Source: Naegleria gruberi (taxonomy: Eukaryota). From it: DNA of 64,000 bases. The position numbers and the translations under genes were made by a program. The notes under the pieces were generated by a model, which did not search any database, was not told where the DNA came from, and was given only the letters and a program-made list of their open reading frames with translations. The stretch's first letter is position 1; the number at the start of each line of letters is the position of its first letter. The DNA lies in NCBI GenBank assembly GCA_000004985.1, contig GG738850.1; one strand, 5' to 3'. Shown in pieces: positions 1 to 64,000 of this stretch.

Positions 1-315
1 ATCCTGCAAATCATTCTCATCCTCCTCCTGCCAATCATCAATTGTCATGGCATTCTTCTTCTTGTGTGTAATTACCGAATCCAAATCATCATTAGCATTG
101 ATAATGTGAAATTTACTCGTACTTGAATTATCTTCCTGTGGTATGGCACTTCTCTTTCCGAGAGAAAGTGTCGAGAGTCGGAGATTCAAACTATTTGTCG
201 TGATGTTTTGTTGAGTGTTTTGTCTATTCTTGATGATCATTAACAGAAAGAATATTATAATGGATATGAAGAGAAGTGAGATGAGAAAACGAAAGTTTTG
301 AAATGATGATGCCAT
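1..315 (-). CDS. 5'-partial gene running off the left edge; N-terminal signal-anchor/type II membrane protein start (MASSFQNFRFLISLLFISIIIFFLLMII...)
   Basis: Minus-strand ATG at about 315..313 opens a frame with no stop to position 1. It has a hydrophobic 20-aa stretch after a short basic N-terminus. It is absent from the ORF track because there is no in-window stop. Confidence 0.35.
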   Translation of the reverse strand, partial: MASSFQNFRFLISLLFISIIIFFLLMIIKNRQNTQQNITTNSLNLRLSTLSLGKRSAIPQEDNSSTSKFHIINANDDLDSVITHKKKNAMTIDDWQEEDENDLQD

Positions 316-714
316 GCTACTTGATTATTATTACTAATTAATATCAGAAATCTGTTCGGTGTTTGTATTTGGTGATAAGTTTTTGGAAGGGAAAGGTTTC
401 GGATAGGAAGAATCAATTTTTTGTAGAATGATGATGAAAATGTTTTTTGTATTCAATCACTACTTCAATGTATTTCCAATAGTAGAGAGGGCAGTAGTTT
501 TGGCAATTTTTTCAATCTTGAAAAGGGTGGAACACGGTTCATATCATTTGATTTCTCTCTTTCATCATACAACGGTCAAAAAGCAAAGATGACATTTTGT
601 AATCAAGTTTCTCAATAAAAAACGCATCTGAAACAATACTAATTTAAAAATCCATTATTCGAAACCTTTCTTCCAAATCTAATTTTCAATAATTTAAATT
701 TTATTTATTAAAAA

Positions 715-3700
715 ATGCAAAACAAAAACCTGCTTGGAGTTTCCGATCAGCAACAAATCGGTCGATCACGAAAATCCTCTGCCGTCGATCAAATCATCAA
801 CCGACAAGGAAACAAGGAAAGTTTATCATCACTTTTAAATTCAAGCACTCCGAGTAGGTTTACAGTTGCTGTTTCGTCGTCTCCGAATTTTTCAACGAGT
901 CCCTTGACGACGAATCCATTTCTATCTTCGTCTGGAGAACAATTTAATGGTGCTGTTGGGGATGAGTATAATATGGATGGAAATGTTGGAGAGAATGGAC
1001 CTAGTTTGGCAACGAGTCCTTCGGTTTCGAATAATGGATTTTTAAATTCGTTTAGTGGAGGAAATAGTGGATATAATAGTGGTATGGCAAATCTTTTTGG
1101 GAAGTCGGCAAATTTGGGATTTGATTCCGAGGAGAATGTTTTTATTTCAATTATTAAAAAATCATCACAACAGAATGCCATTGAAAGTATTTGTAGATTA
1201 TTGGAAACTCCACAAGATTTGGAGAAATTGGACGATTTGAAAAATTCTACTGAAAAACAAGTGGAAAAACTTCAAACCCAATTAACCAATTTGGCGGGAA
1301 CTCAAGTTGAAGAAGCAGATCAGGCCATTAATTTGATGGGAAAAATCAGAGATGATTTAAATGTAAAATTAAATGAAAATACCGAAAATTCCCTATTTAA
1401 CATGATGAAAGTATTGGGAGAAAATAATAGACAACTCATCGATGATTATCATATTGTGAGTGAAGTATTGTTGGCACACAACAATATTAAAAAGACAATT
1501 GAGAAATTGGAAACATTGACAGTTTTGAGAAGGAAATTGAGAAAGATTAAAGCAAAATTGAGTTACCATGATGATCAATATGTACTCAGTGCTCACTCTG
1601 GTAAGTTATAATTGTATTTTTGAATGGACATTCTAAATATTTCTATATTGTTGGTAATTCTCCAAAAAATTATTGTAAATAGATATCATTCTATTGGAGG
1701 AAATTAAGGATGACGCTCTCAGAGAAGTTAAAGCCAAAGTCACACGTTCTGATTATATTGACATTTTCGAGGATTATTTCCACATGATTGATGATATAAG
1801 AACTCGTTTTGAAGATTTATTGTGGATGCGTATTGCTGACTTGGAATATACAGCTGAGAACGAACCCGAAACTGTGGTAAGAATTGCAAGAATGATCGAT
1901 AAGGAAGAAGAAAGAGATCAACGTAAATTAGTGGAATACGATGAAAGACTCGAAGCTCTCAGAAAGAAGAAAAAGAATAAGAGATCAGATGAAGACGATA
2001 TCCATGAAAGTTCTGTACTTGAACCTAAATTGAGAAGAATGAAAGAGGAATTCTTCAAGAGACTTCGTCAATCAGTGAGTGACAAGTTCAATGAAGCAGT
2101 TTATGCCACCGAAGGGAGAAAGAGTGTCGATGAAAAGATTAATGATTTGACAACCTTATTGGGTGAAAAATTGAATATTGGTGTTACTAGATATGTGTCG
2201 ACATGCTTCCCTTCCTCTTGGAAGATTGTTCCATTCCTTGCCAGTGCCTATGAGGAAGAGTTGGTAAAATACATTGAAGGATTGGTAAATCCAAAGAGTG
2301 CCAGTTACAATACTCTTGGTATTGGTGACAAACTCAAAGTTATCAATTGGCTCGATGATTATAAGAATTTAGTGGATGAAGTCACTACCAATCCAAGATC
2401 ATTTGAAAATGAAAAGAAACAACTCATTGGAGATTATATCAGTACTAGATCCAGTTTTATGATTGAATATACCAATAGTACAGTTTCTTTGGACTTTAGA
2501 GATTTTGAGAATATTCCGCTCAATGCCAACATTAGAGGTTATCCATATACTGCTGCCTGTGTTGAAGTATTTACATTTATCAATCAGCAATTGGATGAAT
2601 TGATGGAAACTGAAATTCCAGAAGTGATTCCACCATCTATGGGTGGTTTGAAAGCCTCACTCAGATTCTTTATTGACACCTCCTTTGAAAAAGTTGAGGA
2701 AAATAGTAAGTTTTTTTCAAAATTATACATGAATATTTATCAAACATAGTTGAGGATATTCCACTTGTTGTCATTTGTGCTCTCATTAACAATAACACTA
2801 CCAGTATTGACTACTTGAAAGCAGTGGTTGAGAGAATTGAACACTTACTTGTGGAAGACAATCTCTTCGACTTGGAAGATCAATTCAAAAAGAATGGATA
2901 CAAAATGGTCGACTTGTTATGTGAACGTGTCATTATGGCCGATGTTAAGGATTTACTGAATGAATTATTTACAGAAAATTGGATGGTTGTTCCTTTGGAA
3001 GAAAAACTCGAAAAGGAGGATTTGATTGTTGTTCTGAGAGATGCACCAGTTTACAAGATGGTTGAAATGATCTTTGAACCATATTATAAGGAATTGGAGG
3101 AGGATTTACTTGAGGCAGAATACAGAGATCACCTCACTGAAAAACTTGCCGAAATATTTGTTGGAAAATATATGGAGAAACTCTTATTCAATAAGGTACA
3201 TTTTGATGACCCAATTGATGCCTCCAATCAAATGAAGGAAGATATTAGAATTATTAAGAGATTCTTCACTGCAGAATATAATGCCAAGGAAGACGATGTT
3301 GAATATTCGGCACAGAGAATGGATGTGGATATGTTTAGTATGAATTACTACGAACCTATGAAGAGTATCTTTTTAATTTTGAAAGCGTATGTTTAATTTT
3401 GAATTTTATTCGAATCATTTATATTCGTATCATAATTATTTCGTATCTTGGCCATTGAATGCTTTAAATATTATTTCAAACCCTTTTTGATAGTCAAACT
3501 CCTGAAGATGTCATGAAAAACATCAAGAAATTATTAGAATTATATAAGGACGTTTCTCTCGACTTGTTATATGTAAGTTTCCTTAACAATGAAAATATAC
3601 CAAATTGAATTCCATGAATTTTATGATTTCAATGAATCTCATGTGCGATATCATGTAATATATTCGAATAGAATATTCTGCACCTCAGAGGGGATATTCC

Positions 3701-4040
3701 TAAAAAGGATAAGCAAGATATTGAACTACGATTGGAAACCATGTACGATGAATATCTTGAAAATCCGAATCCAGATGCACGTTTGTCACTATTTGGTAAA
3801 ATTGATAAAACTCCAGAATCAAAGAAAAGAAAAACAAAGAATCAGATTTCTAAAAAGGGTGATAAGAATGATAAGAATGAAAAATCAGAGAAACAAAACG
3901 AATCTCAAACCACCAACAAGAAAGATCCAAAACTCGAAGTACCAGATGGAGCAACCAGTTTAGGCGATTTACTTGGAGATGAAAAATTGGATTTCTCATT
4001 CGATGAGGATGACGAAGAAGATTATGAAGAAGATGAATAA
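715..4040 (+). CDS. Exocyst complex component Sec6/EXOC3-like (CATCHR tethering family); 5 exons: 715..1600, 1683..2705, 2750..3386, 3494..3572, 3672..4040
   Basis: Genuine ATG at 715. Track ORFs 715-1611, 1694-2749, 2815-3396 and 3732-4040 join in frame through GTAAGT/GTATGT donors and TAG acceptors. The track 'M's at 1694, 2815 and 3732 are TTG codons inside exons. Introns are 82, 44, 107 and 99 nt. The N-terminal coiled coil and the peptides IFEDYF and NEPETVV resemble yeast Sec6 (IFEVYF, SEPETII). The C-terminus is an acidic tail. Confidence 0.7.
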
Positions 4041-4861
4041 ACTATTTGGAAATTTGTATTTTGTGAATATTCAATCATTTCGAATTTGTAAAGTGAGCAT
4101 GCTCAACTATATTGAGCCAGCTCCTTCTCAAATTGTTGACATTCTGCATTCTTCGTAATATCAGTTTCTTAAAATCCTTTCGACAGTTCACACTCATAGT
4201 GTTGAGTTAACAAAGGAGCGAAATTTATCCTACTCACTCCAATTTATACCAAACCAAGGAAAAGTATAAAGATTTTTTTGCATTATCTTTTAAACTCTAC
4301 CCAATCAACTACATTCCCACAACATTACAACCACATATCTCAATAGTTACACCATTTTCAATTAAAGTGTTCCATTTCCAAACATTTCCATTCCGCACTT
4401 TCATGTTTGCCATTATTGACCATTCATGCCGCTGCGCAAAAAATTCAAAACCTAACAATTTAGGCGGGAAACCAAAAAACCCTTTGGAAATGAGAGTTTT
4501 TTATGCTACAAGCAATGAAACAGCTCTGATGCTGTTGAAGCAACAAACACAATGCTCTCACAGTTGCTCGAACCTGAAAAAAAAACGAACAAGTCCCTCC
4601 ACCACCTACAACCTTTATCGCAGCACGGCAGCCTCACTTGTAGTAGCCGGCCGGATAGAGAGTTTGATTTTCTTGTATTTGTGTGGACAAAGTCTTGCTA
4701 CTTTAAAAATCGACAATAGTAACGGAAAGGAGAATAATCAAGTAGATAGGATTAGTAGTTGTTACGGAATAACCGATCATCTTGTCATCTTTTGTATAAA
4801 AACTATACATTGCTGATTTGAAGCATTTTACATTGATTCTTTCTCCCTTTCGAATAGATTA

Positions 4862-5764
4862 ATGACACCAGAAGAGAAGCAGAAAGCATTGCTCATGATA
4901 CTGAGCAGATATACCAAGAAAGATGACAATTCACAACAATCACAGGACCCATCTGCATCATCATCGAATGGCCCATCCATTGTAGACCAATTAGTACATC
5001 AACAACAACCACTTTTTAACACAAATGTCATTAATCCTCCTCCTCAACAATATGTAAATAATTCAGTATCTACTAACACTATTCTTATGAACGGTGGTCA
5101 ACCAGTAATGGCCACTACGAACCTAATTGAACTAGTCAATTCTGGCATTATCCCATCTAGTAATAATAATTCCAATTGTAGTGTAGCTGACCAAGTTGAA
5201 ATTATTGCACCCTTGATGATAAATTTGAATTTAAATAATACTTTTTTGGGATCACAACAATTCACAATGTCATCCACCCCAGTTGACCAATACAGTCCTG
5301 CTAGCAGCTCACTATCCACACCAACTAGCTCTTCATCCCAATCTTCTGCCAGTCATTTATCTGACAATAGTATTCCACAAATGACCCAAACCACAAACAA
5401 GAAGAAGAAGAAGAATAACAAGAATAAGATTGGTAAGCAAAACAAGATGAATCGTGACATGATATCCACTGGCTACAATTCTAGCTCTGTACATCAAGTA
5501 GGCAGTTCATCATCTATTGCATCATCATCAGCCACCAATTCACCTGTTTCATCCAGTTCCACGACTGGCACGAGTGTGCAATTTATTAACTTGAGCAATG
5601 AAGAAATGAAGATTAAATACGATTCAGAATCATCACTAAATTCTCAAGTGAAACCAAAGAGAAAAAGAGGAAGACCAAAAAAACCAGAACCAAAGAAACC
5701 AACCAAAATAACGTATCAATTCGTTCAAGAAGATGGCACGGGTGATCCCAAAAGCAAAAAGTAA
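4862..5764 (+). CDS. Low-complexity S/N/Q-rich protein with C-terminal AT-hook (KRKRGRPKKP)
   Basis: ATG at 4862 and a single 300-aa ORF. The GRP core is flanked by K/R/P residues as in AT-hook DNA-binding motifs. The rest is compositionally biased. Confidence 0.5.
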   Translation: MTPEEKQKALLMILSRYTKKDDNSQQSQDPSASSSNGPSIVDQLVHQQQPLFNTNVINPPPQQYVNNSVSTNTILMNGGQPVMATTNLIELVNSGIIPSSNNNSNCSVADQVEIIAPLMINLNLNNTFLGSQQFTMSSTPVDQYSPASSSLSTPTSSSSQSSASHLSDNSIPQMTQTTNKKKKKNNKNKIGKQNKMNRDMISTGYNSSSVHQVGSSSSIASSSATNSPVSSSSTTGTSVQFINLSNEEMKIKYDSESSLNSQVKPKRKRGRPKKPEPKKPTKITYQFVQEDGTGDPKSKK

Positions 5765-6154
5765 TCTTGATTGAACGAATGGATACGCCAACAACAATTG
5801 TCAATCCATTTGTAGTTTCTGTTCTGTTATCTACAAATAAAAATTTGATTGACAATTAAATTCTTCATGTATTAACTCATTAATTTCTTTATCATTTAAC
5901 AATTTAATAGTCCAGTTCCCTAACTACAAAATATTCGAAACCTTGGGAAAGCAAGCTTGTAATTATCTTGCTGAGCATGAAAAGGGAAGAAAGTTCTTAT
6001 TCAAGAACAATGATTCCAATTCAACGTTCGACACAGCGATCATTCTTCCTTTTTACAAGACAGACCCATCAAACTAGTGATGACATTCAACAACAAAAAA
6101 TTGCAAGCAAGAAATAACAACATCATGAAAATTCATCATCCACAAAATCTCTAA

Positions 6155-7857
6155 ATGTCATCATCAATACAATTTTCATCTAATAATTATCGGTCGAGGA
6201 GAGCCCTCACTATTCAATTTATATTTCTTATAATTTCCATCAGTTTCGTCTTGTTTCATAAATCTTTACGAGAATATACAGACCAGCAGCAACAAGTAGG
6301 CTTTTATAAATCGGATAACAACAATAATTTGTTAATAACCTTCGTCAATGCACAGAACGAAACTAGAGCAACAACTTCATACAATCCCTTCTCATCAATT
6401 AGTGAGAAAATTGCCTCTTTCAAATTAAATCTCTACCGATTGACTTTTACTGGTAAACAAGCTCCAGATAAATTCGATCCAGAATCATCAGATTAGTAAG
6501 TTTTAAATTACTGTACAATAATTTAATCTAAATGATTGTTTCAATGTAAATTAAATTATTGGAATAATTTTTCAATATTATTATTCGAAATATTTCATCT
6601 AGTTGGCAAGGAATTGGTACGAGTGCATTGGGAGGAGGTATTGTTTCCATTCTGGCCATTCTTGCATTACTCTTTTTCGATACAGTTCGTGGATTGGGAT
6701 GTTTTGGTGGTATTGAACCAACCAAGCAATTATTCTATGGAAGAGAACAAAGAAAACAACCGTATGGACAATGTCAGACATTTTCATTGAAAATTATCTT
6801 GGCAGTCATGTTAGTTTTGATTGGAGGATTGTGCACATTGCTGATTATTGGTAATGTGATTTTCAATGTTTCATTTGAGAATGGTAGAGTTTATTTCAAG
6901 GCAACTCTGGTTGACATGTTTAATACGACTGTTAATTTGCAAACTGTTGCTAATAGAATTCAAGTTGCAAGTGGATCGACTTCAGATATTACTGACATTA
7001 ACACTTTAATTTCACAACAGCAAACTGCATTGAATTCTACCAATACTTTGGTTAGAGAAATTAGACATTTGAACTTTTTGAGATACTTTTTATTGATGGT
7101 TATTGCTGTGGTCATGTTATCGGTTCCATTATTGGGTTTATTGGGTGGTTTAACCCATTGGAAGGAGTTTGCTTTGTATGGTGTCAGATTTGGTTACATG
7201 ATGCTTGTTTGTGCTTGGATTTTGTTTACCATTCACTTTGCATTTGCAATGGTCACTCAGGATATGTGTGCAACAGCAGACAGATATTTGCAGGGTACAG
7301 AGGGAAATACTACATCTAGTTCTGAACTTGTTTCTCAAGTTTCATCATTGGTTTCCATATTTTCTCAATGTTCAAACTCATCTCAACTTGTTAAGAATAG
7401 TGGTGTCAGTATGAGTTTAGTTGATGGCATGTTAACAAGTTTGAACCAACAATTGACAAATGCAGACAGTCAAAAACGTGATTTCCATCTCGTATTGTAC
7501 AATGTTACCAATGCCACAAGTATTGATTTTGTTGCTGCCAATCCAGATACTAAGGCCAATGTTCAAAAATCGGTTGATAGTATTCTATTGTTTGCCTATG
7601 ATTTGATTCCATCCTTTTTGACATACAATAATTGTTCAAGTGTTGGAGAAAAGTTTGTACAATTTGTGGATTCAGGTTGTGTTGGCATGTTGTCAAGTAT
7701 TCATATTTTGTGGGCTGTCTTTTTAGTTATAGGATCAGCGCTTATTCCACTCACTTGGTTCAATTGTTTAGGATATAAGAGATTCAGAAAGAAGCGTTTC
7801 GTCATTCCAAAAGAAAGACAACCAGAAGGTGTTGAAATTGCTCTCCATCTTACTTAA
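6155..7857 (+). CDS. Multi-pass (about 6 TM) membrane glycoprotein, unknown family; 2 exons: 6155..6495, 6603..7857
   Basis: ATG at 6155. Donor GTAAGT at 6496 and acceptor TAG at 6600-6602 join in frame. The track 'M' at 6628 is TTG. Hydrophobic helices sit near residues 20, 125, 165, 285, 310 and 480. Two large loops carry N-x-S/T sites. Confidence 0.55.
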
Positions 7858-7984
7858 TTTGTTGTTTATACGAGATTAGAAATATTGTACTATACTTTTG
7901 AAATAAATTATTTGTTGTAATTTTACACAAACATATGGGAATCTCAGGTTTACAAAATAATAATTTAATAATGTTTAAATAGTC

Positions 7985-10900
7985 TTACAAAAAGTCATCA
8001 TCCAAATCATCAAAAAGTTTTGATGTGGTTGCCTTCTTCTTTTTCTGGAGTTCTTCTTGCTTCTTCTTAAGAGCAACTTCATCTTCCAAATCATCTTCAA
8101 ATAAGAAACTAGCCTTTGGTTTGTTTTCAATAACTGCACTTGTGGCAGTTGATTGCAACCATGGATCGATCTGACTGGCATCAGTAGTTTCCTCAAAAAC
8201 AGAAGGAAGCTTCTTGGCACTTCCATTGGATGGTCTATCTTCTTCGAGAGAAGGCTGTGTCGAATCTACATATTCCAAATCATCAACTTCTTCTTTTGTT
8301 TCAGTAACAGAAGTATCTTGAGCTGGCTCTTCAACAACAATTGGAGCTTGTTCAACAGGTTCTTGTTCACCGCTAACTTCTGGTGTAGATTGTTCAGTCA
8401 CTGGTTCAGTTTCACTTATTGTTGGCTCAGCTGTAGTTTCTTCAGCTTGTTGTTCTGTATCAACAGGATCAACAGTTGTTTCAGTAGATTCTGGAACTGT
8501 TTCAACTGCTGGTTCTTCTTGTGTTGATGGTTCTTGAACAGTTTCAGTTGTTTCAGTAGATTCTGGAACAGTTTCGATAGCAACAGGTTCTTCAACAACT
8601 TGAGCAGGTTCTTCTTGTGATGGCTCCTCTTGAACAACTTCTGGAACTATTTCAACAGCAGGTTCTTCTTCAACAACTTGAGTTGGTTCTTCTTGTTGTT
8701 CCTCTTCAACAACAACACTTTCTGGCTCTGTTGTAACAACTTGAGTTTCTGGCTCAACTTGTTCTTCTTCAGCAGCTTCAGGTTCTTCTTGTTCTTGTTC
8801 TTCAACAACAACTGGAGCTTGTTCAACAGGTTCTTCTTGTGTTGGTTGTTCAACAACAATTGGTTCATCCTTGGTTTGTTCTTCAACAATGGCTTCTTCT
8901 GGTTCTTCTTCCAAAGTATTTGGAGTGGTAACAACTTCTGGTTCAGCAGCAGCTTGTTGAATAACGACAGGAGTTTGAGTCTTGGCCAAAGCAACTTCTT
9001 CCTTCAAAGACTCGATTTGAGATTCGTACTTGGCAATTTCTTCCTTCAATGAAATATCGAATTCTGATTTGAGGTCATCAAGTTTGACATTCCATTCACT
9101 TTCTAATTCTTGACGAATAACAGCTTCCAAAGCAGCCTTGGAAACTTCTTCTTTTGGTTCTTCTTCTTCCTCTTCATCTTCCTCCAATTCCAAATCTTCA
9201 GCTTCATCTTCTTCCAAATCGAGAAGAATCAATGATCTTCTTCTGGAAACATCCTCATCAATTTCTTCCTCTTCATCTTCATCATAATCAATATAGACAT
9301 TTGGATCAATGTTCAACAAGTCCAAACCACTGAATTCTTCAGTAATGAGACTCATAACCTTCAAACTGAACTTTTTAACAATTTGTCCCAAGAAGGAAGA
9401 AACCTTGGCATGAGAAAGTTTCTTACCATTAATACCAGTAGAGAAGGTACGATAGACCTTATTGATGAGATTTCTAAAGACAGTCTTGAAAAGAGTTCTA
9501 ACATTATCAGACTTGGTATTCAAAGCTTCAAGGAACTTTTCACGCATCTTTTGAAGATTGGAGACGTTGGTGCTTTCCAAATCAGAAACTTCTTCAGTCT
9601 TGGCTTCAAGTTCTTGAGTGAGTCTGGCAATTTGAGTGGTTTGAGAAGAGTTGGATGCTGATAGATTGGCAACAGATTGCTTCAATCCTTCAATTTCTTC
9701 TGTTGTTTGTTCTTCGAGATTCTTCATCTTTTCCTTCCACAATTTTTCAATGCTTTCTCTCAAAGTTTCAGCTCCACTTTCAGAACTCTTCAAGTTTCTT
9801 TCCAAATCTTGGCTTGCTTCAGTTTTGATTCTTTCAATTTCTTGCTTTTGTTCTCTCTTGAGTTTTTGAAGAGCAAGGTTATGTTCATTTTCCAATTTTT
9901 GAAGCTTTTCTTGCCATTCCTCTTCCAAGGAAGCAATCTTTTCTTTATGATCAGCTTCAGTCCTGTTTTTCTTCTTTTTGTTTTCATTGTTGATTTCTTC
10001 AATTTCCTTCTTCAAGACTTCAATTTCTGATTGCAGATTTTCAATATTTTCCTTTTCAGATTGAACTTGTTCTTGAGCTCTGGAGGTCTTTCTCTTTTGT
10101 TCAGCCAATTGCTTTCTGAGAGAGGCAATGGTTTCATTGAGCTTTTGCAATTCTTCTTCGTACATTCCCTTTTCAGAAAGGTTGCTACTCTCCAAAGACA
10201 AGTGAGTGAGTTCGAGTTGTTGTTGAGCATACTTTTCTTGCTTTTTACGAAGTTGTGAAATCTTTTCAATGAGAGAGTCAACTTGTTCTCTTTCCTTTTG
10301 AAGATCAGTTTGGAGCTTGGAATTGGTAGCTAACAAGTGTTGTATATTTTCAATCAAGAGAGGACCAGACATGTAAATGTGAGACTTTTTAAACTTTTTG
10401 AGTTGGTATCCATTGATCAAAATGTCCTTCTCGGCAGAGTTTTCTTCTTCATCACCTTCGTGATCCTTATCTTCCTCTTCATCGAGTTCATTTCCAAACT
10501 TGGAAGTATTTCTGATCAATTGTGTGAAAGAAAGATTGTCAATATTTCTTTCAATTTTATCCAATCTAGACAAGAGTACAGAAACATCATCAATCCATTG
10601 ATTTGATGGTGCCTTCTTTTCGGCTGGCTTTTCTACAATAGGTTTTTCAACTGGTTTTTCAACAGCAGTTGTAACAGTAGTAGTAGTAGTTGTTGGAGTT
10701 GCTGTTGTTGGAGTGGAAACTGTTGTTGTTGCTGGTTGTTGTTGAGAAATTAAGGATTGCAATGAGGCAAGTTGTTGTTTGAGAGCTTCAATTTCACTAT
10801 TAGAACCAGATGTACTTGTTTCAGTTGTATTCTCTGGAACAGTTGTGGCAGTAGTAGTATTAATAACTGGAGTAGAAACTGGTTGTTCTTGTACAATAGG

Positions 10901-12631
10901 TGTAGAGACTGGTTGTTGTTGTTGAACTGGTTGAGCTTGTTGAACAACTACTTCTGGTTGTTGTTGTTGTGGCAAGACAACTCCATAAGATTGAGCCCCA
11001 ATACGAGCCATTCTCACTTTCAAATTATCAGATTCAACCATTGGTTGTGCTTGTTGTTGATTTAAATTTACAGGAGAAGAAACTGTTTGTACAATTGGTT
11101 GTTGTTGTTGTTGCTGTTGGCTAGTCATAATGGTTGGCATTGAACCAGTTGTTGAACTAGTAGTAGAAGATTTGATCTTTTTGATTTTAACAACTTCAAT
11201 TTGGAAGCAGAGAATTGAATTTGGTGGAATAACATTGGCAGCACCACGTTCTCCATAAGCTAAATGAGAAGGAATAACACAGAATTTCTTTCCGCCTTGA
11301 CGAACATTTTTCAATGCATGTTCCCATCCACTTATTACTTCAGATTCTCCAAATTTAAATCCGAACAAGTTATTTGAATTCTCATTAGTGTCAAATAATT
11401 TACCCAATGAAAAACCCTTCTTTGGATCATTATCGACAATCCAACCACTGTACTTGACATAGATTTTCAATCCATCCCTACAGGCAGCAACATTTGGATC
11501 AACTGCACCAGAATTATTTCCCAATTCATTCAAATTAACAGTAGTGACATCCATAGTTTGTTGTCCCATAAACTTGGCCACACAAACCATTTTGGCAAAA
11601 TGGGTAGCAGCATCAGCATTTTGGAATCCAATGGATAAAATTCTATTAGAGTGCAAATCGTGAAGAGATGCAAAATTTGAGGTAGCACCCAATTGAAGAG
11701 TCAATAGAGTATGTTGAGCAGTGATTGGAACTTGGAGAACAATATCTGATGGATTACGATAGAAAATCAAGTTTGGAATTGGATGATTATTCAAGATGGC
11801 AGCTCCAACTTTTCCGAAAGGTTGATATTGTCTTACTTCATTTGAACTATTTTAAAATGATTATTGCAATTAAATGATTATTTTTAAGAGGTTTTGAAAT
11901 TAAATAATTAGAGAAATAGAGTTGAAATATTTGAAAATATATGATAATAATAATAATAATAATAATTGATAGTAATGTTGAAACATTTGAAAATATATGA
12001 TAATAAATAATAATAAAACATAATAGGATGAATATTAGAAAAAATAAATTATGTGAAATAAACATACAATAAGAATAATTCAACAACAAGAGCATGAATG
12101 ACAGTGCCATTCTCACCACGAACCTTATTTTGAACATTGGCTGTAGAAACAGAAGGAGTGACTGCTGAATTTGTTGTTGAAGTAGAGCTAATGGAAGCAG
12201 ATGAAAGTTTTCTTTGCATTTGAGATGAACCATTACTACTGGTAGGAGAAGGTTTGAATTTAAAATCGGAATCTGTCGAATCGGAATCACCACCTCCAAA
12301 GAGGGTTCCTAATCTTGCTCCACTATTTAATCATGATCAAATATTGTTATTATTAAATAATCCGTGATCAACATTTTGATTATATTCCGTAATATAATAT
12401 TATATTCATATCATATTCATCCAATCATGTTAATTTTCCAATAACAAGTCGATAATAATTTAAGTAATATAAAACATGTTAATAACAAAATTGACAAAAC
12501 AATCCAAATTATTATAGTACTTCTATTCAATAACAACACACTTACGTCGAAGAAGCAAGTGGATTACCACCGATCATACCTCCACCAAATGAAACTGTAC
12601 TCTCATCATCACTATCATCGAGGAAGCTCAT
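7985..12631 (-). CDS. FKBP15-like protein: FKBP-type peptidyl-prolyl isomerase domain plus a long coiled coil and acidic E/P/V/Q-rich repeats; 3 exons: 12631..12546, 12322..12068, 11846..7985
   Basis: The FKBP signature (GWEHAL...IPSHLAYGERG...IPPNSIL.FQIEV) is in the N-terminal third, followed by about 600 aa of coiled coil. ATG at 12631, donor GTAAG at 12545, acceptor ...AATAG at 12323, donor GTATGT at 12067 and acceptor AATAG at 11847 keep the frame. The track 'M' at 11794 is TTG. The 5' exon assignment is less certain than the main exon. Confidence 0.7.
11850..12060. repeat. Intronic AT-rich tandem duplication (about 45 bp unit, tttgaaaatatatgataataa...) including an (AAT)n microsatellite near 11941-11962
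   Basis: Two near-identical copies of ttgaaa(a/c)at(a/t)tgaaaatatatgataataa(t/a)aataataa lie inside intron 2 of the FKBP15-like gene. Confidence 0.6.
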
Positions 12632-13643
12632 TTTTTCAAAAGTAATAAATCATCAAATGGCTTGAGAAGTAGTGAAAAAATCTTTCGGAGTTGTTATGAA
12701 GTTGTTAGGAAGAGGAGATGGTTTAATATATTGATGGAAGGTTACCTGTTGAATTTGTGCCTATTCTTATTACTGTTGAATGATGACTTTCGAGTGTACA
12801 ACAATAGTAGAATATATTGGTGTGGATATTTTGTTGTTATATGGTTGGATGATGAAAATTAGAAAAAGACAAATATGTGCATTGAATGGATTTGGTAGAA
12901 TTCAATTTATTAATTTAATACTAATTGATAAAGTATTCAATATTACATGATGATAGTATCATCTTGATTGTGATGATTAAAATTTTCTTTTCTTCGTTTC
13001 TCTGAGTTCTACGTATTGTTTGTGTGAATTTTGATCTTTTATCTTGATCAAATATATATTCGGTTATAGATGAAGAGTTTCAATTCAACAAACTTCTTTT
13101 TCATTATCCTATCACTCAACGTGTATTGAGTAATATATTGTAGTGAGTAACCTTCAAAAAAGATAATTGTAGATTGATGTGGTGGCTTTGTGATCCTTTT
13201 CATAATTTACATGACATTGTATTCTTTGTAATGTCTAGTCATCCTCGATTACAAGACCAATTGTTTGTGAGCAACTCGCCGATTGGCCCGTTCTTCAGAT
13301 TGACCGTGTTTGATTAAAGTGTGATGGGTTGCGTGGCGCCAATTAATTCTTGTAAGTTCACCAGCCAAATTGTTGCTTTTTAGAAGATGGAACACGCCAT
13401 ATAATGACCTTCCACTTTTAAATAAACGTTGTAATTCTGTTCGGCATGTGTTCAATTTCTCACGCTGTGTTTGTTACTTTCTCATCTGTTGGCAAACAAC
13501 GGAACCAACAACCGCCGTGAGCCATTATCGAGGCGATGCTGGAAAGTGAAGCCTTCAAAATGTTCAGCAGCGATATTGTTATAAAACTCGTGCATCTACT
13601 ATCATTTTAAAAAAAAACACAACAACAATAATAATACAACAAA

Positions 13644-14135
13644 ATGTCTGAAACCAAGCAAGTCGAATTAACATCCAAGGATAAAGTTTCCTTCAAGGTT
13701 GATAGAGATGTCATCTTGATGTCCGGTCTCGTTAAGGATATGTTAGAAGAAGGTGATGAAGATGAAACACCAATCATCCCAATTCCAAACGTTGATTCCA
13801 AGCCATTGCAAAAGGTTATTGAATATTGTCAATATCACCACAAGGAACCAGCCCAAGAAATTGAAAAGCCATTGAAGGGTAAGATTGAAGATGTTATCTG
13901 TGATTGGGACAAGAAGTTCTTGGAAATTGATCAATCTCTCTTGATTGAACTTATCATGGCTGCCAACTATTTGAATATTAAGGATCTTTTGGATTTGACC
14001 TGTGCTAAGGTTGCCTCCATGATCAAGGGCAAGTCACCAGAACAAATTAGAGAAATGTTCGGTATTGAAAATGATTTCACCCCAGAAGAGGAAGCCAAAA
14101 TTAGAGAAGAAAACAAGTGGTGCGAAGAAGCATAA
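13644..14135 (+). CDS. SKP1: Skp1 (SCF ubiquitin ligase subunit), intronless, 163 aa
   Basis: ATG at 13644. The N-terminal BTB/POZ-like Skp1 tetramerisation domain and the C-terminal dimerisation helix (DLLDLTCAKVASMIKGKSPEQIREMFGIENDFTPEEEAKIREENKWCEE) match the canonical Skp1 signature. Confidence 0.92.
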   Translation: MSETKQVELTSKDKVSFKVDRDVILMSGLVKDMLEEGDEDETPIIPIPNVDSKPLQKVIEYCQYHHKEPAQEIEKPLKGKIEDVICDWDKKFLEIDQSLLIELIMAANYLNIKDLLDLTCAKVASMIKGKSPEQIREMFGIENDFTPEEEAKIREENKWCEEA

Positions 14136-14154
14136 ATTGTATTATAAATTTGTT

Positions 14155-14215
14155 AATTTTAATTTTTATTTAATTTTTATTTAATGTTATTTAATTTTTA
14201 TTTCAATATTATTAA
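14155..14215. repeat. AT-rich tandem repeat ((t)aatttttatttaat)n in the Skp1 3' flank
   Basis: About four tandem copies of ttaatttttatttaat lie immediately after the Skp1 stop codon. Confidence 0.5.
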
Positions 14216-14343
14216 ATTATTGTTGGAATTAGTGAAATTGGGTAGCATGCTGAGATAATTTAAAATTGCTAGGATTAATAAAGTATGAATATTGACAGTT
14301 GACAATGATTTTAAAATCTCAAATATTATTTGTTTTTATTGGA

Positions 14344-16170
14344 TTAGTCACTCTCTTCCTCTTCTTCTCTTTTCCTCTTGTTCTTTTCATTCCTATTTTC
14401 ACTGACCAGTTTGTGAAATTCTTGCTTGATAGAGACTGTGTTTGCATTTGGTTTCAACAATGAGCGAGTCAATGAAAGCATGTTTGCAATCTTTAACAAA
14501 TTGATATCTTTGGTAGAGAGAGAACCCAATTTGTTTCTCAAATATTTAACCAAACTGTTTCTGTCAGCAGAGCCATAATTTTGCTCAGTGATCATGGTGG
14601 GCTCAATTTTGATACTTCTTCTATTTGAACCAGATGGAATGAATGAGTGATCAACACTAGTATCTATGGCACCTTTGGCTTTAAATAATTTAACTTCGGT
14701 TTTCAACAAGCCAAAATCAATTCTGAAAAACTTTTCAGACTCTAACCGAACAATTTTCAAAATTTTCCAACACTCTACAATGACACGATAGCCTCCTGTA
14801 TATCTGGGAATCATGTTACCAATTCTTGCAATGTGATCAGAAATGTAACAACAATCTGGAAAATCAATAATTGTTGGTGATTTGGTATCGTAAAAACCTT
14901 CTTCTTGTCCAAGTAACCAATTCAAGCATTCACCATATTCAATATTGCCTCTAATCTTTTCTAAAAGCTCAGGACATTCCTTGTACATTGGATTTGGTGT
15001 GTTAGCTTTAACTATTTTCCAAGTTGAATCCATAATTCTTCTTTTAGTAATGATTGGATTCTTATTCTTATAAGGAGCTAATGGAGTAAGCTTCTCCCAA
15101 AATTCATTTGCAGTAATTTCATCACCATTGACTTTTCTTGGCAATGGATATTGGGACTGGGCAATCTTTTCCAATTTCATATCAGCATTTCTTGTTGGAT
15201 TGCTTGCCAATTCACTACTATTACCATTGATTGCCTTAGGTGTAGTTGGTAGAGCATTTTGAACACCCAATTGAATGGCAGCAATCAAGTCTTGGATTGT
15301 CATGTTATTCAACATGAGAGGCTGTGCTGGTGTAATAGATGATTCTGTAGAGGTGAGGAGAGTTCCTTCATCTTGTTTGACAATTCCTTCATCTTGTTTA
15401 ACATCCTCCTTGTAACAAGTGAGCTCCTTGTACAAATCGAGTGATTTTTGTCTATCAAAATGTACAAACAATCTATAGATCATTACTAATCTATCATTGG
15501 TGGATATTTCCATGTCAAATCCTAATTGCTCTGACTTGGCATCAATCCACTTGTTCAAAAAGGATGTAAATACCTTTCCAAATAGAATATTTTCATCAGT
15601 AGAGCTATATTGAACAATTGAATCGTAAATATAGGTAGGCAAATGAAACTTGATTCTTCTAAAGAATGAGTCACTTGTTACATTATCCAATGGAGGTTCT
15701 TCTCTCAATACATTGATAAATTTCTCCTCTGTGTAGTCATTATCTTCAGCAGTTTTAATACCCATGAGTATACTGTTAGGGTCAATTAAATGTAGGATTT
15801 TCTTGTCAACATAACGACGATAGACATTGTTACCTGGTGTTAACTTCCATCCATACCAACGAATGATTAGTTCAAACTCGTCAACCTTTAAACTTTGGTG
15901 TTGGATCATGATTTGCACAGCAGCCCATGTAGCTCCAGATCTTCTCATACTATAAGGAACAATATGTTGCTGAATTCCAACAAATAATCTAGAATTGGTA
16001 ATTTCTTTAGCAAATTGACTCAAATTGTGAGGTACAAAACCATTTCCAATAGAGGAGAATAAATGCATTTCCAAACATTCTTCCTTAATAGAAAAGTCAC
16101 AATTTTTCAAACATGACTCCAAGTTACCACTTTTGAAAATTCCTCTCAAAGCCAAATATTCTAAAAGCAT
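14344..16170 (-). CDS. 608-aa ORF whose N-terminal ~125 aa resemble a tyrosine-recombinase (phage-integrase/Cre/Crypton-type) catalytic domain; C-terminal ~480 aa have no recognised domain
   Basis: ATG at 16170 with an in-frame TGA immediately upstream. The ordered motifs are LALRG (box I Arg), IGNGFVPH (beta-hairpin region), HIVPYSMRRSGATWAAVQ (box II), IIRWYGW (conserved Trp) and NNVYRRY (candidate catalytic Tyr about 9 residues after the Trp). This parallels Cre RHSARVGAARD...AGGWTNVNIVMNYIR. There is an internal DVKQDEGIVKQDEG duplication. The gene lies beside tRNA-His. Confidence 0.5.
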   Translation of the reverse strand: MLLEYLALRGIFKSGNLESCLKNCDFSIKEECLEMHLFSSIGNGFVPHNLSQFAKEITNSRLFVGIQQHIVPYSMRRSGATWAAVQIMIQHQSLKVDEFELIIRWYGWKLTPGNNVYRRYVDKKILHLIDPNSILMGIKTAEDNDYTEEKFINVLREEPPLDNVTSDSFFRRIKFHLPTYIYDSIVQYSSTDENILFGKVFTSFLNKWIDAKSEQLGFDMEISTNDRLVMIYRLFVHFDRQKSLDLYKELTCYKEDVKQDEGIVKQDEGTLLTSTESSITPAQPLMLNNMTIQDLIAAIQLGVQNALPTTPKAINGNSSELASNPTRNADMKLEKIAQSQYPLPRKVNGDEITANEFWEKLTPLAPYKNKNPIITKRRIMDSTWKIVKANTPNPMYKECPELLEKIRGNIEYGECLNWLLGQEEGFYDTKSPTIIDFPDCCYISDHIARIGNMIPRYTGGYRVIVECWKILKIVRLESEKFFRIDFGLLKTEVKLFKAKGAIDTSVDHSFIPSGSNRRSIKIEPTMITEQNYGSADRNSLVKYLRNKLGSLSTKDINLLKIANMLSLTRSLLKPNANTVSIKQEFHKLVSENRNEKNKRKREEEEESD

Positions 16171-16612
16171 AAAAGATAAAGCAATTGTTATTCAAACCCC
16201 AATCCACAAAGTTTAGATTCACTCTCTTTCAATCATTGATAAAATGAATTTGTTAGCTTTTATTTTGAATTTTATTACCAGTTCTCTATTCCACACAAAA
16301 AGATACAAGACTACAGCACCACAGGTTCCCAAGTTGTCTCCAACCTCAGTACTGATGTGGTTCGACGATGCTTAACTTCTCAAATCGGACGGGATGAGGT
16401 GCATTCATCGTGATATGGCCGTAGCCAATCATATTATCAAAATAATGTTAGTGAACTATTAATATTTCTAAATTGCTTAACTTATCTATCACAATGAGTG
16501 AAATTCTCAAAAAAAATGTTATGTCTAAATCATAATTAAACAGATCTCGTTTTTCATTATTAACTTTAACTTGTACTGATTATAAAATAAACTAATTTAC
16601 ATCAATTAGAGA

Positions 16613-16683
16613 AGGGAGATAGTTCAGTGGTAGAACATGGGATTGTGGTTCCTAAGATCAGGGTTCGATTCCCTGTCTTCCTA
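16613..16683 (+). tRNA. tRNA-His (anticodon GTG)
   Basis: Cloverleaf elements are acceptor AGGGAGA/TCTTCCT (one G-U pair), D arm GTTC-AGTGGTA-GAAC, anticodon arm TGGGA-TTGTGGT-TCCTA and T arm CAGGG-TTCGATT-CCCTG. There is no encoded G-1, as expected for a eukaryote. A T6 run follows at 16686-16692. Confidence 0.85.
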
Positions 16684-16685
16684 CA

Positions 16686-16692
16686 CCTTTTT
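16686..16692 (+). terminator. Pol III terminator (T6) after tRNA-His
   Basis: A TTTTTT run lies immediately 3' of the tRNA. Confidence 0.6.
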
Positions 16693-16772
16693 TAACAACA
16701 GAAAGAAAAGATTTAACTTAAGGATTATTGTTGACGGACAGATATTTACATTTGAGATTTATCGGGTACAAT

Positions 16773-18701
16773 TCAATTTTCAGTAATTACTTCACGATAG
16801 GATTGAGCCACTTCTAATGTATTATCTTTTGGAACAAATTTGATTCTTGGATGGTGGGGAATTATGTATTTCGAAAATAATTCACTATTATTCGAATCAT
16901 ACTCAAAATACTCTAAACTTGGTGGCAAATCTAACTTTGGATAAATATCTTGAACAAAATCAGAACTATCACTAAAATTAAAATGCCACACTAGCTTTTT
17001 GAGCTGTCTGAATTTCTTGATTGATTTTACAATATCCATATCATTTTGTGCATATGTATTCGTTCTTATAATTAATTCTTTGAGATTGGGTGATCTTTTT
17101 GCTAGATTTCTAATCACCCTCCCACTAATAGCACCATGACTCGTATTTATAGATTCTACATCAGTCAGTAATGCCTTCTCAACATCTCTATTTTCAATAT
17201 AGAAATGTTCAGAGCCATAGGTTAGAGGTTGCATCATGTAATAAACTGTTCTTTTTCCAGGTTTTTTCAAATAATAATTGAAAAAGGAAGAGTTCAAAGT
17301 GTGGCCAAGTATTTGCATACCATTAACTCTTTCATGGCTTGGCATGAATAATTTTTCTTTCAATGATGATGTGTGATTGTGTTTCTCTAACTGTCTGTCA
17401 GCATTATTAATTAAATTTCTAAATGAAATTTCAAGAATGTCATCATTGACCACACTTTTCATGGCAATTTCTCTCCAATATTTACAAGTTCTTGAAATGA
17501 GCATTCTATTATAGACAGGTAGGAATGAAAATATTAATTCTGTAGAGTTATCATCCAATAGGCGGTAACTAAATGCTGAAATTATTTTAGTATTAGGATT
17601 GAGAGCTTTGGCTTTTTGAATATATACATCACGTTCCTTTTTCATGTCTTTTCTTCCATAGACATAGGCAATCATTTTAGCACATTCATCACTATTAATA
17701 ATACTCATTGATTGTAAAAAATCATCCAATGCCAAATCAACTTCATGTGAATAATAGTATGAAAGTCCTCTATTATAAATATAATGGCCCAAATTTGGAT
17801 GATCCTTTCCAATTTCAATAGCCTTATTGTAACATTCAATAGAATCTCTGTAATAGGTTGAAAAATAATATGAAATTCCAGCTCTGAAATATAGCTCTTC
17901 AAGAGATATTATTGAGGAAGGAATTTTAACCTTCTCTGTCTGTTCTTCCTGGGGAGCAGTGACTTCCTGTACTTGTTTCCCCAACTTGCTCTTTATCAAG
18001 TTTCCAGCATGTTTGAAATAGGATTTGGTTTGTTCATGAAATTCATTCAAATTCTCCATCACCTTCTCAGCAGTATGTTTCATAACATTTTGAATTTCAA
18101 AAACCTTCTTCTCCACCTCATTGGATTTGCTATCGTTGGCTTCTTTCAACTCTATTGCCTTTTTGAATGCATGAGCAGATTCCAAATAATCTCCAGTCAC
18201 ATAGAGAAGAAACCCTTCCAAATATTTGACAATATAGGTCTCTTTCAGCGTGTAATCCAAATAGATAGCAAATTTGAGATCGTTCATTGCCTTTTCATAC
18301 TTATTAGAGGCACATCTCACCAAAGTTCTTTGCAAGTATAAAATTGCATCTTCAGATGATAATACAACTTTTGGATCTGATGAGTTTTCCATTGGTGCTG
18401 AATTTTCTATTGCTGAATTTTCATTCTTTTCATCGGCTGTAATTAATTTCGCATCGTCACCATCAACAATTTTCATCTTGTTATTCAACATCTTCTCGGC
18501 CTTATCTTGCTTTCTATATAAAATCTTCTCCTTCAATTCTCTTCTTTTAATCTTCCAGTTGGAATCAATCTTTTGATTGTTTTCTCTAATTTTACTATCC
18601 ATCGAGGAGAAGGTACTATGAATGAAATTGTATGCAGAGCCACCCAAGATGAGCGGGAAAAGAAGGATCAGAACAGGACCAGAAGGTACACTTCCACACA
18701 T
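16773..18701 (-). CDS. F-box protein with N-terminal hydrophobic segment, coiled-coil/TPR-like repeats and C-terminal LRR-like region
   Basis: ATG at 18701. The F-box motif is LIFSFLPVYNRMLISRTCKYWREIA. Upstream are TPR-like helices (YFRAGISYYFSTYYRDSIECYNKAIEIGKD...). The N-terminus has VLILLFPLILGG. Confidence 0.6.
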   Translation of the reverse strand: MCGSVPSGPVLILLFPLILGGSAYNFIHSTFSSMDSKIRENNQKIDSNWKIKRRELKEKILYRKQDKAEKMLNNKMKIVDGDDAKLITADEKNENSAIENSAPMENSSDPKVVLSSEDAILYLQRTLVRCASNKYEKAMNDLKFAIYLDYTLKETYIVKYLEGFLLYVTGDYLESAHAFKKAIELKEANDSKSNEVEKKVFEIQNVMKHTAEKVMENLNEFHEQTKSYFKHAGNLIKSKLGKQVQEVTAPQEEQTEKVKIPSSIISLEELYFRAGISYYFSTYYRDSIECYNKAIEIGKDHPNLGHYIYNRGLSYYYSHEVDLALDDFLQSMSIINSDECAKMIAYVYGRKDMKKERDVYIQKAKALNPNTKIISAFSYRLLDDNSTELIFSFLPVYNRMLISRTCKYWREIAMKSVVNDDILEISFRNLINNADRQLEKHNHTSSLKEKLFMPSHERVNGMQILGHTLNSSFFNYYLKKPGKRTVYYMMQPLTYGSEHFYIENRDVEKALLTDVESINTSHGAISGRVIRNLAKRSPNLKELIIRTNTYAQNDMDIVKSIKKFRQLKKLVWHFNFSDSSDFVQDIYPKLDLPPSLEYFEYDSNNSELFSKYIIPHHPRIKFVPKDNTLEVAQSYREVITEN

Positions 18702-18877
18702 TTTTTTTTGATGAAAAGAAACAATGATGAACTTTTGAAACTCATGGTTGACAAGTTGTTTTTACAATGATATCACAAAATCAACATTATGTAAATTCCT
18801 CAAAAGTTCAATAAATAAATTTCTCCACTGTCATTTTCAATAAAGTTTCCAACAAACATTTCATATTGACACATTTT

Positions 18878-19282
18878 ATGGAGAAAATTCAACAACAAAA
18901 TAAAATTCTTGTGCCATCTCGAACTCCAAAAAAACAAAAAAAAATGAAAAAACGAACCTTTGATGAAATCAGCAGCAGCAAACAAGATTTAGAAGAACCA
19001 AAGCAACAATCTCCACCAATATTGAGAGGTAAATCTTTACTTCCTCCACGAGGAGGAGGAGGATCCATCATGACCAATTCAACTATCCATTCAATCCGTG
19101 CAACTGAATCAGTGGTAGTACAATCTTCCTCATCATCCAATTCACAAAAATCGAATAATAGCACTAGTAGACTCCGAATCATAAAAAAGCCTTCCGTGAC
19201 GATTAAAGTTATTGAAGAAGAAGAAGTAGAGGAGAAAGAAAATGCACTGATTAATAATAGTAATAATTATTTCAATGGTTGA
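18878..19282 (+). CDS. Small basic/Ser-rich protein (about 134 aa) of unknown function
   Basis: First ATG at 18878; the track 'M' at 18866 is TTG. It has a KKQKKMKKRTFDEI basic patch and an acidic EEEEVEEKE segment. Its stop TGA overlaps the ATG of the next gene (ATGGTTGA). Confidence 0.35.
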   Translation: MEKIQQQNKILVPSRTPKKQKKMKKRTFDEISSSKQDLEEPKQQSPPILRGKSLLPPRGGGGSIMTNSTIHSIRATESVVVQSSSSSNSQKSNNSTSRLRIIKKPSVTIKVIEEEEVEEKENALINNSNNYFNG

Positions 19283-19985
19283 TGAAACAAGGGAAAAGAA
19301 TCAATCTACAGTGATGAATTCTAATGTTGTACTTAATATTCCTATTAATCTTGTAATTCATCCATTGGTTTCGAAACCTTCCTATATTATTAAGGAGGCT
19401 AGCATTGGGGTTCAGGTTCAATACTTTGAGAGATTCTTGCATGCTCACTTTGCATCAATTCTGTTTAAGAAGTTTAATGAATCGATGGATTTGTTTACAA
19501 AGGATCAATTGGTAATTCATGGAAAACATATTGAAGCTCCAAGAAAAACTCTATCCTATTCAGATTCGAATATTGTATACTCTTATTCTGGAATGCAGAG
19601 ATCGTCAATACCTTGGTTTCCTGAATTGCTCAAATTGAAAACCTTGATTCAAGAAAAGACAGGTGAGGTTTTTAATTATGCTCTTGTAAATGTGTACGAT
19701 AATGGCAATGACTATATTGGCTGGCATTCAGATAAAACAAAAGATTTGGTCGAAAATTCTTCCATAGTTTCCTTGACACTTGGAGAAACAAGACCATTCC
19801 AATTTAAACCATCAGAAGGCAAACAGAAAAATTCTGACAAATCTATCATTACAAAATATCTGCCAAATGGTTCAATGATAATTATGAATTGGAATACACA
19901 GTTTTACTACAAACATTGTCTACCAAAGAGAAAAAACATTTCAAAACAGAGAATTAACATTACTTTTAGACATGTGAAGGTGTAG
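19275..19985 (+). CDS. AlkB-family Fe(II)/2-oxoglutarate-dependent dioxygenase, ALKBH2/ALKBH3-like (DNA/RNA alkylation repair)
   Basis: The iron ligands H-x-D (IGWHSDKTKD) and distal His (FYYKHCLP), and the 2OG-binding Arg (RINITFRHV), are all present. The core can be aligned along its length to human ALKBH3 (FNSLLCNLYRNEKDSVDWHSD.. vs FNYALVNVYDNGNDYIGWHSD..). Confidence 0.85.
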   Translation: MVDETREKNQSTVMNSNVVLNIPINLVIHPLVSKPSYIIKEASIGVQVQYFERFLHAHFASILFKKFNESMDLFTKDQLVIHGKHIEAPRKTLSYSDSNIVYSYSGMQRSSIPWFPELLKLKTLIQEKTGEVFNYALVNVYDNGNDYIGWHSDKTKDLVENSSIVSLTLGETRPFQFKPSEGKQKNSDKSIITKYLPNGSMIIMNWNTQFYYKHCLPKRKNISKQRINITFRHVKV

Positions 19986-20118
19986 TGCAAATATTTACAT
20001 ATCAATCTTTCTTGAGCTAGCGGAAGTGTAAGAAACTAATCCAAATGAATTATAATAGTCTGCTCGATTAATTTCAATCTGTTGTTTATTATATGATTGG
20101 ATGATAAAGTAACTTTTC

Positions 20119-20679
20119 TTATTCATTTCCACATTTTTCATTACAATTACATTGAGTACTGGAATATGTTGAGGTTTGATATAAATAGTAAATTCCACTT
20201 CCCAATCCAACAGTAACTGCAACTGTTCCCAATACTGGTGCACTCATAATTGCACCTGTAGCTCCAATCACTTGTAAACCGGAAACCAATGATCCAGCAG
20301 CGACTCCTTAACCATTTGCAACAGCACTCATCGCCATTAGTTTAGCACCAACGCTGCCAGCAGAAATTCCTGCTTTGGTAAACCCAGCCCATCCCACAAT
20401 AGTTGGAAGAAATGAAAGAGTGGCTGCAGAGACAATTGTGGTTCCAGCTGCTGCACTAAGAAGAAGATTTGATTTCCTTGTTGTTTTGAATTCACAAGAG
20501 GTACTCCTTTTAAAATTCATTCTGTCAGAATATTTTGGGTGAATTGTGATTTCTGTGCTAGATTCCTCTTGTTTTACTTCTGTCTTTGATGAATCACCAG
20601 TAGATTCTACTACTATTTCCTCTTCTTGTTTGATTGTTTCAAATTCTCTTGGTTTAGTGCTGAACCACCTTCTGAACAA
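20119..20679 (-). CDS. IFI6/IFI27 (ISG12)-like small glycine-zipper membrane protein with mitochondrial-type N-terminus; reading frame interrupted by in-frame TAA at 20310..20308
   Basis: Track ORF 20308-20679 ends ...GFTKAGISAGSVGAKLMAMSAVANG. The same frame continues GVAAGSLVSGLQVIGATGAIMSAPVLGTVAVTVGLG... to a TAA at 20121..20119. Read across the stop, this reproduces the family motif GFT..GIAAGS.AA.MMS.A.ANGGGVAAGS..A.LQS.GA.G, with the TAA in place of a Gly codon. Confidence 0.5.
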
Positions 20680-20934
20680 GAATCTCTAAATATCAAACAG
20701 AGAATTACTTTCGGAATGATCGGTTTCAGCACTTGCTTGATGAACGAAAATTCCTCCGAGAAGGAAAAATAACAGTAAAATTACGAGAATTCGCATTTGC
20801 ATTTTTTTAAAAGAATTTTTAAATTGAAATTCCAAATGTTTACAATAACTCATGAAACGTTGTTCGTTTCATGGATAGGAATAGGATCTTTTTAAATAAA
20901 ATGTCTATTTACAAAGTGGTATGAATTTGAATGT

Positions 20935-22840
20935 TTAGAATTGAAAGGAGGCACCCTGAAGGAACATTTGTAACATGTCTTCATTGGAAAGGAATGGATC
21001 AAAATTATCTGAATCGCAATTAGTTGTTGGACTCTCTAAACAACTTGAATTGTTGGTTGGTGTGGTTTTCAAAGTATTTTCCTGTCTCTTGTGGAGAATT
21101 TCCTCAATTTCTGTTATTATCGAATTGTAATCCACTTCCACTCTCTTGTATTTCTTTCCCATTGATTTGAGAGCCGTATAATCCTTTTCTAGAATTTGAT
21201 AATAATCAATTGGAACTATGGCATTATCAAGAGTAACTCCTGTTAATAAATTCTGACGGAGACCCTGTTCAATTTTGTTAACAATTCTCAAATGAACTCT
21301 GGCAGCCATAGCAATGTAGGTCAGTACAACCACTGAAAAGTAGGAAAACAAGTCTTGTTCTGTGAGGAGTGTGATCTTTAAAGCAGCTTCCTCTACTGTT
21401 GGACAGTCGCCATAACCTGCTTTGGTTAAGAGACTGATTTTCACACCATTGGAAATGATGGATTTAAATAATTCAGTTGCTCTTGCCTTAGTTTCATCTG
21501 ATTCTTCATCCTTATCTTTGCAAACCATATGTTTTCTAATAAAAGTTCCTACAACCTCGAATAATCTCAAATGTTCATGATAATTTTCTGGTGTAATTGG
21601 CTGTTGGAGGGCTTTTGCAATCTCTGGTGGAAGCTTCTCAGAGGTGAAATATTCAAAAATCTTTGGAAAGTCCTTAACCATCATGCTTAAACAAAATTCA
21701 TTATTTGATAGGAAAATATCCATCATGAATAGTCCCTTCTTGAATGCCAATTCATTTTGATTCAATTCTTCATCCTTTTTTCCATCAACGTAACATCTTG
21801 CAGCTCCAATATAGAATTTACACAAACTTCTTTTCCCAGATCCAGATTCATAAGAGGCCAGTAACGAATAGGTGCATGCAACATTGAAATTATCAACAAC
21901 AGTGTCAAAAAATGGTGCCAACAAATCTCTAGATTTCTTAATAGAGGCCTCTGCTGTAGAAATTCCAAGTCTTTGCTCAACCAATCCCTTAATAGCATAA
22001 AAGAGGGCATGAATTTCCTTCTTGTCACTTCTTTGTAAAATGTGATCTTCCAACATTTTCCTATCAATTGTTCCATTTTCATGAAGAGAGTAGAAAAATT
22101 CAATCACTTCCTTTTTAGAGAGTTTTTGAGGAGTTTTCTGGTTTAACACATTTGAGGAAGGTTTTGATTTCTTTGTTTTTTGCTGTTGATTATTCTTGTG
22201 ATATCTCATTCTCTTTGGAGTTTTATATTCACATGTAATACCCTTCTCTGAACATCTATCACATATTGGTAATACCTTTGCTGTTAATTTTCAAGAGAAA
22301 AAAAAATAACACCATGTCACATTAACACATATCAGTTATATAACTATAATAAGTAAAAGATAGAAACATACTACAAAACTTGTGAACTTTGCGACATTGT
22401 TCACAAGCAATTGGGTGAAAGTTGGGAGAAGTATCAGTTGTTGCTGTTTCATGTTCATTATCATTGACAGTATTTGCTCCAATACGTTGTTGCTCATTAT
22501 TATTACTGTAATTACTACCACCACTATGATTATGATTATTCGTACTAATAGATGCATTATTGGTTGGATAATTTGTATGATTATACATTGGATTTTGGCT
22601 ATGCCCACTTTGCATCAATCCCGATAAGGAAGATGAAGTTGTTAGTGGGGATGTTGTTGGATACTGAAGAGATTGAAAGTAGGAAAAATCTTGAGGCTCT
22701 CCAATCATGGATAGTCGTGGTAATAGTGAAGAGGATGATGATGGCTGTTGTTGTTGTTGGTGCATTCTTTTTCTTCTTGTTGTAACTGAAGTTATTCTTA
22801 GAGCGCCAATACCGATGATTGGTTGCGGATTTGTCGTCAT
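20935..22840 (-). CDS. Zn(II)2Cys6 binuclear-cluster transcription factor; 2 exons: 22840..22372, 22280..20935
   Basis: ATG at 22840. Exon 1 ends ACEQCRKVHKFC. Donor GTATGT at 22371, a 91-nt intron and acceptor ...TTAACAG at 22281 join to TKVLPICDRCSEKGITCEY. This gives the exact CX2CX6CX6CX2CX6C spacing. The N-terminus is S/N/Q-rich and a 447-aa C-terminal region follows. Confidence 0.8.
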
Positions 22841-22970
22841 TAGAGCTTGTGTGGGTTACGCGTATTGCTTCTTTCTTGGAATGCATTAAGCATCTCAAGA
22901 AGATTATTCAATAAATCACAAAGCCGACTTCCTCTACTTTCGTATATTTCTTTCAAACTCATCCAAAATT

Positions 22971-25241
22971 TTATTGACTAATTTCCATAACCTTCTTGTA
23001 TCTTTCAATGAGTTGAGGTGTAATTGGCCATTTTTCCTTTCCCTTTTCATTTTGTAAAAAGTAGACATGAGTTGGGAATGGCAGAGTCCAATAACGTTTC
23101 TCATTCTCTTTAAAGTGTTGCATACCAATGACATATTCGTGTTTTCCTTGCTCGGCTAATAAGTGACCCGTACAGAGTGGTGTCGAATCTGGATGAAGCA
23201 TTCTGCCATACTCTGTATCAGTCCACTCTGGTACGAATACTGCAAAAGAAAGAGGTTCGTCTGAGGCTTTCAATAATTGTAAGCAGTATTCTGCAGTCTT
23301 GTTCATGACTTCCAGTGTATATGGAGGTCCACATTCAAAGAAACCTTGAGTAGGTCTAAATTCAAAGAATGATCCTCTCGATCCAAAATAAACATCCGTA
23401 TCAGGGAAAGCACTGCAAAATGAGCTAAAGTAACAATTAATTGGGGAAGCAAAGCATTCGTGACAAACATTGAATTCCTTATAGAGAAATTCAAATCCCT
23501 TCTCAGGTAAAGCTGCATGGAAATTTGCACCTTCTTCACTCTCAGAATCACCAAAAAAGGTTTGATATCTTCTCAATAATGCATAGAGTCTATATGGGAA
23601 AATCTTTAAATCTGGATCAATTTCTTGATTGTGCTTTTGATAGAGCAATCTCAACTTGTTAAAATGTACCAAGTTCAATTTAAATGAATCAACAACAGTT
23701 CCTTCACTATACAATTCTACTATACAGAGTGGTTCAGAATCATTCTCAATATATTCTAATTTAATTAACCATTCACTTTCAGAGAGTGGTTTCCTAGTTG
23801 AGATGAGTTCATCCAATTCTTGTGTAATCTTCTTGGAATGTTCAACGAGACGAGCACAAACCTCATCTACTCGTTCCTTAAGGGCATCCTTGAAGAGTGA
23901 TGTACAATTGCTTGTCAAGTCCTTTTGCTTTTGCTCAAGGGTTGCCAAGTCAAATTTATGCCTAGAATTTTGATCCAAAAATTCTTTCAATTCTTTCAAT
24001 TCTTGTCCAATCTTTTCACAAATTTCTCTTCCAGTATCATTTGTTGTATCTAATTCTGCAAAGAACCTCTTGATTTTTTGTAACCAATCCAATCCATTCA
24101 TATAATAGCTGTCAAGAGATTTTGAGGCTTGAGCAATTCCTCTGCATCTGAGTCTACTTGGAATTTCAGAATAGATTTCTGCCTTTAAAACAGGACTTTC
24201 AATGGCAAATTCAGGTCTCTTTAAGAGTGAATCATGTGTTGATTGCTTTTCCACAACTGCTGTTCCATTTTCATCAACTAGTTGATTGTTAACAGAGGAT
24301 AATTGTTCAAAGAGCCATCTATTCAGAGATTCTTTAGGTGCTTCCAAACCAAAAAGTAATTCTTTCACATCATCCTCATAGAGATTTCTCAACTCTTTGA
24401 TTTTTTTGAATCTATGATATTCAATAAAGGATGCAAAAGGAGCATTACTGGTACCTTCCTTCTCAGCTGTTTCAAAGAATCGTTTACGTTGCTCATCACC
24501 ATTAGATTTCATATCCGTGTCAGTATATTGATGAGAAAAATTCCAAATCGGAATATTATTTCTGAGAGGAACCTTGTCATCATGAGCTTTAATATTTAAA
24601 GTGTTGGAATCTAATCCTTGAGGAATGGCCTTGTTATATGATGATTGGTTGTTGTTATTGTATTTTCTATTCTTTGATCTATCATAATTATTACTATTAG
24701 AACGATCATTACGATCATTACGTGGTCTATAATCATTTCTATTTTCATTTCTATTATCATTTCTATTGTCGTAATCACGTCTCTTTCTATTATCGTTTCT
24801 ATCATTCCTATCATTTCTATCTGATGAACGTGAATAATTATCATGATAGGATCTATTACTATAACTATTACTCGATGGTTGTTGATAATATTGATTATTA
24901 TCCCTACTAGAATATTGATTATCCCGTGGAGGAGCATAATAACCACCATATTGTTGAGGTGGAGGAGGATGATTATTTACATTTCCATAATGACCCATCT
25001 GGGGTGAAGGTCTTGCAGCAGGTGGTGTATAATGGCCTCCGTAAGCTTGCTCAAAATCACGAACATGCTGTTGTGGTGGTGGAGGATTTGGATTGTAGTA
25101 ATAATTATTGCCTCCTTGAGCTCCTACATAGCCATATTGTTGCTGTTGTTGTTGTTGTGGATGATGGTGATGTGGAGGACGACCCGAACCACCAGAAGAA
25201 TTATTGTTGTAGTATGGATTTTGGTGGTGATTATTACTCAT
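22971..25241 (-). CDS. PCIF1/CAPAM-like (cap-specific adenosine N6-methyltransferase family) protein with Q/N/Y/R-rich N-terminus; catalytic tetrad reads GPPY instead of NPPF
   Basis: ATG at 25241. The C-terminal part matches human PCIF1 over ECFASPLNCYF..YCSAFPDTDGYFGSRG...ANPPF...EPLSFIVFIPEW (here ECFASPINCYFSSFCSAFPDTDVYFGSRG...ECGPPYT...EPLSFAVFVPEW). The N-terminal 250 aa are low complexity with RNDRND repeats. Confidence 0.7.
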   Translation of the reverse strand: MSNNHHQNPYYNNNSSGGSGRPPHHHHPQQQQQQQYGYVGAQGGNNYYYNPNPPPPQQHVRDFEQAYGGHYTPPAARPSPQMGHYGNVNNHPPPPQQYGGYYAPPRDNQYSSRDNNQYYQQPSSNSYSNRSYHDNYSRSSDRNDRNDRNDNRKRRDYDNRNDNRNENRNDYRPRNDRNDRSNSNNYDRSKNRKYNNNNQSSYNKAIPQGLDSNTLNIKAHDDKVPLRNNIPIWNFSHQYTDTDMKSNGDEQRKRFFETAEKEGTSNAPFASFIEYHRFKKIKELRNLYEDDVKELLFGLEAPKESLNRWLFEQLSSVNNQLVDENGTAVVEKQSTHDSLLKRPEFAIESPVLKAEIYSEIPSRLRCRGIAQASKSLDSYYMNGLDWLQKIKRFFAELDTTNDTGREICEKIGQELKELKEFLDQNSRHKFDLATLEQKQKDLTSNCTSLFKDALKERVDEVCARLVEHSKKITQELDELISTRKPLSESEWLIKLEYIENDSEPLCIVELYSEGTVVDSFKLNLVHFNKLRLLYQKHNQEIDPDLKIFPYRLYALLRRYQTFFGDSESEEGANFHAALPEKGFEFLYKEFNVCHECFASPINCYFSSFCSAFPDTDVYFGSRGSFFEFRPTQGFFECGPPYTLEVMNKTAEYCLQLLKASDEPLSFAVFVPEWTDTEYGRMLHPDSTPLCTGHLLAEQGKHEYVIGMQHFKENEKRYWTLPFPTHVYFLQNEKGKEKWPITPQLIERYKKVMEISQ

Positions 25242-25827
25242 ATTTTTTAAAATGTTGTCAAAGTCTTTTTTTAGCTCATCACGAATTATTTTTATTATTT
25301 TTAATTATTTCATTTTGTAAAGTTTAGATGAGATCGGAATTCATAACAATTGATAACATGAATAGCATTCAGATACAACAATTCTAAAAGATTTGAAAGA
25401 TCTCTCAGAATTTATTGTAAAACCTTAATGAAAATCCTCAAATTTTACCATTCATCCTCAATTTGGAACTACCTCAATCTAGAATTTCATCCCACAATAA
25501 GGAACAACCAACAAACCTTTGATTTACCGTCCATTTCAAGAACTTCCATTGTAAAGACACTTCCAAAAATCTTCAATTTTAAACTATTAATACATTGTAC
25601 AGCGATCATCATTTCATGCACGACTTTGATTTATCATCTTAAAAAAATAGAGTTTCATCTCCGACAAGAGATTTACATCGAGGAAGATCTGCATCTGAGG
25701 AGGGATTGTGTTTCTAGGATTTCCCTTTATTCTTGTTATTTTCATTGTTATTGTTGTTTTTTAAATTATTTAAAATATATATAGATCGGTTATTGTACAT
25801 AATATACATAAATATAGAGTGAGAAAC

Positions 25828-26988
25828 ATGTTGAATCGTTTCAGAATAAGAAGGTTTTTTAATAATATTAATTATTATTATTTGGGAATTATTTGTTGTT
25901 TGATGATGGCAATGATCGGAGGAGTGATGGCACAGAGTGGAGGAGAGTTTATTCATCCACATGGGCATCATCATGATCATTACAAGGTTCTAAATCATAG
26001 TGTGGCTCTACTTTTTGAGGGAAGAGAAAAGGAATCCTTCTTTTCCATTCCAGAGGAAAGAACCAAGCTGATTGCCATGATTAAACCAGAACTTGAAATT
26101 CATACTGATGTTTATGATATTTATATTAGGACAACTTTGTATTCATATATTGCTTTCACAATATCTTATTTGGTGTTGAGAATGATTATTGTTCCGAGCT
26201 TGTTAAAGTTGCTTGGAAAGAGTTATGTTGAATATTTTCAAAAGAGTGTTACACCATACGAAAAGGCACATCACAGTCAAGTTGCCCTAAGCTTTGCTCA
26301 TGCCATTATTGCAACTGTTGGATCATATTATTGTACTATTCATATTTATGGAATGGATTTGTTGAATTTTGCATTGCAAAATGCATACAATCAACCATTC
26401 GATTTGGAGATTTTCAAAACTAGACATTGGTTCTTGGCAATTACATTGGGATACTTTATTGCTGATTTGACATTTTACTTTTTCAATCACTTTCATCCAT
26501 TCTCTCCGAACGATCAAAATTCCCTTTCACATGTTCTTGGTGTCATGATTAAGCAAGCATTCAGTTTGGATTTGCTTCATCACTATATCAGTTGCTTGGC
26601 TTACGTTTACTTCTTCTCGATCAATGTTGGAAGCTTTTTGATCATTTCATTCGAGATTAATGAAATTAGTACACCATTCTTACATGTGAGATATTATGCT
26701 AGACAGTGGGAACAAACCAGCAAATGGTGGTATCACTTGAATCAAGCTTGCTTTGTAGTCACATTCTTTGTTTCAAGAATTCTTTACAATGGCGTATTGA
26801 TGTATTTTGTGTTTTGGTCACAATTCCACAGATCTGTTCTCTTCCCAGTATTACAAGTTGACAGCACTGCACTCATTTCATCCTTTGTTTTCCCAATTCT
26901 TTATTATGGAGTTCAATGTTTGTGGTGGATTGCCATCTCTAAAATTATTATTGGAAAGATTACTGGAGCCAAGCAAAAGGAAGAATAA
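25828..26988 (+). CDS. TLC-domain (TRAM/LAG1/CLN8 homology) multi-pass membrane protein
   Basis: First ATG at 25828; the track start at 25819 is GTG. There are 6-7 hydrophobic helices. The conserved HH pair and the ISTPFLHVRYY segment are typical of TLC domains. Confidence 0.65.
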   Translation: MLNRFRIRRFFNNINYYYLGIICCLMMAMIGGVMAQSGGEFIHPHGHHHDHYKVLNHSVALLFEGREKESFFSIPEERTKLIAMIKPELEIHTDVYDIYIRTTLYSYIAFTISYLVLRMIIVPSLLKLLGKSYVEYFQKSVTPYEKAHHSQVALSFAHAIIATVGSYYCTIHIYGMDLLNFALQNAYNQPFDLEIFKTRHWFLAITLGYFIADLTFYFFNHFHPFSPNDQNSLSHVLGVMIKQAFSLDLLHHYISCLAYVYFFSINVGSFLIISFEINEISTPFLHVRYYARQWEQTSKWWYHLNQACFVVTFFVSRILYNGVLMYFVFWSQFHRSVLFPVLQVDSTALISSFVFPILYYGVQCLWWIAISKIIIGKITGAKQKEE

Positions 26989-28104
26989 TTTATTTTGTAA
27001 ATTAAAATTGTACATAAAATCACTTTTAATGAACTCTAGTGATTAGTGATAGACAGTCAACCAAAATATGATAACTAGAAATATATTACAACCTTTATTC
27101 TATAGGATAGAATTGAATCCTGTTTATTGAGGCAAATTAATTACTGGATTCTTTTCAATTAAAAATTGTCTTCAATGAATTCTATAACAATGGAGATCAC
27201 GACAATATCTTTATTCCGTATTCAAAAGACACGTATTCCATTCGGAAGGATTAAAGATATCCAATTTCAGATTCTGTTAATTGGATGTTCTCGGTAGGAC
27301 TCATTTTGAAATCCAACTTCTGCTTTCCCAATTACTCCTCTGACTAAATTGGAAATTTATTGCAAACTATCTCTAATGCTTAAAGCCGTTTCAGAAATGT
27401 ATGAGTAAACATACAATTCTGACTTGAAACTATTCGAAAGGATCACCTCATAACGATTTCAATCAATTCTCGAATGCTTTCTGTAAGAAAGCTGTCGATT
27501 TTCATCATGTATTGAAGGTGTATATCAAGCAATCGAAAGTCCTCATGGCCTCTCTCTAAACAACATTCACATTCCCAACCATTAATACACCATGATGTTG
27601 TATCTGATTGTAGACTAATCTCAATATCTTCTAATTCAAAGAAGTGAAACGAACTAAACACAAGTCCTAACACGCAAAAGACGATTTGCATTATGACCTG
27701 TATGATGTTTTTTTTGTGGAATGAAATCAACATTGCACCACATTGGACTGTTCCAGGTTGGTTTCGAAGAAGGCCACGCAGCAACTTCCTTTCTGAGAAA
27801 GATTCCCTTGATCTCAACATGGGATAGAGTGGACAAACAATTAAGTACATGCTCAAAATCCCTTATAACTCCGTTACTTAATATCCACACACCAATATCG
27901 TCATCACCAACAAACTTGTTTTGTGACTCTTATTTCTCTTCCTATTCTCCATTCTCCATTCTCCATTGTCTTAGACATACAAAAACACACCAAGTAAGAT
28001 CAATGAAATTCTTCCTTCGAACATGAAGTGTGAACATTTTATATTACTGTAGTTGTAAATTATTTACAGTTGGGATCAAATTGATACAATCTTTTTACAA
28101 AAAA

Positions 28105-28910
28105 ATGCCTCGATTGATTGGTTGGATGAAACAATCACCTAGTAGGAATAACCAACAAGAAGCTGCGGATGATATTTCACAAGTTGTTTCAAAGTCGATA
28201 TCGGAAAGTTTAATTTCCACATCGGAAACAGTAGTGGAAAGTACTACCATCAAGAAATCTAATTCTACATGTATTATTGTCAAGACATCTTCTGATCTTT
28301 TTCTTGATGAAATTTCAATTCATATTGCTGAATATTTGGATTTGAAAAATTTAAATTCTTTTGCTCGAGTTGACTCGAATTTATTGAAATTATTATTTAA
28401 TAGACAAGTTAATGAAACAAAACCTATCAATTATGTATTGGACGAAAATTCAGATTTTGAAAGGATTCAATAATTAATTTGGAAACCTCTTGTTTTTCGT
28501 CATTTTCCCAATTTTGGAAAACAGTTAAATGTAAAAAATTGGATTCATGTTTTACAACGTAGATTAAGGCACATTAAAATCCACAAAAACAAATCATCTC
28601 ACTCATTCCAAATTCCCACTCCATCCTTTGCCAAAACAGTTGAAGATCAGAAATTTATTGAAAATTGTGAATGGATTTACAAATGCCCGCTGTCATTCAA
28701 ATCTCTAAAAGCTGATCCACAAGAATTAAATCTTTCTCATTGTAATGTTTGTAATAGAGAGGTGCATTTGGTTCATAACATGATTGAAATGAAATCCAAC
28801 TTAATGAAAGGAAATTGTGTTGCTTACTCAACTAAACCAATGATACCAGTAATGTTGGGATATATTGCACCACCTATTCCTCCACCATTACCACCACCTC
28901 CACCTGGTTG
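28105..28910 (+). pseudogene. F-box-like plus C-terminal Cys-rich protein, paralog 1, with in-frame TAA at 28471-28473
   Basis: ATG at 28105. The F-box-like motif is LFLDEISIHIAEYLDLKNLNSFARVDSNLLKLLFN. After DFERIQ a TAA is followed in frame by LIWKPLVFRHFPNFG...CEWIYKCPL...CNVCNREV...GNCVAY...PPPPPG. Paralog 2 has Thr (ACT) at the TAA position. Confidence 0.5.
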
Positions 28911-29018
28911 AAAATTCCATCATGTAATTTTTCATGTTCTGTAAAGTTCTTCCTTTTTTATTATAGTAATTCTTGTTGATAAGTGACAGGTTGAGTAACA
29001 TTTACTATCCATCAAGAT

Positions 29019-29746
29019 TTTGAAAGAAAATCGAACATACTACTGAATCAGATAAAAAAAGTGTTGGTATTAGAGAGCCACTTTCTAATATCTTTCTTGA
29101 GGAGATTGCTGTTTATGGGCAGTTTTTAGAGTTGAAGGATTTGAATAGTTTCGCTCAGGCAGATTCGAATACATTTAACCTATTTTTTAATAGAAATTTG
29201 AAGGATAAACAATCAAAGAATGTTGAATATGAAACAGATGAAATAATGGATTTTGAAAGAATTCAAACTTTGATTTGGAAACCTTTAGTTTTTCATTATT
29301 TCCCCAAATTTGGTGAAAAGCTGAATGTTAAAAATTATTTACACGTTTTGAGGAGAAGAATTCAATACATAAACCTTGGGAAACCACAACACATTAAAAT
29401 TGAAACTCCACAATTCACCAAAACAGTAGAAGATCAGCAATACATTGAAAATTGTGAATGGATTTACAAATGTCCACTGGAATATGACACTTTGAACACA
29501 ATGTTCTCTCACAATGATAGGAAGTTTTGCGAAGTATGTCAGAAGGATGTTTATCTAGTCGATGATATGTCAAATTTCAAGACACAAATCACTCAAGGAA
29601 ATTGTGTTGCTTACTCACCAAATCCAATCAAGAATATTCCAAGGCTTGTTGGTTCCATGGCTCCTCCAAGACCATTTATTATTCCTAATAATATCAACAC
29701 GACTCTTGTACCACCACCCCAAATCAATAGAATTTCCAAGAAATAA
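29019..29746 (+). CDS. F-box-like plus C-terminal Cys-rich protein, paralog 2 (tandem duplicate); no in-frame ATG at its 5' end
   Basis: The open frame runs from 29019. The track 'M' at 29132 is TTG. It aligns with paralog 1 from the F-box-like motif (IFLEEIAVYGQFLELKDLNSFAQADSN) through DFERIQTLIWKPLVFHYFPKFG and CEWIYKCPL to the Cys-rich tail. It may be truncated or use an upstream exon. Confidence 0.45.
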
Positions 29747-29978
29747 TACTTTTTACAATTTTCAATATTTCTCTCAACATTCTTATCCTAAACACACTCC
29801 TTTACTACTTCAAATTTATTAAGTCTGAAGTGATGGTGGCCTAATAAGAACTGGAAAGTTAGGAAAATAGTCATTCTCGTCATTGTCAATTGTTCAATTA
29901 TCAGAATTCAAAAAAGATCAATATCTTGGAAACCATCATCAAGCAGTGAACGCCTTATTGTACAATAAATTAGAATTT

Positions 29979-30905
29979 TCATTTCTTATCAACTCGAGAC
30001 ATTTGAATTTGAATGGATGGAGAAACCCAAATACCACAAGAACATTGAGATCCACTCCACTTGTAAGCTCCAACTCTGTGTCCACATTTACAGAAAATTC
30101 TTCCTTCATCGCCATCCATTGAACCCATCCAATCTATCTTTTCTCCCAAATAGAGAGAAGTACAATTCTTTGAAGTCTTTGAAACTCCTCTCTTGGCATC
30201 CTTTCTCAATTTCTTATATTCAAAATCTTTGAGTCCTCTCTTCTCCGAAGGAGAATGTTCAATCAATTCACCTGTTGAGAATAATTTCAATCTACAAATT
30301 TGACAATAGTATTCGGCATTGGCTTCCTTCTTTTCGTTAATGTAAAATCTCAATTGTTCAACAAAGATTGGAGAAAGCCAATCATGAAGACTTTCCTCAA
30401 GATTTTCAGGTCTCAATCTTTCATGAATAAATTCAATACTCTTTTCAATTGTTAGCTTCTTCTCCTCGGTTAAGTAAAAAGCCAAAGCAACTACACAAGG
30501 GCTATAATCAGTCTCATAGTCAGTTCTTATTAAAATTCCAAATGGTTTATCATCGGTTTTACACTTGAAGGCTTGAACAAGAAAATTTAAACAGCCTTCC
30601 ATAAAATCAGGCACAGATTCTGTTGTTTCCAAAGAGCCAACAATACTTCCATACGAGAGAAGACAATGAATAATATCATGTTGTTTTTTAGTATTATTAC
30701 TATTTGGTGTTTGTTCATTTACTATTGGTTTATCATGAACCAAAGAAAGGACATGAGTGATGGAGTGTTCCTTTAAATTCTTAGCTAATGTACTATCAAT
30801 TTCTGACAAGCCAACAACAGCCACGGAATGATGGTTTGCCATGTAAATACTGCTGGTGATTTTGACACCAATCATGGAAGCAGGAGTTTCAGACATTTTT
30901 TTCAT
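29979..30905 (-). CDS. DUSP12/Yvh1-like protein with C-terminal zinc-binding domain; phosphatase catalytic loop degenerate (no HCxxGxxRS)
   Basis: First ATG at 30905; the track start at 30929 is GTG. The C-terminus (YCQICRLKLF...RIFCKCGHRVGAYKWSGSQCSCGIWVSPSIQIQMSRVD) aligns with the human DUSP12 zinc domain (LYRCRKCRRSLF...LLCPKCSAKLGSFNWYGEQCSCGRWITPAFQIHKNRVDE). The position equivalent to VLVHCHAGVSRS reads ILIRTDYETDYS. Confidence 0.65.
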   Translation of the reverse strand: MKKMSETPASMIGVKITSSIYMANHHSVAVVGLSEIDSTLAKNLKEHSITHVLSLVHDKPIVNEQTPNSNNTKKQHDIIHCLLSYGSIVGSLETTESVPDFMEGCLNFLVQAFKCKTDDKPFGILIRTDYETDYSPCVVALAFYLTEEKKLTIEKSIEFIHERLRPENLEESLHDWLSPIFVEQLRFYINEKKEANAEYYCQICRLKLFSTGELIEHSPSEKRGLKDFEYKKLRKDAKRGVSKTSKNCTSLYLGEKIDWMGSMDGDEGRIFCKCGHRVGAYKWSGSQCSCGIWVSPSIQIQMSRVDKK

Positions 30906-31445
30906 AAGTTCAAACAAAATTTTAACCACAACAATCTAGGAAGCTAAGGATCTAGATACTTGGTAATATATTATCTTGTAATATTTGTCATCAGCAATGG
31001 ACCTGTTATATCCTAGCAAAACAATTTAAATACAAAATTTTCTTATTTCCATCGATAGATTTGAGAAAATACGCGATATTCTATCGCCAGAGAAAAAAAG
31101 CTTTTTTTTGAGATGTGTCGCGCATGTGGTCGCTTGCGCAAAATTACTTGTGTGCTGCATAAACTCCAGTTAATGTTTTGAAAAAATATTTGCCAATCAA
31201 ACTCATCAAATCCCGCAAACATCAATTCTCTCTCTTCATCGCGCAGTTGATAATTGTTGGTTATTAAACTTGGACAACAACTTGTTTATATTGAGAGGAG
31301 TCAAACAATTTGATTAAATTGATAATTATCAACACTACCTCAATAACATTTAGGGAATCATCATCAAAATATTGGTTTTTATTGTAGATAGAAATAATTT
31401 GATAATATTACTACTCTTTCTAGTATTATTTCATAGCAAAACATC

Positions 31446-34400
31446 ATGTTCAATCCTTTTAAACCAAAAAACGAGCCAGCAGAGCGCAAATGTATATTAG
31501 AACACTCTATTAACCAAACACTCTACACAATTGATGGTGAAACTTTCTTTAATGAATTAGAGGATGCATCTTCTACTATTCCTTTGGGAAATTATTCTTT
31601 CGATCAATACATCGATCCTTTAATAATAGCTCTTGGGCAACTCATCAATCCTTTTTCCTCACAACAATCCTCTCAGCATCAATTCTTTTTCAACCAACAA
31701 CTTTCTCATACTCCACTACCAACTACAGATCCACAGAAAGAACAGCAAATAATTTCAGAAGCACTAAATACTATCAAAACCTATGTTAATACTTGGACTC
31801 TTAAAAGTTTGAGAAAACACTACTTGCAAAATTATGCCACAGTGGATAAACTATTAATAGAGCTGAGAAGGTGTTTTGACAAGAATAATGTAACTCTTGA
31901 ACAACAAATGATAATATTGTACATTACGCACAAGTTTGCTATTGCTACCTGTGCTCCTCAATTAGTGATGGAGGTTTTAACTTATGGAACATTAATGTTA
32001 CCAGAAAAGAATACATCTCCAGCTGCTTCAATATTCTCCGAATTCATACCCACCAACATTTTAAAAGCAAAACTCCACAAACGAAACACAGGTGCAATAA
32101 TCACAAAAATTCTTGCGATCACATTAGAGTACTACGAAAAAAACTCAACATTTAAATTACTAGATACTTGGAAGGGAAAATTACTAATGTATGAAGAAAT
32201 ACCTTTCCTTATTACAAAGGATTTGAAAAGGCTATTTGAAACTATGAGGAGGTTTATGATGAGCAGAAATAATGGTTCAAATGGTGTGAAAGAAAAAGTA
32301 TCCAAGACAGCCATGAAATATCTTTACAATTTATTTGACAGAAACTTACTCAATTTGAATTGGATGAAATTATCTGAGGCTAATGACCAAATACTGAACT
32401 ATATTACATCAAATGGTATTCCAGATGAACTGCCCCATATGTTAACATTAGATTTCCTTATTGTAAAAGAAGGAGAGGCTGCTTCTATAATGAATTTAAA
32501 ACGAATTTTCTCAGAGAGAACTGATAAGGAAGAAGACATCAAACACTCCGTGTCTTCAGCTGCTCAGTATTTTTTACGTATTATGCATTTTTATCACTGC
32601 TGGATTGATAGAAACCACGATGTAAACAATTTCGTTCGTCATCATAACTTGAGTAGATTTAATTTCATCAAAGATTTCTTTATTTTGTCAACAGAAATGG
32701 TTCAGAATTTGAATTCAAAAAATTTATCTTTGGCTTTTATTGTACATGATCTGCGTTATTTTGAATGCTTGAAAGTCATACCACAGGTTCTGGAACGTTA
32801 TAGAACTACATATTATAATGACATTGAATCAGACTTATGGGTTGAAATGGAGAACTCTACACGTGCTTATATGGAAAAAGTTTCATCAGTGCATGAGGAT
32901 TTGATTTCGCATATGCAACCTGTTCAAATTAATATCGCTTTTGGTTTATTGAACAGTCCAATTCAATTACCAGCAGACTGGAAATTTAGGTCAATGAGCC
33001 TTCATTTGGGAAAGGTTAAAAAAAGTATTCAAGATATTGACACCAGCAGCACAAGTGAATTATTCGAGAAGATGAGCATTTCAGATTGTTCTGATTCAAA
33101 AGATAGTTTTTGTTCTAGCTTTCAGGAAGATCCATCTACAATGTTTTCAAGAATCTTCCCAGAAGACACACGAACTATTGAGCATATTGATCAAATTTAT
33201 TTTGAAATGTTTCTACACGACTACTACAGAGAAGAAAAGTATCCTTGGATTGAAAATCTTTGCAATGATCATGGCAAGAGACAAATCATTCTCTTTTCAT
33301 TGTGCTCTGTTTTGAGGATTTTATTCTTGCACTGTAGCCCAACTTCTACAGATACATTGCGTAGAATACATCAAGAAGTAGAAAACACAATTTCATACAA
33401 GAAAAATACTAACGACTACAACTCAGTCAGCCCTAAGGATTTGAAGAACCTTTTGAAAGATGTTTTACAACACACAGACCAATTAATGCAAATTTCTACA
33501 CTTAACGGCTACTACAAAACAATAGAAGAGGGACATACAATAGAGTATTACGCCCAGGAGAATGATGTATTCGAGGCCATTTTCCAAAAGAAAAATCATT
33601 TTACCGAAATGTTTAGACTTACGAGTTTGGCTCATTCATTTTCAAGACATCTCGATTATCTGTTGGATGAAAATATTAGAACAATTAACGCTCATGTTTT
33701 TTTAGGGTTTCCCCACAGAGACGTTTCGTTGGTGTTCAACTTAGAGTCTTGTGGTATTGAGGTTTTCCAGAGTATTATTTTCAAGCTTTTGAACATTCAT
33801 GCCAGATATACAAATGCTCACACAGAAAACAAGATTAGAGAGATAATTCAAAAATTGAATAGCCCATATTATAGAAACATTGTGATGAGGTGTGTAATGG
33901 AGGCTGCTGTACGAATTTATTTTGATAGAATGACTGGTGACCAAGAGATGTTTAAAAATAGTATGACAAGTCTGTCTAAATCCCAAGACAGCATGCTATG
34001 GTTTTATGAAGATATTTTAAATACTGGCCTCAAGGATTCTAGCATGACTAGTGCATTAATATCCCATGCAATAACAACTTTAAAGAGCTATTTTACAGAG
34101 CCAGGTAGAAGACTATCTTTTGACAGTAGATTGATTATTCTCTCAAACCCTAGTATATTTTCTTCCAAAGAGTGTGCAAAAGTAATAGCAAGTAGGCCTG
34201 ATATTATGGAGCTACTACTTCATCACAAGGTTGATTATTCCTCAGATTCTTTATTATATTACATGTTCAGATCTAGTATCCTCAAGTTGGCATATGAGCA
34301 TTCATTGGTTAATCCAGATATTTTAATTAATAATACTGATTATAGTACTACATTCAAGATGATTTTGGAACAGGGGCTTCGACAATTCAACCCAAATGAT

Positions 34401-36368
34401 ACTCAAGATTTCAACTCGTACTATGATGTCATTGCAACTTACTTTAGATCAGCAGCCAAGCAATCAGCACAAGAAATTCTATGGGGTAATATTATTGAAA
34501 GTACAGACAATATGTTGCTTTACCTTGCAAGATACTGGATTCTGCAAAAGCACCCAGAAATTTTAATAAGGAAAGAATTAAGAGAATTTACACTACCTTT
34601 ATCTGAAGTTATTGTTTACAAAGCTGATTACTACAGAAGGGATGTATTAAGTCCTCATTTGGGCAGTATAGTATTAGAGCTCATTAGTGACTTGTCGTCA
34701 GACAAGAATCTACCTCTAAAACCTACCACTTGGTTAATTGGTGCCGTAGAGGGTCTTTCTGAAAATTCAAATATTAATCAAGAGATTTTCTTTGATTTGT
34801 TTAAAGCTAGTATTAACAGATTGGCTAACAATGAAACCTATGTTGATTTGTTAGTATTGCTGTGCAGATTTTTAATCAAACGCTCAAACACTTGGGAGAC
34901 ATACCTTGGGCAAGTTGCTCAACAATTACAAAACTCACAACTTCAACATGATTTAGATAGGTTACGCCAAAAACTAGAAAATTCAAACATCAAAAACACA
35001 AGTATTACTCTGCACAAGTATTGCTTTGATCTATTCCAAATGGTTTGCATAGCCACAAGGAAAGTTACATTTTCAGATGCAGTTGATCTCTTGAATCAAA
35101 ATAGCCTCTCATTATCATCATCAAATTTATTTGATAGTAATGGAGAAACTACATTTTTCAAGACCTTTAATATGTTAATCCAAATCCTTAAATCTAACCT
35201 GAATTCCAGTTCTTCCATCTCTACCTTCTCCGAAACCTATTCAAATGTTCTTAAATATCCTTCTTCAGTAGCAATGAGGAATTTAAACACCTCTTCCCTG
35301 ATGCCATATTGTAAATATATACAACTCTTACTTGAATCTCCACTAGCATCATCAATCATAAGAAATACCAACTTTTCCCTTTTCTATTGTTCCAACTCCA
35401 ACTCTAAATTATTGCTAACTCCATGCATTAAGAATACTATTCCACTTGGCGAAAAGAAAAAAGCTTTGGTGGCTGAATTGAACATTTTTGCTGGTAAAAA
35501 TCAAGGAATCAGTTGCACTTCTGGCTCTCTATTCTTGTCTAAACCAGTTGTGACCAAGAGAACAGTTCCTTTAAATTACCAACAATTCCTAAGTAATCCT
35601 ATCACTGTATTTAGACAAAACATTAGCAATATGAAGTATACTCATACAGATGACTATTCCTACATGTTAGAAGTTGAAGGACTGTTTGATGATAACACTA
35701 GACACGGTATAGCGAATATTATTATTTTCAACCAAGTATGTGAACGTCTTCAACGTATTCTTCCAACTCTTGTCCTTCAATCAGATATAACTTCTTGTTA
35801 CTTTGTTATGGGTTGTTTACTTGGATCAAGTCTTCTTTGCAAATATTATTTGGGTCCACTCAATATAGACCAAGAAATACTGCAGTCATTTGTTGATGGA
35901 GTTAGTATTCCACAAGGATCACCCAAGTTTGAGATGGCTAACAGTTTTGTAACAGGTTTGAGAAGTGTGTTAGGAGATGATTTGGCTAATTTCCTTAAAG
36001 TATTTACAGCACAAGAGCTTATTTCTCTTACTTGTGATTGTAACACTATTTCATCCTTGGTTAATGAACTTCTTCATCAATATGTCGAAAGAGATGGAGA
36101 TGTCAATGAGGAAACATCAAAGCAATTTTTAAACTTGTTGGGAACTCTTTTGAAAGAAGATATATTTGTGGCAACATTATTATTAAATTATTTGGACGCT
36201 ATTGTTGCAGGTATGGAGGGCAGAAGATCATTCTCTTTGAATATTATCCCTCATGATTACAAAACTCTTCAAATCAATAGATCACACAAAACTGTTGACA
36301 TTTCAGTTTGCTATACAAAGGAAGAATTGAAACATATGATATTGACTGGTGTAAGAATTCAAAAATAA
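31446..36368 (+). CDS. Large (1640 aa) predominantly helical protein of unknown function
   Basis: ATG at 31446 and a single uninterrupted ORF with ordinary composition, flanked by short intergenic regions. I could not recognise a family-specific motif. Confidence 0.55.
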   Translation: MFNPFKPKNEPAERKCILEHSINQTLYTIDGETFFNELEDASSTIPLGNYSFDQYIDPLIIALGQLINPFSSQQSSQHQFFFNQQLSHTPLPTTDPQKEQQIISEALNTIKTYVNTWTLKSLRKHYLQNYATVDKLLIELRRCFDKNNVTLEQQMIILYITHKFAIATCAPQLVMEVLTYGTLMLPEKNTSPAASIFSEFIPTNILKAKLHKRNTGAIITKILAITLEYYEKNSTFKLLDTWKGKLLMYEEIPFLITKDLKRLFETMRRFMMSRNNGSNGVKEKVSKTAMKYLYNLFDRNLLNLNWMKLSEANDQILNYITSNGIPDELPHMLTLDFLIVKEGEAASIMNLKRIFSERTDKEEDIKHSVSSAAQYFLRIMHFYHCWIDRNHDVNNFVRHHNLSRFNFIKDFFILSTEMVQNLNSKNLSLAFIVHDLRYFECLKVIPQVLERYRTTYYNDIESDLWVEMENSTRAYMEKVSSVHEDLISHMQPVQINIAFGLLNSPIQLPADWKFRSMSLHLGKVKKSIQDIDTSSTSELFEKMSISDCSDSKDSFCSSFQEDPSTMFSRIFPEDTRTIEHIDQIYFEMFLHDYYREEKYPWIENLCNDHGKRQIILFSLCSVLRILFLHCSPTSTDTLRRIHQEVENTISYKKNTNDYNSVSPKDLKNLLKDVLQHTDQLMQISTLNGYYKTIEEGHTIEYYAQENDVFEAIFQKKNHFTEMFRLTSLAHSFSRHLDYLLDENIRTINAHVFLGFPHRDVSLVFNLESCGIEVFQSIIFKLLNIHARYTNAHTENKIREIIQKLNSPYYRNIVMRCVMEAAVRIYFDRMTGDQEMFKNSMTSLSKSQDSMLWFYEDILNTGLKDSSMTSALISHAITTLKSYFTEPGRRLSFDSRLIILSNPSIFSSKECAKVIASRPDIMELLLHHKVDYSSDSLLYYMFRSSILKLAYEHSLVNPDILINNTDYSTTFKMILEQGLRQFNPNDTQDFNSYYDVIATYFRSAAKQSAQEILWGNIIESTDNMLLYLARYWILQKHPEILIRKELREFTLPLSEVIVYKADYYRRDVLSPHLGSIVLELISDLSSDKNLPLKPTTWLIGAVEGLSENSNINQEIFFDLFKASINRLANNETYVDLLVLLCRFLIKRSNTWETYLGQVAQQLQNSQLQHDLDRLRQKLENSNIKNTSITLHKYCFDLFQMVCIATRKVTFSDAVDLLNQNSLSLSSSNLFDSNGETTFFKTFNMLIQILKSNLNSSSSISTFSETYSNVLKYPSSVAMRNLNTSSLMPYCKYIQLLLESPLASSIIRNTNFSLFYCSNSNSKLLLTPCIKNTIPLGEKKKALVAELNIFAGKNQGISCTSGSLFLSKPVVTKRTVPLNYQQFLSNPITVFRQNISNMKYTHTDDYSYMLEVEGLFDDNTRHGIANIIIFNQVCERLQRILPTLVLQSDITSCYFVMGCLLGSSLLCKYYLGPLNIDQEILQSFVDGVSIPQGSPKFEMANSFVTGLRSVLGDDLANFLKVFTAQELISLTCDCNTISSLVNELLHQYVERDGDVNEETSKQFLNLLGTLLKEDIFVATLLLNYLDAIVAGMEGRRSFSLNIIPHDYKTLQINRSHKTVDISVCYTKEELKHMILTGVRIQK

Positions 36369-36489
36369 ATTACTACAAATCCAAACAAGATGGAATCATG
36401 GTAAATGACACATTAGGTGCATATTTGATTGGAAAAAGGAGTGTTGCAAATTAGTGTTATGTATGAATCTCGAAAGGTAGTGCCAAGAA

Positions 36490-36562
36490 GCCGACATAGC
36501 TCAGTTGGGAGAGCGTAAGACTGAAGATCTTAAGGTCCCTGGTTCGATCCCTGGTGTCGGCA
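36490..36562 (+). tRNA. tRNA-Phe (anticodon GAA)
   Basis: The sequence GCCGACATAGCTCAGTTGGGAGAGCGTAAGACTGAAGATCTTAAGGTCCCTGGTTCGATCCCTGGTGTCGGCA differs from vertebrate tRNA-Phe at only a few positions, with a compensatory change in the acceptor stem. The anticodon loop is CTGAAGA. There is one U51:U63 mismatch in the T stem. A T-run follows. Confidence 0.8.
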
Positions 36563-36576
36563 AATTTTTATTTTTA
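36563..36576 (+). terminator. Pol III terminator (TTTTTATTTTT) after tRNA-Phe
   Basis: T5 and T5 runs lie directly 3' of the tRNA. Confidence 0.55.
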
Positions 36577-36583
36577 CAGTTTA

Positions 36584-37444
36584 TTATTGGTACTTGTGCT
36601 TTCTGTTTCTAACAAAATGAAAGAAATCAATACTAAATATCGAAATTCTCCAAGCATGTTGTCTATAAAACTTTTCCACGTTCTTATTTTCCTTAAACAA
36701 CTTTCTGTAATCTTCCCTTTCCAGCACTAATCGATATGATTTTTCATTAGGATATTGACTTTCGAATAATGGACAGAAGTAATTAAATACCTCATCTCTA
36801 TTACAGAATACTTTGAGAATGACATATTCTTTTGATCTCCATGAGACTTTGAACTCTTCCCAGTTGCCAGTCACTACTCCTCGATATTTGTGTAGAAAAT
36901 CATTTTGTGAGATTAGGCTGAATGTAGTTGAGCTGTGGTTGGTATGTTGTGCCTTCTCTTTCTTTTTAGGTGGGTTTAATTGATCGTTATCTGCAGTTGA
37001 AAGGATTTCGAATTTACGTTTCTTCAATGTTTGATTTTCCTCAACTAATTGACGTAACATTGTACTTTGAGTATTTAGTTTGGTTTCTAATAAACCAATC
37101 CTAGAGTTTAAAATGTCAATATGTGAATCATTTGCATTTCTATCATGTTGTTGTGCATTCGATAATGTACAGTTAGTTTGGTAAAATATTGGTGCAACGT
37201 TATTATATGCATGCAACATTTCGTTTCTTCCTTCGTATCCACTTGACATGCAAGCTCCATTGTGACACATGTTGAAAGTTGAATTAGGAACCACATGCTG
37301 AGCATGTCCATAATTGTGGCTATTCGAAACTGAATTATTTCCAATAAATTCACTAAAGCTTGGCAAAGTAAAGTTTTGCATTCGAATTCCTCCAACAAAA
37401 TCGTAATATACTAAACCCTCTTGTGTGTATTGTTTCGTTTGCAT
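36584..37444 (-). CDS. Hypothetical protein with central coiled coil (286 aa)
   Basis: ATG at 37444. It has a heptad-like segment (IDILNSRIGLLETKLNTQSTMLRQLVEENQTLKKRK). I found no family-specific motif. Confidence 0.4.
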   Translation of the reverse strand: MQTKQYTQEGLVYYDFVGGIRMQNFTLPSFSEFIGNNSVSNSHNYGHAQHVVPNSTFNMCHNGACMSSGYEGRNEMLHAYNNVAPIFYQTNCTLSNAQQHDRNANDSHIDILNSRIGLLETKLNTQSTMLRQLVEENQTLKKRKFEILSTADNDQLNPPKKKEKAQHTNHSSTTFSLISQNDFLHKYRGVVTGNWEEFKVSWRSKEYVILKVFCNRDEVFNYFCPLFESQYPNEKSYRLVLEREDYRKLFKENKNVEKFYRQHAWRISIFSIDFFHFVRNRKHKYQ

Positions 37445-37962
37445 GGTTTGATTTTTTTAAAAGGTTTTTGATATTTGTAAAATTGACAAAAACAGTTTCT
37501 GATAACTTTGCTTTCGGTCAGTCGGCAACACTGTGCGAAAACACGAAGGAATTTGCTTCATGATTTACTGGGCAACTACTTGTCAACAACATTCTTCATT
37601 AGGATTGTGTAAATTCTTGCAAGTTAATCAATTAGGAAATATAAACTTGTTATGTTAGTTTTGAGAGAATTGGAGGAATTCCTCCAATATTTAACATTTC
37701 CATTTCTAAGATATGAGACAGTGGTTAAGCAGGTAGCAATTTCATGAAGAAATTGTTGTTTTCATTCGATTCGCAACATTGTGTGAGACACAGAGCTGTA
37801 GTTGATTGCAACAGAATGTCTCAGAGTCAAGTTGCTGCCTTATTAATGCATGTCTTAATCATGTGGTTTATAATCTTTTTTTAATATATGGAGCTTAATA
37901 AAGTAGACGAATATGCATGGAAAAGGAAATGAAAAACTATTAAATTTAATTTATAAAAAAAA

Positions 37963-38784
37963 ATGTCAATGTTTATACAGAGTTTCCTCGTTCAGAGTCT
38001 TCTTTATCCACTCCGAAGAACACAATGGATTGAGCAATCGAATATTGATCATGATCAATTAAATAATTTAAATAATTTAAATAAGAATGATGAAATTCCA
38101 ATGATGGTCATTCTCTTGCAAAAACTAGGATCATCTGCATCACCATCACCACGATCATCATTATCAGTACTACCTGATGAAGCTGCTGAATTATTTAATT
38201 TATATCATGGTTATACAATGTTTGCTGTTGGACATGGATTGAAAGCCTTGTTGATGAAATTCTCGATGGGTCATCAGATGGCAACAATTATTACTCATCC
38301 GATCATGGTGGGTATTCATAGGGTTGGATGTGATCTTTCCAATACTAGAGAATGGAAAGAAGAATTGGGAAAGGTTATTACTTTGAATGGAATGTTTGGA
38401 GGATTATTTAGAGGAATTATTCCACAATTAATTGCTAATTATTTGGTGAATATTGTGAATAGAAGTAATGTTTTTAATGGATTGGTGATTCCTGGAATTT
38501 CTTATTATCCTTTTCTTGGGGAAATTTTCCCATTTGTGAAGAGAGTAATGATTGGAGTGGCTGCTGGTTTAGTTAGCTATCCATTTACAACTTTATCTTT
38601 GAGAATGCAAATGAATCCTGAAGTGGCAATGGGTGATATTATTTCAGAAATGACCAATGAAGGAATATCTGGAATATATGCTGGATTTTCCACTCATCTT
38701 GTTGCTAATATTCTCACTGCAGTTTTACACAAATTCTTGGATTTGGTTATTAGAAAACCACTCAAGACACAGAGATACTATTAA
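37963..38784 (+). CDS. Hypothetical membrane protein, possibly a divergent mitochondrial-carrier-like protein
   Basis: ATG at 37963. The repeated G(L/I)(F/Y)(R/A)G...P...A pattern (GLFRGIIPQLIANYL and GIYAGFSTHLVANIL) is reminiscent of mitochondrial carrier family repeats. The evidence is weak. Confidence 0.35.
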   Translation: MSMFIQSFLVQSLLYPLRRTQWIEQSNIDHDQLNNLNNLNKNDEIPMMVILLQKLGSSASPSPRSSLSVLPDEAAELFNLYHGYTMFAVGHGLKALLMKFSMGHQMATIITHPIMVGIHRVGCDLSNTREWKEELGKVITLNGMFGGLFRGIIPQLIANYLVNIVNRSNVFNGLVIPGISYYPFLGEIFPFVKRVMIGVAAGLVSYPFTTLSLRMQMNPEVAMGDIISEMTNEGISGIYAGFSTHLVANILTAVLHKFLDLVIRKPLKTQRYY

Positions 38785-38959
38785 TTATTAGTATTATTAG
38801 TTTTGTATGAATTGTAATCCATTAAACGAAAGCATTTCACTATTGGATCGTTTGATGGATACGAGGTGCCAGTTTTTCTTTTTCAGCACCAAGTTTTGAA
38901 TTAATAGAGTATTGTAACTACTTGCCAAATTAAGGTGAAATACAGTATTTACTGTATTA

Positions 38960-40141
38960 ATGAAACAGGAAATATTGATTCAATTAATATATATTATTAA
39001 CAAACACAAAAGAAATAGGCCCTCCAATAGCTCACTGTACAAACCTTCTTCATACAGCATTCACATGACGAATCAAGCTGCATCAACTTCCCTTAATAAG
39101 TCTGCAATGTTGAACACAAATTCCATCATGTCAATAATGAATCAAACACAACATTATCATTCATTGGCCGATCAGACTCTTGCTGGGAATGCTGCTTCTG
39201 AATTATTGACCAATAATAATAATATTCAACATTCCCAACAACAGAATGAAATCATGTCCGATGATGAATATAAACTCTTCATGTTGGAAATGAAGGATCT
39301 TCATCATATCATGAAGGATATGAATACCATTGGTGATGAGAGGGAGAATGCTAGTGAAGAGTGGTGGAATTCATTGGCTCTTAATATTCCTGGACCTTCC
39401 GAATCATCAATATCTTCATCTCCTAAGCAATCTTCCAATACTAACAATAATACAAGTATTAGTAGCAATAATAGTAATACTAATGAGGGTTTAAATATGA
39501 GCCTAATTAAAGCCTTTAACGATGAAAACCTTAATTTAAATAATAGCAATGATATTAATAATAGTAGTAAACGTGATGACGATTCCGATGATGAAGATGA
39601 TGAAGAGAACGAGGATGAATTATTAACTTTATCATCATTGGCAAAATTAAGGAAATTAATTCCCAGAATTCCAAAACTTATTCCACCCGATGAACATGGT
39701 GCAGAAAGATCGTCTTCCACCTTAAACATGCTCAATTTAACTTCTCCAAAGAAATCAAGTAATAATAGTAGAGGAATAGTCTCATTAACATCCGAAACTG
39801 AAAACTTGTTAAAATCTCCAAAACAGCAATTAGATTCTAAGAGGACAGATTTGTCTATACTTTTAGATAATGAACCTGGTGATCATTTTAATGTGTTTAG
39901 TTTATCAAATTCGCCCAAAAAGAGCACAACCTCGAAACGAAACTTTGACAATACATTAGAAACTTTGAGTAAGGTGTATAGTCCAAAGCAGAATAATATC
40001 AACTTGGAAACTATAACAATACCCAAGAAGGAATATGAGGATTTAAAAACTGAAAATGTTATCCTTCAGGGAAGATTAATTCAAATGGAACTAGTTCATG
40101 AAAAACTGTTACAAATGATATTAAACAATAAATCGAATTAG
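38960..40141 (+). CDS. S/N-rich low-complexity protein with C-terminal coiled coil/leucine-zipper-like segment
   Basis: A single ORF with ATG at 38960. It has an acidic DDSDDEDDEENEDE patch and a C-terminal heptad segment (YEDLKTENVILQGRLIQMELVHEKLLQMIL). Confidence 0.4.
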   Translation: MKQEILIQLIYIINKHKRNRPSNSSLYKPSSYSIHMTNQAASTSLNKSAMLNTNSIMSIMNQTQHYHSLADQTLAGNAASELLTNNNNIQHSQQQNEIMSDDEYKLFMLEMKDLHHIMKDMNTIGDERENASEEWWNSLALNIPGPSESSISSSPKQSSNTNNNTSISSNNSNTNEGLNMSLIKAFNDENLNLNNSNDINNSSKRDDDSDDEDDEENEDELLTLSSLAKLRKLIPRIPKLIPPDEHGAERSSSTLNMLNLTSPKKSSNNSRGIVSLTSETENLLKSPKQQLDSKRTDLSILLDNEPGDHFNVFSLSNSPKKSTTSKRNFDNTLETLSKVYSPKQNNINLETITIPKKEYEDLKTENVILQGRLIQMELVHEKLLQMILNNKSN

Positions 40142-40227
40142 TTAACATTTGAATAGGTTGAAACAATAACAACCATAAATACTACTGTTAAATGATATTG
40201 GCAACTTGATTTTGAATGTAAAATGAT

Positions 40228-40308
40228 CGCGGTCTACAGGACTCGAACCTGTGCGGGTCTCCCCAATTGATTTCTAGTCAATCACCTTAACCACTCGGTC
40301 AAGACCGC
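40228..40308 (-). tRNA. tRNA-Ser (anticodon AGA) with long variable arm
   Basis: The minus-strand sequence GCGGTCTTGACCGAGTGGTTAAGGTGATTGACTAGAAATCAATTGGGGAGACCCGCACAGGTTCGAGTCCTGTAGACCGCG closely matches vertebrate tRNA-Ser-AGA. The acceptor stem pairs perfectly. The anticodon loop is CTAGAAA. The long variable arm is type II. Confidence 0.85.
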
Positions 40309-40640
40309 TTCTCCTTAATGGAGAGCTTTACAAAAAATTGCATAATTCCCTCTTTTAACAGTACATTCTATAAATTCAATTCCAATATCACCAATAGGAT
40401 TGCGATTAATGTTGAGAATTTTCAATTTGGCAAGCTTACTCAATACTCGCCCTTCAAACTTGTTAAACTTTGTAAAGTGTTAATATTAATGACTCCACCA
40501 TTAACATTAGTATTTATATCAATAATCTATAGAAGGCAACAACAAAATATAAATCATTCATTGTATAAAATATACAACTCGTAATAGCAATATTGTAATG
40601 AAGAATATTTTTCCTCAGATTCACATAAGTTTCATAATTT

Positions 40641-41057
40641 TCAGAATTGGACACTGACTCGAATTCTGTCAAACTGTGTTGCCTTGTGAGAATACCCAGG
40701 ATCAATTCCAACGTTATATTTCATGGGTTGATAGTGTGCAACAAGTACCAACCTAATTTCATTAAGAACTACATGAGTAAGATGTGAACATTCTAACTCG
40801 AAAGAAAAATTAAACTTTCCCTGATTGACCAGTTCTGGAATTTCCTTGTTCACCCTTTCCACAATCTTTAATATTAATTCCGAGTGTTTTTCGAATAAAC
40901 TGCGAATTGTTTCTTGATGTGCAACTGAGCCATCAAATGGTGGTTTAGGTAAATTCAATTCCTCAATTTTTTGAACATCCAATTCTTTTGATTTTTTAAA
41001 ATTATTCAAAACAGCGAGTTGAATAATAATAATAATTGACAGAAGTAAATCTTTCAT
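40641..41057 (-). CDS. Small predicted secreted protein (138 aa) of unknown function
   Basis: ATG at 41057 and an N-terminal hydrophobic signal-like segment (MKDLLLSIIIIIQLAVLN). Confidence 0.4.
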   Translation of the reverse strand: MKDLLLSIIIIIQLAVLNNFKKSKELDVQKIEELNLPKPPFDGSVAHQETIRSLFEKHSELILKIVERVNKEIPELVNQGKFNFSFELECSHLTHVVLNEIRLVLVAHYQPMKYNVGIDPGYSHKATQFDRIRVSVQF

Positions 41058-41073
41058 GTTTTTTAATTATTAA

Positions 41074-44000
41074 ATGATTGTTACAAAAAACCAACTTTCT
41101 TGTGGAAAGTGGAAATTTTTTAAATTAAAAAAAATGTTAACAACATCAGAGAGCAAGCGCAAGAGAGTTTCCGAATCGACAATAGATGCTCATCAAGCTA
41201 ATGATGAAAATATTGATGATGAAGAAATTTCCGTCCATGCCATCGATCCATCCAATGTAGTCGATAAGAAGGAAAAGATTGAAAGAGCAAAAATTTCGAA
41301 ACTCTTGCAATTGAAGAAGGAGAAGGAAGAAATTGATCGTCAGAGGAGGGAATTAGATTATTTGGAAAAGTTTATTCTGAACAAGCCTATGAGCATTTCC
41401 GAACCTAATTCTGCTGTTACTCCATCATCGTCTGCTACTCATGTTGAAGAAATTGATTATCAAATCTTTTTCCGACAAAAAGCAGTGATTGATTTACTTC
41501 AAGAACAGGGAAAGCAAAATATGATTAGATTTAATGTGAGAGGTAAAATATTCGTCACTTCGAGAGCAACTATTGAAAAGAGAGAAAATATGCTAAAGAC
41601 CATGTTATCTTCCAATTTTGGTATTGATACCGATTCTACAGGTGCCATCACACTTGATTGTAATCCAGATTATTTTCAAATTATTTTGGAACATATTAGA
41701 ACAGGTTCTACTACTCATATTGGTGTGTTTGAGGAAAGAACTGAGGATTATCTTGACAAGTTTAATGAATTGTTGGAGATGGCTGACTTTTTTGGTTTGT
41801 CTAAATTAGCAAGTGCTGTAAAGACAATTGTAAAGGATATTGAATCAGATAAAAGAAGTGAAAACAAGAAACTAACCTCATTGGATTCTAGTATGGTTTC
41901 AATCGATAAAGAACAGAAAGAACAGGAATACATTGAGAATTTCATGTCTCTTACTATAACTGAGAAGGAAAATGCAGATTCATACTTTTCAGATGTGGAA
42001 ACAAAACTTGAAAAGGAAAGAAAAGAATTGTTACAAAGAGAGAAGGATTTATTGTCCTCATGCTCCAATCCAGAATTGGTGTTCAATGTAAGAGGCGTCA
42101 GGCATGTTGTTTCCATTCAGAAAATTGTTGCTCATCCCGATTGTATTCTCAATGATTTATTAGCTAGAGTGGATTCTGGTGAATTGGATAATAATGAAAT
42201 TTTAATAGATAGAGATCCAGAAGTTTATCAGTACATATTCTCATTCTTACAAAATGGATCATTTTCAATTCCAAGTGAAGAACACAAGAAGAAGCAAATA
42301 TATCGTGAAGCCAAATCACTCAACTTGAGAAAAATGATTGACTATTTCGATCCACTACGTTGGCCAATAGAAACAATAGGTAAAGAGAATATCAAAATGA
42401 GAGAGGAGGAGGATTACATTAGAGAATTATTTGCAACTGACAGAGAAAATCCATTATTGAAAGATCCTTACCTATTTTTGATCAATATTTTCGAAAATCA
42501 AACTATTAGAGATGGTTTTAAAAAGGAAACAACCAATCCGAATATTCCATTAATTTTTAACTTTGAAGATCAAATAGAATGCTCAGAATTAACTTGGAAG
42601 GGAAATGTAGCTGAACCAAGAATTCCAGAAATTATTTCTAGTAAGGATGAATTTATTGCTCAATTCAATGCAGTTACCTATGGTATTTTCAAAGATGCTG
42701 ACTTTTCAAATATGGCTGTAGCTGGAGGTTAGTATTTGCTTTTATTTTAAACAAACACACAATTCGATATATATAGGAAGTATTTGTGCATGCCTTTTGA
42801 ACCATTCTGATTCACCTGAAAAGACTTCCAATCCAGGTAGACACAATTGGGATGAAGATGATGCATCTGATGAAGAGGTACCTGAAGCATCTAACGCAGA
42901 TAATTGCTTTACCGATTCAGATAATGAATCCTACAATGCAGGTTACAGTGGAACTAGTTATAATAGAACGTGGGGTGCCTCAAGTTTTGCTGACAATAGA
43001 ACAGAAAATCAAAAGATGGCCGACAAACTTGGAAGTACAGCATGGAAAGACAGTGATATTGATATTTTCTTGTATGGGCTTACTGAACAACAAGCAGAAG
43101 AAAAACTCACATACCTCTTCACTCTATTCAAGAAGAATTTGAATAGTCACACTGCAAGAACATACCAGAATGGGATATCTGATGATATTATGATTGTCAG
43201 AACTCAACATGCTGTGACCTTTTATTTCTCCTATCCTATCAGACCTGTTCAAATTATTTTAAGAATTTACAAATCAATTACTGAGATATTGTGTGGTTTT
43301 GACATTGATAGTGTAACTGTTGCATTCGATGGCAATCAAGTGTTTGCCCTACCAAGATTCAAAAGGGCTATCAAGTATAGAATGAATTTAGTAGATCCAG
43401 ATCGTCAGTCCACGTAAGTTTATTTATTAACCTTTTTGCTAACTGATCATCAATTCAGAACATATGAAAGTAAGTCATGATCCTTCAATTTTAATTTATA
43501 ACATTTATAGCTCGCTTAGTAAAGTACGCTAAAAGAGGTTTCAGAATAGGAATTCCAGGGTTTGATCCATCACTGATTAAAAATGAATATTTAACCCAGG
43601 GTAAAAACCCATTTTATTATCGTAGAAAATACAGATATTATAGGTTTAGCAATCATAAGGCTGATGTTTCAAGAGTTACAGGATTGGCAAGGATTTTATT
43701 GTACAAACAAGCTCACAAATATGCAAAAAATGTTAGAAAATCGATTGTGGAAGAAAATATTGAAAATCAGGAGAATGACCACGATTATAAACAGCTTTGC
43801 CTTCCATACAGTTCAACAGCAACCCCATCCCATAACTATCAAACAACCCAGTCTGTTATTGCTTATTTTATGGAAAAATTGGGAAAGAAACCTCATTTCG
43901 AATGTGCTTTGAATGATGTATTCTCGGTTTTGCACACCTCTGGTGACAATTCCACCCTTGAAGCTGAAGTTAAATGGATGGTTATTGAGCCAACCACACA

Positions 44001-44377
44001 AAAAATTGGAAGTTTCAAGTAAGTAGTTGTGCAATAATTGCCATATTAATCTTGGTTTTAGCCCAACAACAAATAACTTTTACAAGGATGCTTATTCTTC
44101 TATTAATGCAACAGGTCTTACGCCTGTTAAACGTAAGAAATTGAAATCAATCTACACATGGTCTTGGCAAAATAGGAACACTTTTATTAGTTATGATGAA
44201 GCAACTTGTGGCGTTATTGAAAAAGCATACAGAGAATATAGGGATAATGCTTCTAAAGACAGAGTCAATGTTTCTGATACTCACTACATTGATTTTAGAA
44301 GAATGAAACAAGTAGCAAAAGCAGATTCCACAAGACAAAGAGCAGTCAAAAGAACAAAATCTGTTGTTGTGGATTGA
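41074..44377 (+). CDS. Multidomain protein: two KCTD/T1-type BTB domains, a central region with a GS..SDIDI nucleotidyltransferase-like motif, and a C-terminal WWE domain; 5 exons: 41074..42727, 42777..43413, 43459..43469 (11-nt micro-exon), 43511..44018, 44062..44377
   Basis: ATG at 41074. The BTB-1 domain is IRFNVRGKIFVTSRATIE...LDCNPDYFQIILEHIRTG. The BTB-2 domain is LVFNVRGVRHVVSIQKI...LIDRDPEVYQYIFSFLQNG. Introns have donors GTTAGT and GTAAGT and acceptors TATAG, TTCAG and TTTAG. The track ORFs 42797, 43684 and 44027 start with TTG or other non-ATG codons. The WWE domain is YTWSWQNRNTFISYDEATCGVIEKAYREY...THYIDFRRMKQVAKADSTRQRAVKR. The joining of the last three exons depends on the micro-exon and is less certain. 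Confidence 0.6.
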
Positions 44378-44595
44378 AATAAATAATTTTGCAAATTTTT
44401 TCGAAAACCACAATTAGTTGAAAATTATTATGTTTAGTAATGTGATAACCAGCTTTTTTCTAAATAAGACTGCTGATGATAAAGATAAGCCATATTTGGC
44501 TGAATCACTTTGATGAAATACCTTATCAACCCCTAGACTCTGCTGACCAAAAATAATGATTATTGTATTTGTATTACAATAGGAGACAATTTTAT

Positions 44596-47500
44596 TTAAT
44601 TTTCCTCAGAATTGTCAGACAAGAGGGAACCACCAACAACCTTCATAAAGGCAGAAAGTAATTCTGGTTCCTTTTGATTCTTAACTGGTGGATTTTTGAC
44701 AATTCTTGTATTCTTCAAGTTTGGTTCACCAGTACATTCAATCTTTTCGAGAGGTCCATTTACAATGAGAGAGAATGTTTGTGGCCCTTTAGGAACTTGT
44801 GTGCCTTCAACGACAACACGGAAAACAGTCTTGTCAGCAATGTGCTTGGAATATCCATTAATTTTAACTTGTTCCACATTATTGATATAATCTCTTCCAC
44901 CATTTCCATAATGTTCTTGACCATTATTTTCAATTTTAACAACCAAGTCAAGGTTATTGACAAGTTGAATTCTTGCATTAGGTGAACCAGGATAATCAGT
45001 CCAAACAAGTGTTGCCTTCAATGCTTGATCCAATTCCTTGAATGCTTGATCCTTAGTGCTTTTAACTGGAACAGCTCTGAAACAATATTGCTTATAACTG
45101 TCTGTTGTTACTGAATCTTGTTGTGAAACGAACATGTTAAAATCAGACTCTCCAGCAAAAGGCAAGACATGTCTGAGACGAACCAATCCGAAACCTTGAG
45201 TGAATGAAGGAGTACCGTGAAGTTTCTTCCACAATCCTGCACCATTAGCTTCAACCATTCCAGTCAATTCTTGACCACTGTTAACAAGAATAGCCTTCAA
45301 AGTGGCACCTGTTGGATCCACAGAGTTTTGTGAATTTTCTTTAGCAGTTGGATAAAATCCCTTGGTAAAGTATTGATGAACCATTGAGGCATAACCAGCT
45401 ACGATTGGTGTGGAAAAACTAGTACCTTGATTGGCGATAGGAACTGGACAATAACCCTTATTAGAGAATGAATCAGCCATCTCTTCAGAATCATCAGCTG
45501 AGGAAGTACCCAATGAACGAGATCCGAAAATAAGTTGACCAGGAGCAACAATATCTGGTTTGATTCTACCATCAGTAGTTGGTCCTCTTGAGGAAAAGGT
45601 ACCCATATTGTTTGGACTGAAATGTTCTGGGTGTTCAATCATGTCATTCAAGTACTTCTTTCCACAACAAACCTTCTTGAAAATATGACTGGAACAAGCA
45701 AATTTTTCACCAGTAATATCAATACTATCACAGAAAGATTGTTTGTGATCAAAACATGGAGATCTCTTGGCACCAATTGATTTACAGAAGGTTGGAGTAG
45801 CAAAGAGCATTCTTCCATGACCTCCCTTGAGACACATTTGAGTTTCCATCATTTCGTGTCTAATAATATCACCATAGAGTGGATAACCAAGTTCGAAACT
45901 CTTTCTAGTCCATTGAGAAGAACCAACAGTGATACAATTCTTGCAGGTACCTGGACTTGTGATACTTCTAGTACCACTTCTGCCACTGTTACCAGCAGCA
46001 TACAATTGAATAGTATTTGGATTCTTATAGGCCCATTCGTCAACATCTTGGGAGGCAATTGTGTACATGCCTCTCTTTGGACTACCCCAACTGTTTGTTG
46101 AAATCTTGGCATTACACTTGTTGTGCATGTATGGGAAGTAATCTCCACTCAAATCATGAGGAACACTGAGACGACGAGTTGGTAAACCAAGATCAAAGAA
46201 ACACAACTTGGCATCTTTAACAACTCCATCAAATAAATCCTTCATTTCTTCTCCATCATCGAATTGGTCTCCCTTGATAGAGCATGACAAGATTGAGGAA
46301 ACAAAAGAGCCGTGACCTCTAACAATGTCTCTATCATCAGCAAAACTCTTGTAAGAAATAAACTTATCGTGAGTGTCAGTTTCAATCTTGTTATAAGGAA
46401 CCTTTTGTCCTCTTCTATAGAAACAACAATTGTTAATATCAACACCAGTATCACCAATACCAATAACTTGGTCTCTTCCAGTGAATCCCTTTTCCCACAT
46501 CCATTTAACATCAGGCATAGCAGAGTGGCCAATCTTGTCATGTTCAACAAAATTGAGAGTAGTATTGGCAATTTGATGGAATTTTTCACCCAAATAAGTT
46601 TTAGATGTTGCTGACTTGGTTGATCCGTATTTGAAGAGAACTGACTTGTAGGAATCACTCAATGGATTAACAGCAGATAACAATTGGAAGGTTTCTTCAT
46701 CATCCAAAGAATATTCTTGTTCGCTTAACAATTTGTTAAAAGCAGTGGCAGCTTCACTGTCAGAATCAGCTTGTTCAAAAGATTTTTCCTTGACATAGTT
46801 TTGATAAAATTGGCTGAAAGGAATGTCAGCTTCTTCTTCTTCATCATCCTCAAAATCAGATTCAAGACCAAAGCTTTCTTCCTTTTGAATGTGACGAGAA
46901 AGTGGACTCTTTGAAAGAATTTCAATAATACTATCCTTAATAATTTGTGGAATGGTAACAGCAATTGTCAAATCCTTCTTCTTGTAAATAATAACATTTC
47001 TCTTAGCTTCAGTTTTGATGAGTTGTTCAACATTGGTTTTATCAATGAGATCAAAAGCAATATTTCTCCACTCTCTAATAAGACCTTCCATATCAGTATT
47101 GTAAAATAATTGAACTTCAAGACTGACTGTGGCGAGTGGCTTTTTCTTATTTGCTTGCAATTCATGACTAACCTTGTAAGATGGATCAGCAAGACCAACC
47201 CACAATATATCATCAGCAAGATTGTCATCCTCAGTCTTTTGTTGTTCCTTACTCAATCTCTTTTGATCAATCTTTTTCAATTTATCCAAAACAGAAACAA
47301 TTGAAGGAGCAACCAAAACGAAACTATTGTGTGGATGATAATTGACTTCAGAATTACTTTCAAAGTAACGTTTCAAAAAGTCTCCAAAGCCTGTCTTTAC
47401 AGGTGATTTGACTGTTACATAGATTTCTGTTGGTGTAACCTTTTCTTTGAGAACTTGTTTGAACTCATCAAAAGCCTTGTCAGCCAACTCTGTGTTATCC

Positions 47501-47961
47501 TCCTCTACTTCTTCTTGTTGATTTTCAGCTCTTTTCAAGGTAACAAGCTTTTGCAAGAGTGAAGGAGTATTCTCTGTATCAATGTATCGCTCTCCATTGA
47601 ACAAAATCTTTCTTCCATGAAGAAAACTATTCATCAATTCATCATCAGCAAATTTCTTTCCCAATATAAAGACATCCCTCAGTTTGTTGTTACTATTATT
47701 ACTAACTTCGGATGGATCTTCTTCACTCTCCTCATTGATGATTATATCATTGGCGCCTCTCTGAGTATTTTGCTTTTTTCTCGGTAAAGTTTTAAAATTA
47801 CTCTCCAGCTGTGTTTGTAATTTTACGAGTAAATCTTCGTGGCGGGAAAGTTTGGCTTGTTGTTCTACTGTTGCTTGTTGGGAGAGGGTAACAAGTAGAA
47901 GGCAAGCTGTCAACAGCAACAAGACTATTGCGAAAACTCTTGAAACTGCTTTGTTAGCCAT
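44596..47961 (-). CDS. Secreted subtilisin-like serine protease (S8 family) with long N-terminal region and a Cys-rich insertion between the oxyanion Asn and catalytic Ser
   Basis: ATG at 47961 and a signal peptide (VFAIVLLLLTACLLLV). The catalytic motifs are GIGDTGVD (Asp), RGHGSFVSS (His), YAAGNSG (Asn) and NQGTSFSTPIVAG (Ser). An insert of about 130 aa with about 10 Cys precedes the Ser motif. Confidence 0.8.
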   Translation of the reverse strand: MANKAVSRVFAIVLLLLTACLLLVTLSQQATVEQQAKLSRHEDLLVKLQTQLESNFKTLPRKKQNTQRGANDIIINEESEEDPSEVSNNSNNKLRDVFILGKKFADDELMNSFLHGRKILFNGERYIDTENTPSLLQKLVTLKRAENQQEEVEEDNTELADKAFDEFKQVLKEKVTPTEIYVTVKSPVKTGFGDFLKRYFESNSEVNYHPHNSFVLVAPSIVSVLDKLKKIDQKRLSKEQQKTEDDNLADDILWVGLADPSYKVSHELQANKKKPLATVSLEVQLFYNTDMEGLIREWRNIAFDLIDKTNVEQLIKTEAKRNVIIYKKKDLTIAVTIPQIIKDSIIEILSKSPLSRHIQKEESFGLESDFEDDEEEEADIPFSQFYQNYVKEKSFEQADSDSEAATAFNKLLSEQEYSLDDEETFQLLSAVNPLSDSYKSVLFKYGSTKSATSKTYLGEKFHQIANTTLNFVEHDKIGHSAMPDVKWMWEKGFTGRDQVIGIGDTGVDINNCCFYRRGQKVPYNKIETDTHDKFISYKSFADDRDIVRGHGSFVSSILSCSIKGDQFDDGEEMKDLFDGVVKDAKLCFFDLGLPTRRLSVPHDLSGDYFPYMHNKCNAKISTNSWGSPKRGMYTIASQDVDEWAYKNPNTIQLYAAGNSGRSGTRSITSPGTCKNCITVGSSQWTRKSFELGYPLYGDIIRHEMMETQMCLKGGHGRMLFATPTFCKSIGAKRSPCFDHKQSFCDSIDITGEKFACSSHIFKKVCCGKKYLNDMIEHPEHFSPNNMGTFSSRGPTTDGRIKPDIVAPGQLIFGSRSLGTSSADDSEEMADSFSNKGYCPVPIANQGTSFSTPIVAGYASMVHQYFTKGFYPTAKENSQNSVDPTGATLKAILVNSGQELTGMVEANGAGLWKKLHGTPSFTQGFGLVRLRHVLPFAGESDFNMFVSQQDSVTTDSYKQYCFRAVPVKSTKDQAFKELDQALKATLVWTDYPGSPNARIQLVNNLDLVVKIENNGQEHYGNGGRDYINNVEQVKINGYSKHIADKTVFRVVVEGTQVPKGPQTFSLIVNGPLEKIECTGEPNLKNTRIVKNPPVKNQKEPELLSAFMKVVGGSLLSDNSEEN

Positions 47962-48116
47962 TTGTTTGGCTTGGTGTTGTTGGTTTGAATTTTTTTTGTG
48001 GATATTTTTGAATTGATTATTTGATTATAATTGTTTTTGGCAACTGACAGGTCCTTATCATAACCAAAATAACTATCTTTGAGATTTTTGTGAATATTAA
48101 TCACAAAGTTTAAGGT

Positions 48117-50174
48117 TTATTTGTTGGGTTGATTCTTCTTGAGTTTAAGCCAAGAATCATAATAAGAAACATTTAGTTCCCTATTACATTGTAAAATCTT
48201 GTTGTAATTCAGAGAATCATTGTGGGAAGTAGTTGAACTCGAAAGGCTAAGCGATTTGATTAACTTGTAGAAAAGTTTGTACTGTTTGACCAAAAACTTC
48301 TTACGCGACGTCAGAATCAATTTAAGATCAGAATATTGGCATCCTTCAACTCTCGTCTGTTTTGTTTCTTTCAAATTTGTAAAAAGATAAAAGAAGTACT
48401 CTTTTGAAAAGGTTGCTGTTTCTGACTCTTTCTCGACAGATTCATCCTGCAACGAGTGCCCTATTACGAATATTGCATCAATTGAAGGCTCTTCTATAGC
48501 TGTATAAATGTATCGGGATTTTCTTGTCGCCATGAATGGTAATTTCGACACTGTTTCACAAACTCCAAAAGCAAATGGATTGGTAGCATTATGAGTGGAT
48601 ACATTAGTGTTACATTCCTTAACCTGTATTTCAGAATTAATGTCCAGTTTCTGCTGATTTTCAATATTGGTGAAAATATTCCAAAATTTTTCCAGTGGGC
48701 AATCAATAGTTGTTGAAAATTTGGTCAATTTCATTCTACTAGCTAGAGCCTTATCGAAAGTATAGACTTGCTTGGATGCTAATACTTTCAAGCCACGTTT
48801 ATCTCGTATGACTTTCCAATCCTTAGTGTCCTCCAATAATAGGGAGAAACCAAAATAAAAATGTTCTCGCTTAATTACCTTGTCTTTGATGTCACTCTCC
48901 TTAATTCTCCAGTCCAAAATGTTGAATGAATAATTCTTCACAGCTACGGATCTAGTATATTCCTCACCCTTTCTCTTCAAAAAATATAAAACGTCTGGGT
49001 GTTTACAAAACCATGGAAACGAGTCAACTTGTAAATCTAAATGGACACTATTGTACAAATCCCTAAATATTACATTTGGATCCAACTTGTTGCCGATTTC
49101 CTGAACAATTGTATTCTTTGATTTTAGCTCGGTTATGGAATACTTCTTGGTCTCCTCTTTGATCAAGTCCTTATGCATTTCAGAAATGATAAGCCAACTC
49201 TTTAATAGGTCTGTTTTGAGAGGACCTCTGTGTAATTCTTTTTCTGCCTGTTCTATGATAAACCTTTCAATTATTTCCTTTTTGACCTTGTTCATCAATT
49301 TGTATATCTGTTCCTTACTGGTCTTTAGTTGCTTTGAAAGTAAATCGAAGGAAGTCTGATCTCTACTCTCATCCACATTTGTATTTGGGCTTGTTTCGAT
49401 TGTTGGTGTGGAAATATTTGAATGATCTTTTTCAACAACTTTAGAAGGATCATCCTTATTATTCTCCTGATGATTAAGATCATCCCTAGATGTACTTGAG
49501 GAGATACTTTTTTCAGTAACAACACTGATCTTATCCATTGTCTTCATTGGCTGATTATCTAGTGAGTCATCTGTATAATCGTGGCTCGAAGAACTTGTGG
49601 TTGTTGTGATCTTAGTGGCATTCATCTCCATATTGTTCTCTCGCCACTTGGAATAAACCTTCTTATACTCATCACAAGCAATAATGAATTCAAAAGGCTC
49701 CTCAGCTTTTGAAACTTTCAAAAAGGTAAGGAATAATTCTGAACATTCTCTATCTTTCAATACTTGTTCAAAGACAAGTGAATAGTCTTTTGGATTGAAA
49801 TCAGGATTGTCATCACTTCCATCACCAAGATAACTATCAACATTAGGGCAACCTGATGACCTCGAACTAGATGATACAAATCGCATAATATTAAAATTAT
49901 TTCCTTTACTATTACTTCGCCACTTTCTTTTATGTTCCTCCCAATAGTCTACATCTGTTGCCGTTGTTCCACTTGCTGATGATTCAGTGGCTGATGAGCC
50001 ACCTGTATTGCTTCCGTTACGACCTCCTCCATTAGGTTCCTCCACTGAAAAGATATCATCATCCGCATCGTGAGGAAATATCGAAATAATTTGTTGTTGT
50101 TGATATTGATGTTGTTGAGGTTGTTGTTGCTTATTAGCTGATGCGTCTGGTGATGAAGGTGAAGAAGCTATCAT
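48117..50174 (-). CDS. RGS (regulator of G-protein signalling) domain protein with Q-rich N-terminus and a C-terminal region of uncertain (possibly START-like) fold
   Basis: ATG at 50174. The RGS core is DYSLVFEQVLKDRECSELFLTFLKVSKAEEPFEFIIACDEYKK. Confidence 0.65.
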   Translation of the reverse strand: MIASSPSSPDASANKQQQPQQHQYQQQQIISIFPHDADDDIFSVEEPNGGGRNGSNTGGSSATESSASGTTATDVDYWEEHKRKWRSNSKGNNFNIMRFVSSSSRSSGCPNVDSYLGDGSDDNPDFNPKDYSLVFEQVLKDRECSELFLTFLKVSKAEEPFEFIIACDEYKKVYSKWRENNMEMNATKITTTTSSSSHDYTDDSLDNQPMKTMDKISVVTEKSISSSTSRDDLNHQENNKDDPSKVVEKDHSNISTPTIETSPNTNVDESRDQTSFDLLSKQLKTSKEQIYKLMNKVKKEIIERFIIEQAEKELHRGPLKTDLLKSWLIISEMHKDLIKEETKKYSITELKSKNTIVQEIGNKLDPNVIFRDLYNSVHLDLQVDSFPWFCKHPDVLYFLKRKGEEYTRSVAVKNYSFNILDWRIKESDIKDKVIKREHFYFGFSLLLEDTKDWKVIRDKRGLKVLASKQVYTFDKALASRMKLTKFSTTIDCPLEKFWNIFTNIENQQKLDINSEIQVKECNTNVSTHNATNPFAFGVCETVSKLPFMATRKSRYIYTAIEEPSIDAIFVIGHSLQDESVEKESETATFSKEYFFYLFTNLKETKQTRVEGCQYSDLKLILTSRKKFLVKQYKLFYKLIKSLSLSSSTTSHNDSLNYNKILQCNRELNVSYYDSWLKLKKNQPNK

Positions 50175-50706
50175 ATTATTTCCTCTCTCAATTCTAATCT
50201 ATCCAAACACTCTCTTCAAATACTGTCTAACTTGTATCAACAAAACAAAACTTTTGCGGCCAGGCACTGAGAAAAGCCAGGCACTTGTTTTTTTGAGGGT
50301 TTGAATTTAGCAAGGTCTATATTTCAAAAAATCCAAAATCAGCGCTTCTTGCCTTTCTCACAAATAGTGTTGGGGTATTGACCACCTAACATTGTGTTAA
50401 AAGAATGTTGTGGTCAACCAAAGGCGCACATTGTTTGGCACGAAATGATATTTTGGAAATTTTTGTGTGATGACAACACCTTCAATACCCTAATTCTTGT
50501 TGGAGTTTCCAATTAACTCTTCATTGTGAGGTTTTTTACTTGTTTCTAATCTATCTCTCAGGTAGTAAATAATATGAATTCAGTCAGAGAGCCATCAAGA
50601 GCCGGCATTGGGATATTTAATGAAAATACTGAAAAAAACTAATGAAAAGACATTTAAACCTACAACAACAATAGTCATTTCAAAACACCTTTAAAAACAA
50701 ACATTA

Positions 50707-53700
50707 ATGTTGTCACTTCTTCCAACTGAAGCAGCCAGTAGTAATACTCATCATCATCACCTTCATCATACTCAATCATCTTTGGAAATAAGGGAAGACG
50801 ATTATTCTATTCATTCCGATTATGATCCTCTTTCAACCGGAAGGGAATCATTTGTAAATAACATCAACAATATTGAGGAAGAAATTGGAGAATCCTTAGA
50901 CACTATCAGTAGTAACAGTGGTAGTGAGGAATTATTCTTTGGAATGGAACCAACCTCAACACAGAATAATCAGCATCATCATGATCCTTCTAGTCATGGA
51001 TCGTTTCCAGCTGATGTTGAGGAGGAAATTGAAGTATTGCCGGGGGAGGAGGATGACGATGATTCAGATAAAGATTTGAATTCGTCTGAAGAAAGAGGAA
51101 GGAGATCAAATATGAGAATCAAAACACATGACATGAATTATTCAGTAGATGATTACTTCAAATCATTAAATGGCAAGCTTCCTTCTCCAACATCACTTCC
51201 GAATCTAAACGATACAATTGAGGAATCTCTTGCTAGTGATGATTCCAATGAAAATACTCCAAAGAAAGCAACATCATCAATTATATACAAGAAGAGATTT
51301 CCAGTGCCAATTTCTGAACCAGTCTTTTCTCCTCGAAAGGATCGTCTTCTCAAACATTGTTCAACTTTCTACTTTCATCCAGAAACAGCTCAATGTTCCC
51401 ATGATTCCCAGCTCGTTTCACCAAAGGAGTACTCTTCATTCCTCTCTCGTCATTCAGATTTCAACTCTTCACCGAGTAGTTATAACATCAATAGTCCCCA
51501 ACAGCAACAATCAGCTGCTCTAATCACACACAGTAGTGTCTACACAACTTGGAGTGACGGTAGCAATAGCATCGGGAGCTTTAAAACCAACTCTGCCACT
51601 ACTGCAATGAACAACACTACAGTGAAAGACTCAACGATCGAACCATCAGAGGAAAACCCCAACCGAACAATTTCTCATCTTCCTTCAGTGAGCCTTTCCA
51701 ATGTTAAGAACCTCACGGAACGACAAAAAAATTTACTATACTCTATAAAGGTTGCTAAGGTTGTTAAGGAGAGTAATCATCACTCGACCACTAACAACAA
51801 TTGTAACAAGGACCTTAATCATCAACATCATCATTCTCAACAATCAACGGTTAATAGTAATAGTGAAAAGTCTCCTGTTACCGTATCAAAAAAATTAGGT
51901 TTATCAGAATTTACAGTTGCTAATAATAATAATAGCAACAATAAGAATCCATCATCAAATTATCGCATTAAGGAGGAAATTCTAGCACAATTATCATCTC
52001 CTTTGAAGAGGAAGTTGAAAAAGGAGGATATATTTGATTCTACTGTGCAACCATTAACATCATTTAGAAGTGACGAAGGAAGAGAAGTATCTGCTGTTGA
52101 GGAGTGGATTGCCTTTCAAAAGCAGAGAATTACTGAGGACGATAATATTGAGGATACAACTGGAGAAGGAATTTTTGAATTTACACAAGTGAAGGATTCA
52201 TCATTGCGAACATCAACAATTATTGGAGAGGACGAGCAAGAAAACAACAACATGACTAGTAATTCACTGAGTCCCCCATTTCACTTGATCAAGAGGAGTT
52301 CCAACAAGACAATGCAATTAATTTCATCAGATATTCCTATTGTACATAATGCTTCATCTACTGCCTTGTTTGCTAACATTCCACCAATCTTGAAACCACT
52401 TCAACTCTCACAGGCTAGTTCGGCCCAATTAGAAAAGAAACAACATCAAGTGGTGAGGAATTCCATTCAACAATTTCGTTCAAATAAGCATGCTCTCCAC
52501 ACTGTTCCGAAACCAACAGTTTCAAAGAGTCAAATTGTTCCACCAAGTGCCAAAACATCAGCACGACCCATGGTGGCACAACCATCCCCCAATCTAGTAA
52601 TACCAAATCAGCACGTCGAAGATGTTAAACCAGTGAGAAGAAAGAATGTACCTGTAATTAATGTTCCTCAAATTAAGATTACCGAAAAGATGCAAACCTA
52701 TGCTTCGTTGCATCAACTCAAATCACCATCGAATCACAAACAACAAGATTATGAACTGGCAGCTGATTCAGTATTTGTCGTCGTGTCTGGTGATGTTCTC
52801 AATGAAATTCGAGAAAAGAATGAAAAAGTTGAGAGAAAGAGACCTTACGAGATTATATACTTTGATAAGAGTTTATCAAGAGTGAAACAAGTTGTTCCAT
52901 GTGGATCATTTACAATTTTTGTTGCGGAAGGTAAAGAAACTGAAAGAGTGTTTGTAATATATAAGGAAAACCCACTCCTTCATCCAACCAAAAAGGTTGA
53001 AAATGTATATAACAAGTACTTTACCTTTTGCAATTCAAATTTTCATCCACAACTGAGAGAAGTTGACTACAAAACTCTTATCAGGACTGAGTTTGAGAAG
53101 AATAACGTAAATCTAGATCCATATGTATTGCAAGATCCAAAAAGTTTGGAATTGACTGAGGTTTATGGAACACAAGATGCATTCATGCTCAAAATGAGGA
53201 ATAATTTCTGTATCTTTATACATTTTGCAGAAACTGCGGAAAAGGTTAAAATATCCTTCTTTGAAGAGTATGCAGGAGGAACCATTGATTGGATTGAAAC
53301 AAATCCCTGCTCCAATACCTTACTCTTGTACGGTCACGCAAGAGGGAGAACCAATTACCTGTTGGATATAATGGTATTGGATCCAGAGCCGAGGAGAAGA
53401 AAGTTGCAACTTCCACCAGAAATATCTCAAAACAATATAAGGATTATTCGAGTAGGATTACACAGAATTATTATAGTGACCAATGACAATCAATTGTACA
53501 TACATAGAAGCGAGAAGAAAGGATCTGAAACATCTGAAAATTTTGAACTGTTTGATAAGGTTTGGGAAGCTCCTATCAGGCAAGTGAGATGTGGAGGCTA
53601 TCACAATGTGGTTCTGCTCCAGAATGGTAATATTTATGCGTGGGGTTTCAATAACCACTACCAATGTGGAATTTATGAAAATGTTAAAAACAAGATCCCT

Positions 53701-54051
53701 ATGGTACCTATCACTCTCTTAAATCAACCCAAGACGATGGATGGAGAAATAACAGATATTCAAGCATCTTATCTCACTACGAGTGTGATAACAACAAATG
53801 GAGTGTGGACAATAGGAGACATGACCGCAAAATTGAATACCTATGTCAAATCAACAGATGGTTTAAAGTATAGCATCATTCCATTTGCCAAGTTTAACTT
53901 TTTACTGAATGCCATGTGGAGCTCGGGAGACCATCTTGTCTTGTTCAATCACAGTGAAAATCATGAAGGTATACAGGGCTACTTCTCTAAGAATTTGAGT
54001 AAGATGCTACACATCGAATCTAGTCAAGATGAAAAGAGTAAAAGACAATGA
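50707..54051 (+). CDS. Large S/N/H-rich low-complexity protein with C-terminal RCC1-like repeat(s)
   Basis: ATG at 50707 and a single ORF. RCC1-type blade motifs (VRCGGYHNVVLLQNGNIYAWGFNNHYQCGI) lie near the C-terminus. Confidence 0.5.
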   Translation: MLSLLPTEAASSNTHHHHLHHTQSSLEIREDDYSIHSDYDPLSTGRESFVNNINNIEEEIGESLDTISSNSGSEELFFGMEPTSTQNNQHHHDPSSHGSFPADVEEEIEVLPGEEDDDDSDKDLNSSEERGRRSNMRIKTHDMNYSVDDYFKSLNGKLPSPTSLPNLNDTIEESLASDDSNENTPKKATSSIIYKKRFPVPISEPVFSPRKDRLLKHCSTFYFHPETAQCSHDSQLVSPKEYSSFLSRHSDFNSSPSSYNINSPQQQQSAALITHSSVYTTWSDGSNSIGSFKTNSATTAMNNTTVKDSTIEPSEENPNRTISHLPSVSLSNVKNLTERQKNLLYSIKVAKVVKESNHHSTTNNNCNKDLNHQHHHSQQSTVNSNSEKSPVTVSKKLGLSEFTVANNNNSNNKNPSSNYRIKEEILAQLSSPLKRKLKKEDIFDSTVQPLTSFRSDEGREVSAVEEWIAFQKQRITEDDNIEDTTGEGIFEFTQVKDSSLRTSTIIGEDEQENNNMTSNSLSPPFHLIKRSSNKTMQLISSDIPIVHNASSTALFANIPPILKPLQLSQASSAQLEKKQHQVVRNSIQQFRSNKHALHTVPKPTVSKSQIVPPSAKTSARPMVAQPSPNLVIPNQHVEDVKPVRRKNVPVINVPQIKITEKMQTYASLHQLKSPSNHKQQDYELAADSVFVVVSGDVLNEIREKNEKVERKRPYEIIYFDKSLSRVKQVVPCGSFTIFVAEGKETERVFVIYKENPLLHPTKKVENVYNKYFTFCNSNFHPQLREVDYKTLIRTEFEKNNVNLDPYVLQDPKSLELTEVYGTQDAFMLKMRNNFCIFIHFAETAEKVKISFFEEYAGGTIDWIETNPCSNTLLLYGHARGRTNYLLDIMVLDPEPRRRKLQLPPEISQNNIRIIRVGLHRIIIVTNDNQLYIHRSEKKGSETSENFELFDKVWEAPIRQVRCGGYHNVVLLQNGNIYAWGFNNHYQCGIYENVKNKIPMVPITLLNQPKTMDGEITDIQASYLTTSVITTNGVWTIGDMTAKLNTYVKSTDGLKYSIIPFAKFNFLLNAMWSSGDHLVLFNHSENHEGIQGYFSKNLSKMLHIESSQDEKSKRQ

Positions 54052-54199
54052 TCAACTTCTTTGAAAAACTAGTCTAAATGACAAACTCCTTTCATTAATA
54101 CCTTAATATCAAGCGCCCTTATTTATAGAAACCATCCTTAAAAAAATAAAATAACGCCATCACAGTGTGGGAGGACAATTTTACAGCAGTTTGTAGAGA

Positions 54200-55009
54200 A
54201 TGAATTTATCGAAGACTATTCTTTTGATTGTCTTGTTGGGAATTGTTGTCTTTCTTGCAACCACTACATTCGCACAAAAAGTTCCAACCAACAAAAAATT
54301 GGTTTCTAAGGCACAAAAACCAAAACCTTCATCTGTTCCAACCCAAAAGAAGAAGAATATTGTTAAGTCATCTTCTCCAGCAACAGGGAAGATAAAGAAG
54401 GCTACTAAGCAAGTAAAAAAGCCAACCTCCGATAAAAAGAAGAACCTAATAACAAGTTTGACAACATCAAAAGTTTCAACAAAACCTAGAAGTGAAGCAC
54501 AAAAGACATCTCCAACTATTGATCGCAGTGTACTCAAATTATTCAATGCTCAAGCAATACCTCCTGTCGCCCAACAACAACCTCCTAAATCAAGAACTAT
54601 TGCAGAAACTCTCAAATTATTAAATGGAGAATCTCAAAAATCAGTTGCCAAACCTGTACCAAAGCTCAGTACTCAATCAACTTCAAATACATCCATCACT
54701 CCATCCACTTCTAATCAAGTTGGTTTAGCTAAACCTCAACCAAAACCAGTCACCAAACCAAAACCTCAAGAAAAGAAGAACAAGTCGAAGAAGCCAGTAA
54801 AGAAACATCAAGAAAAGAAGGCATCTGGATCTAGAGTCAACATTTCCAATCTTATCAATGTTAATCAAGATAGACCACATCACGACCATCATCATAAAAG
54901 ACACAGAAGACATCCAAAGAGAAGACTCAGTCGTAATGAGAAAGAAAAGAAATTGTTCTTTAGAGACCTTGTCACCCTTTTGAAGAAAATTAAAAAAAAT
55001 AATCAATAA
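54200..55009 (+). CDS. Secreted Lys/Pro/Thr/Ser-rich basic protein (mucin- or histone-H1-like composition) with C-terminal His-rich segment
   Basis: ATG at 54200. It has a signal peptide (ILLIVLLGIVVFLATTTFA) followed by K/P/T/S-rich repeats and an HHDHHHKRHRRH segment. Confidence 0.5.
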   Translation: MNLSKTILLIVLLGIVVFLATTTFAQKVPTNKKLVSKAQKPKPSSVPTQKKKNIVKSSSPATGKIKKATKQVKKPTSDKKKNLITSLTTSKVSTKPRSEAQKTSPTIDRSVLKLFNAQAIPPVAQQQPPKSRTIAETLKLLNGESQKSVAKPVPKLSTQSTSNTSITPSTSNQVGLAKPQPKPVTKPKPQEKKNKSKKPVKKHQEKKASGSRVNISNLINVNQDRPHHDHHHKRHRRHPKRRLSRNEKEKKLFFRDLVTLLKKIKKNNQ

Positions 55010-55126
55010 ACTTTATTCCCTGTCTACTGAGTATGCAATATACCATGAAATAGCTGTCAAGTCAGCTAATTGTTTTGTGAGTTGTTTTAAGAAAATTTAT
55101 TTTAAATAATTTTTTAATTCAAAAAA

Positions 55127-56125
55127 ATGAGCGAACAAATAAGTCTTCCCTCTGCAACAACATCTGAAGCAAATAACAAGAGTAATAGTACCACTACTAT
55201 TAAAATCAATGCTGCTGGTCAACAACAAGTAAAAACTTCATCATCAAATCCGGCACCAATAACAACACAACCTAATAGTAAAATCATACTGAATAACGAT
55301 GAACATAAACAATTATCTAAACAAAAGTGTGAAAAGTGGACGATATATTATGCCAAAGAGGATGGATTCCGATTGGAAAAGGAAGATTTAAAGAATAATA
55401 GATTTTTAAATAATACAGTCACTAGTTATTTGATGCCACAGGAAAAGTTGGTGTCGAAAGATTATGTTCTGGGACGTAAACAACAATATGTAATCTCTAA
55501 GAGGAGGGAACCAGTTAAATCATTCAAGAGAAAGGATTTGGAATTGGAAAAGAAAGCAGAGGCCTTAATTGCCAAGCAAATTGAAAGATATAATGCTGTT
55601 TATGTAGTATCAAACAAGACATTGAAATATAGTATGGAGGAAGATTTTTCAAAGGAGGATATTTCATCATGGCCATCAACAACTGAAAAGGTTAGATTAT
55701 TCAAATCTAGTAAGAGTAATTTGGATGCTAAATTGATAAAAAAGGAACATGATGAAAAAATGAAAGCATATGAAGAATCACTGCTCCATCAAGAAGTTAA
55801 AGAGGAAGATACCAAACCAAAATACGAGATTAAGAAGAGAATTAGATTTTCAAATTTTGCAAATGTAGCACGAGATCGAGTTGAAAAAGTTGACAAGATT
55901 GTCTTTAACAAATCTAAAAAGGTGAAAACAGATAATGCAATTGTTGTTGAGAAAATCAATGAAGATAATAGTAGTGACGAAGATGAGGACTATGATGTTA
56001 GTGAGCTAAGTTCATGTGTTGTCTCTTACGATTCCATAATACAGTTTGCCAAAGATGCAAAAGAAAGAGCTGAAAAACGATACAATGAGGAATTGAAAGA
56101 TGGAATTCCACTCTATGATTTATAG
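55127..56125 (+). CDS. Hypothetical charged (K/E-rich) protein, 332 aa
   Basis: A single ORF with ATG at 55127. I found no family-specific motif. Confidence 0.4.
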   Translation: MSEQISLPSATTSEANNKSNSTTTIKINAAGQQQVKTSSSNPAPITTQPNSKIILNNDEHKQLSKQKCEKWTIYYAKEDGFRLEKEDLKNNRFLNNTVTSYLMPQEKLVSKDYVLGRKQQYVISKRREPVKSFKRKDLELEKKAEALIAKQIERYNAVYVVSNKTLKYSMEEDFSKEDISSWPSTTEKVRLFKSSKSNLDAKLIKKEHDEKMKAYEESLLHQEVKEEDTKPKYEIKKRIRFSNFANVARDRVEKVDKIVFNKSKKVKTDNAIVVEKINEDNSSDEDEDYDVSELSSCVVSYDSIIQFAKDAKERAEKRYNEELKDGIPLYDL

Positions 56126-56162
56126 ACAGTTAGCATTAGTTTATTAAACTTGAATTGTACAA

Positions 56163-57895
56163 TCATTTTCTCTTTGGTTGGGTCGAGTACTTGGTTGCTG
56201 TTGGCAGATGTGAGCTCGTCCTCACACCTCCTGTTGAAGTATATTGTATAGGTGAGGTGAGACCAGAAGTGTAACCAGAAGTGTATCCAGAATTATAAGC
56301 TGGAGATGCACCCATATTTCTCCCTCCAGAAAGATAACCTCTAGAAACAGCTGGAGCATAGGCAACATTTCTGGACCTAATTGCTCCAGAGCTTGTTTGA
56401 ACATTTTCAGTGTGTTGAGACGGTTTCGTGTATGAGTTTGAAACAATTACTCTTTCCCTTTCTCTTTCTCTTTGATTGCTTACTTCAATATTATTGTGAG
56501 AGTTGGAATGATAGTTAGAACTACTTGGTGTGTCTTGATAGGATTGATTGGTTTGATAAAGGAGTACATTACTAGATCCTTGTTGTGTTAGTACAGCTTT
56601 TTGATTTTCAATTTGCTGTTGTTGTTGCTCTTCAAGCCAAGTTTGAGCATTAGTACTTATTGGCATTTCAGGTTTCATATTATTCTGTAATTATCCAATA
56701 CATTAAATAATTCATATAGGAATGAAAGGAGTAATATTAATATTTCTTCTAATCCATTGATAAAACTTACAATTCTCTTAATTGTCCAATCGAAAACATA
56801 ATCCATTTGATATCCTTCTCGTGTAAACAAGTCACGGAAAAGTTTACGGAGATAGGCATAGTCTGGTTTATCTTCAAATCGGAGCGACCTTACATATTTG
56901 AGATATGTAGCAAATTCTGATGAATAGCCCTTACAAAGAGCTTCAACAGTTGTTGACATCTTCTTTTCACTAATTAAATCGTACTTTTGTTGCTTTGACT
57001 GGGCTTTTAATCCTTGCCAAGGTAAGCTTCCTCTAAGGAAATACATGAAAACGTATCCTAAACTTTCCAAATCATCTCTTCTCGACTGCTCAATACCAAG
57101 GTGAGCATTGACTGATGCATAACGGGCTGTGCCTGTTAAGCTCTTATTGTCTTTGAACACAATATGTGCATGAGTTTTACTGTCTCTGTATTTTTTGGCC
57201 AATCCAAAATCTAACAAGTTCGATTAGATCAACAATGTTGAACGAAAAAACCACTTACCGATTATGTAGACGTGGTGACCTTTTTTGCCTGTTCCCATCA
57301 AGAAGTTATCCGGTTTAACTGACCTAGTTAGATTTCAAATAAAAAACAAAATAAAACTTACTATCTCTGTGAATAAAATTCTTAGAGTGAAGGAATTCTA
57401 CTCGTGAAATCATCTGATCAGCTAACATGAGAACTGTTTTAAGTGAAAATTTTCTTCCACAAAAATTGAATAAGTCTTCCATGCTTGGACCAAGAAGATC
57501 AATAACCATCACGTTATAGTCACCTTCAACACCATACCATTTAACGGAAGGAACACCAATTGCAGGTCCTCCGAGGTTTAATAATTTGTATAACCTAGAT
57601 TCATATAAAAGTTGTTGATGGCGAGTCTTGACAGACTCTAATTTGATAGCAACCTTTTCTCCGGTCTGAATATTTGTTCCTGTTGTTTGTATTGATGATA
57701 AAAAGTTGTTGTTGTTGTAGTAACATAAAATCGATTTGATGAATAAATGCAGCAAAATAATCATCATCACAAAGTAATACATTAAATTGGTCATGATGAT
57801 GAAATGCTTGCAAACAAACCTTGGTAAATTTCTCCAAAACTACCACTTCCAACCTTACGTCCTAATTTCCACTTTCCACCTACTCTGAGATCCAT
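56163..57895 (-). CDS. Casein kinase I (CK1 delta/epsilon/Hrr25-like); 5 exons: 57895..57820, 57679..57362, 57318..57259, 57210..56771, 56684..56163
   Basis: Exon 1 is [26 protein letters not shown]. Exon 2 is [14 protein letters not shown]...FIHRD. Exon 3 is [21 protein letters not shown]. Exon 4 is FGLAKKYRD...GTARYAS...[11 protein letters not shown]. Exon 5 is a Q/S/Y/G-rich tail. The kinase core is near-identical to human CK1 delta. All junctions have GTAAGT or GTTTGT donors and CAG or TAG acceptors and keep the frame. Confidence 0.9.
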
Positions 57896-58519
57896 ATTGT
57901 TGTTTCTGTCGCTAGCTAATATTAAATTTTTTTTTTAATTTTGGAAGGGAAATCCAAACACTGATAATATCAAAAATGAATCGTTGATACCAATCAAGAA
58001 TTATGCTACAAAACGATTCTCTCCAAGTATTCGTTGTTGTTATTATTATGGTCTTGAATCAAAATCTCGTTTCAGCAGCACACAAGTAGTACACGGAGAG
58101 ATGGCCTTAATGTGCCGTTATTTTTTTCGTATTGGAAATGTAAAATATCGTGGCGCCAAGTCGTAAATTTGCCAGTCGTTACGAAATTTTTATCTGTAAA
58201 AATATTTTGCCAAGTAATAAAAATCCAAAGTTTTTCATCACCCGATTTAGCAATTTTTACTATTTGTGTTTTTTGATGAAAGAAGCAGCAATTATCAATC
58301 ACTTGGTTTCTAGTTTTTTAAAGAATATATTATTATTACTATTTTATTTACAATTATTGAAAGGTTGTGGAGCATCTCTATGTGTGTGTTTTAAAGTCGC
58401 AGGTCAAAATTGATATGAATACATGATATTACTAAAGTGGAAATTTAAATAATTATTCATGAAGAAGGGAACTACTAATCGTAGTGAAGTGATAGAAGTG
58501 AATTGTTAATCTTGTTAGA

Positions 58520-60283
58520 TTACAAATCATACATGACAACATCTTCATCTTCATCAACTTCTCTAGTAACAAAGGAAATATCGGAAAAGTAATTCTTATT
58601 GCTTTCATCTTGATCATAGAGTGCTTGGTAGAGGTGGCAGAACATTTCATTCTGATTTCTACTTCTCTTTTCCTTCGAAAAGAGATAGATACTACATGTT
58701 CTAAATCCTGCCGAAACACAATAATCTAGTTGTGGATATTGCTTCAATTTTGCAGATAGGAACGTTTCATGTTGTGGTTTGATATTGTATACTGGCTGAT
58801 CTTTGGTAGTTAACTGTTTGCAAGAATTATTTCCACACACGTAGACATCTCTAGATTCAGAAACAGCAATCATTGAGTAGAAACCAACAATTTCCTTGAT
58901 TGATTTTCCACTAAGGAAATCACATTGAATGAATCCCTCAGTGACATAGTTTGCATTTCCATTCACATATTGTTCATCTAAGAAGAGAGCTCTATCATTG
59001 GCAGTTCCACAAACATAGACCTTATCATCTCTTGTTTGAATGAAGGTTGATAAACTTCCACACCATACATTGGTGATATACTTGTGTGGCACAATCTGCT
59101 TTGAATCTTTCAAGGATTCAGTGGATGTTCTCTGATTATTACTGTAGAATGGTTCGAGTGGAGCAAAAACTGGATACTTTTTACCAATGGCATTGAATTG
59201 ATTGTCACCAGCAGCATACACAATTCCATCTTCAGTTAAAAAGAGTGAATGATGACTTCCTGCAACAATTTTAACAATCTTGAGTCCTTTTCCACCATCA
59301 TTACTCAATCCACCTTCTTTCAGAACAGTGACAGGTCTGAATCCACTTGAAACATTGACATGATTAGGCACACATCCTATTTGATTTTGTACATTTCTTC
59401 CACAGGCATAGACTATACCAGTCTCTGTCAAGACAAGTGTATGATAATATCCACAGGCAATTTCCTTAATTTTCTCACCTCCAAATGTCGAGGAAGGAAT
59501 GAGTTTTGGCACTGGTTCTCCAACACTCTTTTCAATACCAAGTTGACCATCTCCATTCTTACCAAACACTACAATTTCACCAGTGGACATTAACACAACA
59601 GTGTGGCCTTCTCCACTGACCAATTTCTTGACAAAGTAGCTTGGAGTAAGAGGAAGTTTTGGTAAGGCAACCGCCTCCACATGATCTCTTACTTCATTGG
59701 AATGACCAACACCTAATTCACCCACAGAATTGGAACCAGTTGCATAAAGTCCAGTCTTGGTCAAGTAAAATGTGACATTGTAACCACAGTCAATTGAAAT
59801 GAGTTCCTTAGGATCACATGGAAAGAGTGTATTATTCGATTTGCAATTATTCATTTGAGCTGCATCTGAGAATGGAATTGAACTATTTGAAGAATTGGAA
59901 GGGGAAGTTGCCACTGGCTTTGGTCTCTTTGATTCAATATCTGTCTTGACATGTTCTACTAAATCCTTAGGAGAAATCCAACCAGTACAATTCATTGAAG
60001 GAACACTATATCTACTTGTAGAACCACTGATAAATATTCTATCAGGCAATTGTTCCAATGTTGTGGTTGAGCAGGGAAGTTGTTGAGAATAATTGTGATA
60101 ATCATTTGAGGAGCTACATCCCTCTGCAAAACTAATCAAACTTCTCAATCCATATTTCAATGAGAAGGAATCACGATAGGAAAGTTTGGCATAGTCCAAA
60201 TCTTGAGAAGAGGAAGCACCACTCGATCTTCTCTGATAATTATATGATGATGAAGGCGAAGTTTTATCAAAATCTTGACTCAT
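58520..60283 (-). CDS. RCC1-repeat (regulator of chromosome condensation-like beta-propeller) protein
   Basis: ATG at 60283. There are at least five blades with the G.(N/D)..GQLG or GELG signature (SNSVGELGVGH, GKNGDGQLGI, GRNVQNQIGC, GDNQFNAIG). Confidence 0.7.
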   Translation of the reverse strand: MSQDFDKTSPSSSYNYQRRSSGASSSQDLDYAKLSYRDSFSLKYGLRSLISFAEGCSSSNDYHNYSQQLPCSTTTLEQLPDRIFISGSTSRYSVPSMNCTGWISPKDLVEHVKTDIESKRPKPVATSPSNSSNSSIPFSDAAQMNNCKSNNTLFPCDPKELISIDCGYNVTFYLTKTGLYATGSNSVGELGVGHSNEVRDHVEAVALPKLPLTPSYFVKKLVSGEGHTVVLMSTGEIVVFGKNGDGQLGIEKSVGEPVPKLIPSSTFGGEKIKEIACGYYHTLVLTETGIVYACGRNVQNQIGCVPNHVNVSSGFRPVTVLKEGGLSNDGGKGLKIVKIVAGSHHSLFLTEDGIVYAAGDNQFNAIGKKYPVFAPLEPFYSNNQRTSTESLKDSKQIVPHKYITNVWCGSLSTFIQTRDDKVYVCGTANDRALFLDEQYVNGNANYVTEGFIQCDFLSGKSIKEIVGFYSMIAVSESRDVYVCGNNSCKQLTTKDQPVYNIKPQHETFLSAKLKQYPQLDYCVSAGFRTCSIYLFSKEKRSRNQNEMFCHLYQALYDQDESNKNYFSDISFVTREVDEDEDVVMYDL

Positions 60284-61243
60284 TTTCCACTATATATTAA
60301 TGGTTTTCAATTGTGTATGATAATTAATTGCCGAAATGTTTCTTCTGCTTAGAGAGTTTGTTGAGGTTTGACGAAACTCTTTTTTTTTAATGTTTGAAAT
60401 CTCTCTCGCTGGTTATTCTGTACGGGAATCAAATGGAAAATTTGATGCACGTCAATTTGGTTTAGTTTGATGTGTGTTGTACGAATGTTCTTGAGTTGTA
60501 CAACAAAAAGGTAAAACTGGTTTCGGTTTCTTTCTGCTAAGTGTATGATGGTTTGTGAGGAAGGTATTTTACGAGTCAGTTATGATACAACGTAGATTTT
60601 TGAGGGATATCGAATGAGTTCTACGGCTTCGGATATTGTTGTAGTTTCGAATAGAAGAGAATCAATGAGAGATGAGACAATACTTGACGGGTTGAGCAAG
60701 TATTGTGTTTCAAAATATTGATTGTAAAATATTATCAATGTTATTGGGGTTCTTTTTTCTATTTAAAAATCAAGAGAAAATAAATTGGTTTCGAATTGGG
60801 GACTTTCTATCATTAGATGAAGCATTTCTAGTGAATTGACCTCTTTTGATAAAATTCTATTAAAGTGCATTGAATAACGGAACTCTATTGTCGTGTATTT
60901 ATTAGGTAATAGGCCACCGATCCATAACATTCCTTAATTGGGAATTATTTGAATTCGAAAATTTCTAAAACTAGTCCAAATAGCAAACTTTGAATAATTG
61001 AATTAGTATTTAGCTTTGATGTACATGTTCAAATTGAGACATTGACGACTCTTGTCAATATTCTTCCTCAAATGAAAGTCAAGGATGTATCACAATTAGA
61101 GGTAAATTTAGTATTGTTGTAATCTTGGGCAATAACTGATGATCCACAAGGAATTTAACTTGTGCCAACAACGTTTAAAAAATTTATGGTGGTATTCGCA
61201 TATCAAGCAAGAATTCACAAGTTGCTATAATCAAATCAACACT

Positions 61244-63961
61244 TTAACAAATGAAATTCTTAAAGAAATTGGCTAATTCCTCAGCAAGTGGTCGATCTTC
61301 TGGTTCTTTTGATAACATTCTCATGATAATATCAATGATGTCCTCTCTGATACCTGTGTCTTTCAATTCCTTTCTAATTCTATCAAACACCTTTTCTTCA
61401 CCTTCTCCAAGCAATTGTTGTGTAATTGATGCTTGATTCAAACACTTAAACTTGTCACAAATAATTAAATATAAAGTCACACCAAATGAAAATATATCTG
61501 TTGGATAAGAAGTTTGCTTTCCCAAATATAATTCAGGTGAAACATAATAAAGCGTTCCTGTGAAAGTGTGAGCTGTAGCTGCTTGTTTTGAAACACCAAA
61601 ATCTCCAATGGCAACTGAAATCTTTGAGCTTTCTTCATCAAATTCATCAACCATGATATTATTTGCCTTGATGTCACGATGAATGACTTTTTGATTTCTA
61701 TGTAAATAATCAAGACCTTCACCCACTTGATTAATGATTGAAATTAGTAATTGATCAGAAGGAGGTTTTCCATGTTTAAACAAATGATCCAAATCTCCAC
61801 ATTTGTAATATTTCATTGCAAGACAAATGACTTTTTGCTCACTGGCTTGTAAATATTCATAGGATCTTACAAGATTTGGATGTTGGAAGGACAGACATTT
61901 GGAGAATTCACTGCAAATTGCCATGAAATTGTCTTGTGTGGCTGAAATTGCCTTTACAGCAATCAAATCATTCGTATTGACATCAGCGCACAAATAACAT
62001 ATACCAAATCCACCTCTTCCCAATTCCTTTATAATCTTGTAAGTGTGATCCTTTGAGGAGAAGGTATTGTCATCGTTCTTACTAGATTGTTCGCTACCCT
62101 TACTTGATACAATCGTTGGAGGAGGCATGAATGAATTGTCTTGATTCTGATTCAAAAATGCAGTATACGAAAGCTCTGTATTTTGCATAGAAGATCCATT
62201 ATTACTACTGGTTTGTGTTGACCCGCTCTTTTCATTACTAAGGTAATTGGTATATGAAGGCATTGATGAAAATGTTGATAATTGGCCTTGATTCATAGTA
62301 TTTTCAGAACCGTTACTTGTAAAAGTGACAGTGATTAGCTCTTGATTTTGATTCAACTTGATAGCTTGCTCTTTCTTAGATTGTTCCTCCTTAATCTTTA
62401 CCTGTTCTTCCTTTAATCTTGCTTCTTCTTTCGCCTTTCGTTCCATTTCTTCCTGCTTCCTTGCCTTCTCCTCCCTTAATCTGACTTCATCCTTAATCTT
62501 TCTTTCTTCTTCATCCCTCTTTCTTCTTTCTTTATATTCAAACTCCACATCTTTTCTTATTTTTTCTCTTCGTTTTTCTTCCTCATTCTTTTCTTTTCTT
62601 TCTTCCTGATACTTGGCAAACCTCTTTCTGTACATTGAATTTCCAATATACGCGACAGGAACAAAACAAATAATGATAATGGTCAAAAGACTAAAACCTC
62701 CAATCACCCCACCAATGATAGCAGTCATTTGATTTGATGTACTTTCACCAATAACAGTATCACAATATTGGCCACTGGTGCTAGAATTTCTGCAGGAACA
62801 GATGTTGTTTCCTAGACATTTACCACCACCACTACAAACTGTTGGATCATCTGGAGCTAGGCCTTTACAAGTGAATGTATAATTGCAAAATATGCCAACA
62901 TAACCAACAGTACATGAACACTTATCTTGAGAGAGGCAGGAACCATGGCCAGAGCAAACATTTGCATCCACTGGAATCAATCCACCACAAGTATAATTAT
63001 ATTGACACATGTTTCCAGCATAACCTTGATTACATTTACAGGTGTTGTAAGAAGTGCAATCTCCTTTTCCTGAACAAACACTGGTGTCTTCTGCACTTTT
63101 TTCATAGCAAACCGGTTTACCAATTGATTTGCAAATATTTCCAAATAGAAAGAAACCATTCTCATAATCACAGTATGGTTCAAGAACTCGTATCAAGTAG
63201 TGTTCTGAATCGGTAAAGTATAATTTACCATTTTCACCAACAGTTAGCCCATATGGCTCACCAAGCGTAGCCACAGTGGCATCTGATTGATCTCCATTAA
63301 ATTCAAAATTTGAATTTGCACCACAGCGTCCAGCAATTGTTGAAATAGTTCCATTAACGTCAATCCTTCTAATACAATGATTTCCACTATCTGTGAAATA
63401 AATGAAGGATCCATAATATAAAACATTGGATGGTGAGTTAACTTGAGAAGCATCAACTAAAACACTTGCAACACCATCTTCAATTTGAACAATACGATTA
63501 TTACCCGTATCAGCAATCAAATACTTTGTGTCAGAATAGAAATATAAACCCCTAGGTTCTCTAACTTGCATTGCAAAATTATAGGAAGGATCAGTAACAT
63601 AAAACGTTGCAGAAACATTCATTAAGGTCCCAACAATGGTCACAATTTTGGCTGCATTTAAATTTTGCATATTTCTAATATTTTGCCATTCAGAGTAGTA
63701 CAAATTACTGCCAACCATTGCCAATTTCTTTGGGCTACTCAATTGAGTTGGTAAAGTATTATCAGGACTGCTTGTGTCCATTCCATTGCCAGCAAGAGTT
63801 GAAACAACCCCACTTGTGTACTTTCTAATTCTATTATTCTTGGTGTCTGCAATGTAATAAACTCCTCCCTTAGCTACCCAGACATCACTCGGACTGTCGA
63901 ACAATGCTTCATTTCCATCTCTGAATCCAGACTCCCTATAACTTCCAACCACTAACAACCA
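61244..63961 (-). CDS. Receptor-like Ser/Thr protein kinase, 5'-partial: extracellular NHL repeats, three EGF-like modules, TM helix, K/E-rich coiled coil, C-terminal kinase domain
   Basis: The open frame enters from beyond 63961 with no signal peptide in-window. A candidate acceptor TTAG lies at about 63961. The NHL blades are YYIADTKNNRIRKY, YLIADTGNNRIVQI, IYFTDSGNHCIRRI and LYFTDSEHYLIRVL. The EGF-like modules are CSGKGDC..CKCNQGYAGNMC, CSGHGSC..CSCTVGYVGIFC and CSGGGKC..CSCRN. The TM helix is AIIGGVIGGFSLLTIIIICFVPVAYI. The kinase motifs are GRGGFGICY, VAVKAI, HRDIKANNIMV, GDFGVSK and YYVSPE. Confidence 0.75.
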   Translation of the reverse strand, partial: WLLVVGSYRESGFRDGNEALFDSPSDVWVAKGGVYYIADTKNNRIRKYTSGVVSTLAGNGMDTSSPDNTLPTQLSSPKKLAMVGSNLYYSEWQNIRNMQNLNAAKIVTIVGTLMNVSATFYVTDPSYNFAMQVREPRGLYFYSDTKYLIADTGNNRIVQIEDGVASVLVDASQVNSPSNVLYYGSFIYFTDSGNHCIRRIDVNGTISTIAGRCGANSNFEFNGDQSDATVATLGEPYGLTVGENGKLYFTDSEHYLIRVLEPYCDYENGFFLFGNICKSIGKPVCYEKSAEDTSVCSGKGDCTSYNTCKCNQGYAGNMCQYNYTCGGLIPVDANVCSGHGSCLSQDKCSCTVGYVGIFCNYTFTCKGLAPDDPTVCSGGGKCLGNNICSCRNSSTSGQYCDTVIGESTSNQMTAIIGGVIGGFSLLTIIIICFVPVAYIGNSMYRKRFAKYQEERKEKNEEEKRREKIRKDVEFEYKERRKRDEEERKIKDEVRLREEKARKQEEMERKAKEEARLKEEQVKIKEEQSKKEQAIKLNQNQELITVTFTSNGSENTMNQGQLSTFSSMPSYTNYLSNEKSGSTQTSSNNGSSMQNTELSYTAFLNQNQDNSFMPPPTIVSSKGSEQSSKNDDNTFSSKDHTYKIIKELGRGGFGICYLCADVNTNDLIAVKAISATQDNFMAICSEFSKCLSFQHPNLVRSYEYLQASEQKVICLAMKYYKCGDLDHLFKHGKPPSDQLLISIINQVGEGLDYLHRNQKVIHRDIKANNIMVDEFDEESSKISVAIGDFGVSKQAATAHTFTGTLYYVSPELYLGKQTSYPTDIFSFGVTLYLIICDKFKCLNQASITQQLLGEGEEKVFDRIRKELKDTGIREDIIDIIMRMLSKEPEDRPLAEELANFFKNFIC

Positions 63962-64000
63962 TCAGCACCATCAAGCAATTATTTAAATTAAGAGTTCCTG

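What the first reader, a model, noticed from the sequence alone, without database searches (positions are those of the whole stretch)
14140..16700. Tyrosine-recombinase-like catalytic module at the N-terminus of a 608-aa ORF next to tRNA-His: candidate Crypton-type element or domesticated recombinase
The first ~125 residues of the 14344..16170 (-) product carry the hallmarks of the phage-integrase/Cre catalytic domain in the right order and spacing. They are LALRG (box I Arg), an IG.G...VP hairpin region with Asn at the usual Lys position, HIVPYSMRRSGATWAA (box II with RR), YGW (conserved Trp) and a Tyr about 9 residues later (NNVYRRY). This parallels Cre 289-324. The remaining ~480 aa match nothing I recognise and include a short DVKQDEG duplication. 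In eukaryotes, tyrosine recombinases are essentially confined to Crypton DNA transposons, DIRS/Ngaro retroelements and a few domesticated genes. The ORF is stop-bounded immediately 5' of its ATG, so the usual N-terminal DNA-binding domain is absent or lies on a separate exon. It sits about 440 bp from a tRNA-His gene, and tRNA genes are common landing sites for mobile elements in compact genomes.
Basis: partly seen in the sequence, partly recalled or inferred. Interest (0 to 1): 0.7.

Follow-up and report, generated by a model that had tools for sequence, protein, structure and literature searches.

The report
Truncated Naegleria tyrosine-recombinase-like gene
The 608-aa ORF is the 3' two-thirds of a gene found only in the amoeba genus Naegleria that encodes a very divergent Cre/Xer-type tyrosine recombinase with a long extra tail. 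This copy starts halfway through the catalytic domain, so it cannot be a recombinase on its own, and it looks like a resident low-copy gene, not a jumping Crypton element.

Summary
The ORF (14344..16170, minus strand) is real, and the window is Naegleria gruberi DNA. Its first ~120 residues are homologous to the C-terminal half of a tyrosine-recombinase (YR) catalytic domain. ORF Y73/R76/W108/Y120 align with Cre H289/R292/W315/Y324.

The true Arg-I and Lys lie about 25-60 residues upstream of the ORF's Met in the full-length protein, and that part is not encoded anywhere in the window. It sits on a small separate N. gruberi scaffold (XP_002668243.1), whose last 120 residues are identical to ORF residues 1-120.

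- **Homology:** full-length relatives align with Cre/Xer profiles over both domains (hhalign P 3e-7). Pfam and AlphaFold gave nothing usable.
- **Distribution:** the family appears only in Naegleria, at one or two copies among annotated proteins.
- **Position:** it occupies the same syntenic site in N. fowleri and N. lovaniensis.
- **Selection:** dN/dS is about 0.1-0.25.
- **N. fowleri:** it keeps only the non-recombinase tail.

The best reading is a resident, possibly domesticated, YR-derived gene with a truncated copy or allele here. The tRNA-His proximity is incidental, and a 5S rRNA gene lies between. Interest is moderate to low.

The parts
14344..16170 (-). 608-aa ORF. It is the 3' part, matching residues 502-1109 of the ~1109-aa composite, of a Naegleria-specific YR-like gene.
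15808..16170 (-). ORF aa 1-121: remnant of the C-terminal half of the YR catalytic domain. Residues 1-120 are identical to XP_002668243.1 residues 502-621.
15943..15954 (-). Box II 'Y73-S-M-R76', with Tyr in the place of the usual His. It aligns with Cre H289..R292 and XerD H244..R247.
15847..15849 (-). W108, which aligns with Cre W315 and XerD H270.
15811..15813 (-). Y120, the conserved candidate nucleophile in the R[RK]Y motif. It aligns with Cre Y324. Y117 is not conserved.
16171..16307 (-). 137-bp spacer with no homology to the full-length gene and an in-frame stop at 16192-16194. Homology to XP_002668243.1 ends at the ATG, and there is no AG acceptor here.
15358..15399 (-). 21-bp tandem duplication (DVKQDEG / IVKQDEG) in a poorly conserved linker.
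14659..15012 (-). [not shown]
14392..14598 (-). ORF aa 525-593: helical motif 'NY..A....L....R.KLGS.S.K.IN.L'. It occurs once here and twice in N. lovaniensis and N. fowleri. A basic/acidic tail follows.
   Evidence: no Pfam hit
16308..16426 (-). 5S rRNA gene directly upstream of the ORF. It is context and not part of the gene.
16613..16684 (+). tRNA-His (GTG). It is context.

Best explanation
The ORF is the 3' two-thirds of a gene restricted to the genus Naegleria.

**The full-length protein** is about 1109 aa in N. gruberi and 1315 aa in N. lovaniensis. It has four parts:
- an acidic N-terminal extension;
- a Cre/XerD-like core-binding domain;
- a YR catalytic domain with the residues R, K, Y (in place of His-II), R, W and Y;
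- a lineage-specific C-terminal region of about 470-620 aa, which probably contains a winged-helix-like module.

**This window's copy** begins in the middle of the catalytic domain. Arg-I, the hairpin Lys and the whole core-binding domain are missing. A 5S rRNA gene and tRNA-His lie where the 5' half should be. On its own it therefore cannot assemble a YR active site (inference from the established R-K-H-R-H/W-Y mechanism).

**The missing 5' half** is joined seamlessly to an identical copy of the first 120 codons on a small unplaced scaffold. The window therefore holds either a very recent truncated paralogue, a truncated allele, or one side of an assembly break.

**The family as a whole** behaves as a resident, selected, low-copy gene. 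It is either a domesticated or host-retained recombinase, or a very old element fixed in place. It does not behave as an active Crypton. Where the YR part is kept it is the most constrained part. In N. fowleri only the C-terminal tail survives as an ORF, which suggests the tail has a function of its own.

**Shown:** homology, truncation, distribution, synteny, selection. **Inferred:** catalytic competence of the full-length protein, DNA binding by the tail, and the cause of the truncation.
For: **The window copy is truncated**
- XP_002668243.1 (P0002) residues 502-621 equal ORF residues 1-120, and none of its first 501 residues is encoded in the window.
- A 44%-identical gene on metagenome contig L001 is continuous across that junction.

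**YR homology**
- hhalign of the family against 11 canonical YRs: score 56.5, Prob 93%, P 3e-7, 272 columns, XerD 6-292.
- Against 6 Cre-like YRs: score 53.2, P 1.4e-6, Cre 16-326, with all six catalytic positions aligned.
- Controls: reversed sequences score 16-17. Block shuffles reach at most 46.5.
- UniRef names both N. lovaniensis paralogues 'Tyr recombinase domain-containing protein'.

**Resident, low-copy, selected**
- Only 5 hits in 1.84 billion proteins, all Naegleria-type. None turned up in the JGI metagenome or IMG/VR scans.
- The N. fowleri and N. lovaniensis copies lie between the same PUA and RPS23/HROB genes.
- dN/dS: 0.24 for N. lovaniensis copy A vs B (YR part 0.08), 0.20 for N. 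fowleri vs N. lovaniensis, 0.16 for the window ORF vs L001.
- The YR remnant is the best-conserved segment: 56% vs 41% identity (window ORF vs L001) and 42% vs 28% (window ORF vs N. lovaniensis).
- N. fowleri keeps only the tail.

Against: - No curated profile available here (Pfam, NCBIfam, PHROGs) and no PDB sequence search reaches significance.
- Several features look element-like:
  - two N. gruberi copies identical over 120 aa;
  - a 95.6%-identical tandem pair in N. lovaniensis, one of them 5'-truncated;
  - at least 3 frameshifts in L001;
  - disruption in N. fowleri, with a 1.7-kb strain polymorphism next to it;
  - a window locus that is not syntenic with the other species.
- Copy number was judged from annotated proteins and six loci, not from whole-genome DNA searches.
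Confidence: 0.6

Rival explanations
1. This is a dead, 5'-truncated copy of a low-copy Crypton-like DNA transposon, meaning a YR-only element without reverse transcriptase. The copies in the other species would be decaying insertions of the same element family.
For: - The gene is YR-only, with no RT in any flank.
- Truncations and frameshifts recur.
- Near-identical duplicates exist within N. gruberi and N. lovaniensis.
- The catalytic residues are retained.
- The region between PUA and RPS23 varies between species and between strains.
- ATRAATTTGTTA occurs only twice in 64 kb, once on each side of the ORF.
Against: - The gene sits at the same syntenic site in two species whose copies have dS of about 1.4.
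- dN/dS is 0.08-0.26.
- There is no other copy in the 64-kb window.
- Only one or two annotated copies exist per genome.
- No DUF3504 or GCR1_C signal was found.
- The flanking 12-mer is AT-rich, was chosen post hoc and is absent from the other loci.
Confidence: 0.25
2. The truncation is not biological. The small scaffold carrying XP_002668243.1 and this window would be the two halves of one intact gene, split by a mis-join, or they would represent two haplotypes of one locus.
For: - The overlap is 120/120 identical residues, and the scaffold's protein is flagged 'partial' and ends at that scaffold's edge.
- The exact window ORF has no gene model in the protein collection.
Against: - The window sequence is continuous with no Ns.
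- The junction sits 137 bp from the 5S gene rather than inside a repeat, and tightly packed normal genes follow it.
- There is no splice acceptor at the junction.
Confidence: 0.3
3. The truncated ORF is itself a functional gene. As in N. fowleri, only the C-terminal tail matters, and it would act as a winged-helix-like DNA-binding or chromatin-binding protein. The recombinase remnant would be a passenger.
For: - N. fowleri retains a 554-aa tail-only ORF with dN/dS 0.20 against N. lovaniensis.
- L001 keeps an open 503-aa 3' ORF while its 5' part is frameshifted.
- This parallels the Crypton-derived yeast genes, which share only the C-terminal DNA-binding domain (PMC3212892).
Against: - There are no expression data.
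- The window copy is identical to the full-length copy in the overlap, so its open frame says nothing about selection on the short form.
- The dN/dS values integrate over time before the truncations.
Confidence: 0.2
4. The match is a chance motif resemblance and the protein is not a tyrosine recombinase relative at all.
For: - No Pfam, PDB, PHROG or NCBIfam hit reaches significance.
- Single-sequence hhalign against individual YRs does not beat decoys.
Against: - The profile-profile P is 3e-7, with a collinear two-domain alignment and all six catalytic positions in register.
- Controls fall far below the real score.
- UniRef independently names the N. lovaniensis proteins as Tyr recombinase domain proteins.
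Confidence: 0.05

Closest known systems
Cre / XerC-XerD / lambda Int type tyrosine recombinases
   Same: The alignment is collinear over both the core-binding and the catalytic domains (Cre 16-326, XerD 6-292). Arg-I, hairpin Lys, Arg-II, Trp (as in Cre) and the Tyr nucleophile are all in register.
   Different: - His-II is replaced by a conserved Tyr ('PYS[MF]RR').
- The protein has an N-terminal extension of about 260-310 aa and a C-terminal extension of about 470-620 aa.
- It is a eukaryotic nuclear gene.
- It is too divergent for Pfam PF00589.
- The window copy lacks the first half of the domain.
Crypton DNA transposons and Crypton-derived genes (Gcr1, Ndc10/Cbf2, Cdg1; DUF3504 genes such as KCTD1 and ZMYM2-4), per PMC3212892
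   Same: It is a eukaryotic YR without reverse transcriptase. It has a long non-catalytic C-terminal region, and a derivative (N. fowleri) keeps only that region, much as GCR1_C is the only domain shared by the yeast derivatives. It is low-copy, syntenic and under selection, like domesticated genes.
   Different: - No DUF3504 or GCR1_C profile match was found.
- The full-length forms retain the catalytic residues, whereas DUF3504 genes have lost them.
- No multi-copy family or termini were shown.
- The host is a heterolobosean, a lineage absent from the Crypton host list in that paper's text.
Telomere resolvases ResT and TelA
   Same: A Tyr sits three residues before Arg-II (ResT Y293-x-x-R296, verified). 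PMC11317167 says this second active-site tyrosine is shared only by ResT and TelA.
   Different: There is no profile similarity (hhalign scores 14-17, P 0.3-0.6), although canonical YR profiles also fail to detect resolvases. The family has Trp rather than His before the nucleophile. No resolvase-type domains were detected.
DIRS1-like YR retroelements reported as uncertain in N. gruberi (PMC3266345)
   Same: It is a YR-coding sequence in the same species.
   Different: No RT or RNase H is present in or next to any copy.

Membership tests
Tyrosine recombinase superfamily | Significant match to a curated catalytic-domain profile (Pfam PF00589 Phage_integrase or equivalent) | tested here: not met
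   There is no Pfam hit for the ORF, P0002 or the N. lovaniensis copy B protein (translated from locus L002). The best weak hit is phrog_5830 integrase, E 0.047. UniRef nevertheless names the N. lovaniensis proteins Tyr recombinase domain-containing.
Tyrosine recombinase superfamily | Profile-profile homology to bona fide YRs across the catalytic domain | tested here: met
   hhalign P 3e-7 against 11 YRs and 1.4e-6 against 6 Cre-like YRs. Reversed and block-shuffled controls never reach the real score. This holds for the full-length family. The window part alone gives P 0.0066.
Tyrosine recombinase superfamily | Catalytic residues R-K-H-R-H/W-Y in order | tested here: not met
   The window ORF has only Y73 (at the His-II place), R76, W108 and Y120. 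Arg-I (R440) and Lys (K478) are on another scaffold. The full-length family has R-K-Y-R-W-Y, invariant in the three aligned sequences from N. gruberi, N. lovaniensis and contig L001.
Tyrosine recombinase superfamily | Integrase catalytic fold | tested here: inconclusive
   [not shown]
Crypton DNA transposon | YR-encoding element without reverse transcriptase | tested here: met
   No RT or RNase H domain appears in the proteins or in neighbouring genes.
Crypton DNA transposon | Multiple dispersed copies with common termini or short terminal direct repeats | tested here: inconclusive
   The window holds one copy and genomes have 1-2 annotated copies. The only flanking repeat is an AT-rich 12-mer not seen at other loci. 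Whole Naegleria genomes could not be searched.
Crypton DNA transposon | Sequence affinity to Crypton YR, DUF3504 or GCR1_C | tested here: not met
   The Pfam scans, which include those models, returned none.
Domesticated transposase-type gene | Orthologous position, low copy number and purifying selection | tested here: met
   N. fowleri and N. lovaniensis share the site between PUA and RPS23/HROB. dN/dS is 0.08-0.26. Synteny is not shown for the N. gruberi window locus.
DIRS / Ngaro / VIPER YR retroelements | Adjacent RT/RNase H ORF and terminal repeats | tested here: not met
   None is present in the window, L001, L002 or L003-L005.
Telomere resolvase (protelomerase) | Profile similarity to ResT, TelN or TelK | tested here: not met
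   hhalign scores are 14-17, P 0.3-0.6. The test has low power, because canonical YR profiles also score only about 20 against the resolvases.

The most novel reading that the evidence does not exclude
The full-length Naegleria protein is an active eukaryotic recombinase with an unusual second active-site tyrosine (Y-x-x-R, as in ResT and TelA). There are two versions of this reading. In the first, it is the transposase of a previously unrecognised Crypton-like DNA element lineage in Discoba; the 2.1-kb window segment, bracketed by ATRAATTTGTTA, would then be a non-autonomous derivative. In the second, it is a host enzyme for a Naegleria-specific DNA transaction, such as resolving or amplifying the circular extrachromosomal rDNA plasmid. 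That plasmid's existence is background knowledge and was not checked here. The loss of the recombinase domain at the N. fowleri locus argues against an essential host role.
Probability: 0.12. Interest if true: 0.7.

Novelty: new member of a known kind. Interest (0 to 1): 0.35.

Why it matters
If the reading is right, Naegleria carries a private, very divergent tyrosine-recombinase gene that standard domain profiles miss. The papers retrieved here report YR sequences in Discoba only as retroelements: VIPER and TATE in kinetoplastids, and uncertain DIRS1-like fragments in N. gruberi.

The family shows in one genus several stages of the recombinase part being lost while the tail is kept:
- a full-length gene;
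- a tandem partial duplicate;
- a frameshifted copy;
- a half-domain copy (this window);
- a tail-only gene (N. fowleri).

This resembles how Crypton-derived regulators are thought to have arisen. For this window the practical message is more modest. The ORF is an incomplete gene piece, not an intact recombinase and not evidence of tRNA-targeted insertion.

Tried and rejected
**Sequence and profile searches**
- Pfam, NCBIfam, PHROGs and PDB sequence searches with the ORF, P0002, P0003, the N. lovaniensis copy B protein (translated from locus L002), the alignments and C-terminal pieces gave nothing significant.
- tblastn of the YR region against 50,697 phage genomes gave nothing.
- Word-indexed protein searches found only Naegleria proteins.

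**Structure**
- Two AlphaFold jobs gave mean pLDDT 45 and 39.

**hhalign**
- Single-sequence comparison against individual YRs does not separate them from decoys. Only multi-sequence profiles work.

**Wider scans**
- Metagenome and viral scans by pattern found no relatives. The single hit, L016, is a chance match inside a GC-rich bacterial gene.

**Ideas rejected**
- An upstream exon or intron is rejected. There is no AG acceptor within 30 nt of the ATG, a 5S gene occupies the spacer, and the window has no tblastn match to the missing 501 residues.
- Kinship with telomere resolvases is not supported.
- A SAP/HeH-like reading of the C-terminal 'LGS.S.K.IN.L' motif has no profile support.
- P0002's own contig could not be retrieved.
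Full report
**What is at the coordinates**

The ORF 14344..16170 (minus strand) is 608 aa, starts at ATG 16170, and has an in-frame stop 7 codons upstream at 16192-16194. tRNA-His (GTG) lies at 16613-16684. A SKP1 homologue lies downstream (13644-14135, +) and an F-box/TPR gene upstream (16773-18701, -). The window has 33% G+C and no Ns. It is Naegleria gruberi DNA: the only exact database relative is XP_002668243.1 / EFC35499.1, 'predicted protein, partial [Naegleria gruberi]' (P0002, 621 aa).

**The ORF is a truncated piece of a longer gene**

- P0002's last 120 residues (502-621) are identical to ORF residues 1-120. Homology stops exactly at the ORF's ATG.
- None of P0002's first 501 residues is encoded anywhere in the 64-kb window.
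- The 30 nt before the ATG contain no AG acceptor, so this is not an intron boundary.
- A 44%-identical gene on an ENA metagenome contig (L001) runs continuously across the equivalent point.
- N. lovaniensis has full-length homologues (P0003, 1007 aa; P0006, 1305 aa).
- The complete N. gruberi protein would therefore be about 1109 aa (alignment A1). The window holds only its last 608.

**Is the N-terminus of the ORF recombinase-like?**

Curated profiles say nothing:
- Pfam, NCBIfam, PHROGs and PDB sequence searches were all negative or insignificant.
- tblastn against phage genomes was empty.

Structure prediction failed for lack of alignment depth:
- Mean pLDDT was 45 and 39, with the YR region below 50.
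- The fold searches are uninformative for this region. The Foldseek top hit was Tre/Cre at only E 0.22. Searches gave no YR hit.

Profile-profile comparison did work. I aligned three family sequences: the N. gruberi composite, N. lovaniensis copy B, and frameshift-corrected L001. I compared them with alignments of genuine recombinases taken from annotated records. These were XerC, XerD, FimB, FimE, lambda Int, Cre, Dre and four Cre-like phage proteins.

| Target profile | Score | Prob | P | Span |
|---|---|---|---|---|
| 6 YRs | 34.7 | 28% | 6e-4 | XerD 6-284 |
| 11 YRs | 56.5 | 93% | 3e-7 | 272 columns, XerD 6-292 |
| 6 Cre-like YRs | 53.2 | 90% | 1.4e-6 | Cre 16-326 |

- Reversed-sequence controls score 16-17.
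- Across the 400 block-shuffled runs against the 11-YR and Cre-like profiles, the highest score was 46.5, so none reached the real scores of 56.5 and 53.2.
- Single YR sequences do not separate from decoys, which explains why ordinary searches miss the family.
- UniRef independently names both N. lovaniensis proteins 'Tyr recombinase domain-containing protein'.

**Which residues are which**

In the alignments:

| Cre | N. gruberi full-length protein (P0002 numbering) | Motif | Window ORF |
|---|---|---|---|
| R173 | R440 | LTGSRPFS | not encoded |
| K201 | K478 | EHDKT | not encoded |
| H289 | Y574 | PYSMRR | Y73 |
| R292 | R577 | PYSMRR | R76 |
| W315 | W609 | YGW | W108 |
| Y324 | Y621 | RRY | Y120 |

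- 'LALRG' is not box I. It lies in the helix after the hairpin.
- 'IGNGFVP' is not the Lys hairpin. It is the 'lF.s..g' stretch before box II.
- The conserved Tyr is Y120. Y117 is Ala in N. lovaniensis.
- R, HDK, Y..RR, W and R.Y are invariant in the three aligned sequences, from N. gruberi, N. lovaniensis and contig L001.
- Tyr in place of His-II is unusual. ResT has Y293-x-x-R296, which I verified in the cp26 sequence. PMC11317167 states that a second active-site Tyr is shared only by ResT and TelA.
- Profile comparison with ResT, TelN and TelK shows no similarity (scores 14-17), so this remains a resemblance only.
- By the established YR mechanism, a protein without Arg-I and the hairpin Lys cannot form the active site. 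The window ORF alone is therefore not a recombinase (inference).

**Distribution and evolution**

- A full HMMER scan of 1.84 billion representative proteins with the composite profile found five proteins. They are the N. gruberi partial protein, N. lovaniensis, N. fowleri, and two ORFs of L001.
- Scans of JGI metagenomes and IMG/VR found no relatives.
- N. lovaniensis has two tandem copies, 95.6% identical over 3.1 kb. The upstream copy is 5'-truncated but keeps the whole YR part.
- N. fowleri has, between the same neighbours (PUA/eIF2D-like on one side, RPS23 and HROB on the other), only a 554-aa ORF that corresponds to the C-terminal tail.
  - Where the YR part would be there is a P-loop/STAND-like gene.
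  - One strain keeps a small inverted remnant of the N-terminal domain.
  - A 1.7-kb indel distinguishes two strains.
- L001's 5' half carries at least three frameshifts, while its 503-aa 3' ORF is open.

dN/dS values:

| Comparison | dN/dS | Note |
|---|---|---|
| N. lovaniensis copy A vs copy B, whole | 0.24 | |
| N. lovaniensis A vs B, YR part | 0.08 | dS 0.04 |
| N. lovaniensis A vs B, tail | 0.26 | dS 0.15 |
| N. fowleri vs N. lovaniensis | 0.20 | dS 1.4 |
| Window ORF vs L001 | 0.16 | |

- The YR remnant is the best-conserved part between species (56% vs 41% and 42% vs 28% identity).
- The window locus shares no neighbours with the N. lovaniensis locus apart from an unrelated 5S gene about 6.5 kb from that copy.
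- No tRNA is adjacent to the other copies.

**The tail**

**Interpretation**

The most economical reading is a Naegleria-specific gene derived from a Cre/Xer-type recombinase. It is low-copy, sits at a fixed site in at least two species, and is under purifying selection. Its recombinase part has been truncated or lost repeatedly while the tail persists. That fits 'resident or domesticated recombinase' better than 'active Crypton'. The window copy is a half-domain truncation, an allele, or an assembly break.

A low-copy decaying element remains possible. The evidence for that is the recent duplicates, the truncations, the variable neighbourhood, and a 12-mer (ATRAATTTGTTA) that occurs only twice in 64 kb, once on each side of the ORF. 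That 12-mer is AT-rich, was selected post hoc, and is absent from the other loci.

The tRNA-His proximity has no support as a targeting signal.

**Novelty**

The family is uncharacterised, and I found no paper on it. The only related reports concern uncertain DIRS1-like fragments in N. gruberi (PMC3266345). The kind of thing, a YR-derived eukaryotic gene, is known (PMC3212892), and orthologues already carry an automatic 'Tyr recombinase domain' label. I rate it a new member of a known kind, of moderate to low interest.

Noticed in passing
window 16308-16426 (-): A complete 5S rRNA gene (Rfam 103 bits) lies 137 bp upstream of the ORF and 186 bp from tRNA-His, so two small-RNA genes are clustered. 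A 95%-identical 5S gene lies about 6.5 kb from the N. lovaniensis copy (L002 3341-3459), next to a tRNA-Glu.
   Followed up: partly
window 14144-14155 and 16244-16255 (+): ATRAATTTGTTA occurs only twice in the 64-kb window, as direct repeats bracketing the ORF 2.1 kb apart (expected 0.17 by shuffling). It is AT-rich, was chosen post hoc, and is absent from the homologous loci of other species, so it may be chance.
   Followed up: partly
window 13644-14135 (+) and 16773-18701 (-): A SKP1 homologue (Pfam Skp1 and Skp1_POZ) and an F-box/TPR protein gene flank the ORF. These are two SCF-ligase components within 5 kb, probably by coincidence.
   Followed up: no
L002 9834-13364 and 14275-18037 (N. 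lovaniensis PYSW02000005.1): There is a tandem pair of the YR-like gene at 95.6% nucleotide identity. The upstream copy lacks the first ~308 codons and has a 310-bp internal deletion relative to the downstream copy. dS is four times lower in the YR part than in the tail, which suggests gene conversion.
   Followed up: partly
L003 8242-8253 vs L004 3569-5278 (N. fowleri): A 1.7-kb indel between two N. fowleri assemblies lies immediately upstream of the tail-only gene. It removes the 5' part of a 653-aa P-loop/STAND-like gene and peptidase-like fragments. L004 3556-3731 holds a small inverted remnant of the recombinase N-terminal domain.
   Followed up: partly
L001 9100-9780 (ENA ERZ27315067 k141_431645): The metagenomic homologue has at least three frameshifts in its 5' (recombinase) half, one of them in an A-run, but an intact 503-aa 3' ORF. 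It is either a pseudogene or an assembly error.
   Followed up: partly
window 14494-14580 (-); P0003 ~805-840 and ~890-925: The helical motif 'NY..A....L....R.KLGS.S.K.IN.L' is present once in N. gruberi and twice in N. lovaniensis and N. fowleri. It looks superficially SAP/HeH-like, but no Pfam profile supports this.
   Followed up: partly
window 36490-36562 (+), 40228-40308 (-): Two further tRNA genes (Phe-GAA, Ser-AGA) lie elsewhere in the window.
   Followed up: no

What the first reader, a model, noticed from the sequence alone, without database searches (positions are those of the whole stretch)
41074..44377. Unusual domain architecture: 2x KCTD/T1-type BTB + GS...SDIDI nucleotidyltransferase-like region + WWE domain in one spliced gene
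The two N-terminal domains fit the K-channel-tetramerisation (T1) type of BTB fold (FNVRG..., ...IDRDP..Y.YI..FL..G), and KCTD proteins use this fold as Cul3 adaptors. The C-terminal exon encodes a clear WWE domain (W.W...R..F..Y.......IE.AY.EY...........HYIDF..M.Q....STRQRAV.R). In other proteins WWE domains bind poly- or iso-ADP-ribose. Between them lies KLGSTAWKDSDIDIFLYG, which resembles the hG[GS]...DhD signature of Pol-beta-type nucleotidyltransferases, though the spacing is shorter than usual. It is followed by a conserved-looking ...ILCGFDIDSVTVAFDG... segment. I do not know of any BTB+WWE combination in characterised proteins. One reading is a PAR-dependent Cul3 substrate adaptor, possibly with its own nucleotidyltransferase-like activity. 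The gene model also needs an 11-nt micro-exon (43459..43469) to keep the frame.
Basis: partly seen in the sequence, partly recalled or inferred. Interest (0 to 1): 0.65.

Follow-up and report, generated by a model that had tools for sequence, protein, structure and literature searches.

The report
BTB–Gad2 nucleotidyltransferase–WWE protein of an amoeboflagellate
This is one real five-exon gene of a Naegleria-like amoeba whose 1021-residue protein joins two KCTD-type BTB domains and a poly(ADP-ribose)-reader WWE domain to a nucleotidyltransferase domain related to the phage anti-defence protein Gad2, a large family whose eukaryotic members nobody has studied and which is often fused to PARP enzymes.

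Summary
Exons 41134..42727, 42777..43413, 43459..43469, 43511..44018 and 44062..44377 splice in frame to a 1021-aa protein, colinear with annotated orthologues in Naegleria fowleri, N. lovaniensis and Willaertia magna. The 11-nt micro-exon is conserved in N. fowleri.

The real one is AGGS, split by intron 1, about 92 residues upstream of DIDIF, with a disordered acidic insert between them.

The module has about 6,700 cluster representatives in eukaryotes, giant viruses and phages. It recurs with ankyrin repeats, BTB_2 and DNA-damage-type PARPs.

Best reading: an oligomeric terminal nucleotidyltransferase guided by poly(ADP-ribose). A Cul3-adaptor role is possible but untested. No member of the family has a known substrate.

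The parts
41134..42727 (+). Exon 1 (residues 1-531 plus the first base of G532). Encodes an N-terminal coiled coil, BTB_2 #1, a second coiled coil, BTB_2 #2 and the N-terminal part of the nucleotidyltransferase module.
   Evidence: One ORF. The ATG at 41134 matches the orthologues' N-terminus. Splice donor is GTTAGT.
41521..41832 (+). BTB_2 (T1/KCTD-type) domain #1, about residues 130-233.
   Evidence: Pfam BTB_2 and BTB. The best solved relatives are KCTD10/BACURD3, KCTD9, KCTD17 and KCTD5.
42079..42321 (+). BTB_2 domain #2, residues 316-396.
   Evidence: This is the best-scoring Pfam BTB_2 stretch. The best solved relatives are KCTD15 and KCTD1.
42346..42727 (+). N-terminal extension of the Gad2-type module (EEDYIRELFATDRENP...) through to the strand that ends in A530-G531-G(532).
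   Evidence: Conserved in family members that lack BTB domains. Folded with pLDDT above 86 in the model of P0014.
42728..42776 (+). Intron 1 (49 nt, GT..AG). It interrupts the codon of G532 inside the G-G-S motif.
42777..43413 (+). Exon 2: the rest of the GGS motif, the acidic insert and the catalytic core of the nucleotidyltransferase.
   Evidence: An identical 206-aa ORF (P0004) carries a precomputed PF26128:Gad2 hit.
42800..43042 (+). Acidic, low-complexity insert (about N540-A620) between the GGS and DxD motifs.
   Evidence: Poorly conserved and variable in length among orthologues. Absent or short in other family members. Disordered in the model of the N. fowleri orthologue, pLDDT below 50.
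43055..43063 (+). D625-I-D627, the metal-binding DxD of the Pol-beta-type nucleotidyltransferase.
   Evidence: Invariant in the three orthologues and invariant or nearly invariant (at least 90%) in the family alignments. Aligned with the invariant D45/D47 of phage Gad2 homologues.
43295..43312 (+). G705-F-D707-I-D709-S motif, a candidate for the third catalytic carboxylate.
   Evidence: G, F and the first D are invariant in 60 members. Aligns with the invariant F106-D107 of phage Gad2 homologues.
43459..43469 (+). 11-nt micro-exon (AACATATGAAA) encoding T745-Y746-E747 and completing the flanking T744 and T748 codons.
   Evidence: Needed to keep the frame. TYE is invariant in the orthologues. 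The same micro-exon with the same splice sites is present in N. fowleri.
43511..44018 (+). Exon 4: RLVKYAKRGF motif and the helical C-terminal extension of the module.
   Evidence: The R..KY..RG motif is shared with phage Gad2. GLARLL, HDY and HPF motifs are conserved across 60 members.
44062..44377 (+). Exon 5: end of the module (NPTTNNFYKDAY), a basic linker, the WWE domain and the TGA stop codon.
44153..44353 (+). WWE domain, residues 948-1014.
   Evidence: Pfam WWE, E 1.5e-10. The best solved relative is the RNF146 WWE domain.

Best explanation
The locus is one gene for a multidomain enzyme. Its order is: coiled coil, BTB_2, coiled coil, BTB_2, a Gad2-family Pol-beta-type nucleotidyltransferase module of about 520 residues (including an insert of about 80 residues), then WWE.

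Shown here:
- The gene model.
- The identity of each domain.
- The nucleotidyltransferase fold, with conserved GG, DxD and FD motifs.
- Retention of the basic and glutamine iso-ADP-ribose contact residues in the WWE domain.
- The recurrent fusion of this nucleotidyltransferase module to PARP catalytic domains and to BTB_2 in other protists.

Inferred:
- The two T1/KCTD-type BTB domains make the protein a tetramer or pentamer.
- The WWE domain docks it on poly(ADP-ribose), for example at PARylated sites made by DNA-damage-type PARPs.
- The nucleotidyltransferase is active and template-independent, like its closest structural relatives (class II poly(A) polymerases and CCA-adding enzymes). It would transfer a nucleotide to a hydroxyl of a polyanionic acceptor.

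The most plausible acceptor is a nucleic-acid 3' end. A poly(ADP-ribose) terminus or a protein is not excluded. The substrate and the biological process (DNA-damage signalling or antiviral conflict) remain open.
For: Gene model.

BTB_2 (two copies) and WWE.

Gad2 membership:
- Precomputed PF26128:Gad2 hits on the identical exon-2 ORF and on the orthologues.
- hhalign of the eukaryotic family against phage Gad2 homologues from the Yirmiya et al. supplement: probability 96.6%, E 5e-10 over 127 columns.
- PHROG 1614 'nucleotidyltransferase', E 6e-4.

Fold:
- AlphaFold model of P0014: pLDDT 87.7, pTM 0.81.
- Foldseek against the PDB gives the same ranking.

Catalytic motifs: invariant across the three orthologues and invariant or nearly invariant across the family alignments.

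WWE contact residues: RNF146 R110, Q153 and R163 align with R, Q and R here, and Y107 aligns with W. The roles of these residues are taken from PMC10877565.

Link to ADP-ribose:
- 6 of 60 mid-sized family members carry a PARP catalytic domain and 2 carry WWE.
- Eight PARP-Gad2 fusions were found. Among them is Cavenderia fasciculata XP_004367090.1 (BRCT-WGR-PARP_reg-PARP-Gad2-Ank).
- Pelomyxa schiedti P0003 is WGR-PARP_reg-PARP-OB-SAM-Gad2-UDG.

BTB_2-Gad2 recurs in Heterolobosea, in Amoebozoa, in unattributed metagenomic proteins and in giant viruses.
Against: - No member of the Gad2 family has a demonstrated enzymatic activity or substrate. A 2026 review states that the mechanism of phage Gad2 has not been elucidated (PMC12904381).
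- The GGS and DxD motifs are about 92 residues apart here, against the canonical 9-13. Whether the active site still assembles rests on the model of the N. fowleri orthologue, whose core is confident but which is poor overall (pLDDT 59.9).
- The window's own spliced protein could not be modelled. The good model is of a relative with 34% identity.
- RNF146 W114 is replaced by I. Y144 aligns with H, with a Y next to it. K175 has no counterpart because the protein ends. PAR binding is therefore plausible but not certain.
- Most family members carry neither PARP nor WWE. Ankyrin repeats are the commonest partner, so the ADP-ribose link may hold only for a subset.
Confidence: 0.55

Rival explanations
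1. PAR-dependent Cul3 substrate adaptor. A BTB_2 domain binds Cullin-3, the WWE domain selects PARylated proteins for ubiquitination in the manner of RNF146, and the nucleotidyltransferase module is an accessory or substrate-binding part. This could coexist with an active nucleotidyltransferase.
For: BTB#1 is most similar to KCTD10/BACURD3, KCTD9, KCTD17 and KCTD5, all known Cul3 adaptors by published knowledge. WWE domains couple PAR to E3 ligases in RNF146. One PARP-Gad2 fusion also carries tandem ubiquitin-like domains (P0133).
Against: Cul3 binding is not predictable from BTB_2 sequence and was not tested. BTB#2 resembles KCTD1/KCTD15, which are reported not to bind Cul3. BTB_2-Gad2 proteins without a Pfam-detected WWE domain are more frequent in the 60 mid-sized members sampled (13 with BTB_2, 2 with WWE). 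The invariant catalytic motifs argue that the nucleotidyltransferase is not a passive module.
Confidence: 0.2
2. Conflict or immunity effector. The Gad2-type nucleotidyltransferase is a toxin-like or signal-generating enzyme used in amoeba-giant-virus conflict. It would parallel its phage role against Gabija and the fungal fusions to long ankyrin arrays. The WWE domain would sense infection-induced ADP-ribosylation.
For: The founding member is a phage anti-defence protein that is toxic on over-expression. A related phage nucleotidyltransferase is cytotoxic. The module is expanded in giant viruses of amoebae, where it is fused to ankyrin, BTB and VWFA domains. There are several heterolobosean paralogues. 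The family is large and rich in ankyrin-repeat fusions in fungi.
Against: There is no direct evidence of conflict at this locus. The gene has 1:1 orthologues at 42-50% identity across three genera, and its neighbours are ordinary genes. The fusions with WGR, BRCT, OB, UDG and HMG-box domains point to DNA repair rather than immunity.
Confidence: 0.15
3. Inactive scaffold. The nucleotidyltransferase module is a pseudo-enzyme whose active site has been disrupted by the 80-residue acidic insert, and the protein acts only as an oligomeric PAR-binding scaffold.
For: The spacing between GGS and DxD is non-canonical. The insert is disordered.
Against: GG, DxD, FD and the basic motifs are invariant in all three orthologues despite only about 50% overall identity. 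The insert lies in a loop, and the flanking strands are modelled confidently in the N. fowleri orthologue.
Confidence: 0.07
4. Artefact of the gene model: the BTB-nucleotidyltransferase part and the WWE part are separate genes.
For: None beyond the absence of transcript data for this organism.
Against: Intron 4 is 43 nt long with GT..AG ends. A family-conserved motif spans the exon 4/5 junction. N. fowleri, N. lovaniensis and Willaertia magna have the same fusion.
Confidence: 0.03

Closest known systems
Phage Gad2 (Gabija anti-defence 2; Bacillus phage SPbetaL7 and a Brevibacillus laterosporus prophage), the name-giving protein of Pfam PF26128
   Same: Homologous nucleotidyltransferase core. 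Shared motifs are AGG, DxD-hF, (I)Q(L)I..Y.SP.EI, FD, and R..KY..(R/K)G(F/Y). The Gad2 authors also predicted a nucleotidyltransferase from AlphaFold.
   Different: Phage Gad2 is a stand-alone protein of about 400 aa, with canonical GG-x11-DxD spacing and its own C-terminal domain. The window protein has two BTB_2 domains, an acidic insert of about 80 aa, a different eukaryote-type C-terminal extension and a WWE domain. It sits in a eukaryote that is not known to have Gabija. Identity is low: a pairwise hhalign against a single sequence is weak, and only the profile-profile comparison is significant.
Class II CCA-adding enzymes and bacterial poly(A) polymerase I (PolyA_pol head domain)
   Different: There is no sequence-level match to PF01743 (nothing at E up to 1). 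Identity is only 8-15% in structural alignments, with large rmsd outside the head domain. The neck, body and tail domains that bind tRNA were not identified here.
RNF146 (Iduna), a WWE-containing PAR-dependent E3 ligase
   Same: Best solved match of the WWE domain. R110, Q153 and R163 are conserved. The concept is the same: an effector recruited or activated by iso-ADP-ribose.
   Different: There is no RING domain. The effector here is a nucleotidyltransferase, with a possible Cul3 link through BTB. W114 and K175 have no equivalents.
KCTD proteins (KCTD5, 9, 10, 17; KCTD1, 15)
   Same: T1-type BTB_2 fold. In KCTDs this domain forms tetramers or pentamers and often binds Cul3 (published knowledge).
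   Different: There are two BTB_2 domains in one chain, each preceded by a coiled coil. The C-terminal partner is an enzyme rather than a small KCTD C-terminal domain.
Protist PARP-Gad2 fusion proteins (e.g. Cavenderia fasciculata XP_004367090.1; Pelomyxa schiedti 'uracil-DNA glycosylase', 1776 aa)
   Same: The same eukaryote-type Gad2 module: 43% identity over the core with the Pelomyxa protein. All are linked to ADP-ribosylation.
   Different: They carry the writer (WGR-PARP_reg-PARP) and DNA-repair domains (BRCT, OB, UDG, HMG). The window protein carries a reader (WWE) and BTB_2 domains instead.

Membership tests
Pfam PF26128 (Gad2) | Significant match to the family HMM | tested here: met
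   The evidence is precomputed hits only. The 206-aa ORF identical to window exon 2 (P0004) is listed with PF26128:Gad2, unmarked, which means E at most 1e-5. The orthologues P0001 and P0002 are also listed with it. The local Pfam copy lacks this model, so the score could not be recomputed.
Pfam PF26128 (Gad2) | Homology to experimentally validated phage Gad2 | tested here: met
   hhalign of 19 eukaryotic members against 9 Gad2 homologues from the Yirmiya et al. supplement, which include the validated B. laterosporus protein: probability 96.6%, E 5e-10, 127 columns.
Pfam PF26128 (Gad2) | Inhibition of the Gabija defence system | not testable with these tools
   This is a functional property of the phage members. 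There is no reason to expect it in a eukaryote.
Pol-beta-type nucleotidyltransferase superfamily | Characteristic alpha/beta fold | tested here: met
Pol-beta-type nucleotidyltransferase superfamily | hG[GS] followed after 9-13 residues by DhD | tested here: inconclusive
   Both motifs are present and conserved (A530-G-G-S533 and D625-I-D627), but they are about 92 residues apart because of the insert. The spacing is 11 in phage Gad2 and 17-25 in insert-free eukaryotic members.
Pol-beta-type nucleotidyltransferase superfamily | Third catalytic carboxylate on a neighbouring strand | tested here: inconclusive
   The candidates D707 and D709 (GFDxD) are invariant or nearly invariant.
Pol-beta-type nucleotidyltransferase superfamily | Nucleotidyl-transfer activity | not testable with these tools
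   This needs biochemistry.
Class II CCA-adding enzyme / poly(A) polymerase (PF01743) | Match to the PolyA_pol HMM | tested here: not met
   No hit at E up to 1. The resemblance is structural only. The protein is not filed as a member.
BTB_2 / K-channel tetramerisation (T1, KCTD-type) domain, PF02214 | HMM match above the gathering threshold | tested here: met
   69.7 bits against 21.4, in two stretches. The best solved sequence matches are KCTD proteins.
KCTD-type Cul3 adaptors | Binding of the Cullin-3 N-terminal domain | not testable with these tools
   No diagnostic sequence motif exists. Only the similarity of BTB#1 to Cul3-binding KCTDs is available.
WWE domain, PF02825 | HMM match above the gathering threshold | tested here: met
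   41.7 bits against 21.1, covering the full-length model 1-67. It is also found in the N. fowleri and W. magna orthologues.
WWE domain, iso-ADP-ribose-binding subclass (RNF146-like) | Ligand-contact residues Y107, R110, Q153, R163 and K175 | tested here: inconclusive
   R110 aligns with R (K in N. fowleri). Q153 aligns with Q and R163 with R, both invariant in the three orthologues. Y107 aligns with an invariant W. K175 has no counterpart.

The most novel reading that the evidence does not exclude
Gad2-family nucleotidyltransferases, from phage Gad2 to the eukaryotic and giant-virus members, share one activity: template-independent nucleotide addition to DNA/RNA ends or to ADP-ribose polymers at break sites. 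In eukaryotes this activity would be wired into poly(ADP-ribose) signalling, either fused to the writer (WGR-PARP) or, as here, to a reader (WWE). The architecture in this window would then be the first sign of a 'PAR-guided end-nucleotidylation' branch of the DNA-damage or antiviral response. It would also give a testable mechanism for how phage Gad2 blinds the end-sensing Gabija nuclease.
Probability: 0.15. Interest if true: 0.85.

Novelty: new variant of a known kind. Interest (0 to 1): 0.58.

Why it matters
Gad2 is a validated phage anti-defence protein, and a 2026 review states that its mechanism has not yet been elucidated. Homologues turn out to form a very large eukaryotic and giant-virus family: 6,721 cluster representatives at E up to 1e-3.

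I found no description of the eukaryotic members in the searchable literature. Two PARP-evolution papers that I checked do not mention the domain.

Repeated fusion to DNA-damage-type PARPs, to a PAR reader and to KCTD-type BTB domains gives concrete hypotheses about the substrate and the pathway. The acceptor could be a nucleic-acid end or PAR, and the setting would be a PARylated site. These can be tested with simple biochemistry, in both the eukaryotic and the phage proteins.

The locus also documents a conserved 11-nt micro-exon in Heterolobosea.

Tried and rejected
- Local Pfam scans cannot see PF26128 because the model is missing from that copy. I relied on precomputed labels and my own profile-profile test.
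- NCBIfam gave nothing for the module, and nothing even for bona fide Gad2.
- A sequence search of the central region against the PDB gave no hit at E up to 10.
- tblastn of the core against 50,697 phage genomes gave only spurious tape-measure matches.
- hhalign of a three-sequence profile against a single Gad2 sequence was weak (E 0.0085, probability 4.7%). Larger alignments on both sides were needed.
The same input rule applies to structure prediction. I therefore used the exon-2 ORF, the orthologues and P0014 as proxies.
- The full-length N. fowleri model is poor outside the nucleotidyltransferase core and BTB#2 (pLDDT 59.9). It says nothing reliable about how the domains are arranged or about the WWE domain.
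- The afdb50 fold library was unavailable.
It is not the published N. gruberi set: the closest N. gruberi proteins are 31% paralogues.
- No second copy of the module or of the BTB domains exists elsewhere in the window.
Full report
**1. What is in the sequence**

The window is AT-rich eukaryotic DNA (about 34% GC) with short GT..AG introns.

The region holds a long ORF, 41074..42732, followed by three further coding pieces. Joining 41074(41134)..42727, 42777..43413, 43459..43469, 43511..44018 and 44062..44377 gives an uninterrupted reading frame. Leaving out the 11-nt piece shifts the frame into stop codons. The introns are 49, 45, 41 and 43 nt long.

The second ATG, at 41134, is the likely start:
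- It reproduces the ML(S/T) N-terminus of the orthologues.
- The first ATG, at 41074, lies 17 nt from the ATG of a divergently transcribed ORF that starts at 41057.

From 41134 the protein has 1021 residues.

**2. Is the gene model real?**

A database search found two full-length, colinear relatives: Naegleria fowleri FDP41_000356 and N. lovaniensis C9374_002102. Both show 50% identity over 99% of the query. The three-way alignment has no gaps at any exon junction.

The micro-exon encodes T-Y-E, which is invariant in the three proteins. I mapped the N. fowleri protein back onto its gene. The same four residues are encoded there by an 11-nt exon, AACCTATGAAA, between CAG and GTAAGT. The window has AACATATGAAA between CAG and GTAAGT.

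A motif conserved across the wider family, GSF(H/N)P....(W/F)...AY, straddles the exon 4/5 junction. The WWE-encoding exon therefore belongs to the same gene. Willaertia magna KAL9656478 has the same architecture, 2 x BTB_2 ... WWE.

The species was not identified:
- The protein is 50% identical to the N. fowleri and N. lovaniensis orthologues.
- It is 42% identical to the W. magna protein.
- It is only 31% identical to the nearest annotated N. gruberi proteins, which are paralogues.
- An identical exon-2 ORF sits on a 1.5-kb contig of an ENA metagenome assembly.

**3. The flanking domains**

Pfam gives BTB_2 in two stretches (E 2.9e-19) and WWE (E 1.5e-10), both far above their gathering thresholds.

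Against solved structures:
- BTB#1 (residues about 126-238) is closest to KCTD10/BACURD3, KCTD9, KCTD17 and KCTD5.
- BTB#2 (residues about 310-402) is closest to KCTD15 and KCTD1.

The WWE domain is closest to that of RNF146. Its iso-ADP-ribose contacts are Y107, R110, Q153, R163 and K175 (PMC10877565). In the alignment:
- R110, Q153 and R163 correspond to R, Q and R.
- Y107 corresponds to W.
- W114 corresponds to I.
- K175 has no equivalent, because the protein ends.

The Q, the two arginines of the R-x-R pair and the W are invariant in the three orthologues.

**4. The central region**

The precomputed annotation of the orthologues, and of the ORF identical to exon 2, lists Pfam PF26128, labelled 'Gad2'. 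The local Pfam copy lacks this model.

Gad2 is 'Gabija anti-defence 2' of Bacillus phage SPbetaL7. It is a 400-aa protein, and its authors predicted a nucleotidyltransferase domain from an AlphaFold model (bioRxiv 10.1101/2023.05.01.538930). A 2026 review states that its mechanism is not yet elucidated (PMC12904381).

To test the link directly, I took nine Gad2 homologues from that paper's supplementary table. They include the experimentally validated Brevibacillus laterosporus protein. I compared their profile with a profile of 19 eukaryotic relatives. The result was probability 96.6% and E 5e-10 over 127 columns.

The shared motifs are:
- AGG
- DxD followed by an aromatic residue
- (I)Q(I/L)I..Y.S(P).E(I/V)
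- FD
- R..KY..(R/K)G(F/Y)

PHROGs adds weak but consistent hits: phrog_1614 'nucleotidyltransferase', E 6e-4.

**5. Fold**

I therefore modelled P0014, a 346-aa family member without the insert. It is 34% identical to exon 2 and shares the upstream EEDY..LFA..RE..P segment. The alignment had 61 sequences. The model has mean pLDDT 87.7 and pTM 0.81.

- TENT5B, CD-NTases, Pol lambda/beta, MenT toxins and OAS1 follow.
- Foldseek gives the same order.

The Pol-beta-type nucleotidyltransferase fold is therefore supported. Membership of the PolyA_pol sequence family is not (no PF01743 hit).

A model of the full-length N. fowleri orthologue is poor overall (pLDDT 59.9). Its nucleotidyltransferase core has the same succession of strands and helices with pLDDT 80-97, and the acidic insert is disordered.

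**6. Correction of the motif assignment**

The conserved glycine motif is A530-G531-G532-S533 (..MAVAGGSICACLL). It lies at the end of exon 1 and the start of exon 2, and intron 1 sits inside the G532 codon. The motif aligns with IAGGTITSLF of Gad2 and with CGGSVLASLL of the Pelomyxa protein.

The spacing between GG(S) and the DxD motif varies:
- 11 residues in phage Gad2.
- 17-25 residues in insert-free eukaryotic members.
- About 92 residues here, because of an acidic, serine- and aspartate-rich insert that varies in length among the orthologues.

DIDIF (D625, D627) and GFDIDS (D707, D709) are invariant in the orthologues and invariant or nearly so in the family alignments.

**7. Size and make-up of the family**

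An exhaustive profile search of 1.84 billion cluster representatives found 6,721 proteins at E up to 1e-3 and 1,179 at E up to 1e-30.

Named members are mostly fungal 'ankyrin repeat proteins'. The long ones are about 1,700-1,900 aa, with the module near the N-terminus. P0034, the only long one scanned against Pfam, has ankyrin arrays behind the module.

Partner domains in 60 mid-sized members:

| Partner domain | Members |
|---|---|
| Ankyrin repeats | 15 |
| BTB_2 | 13 |
| PARP catalytic domain | 6 |
| PARP_reg | 3 |
| WWE | 2 |

Eight PARP fusions were identified among about 190 members. Examples:
- Cavenderia fasciculata XP_004367090.1: BRCT-WGR-PARP_reg-PARP-module-Ank.
- A Clydonella transcript: WGR-PARP_reg-PARP-module.
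- One protein with an HMG box and one with tandem ubiquitin-like domains.

The Pelomyxa schiedti protein is WGR-PARP_reg-PARP-OB-SAM-module-UDG.

BTB_2-module proteins occur in several lineages:
- N. gruberi, two paralogues.
- N. lovaniensis, one extra paralogue.
- Acrasis kona.
- Rhizamoeba saxonica.
- Metagenomic sequences.

A structure search of viral proteins shows the same module in giant viruses of protists: Fadolivirus, Pithovirus-like viruses, Bodo saltans virus, pandoraviruses and klosneuviruses. There it is fused to ankyrin, BTB or VWFA domains. It also occurs in tailed phages.

**8. How it most likely works**

*Shown here*
- A single protein that combines two oligomerisation-type BTB domains, a nucleotidyltransferase with intact signature residues, and a WWE domain that keeps three of the five iso-ADP-ribose contacts of RNF146 (R110, Q153 and R163).
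- A statistical association of the nucleotidyltransferase module with ADP-ribose writers and readers, and with DNA-repair domains.

*Inferred*
- The protein oligomerises through BTB_2.
- It is recruited to, or activated on, poly(ADP-ribose) through the WWE domain.
- It carries out template-independent nucleotidyl transfer, like its closest structural relatives.

The many invariant arginines and lysines after the catalytic core (R725, R728, R741, R749, K752, K755, R756) fit a polyanionic substrate. Whether the acceptor is an RNA or DNA 3' end, a PAR terminus or a protein is unknown.

*Rival readings*
- The Cul3-adaptor reading is compatible with this one and cannot be excluded.
- A conflict or immunity role is suggested by the phage and giant-virus distribution and by the toxicity of phage members.

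**9. Comparison with what is known, and novelty**

Each domain is a member of a known family, and the fused architecture already exists in public databases as unnamed hypothetical proteins.

I found no paper that describes eukaryotic Gad2-type proteins, a BTB-WWE combination or PARP-Gad2 fusions. Two surveys of PARP evolution do not mention the domain. The literature tool covers only open-access text, so absence there is not proof.

I therefore class the finding as a new variant of a known kind: an uncharacterised domain architecture built around a recognised but mechanistically unsolved enzyme family.

**10. Verdict**

Interest is moderate to fairly high. The locus itself is an ordinary conserved gene. 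However, it exposes a large unstudied eukaryotic branch of a phage anti-defence enzyme family and ties it to poly(ADP-ribose) signalling in a way that can be tested directly.

Noticed in passing
window 40641..41057 (-) and 41058..41133: A 138-aa ORF with no Pfam match is transcribed divergently. Its ATG (41057) is only 76 nt from the likely start of the BTB-Gad2-WWE gene (41134). The two genes would share a very short bidirectional promoter region.
   Followed up: partly
window 44596..47961 (-): A convergent 1121-aa intron-less ORF with a subtilase (Peptidase_S8) domain, E 6.5e-30. Its stop codon lies 218 nt from the stop of the studied gene. No gene with exactly this product is on record in the assembly index.
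   Followed up: partly
window 31446..36368 (+), 48117..50174 (-), 50707..54051 (+), 37963..38784 (+): Other large ORFs nearby: a 1640-aa ORF with no Pfam hit at all, a 685-aa ORF with an RGS domain, a 1114-aa ORF with RCC1 repeats, and a 273-aa ORF with one mitochondrial-carrier repeat.
   Followed up: partly
L003 (N. fowleri VFQX01000002.1, 183629-199475): The N. fowleri orthologue lies between an XRN 5'-3' exoribonuclease gene and an ARM/HEAT-repeat gene. There is no synteny with the window's neighbours. The N. fowleri gene model has more introns (at least 7) than the window gene (4), but it shares the 11-nt micro-exon.
   Followed up: partly
L001 (ENA ERZ929261, contig k127_55823, 1564 bp): A metagenome contig carries an ORF 100% identical to window exon 2, so the same or a very close organism is present in an environmental data set (PRJEB11402).
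   Followed up: no
P0003, P0114, P0096, P0048, P0130, P0133, P0100, P0043, P0037: DNA-damage-type PARPs (WGR-PARP_reg-PARP, some with BRCT, OB, UDG, HMG box or ubiquitin-like domains) from Amoebozoa, a haptophyte and unnamed protists carry a C-terminal Gad2-type nucleotidyltransferase module. The PARP-evolution papers I checked do not mention this.
   Followed up: partly
BFVD hits of model mfd02e941ce25: Giant viruses of protists (Fadolivirus, Pithovirus-like, Bodo saltans virus, pandoraviruses, klosneuviruses) encode many proteins with the same module fused to ankyrin, BTB or VWFA domains. This suggests exchange of the module between hosts and viruses.
   Followed up: no
window residues about 45-80 and 285-315 of the protein (41266..41373, 41986..42078): Each BTB_2 domain is preceded by a lysine- and glutamate-rich helix. 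In the N. fowleri orthologue these are predicted as long single helices (H55-95 and H323-356), probably coiled coils.
   Followed up: no
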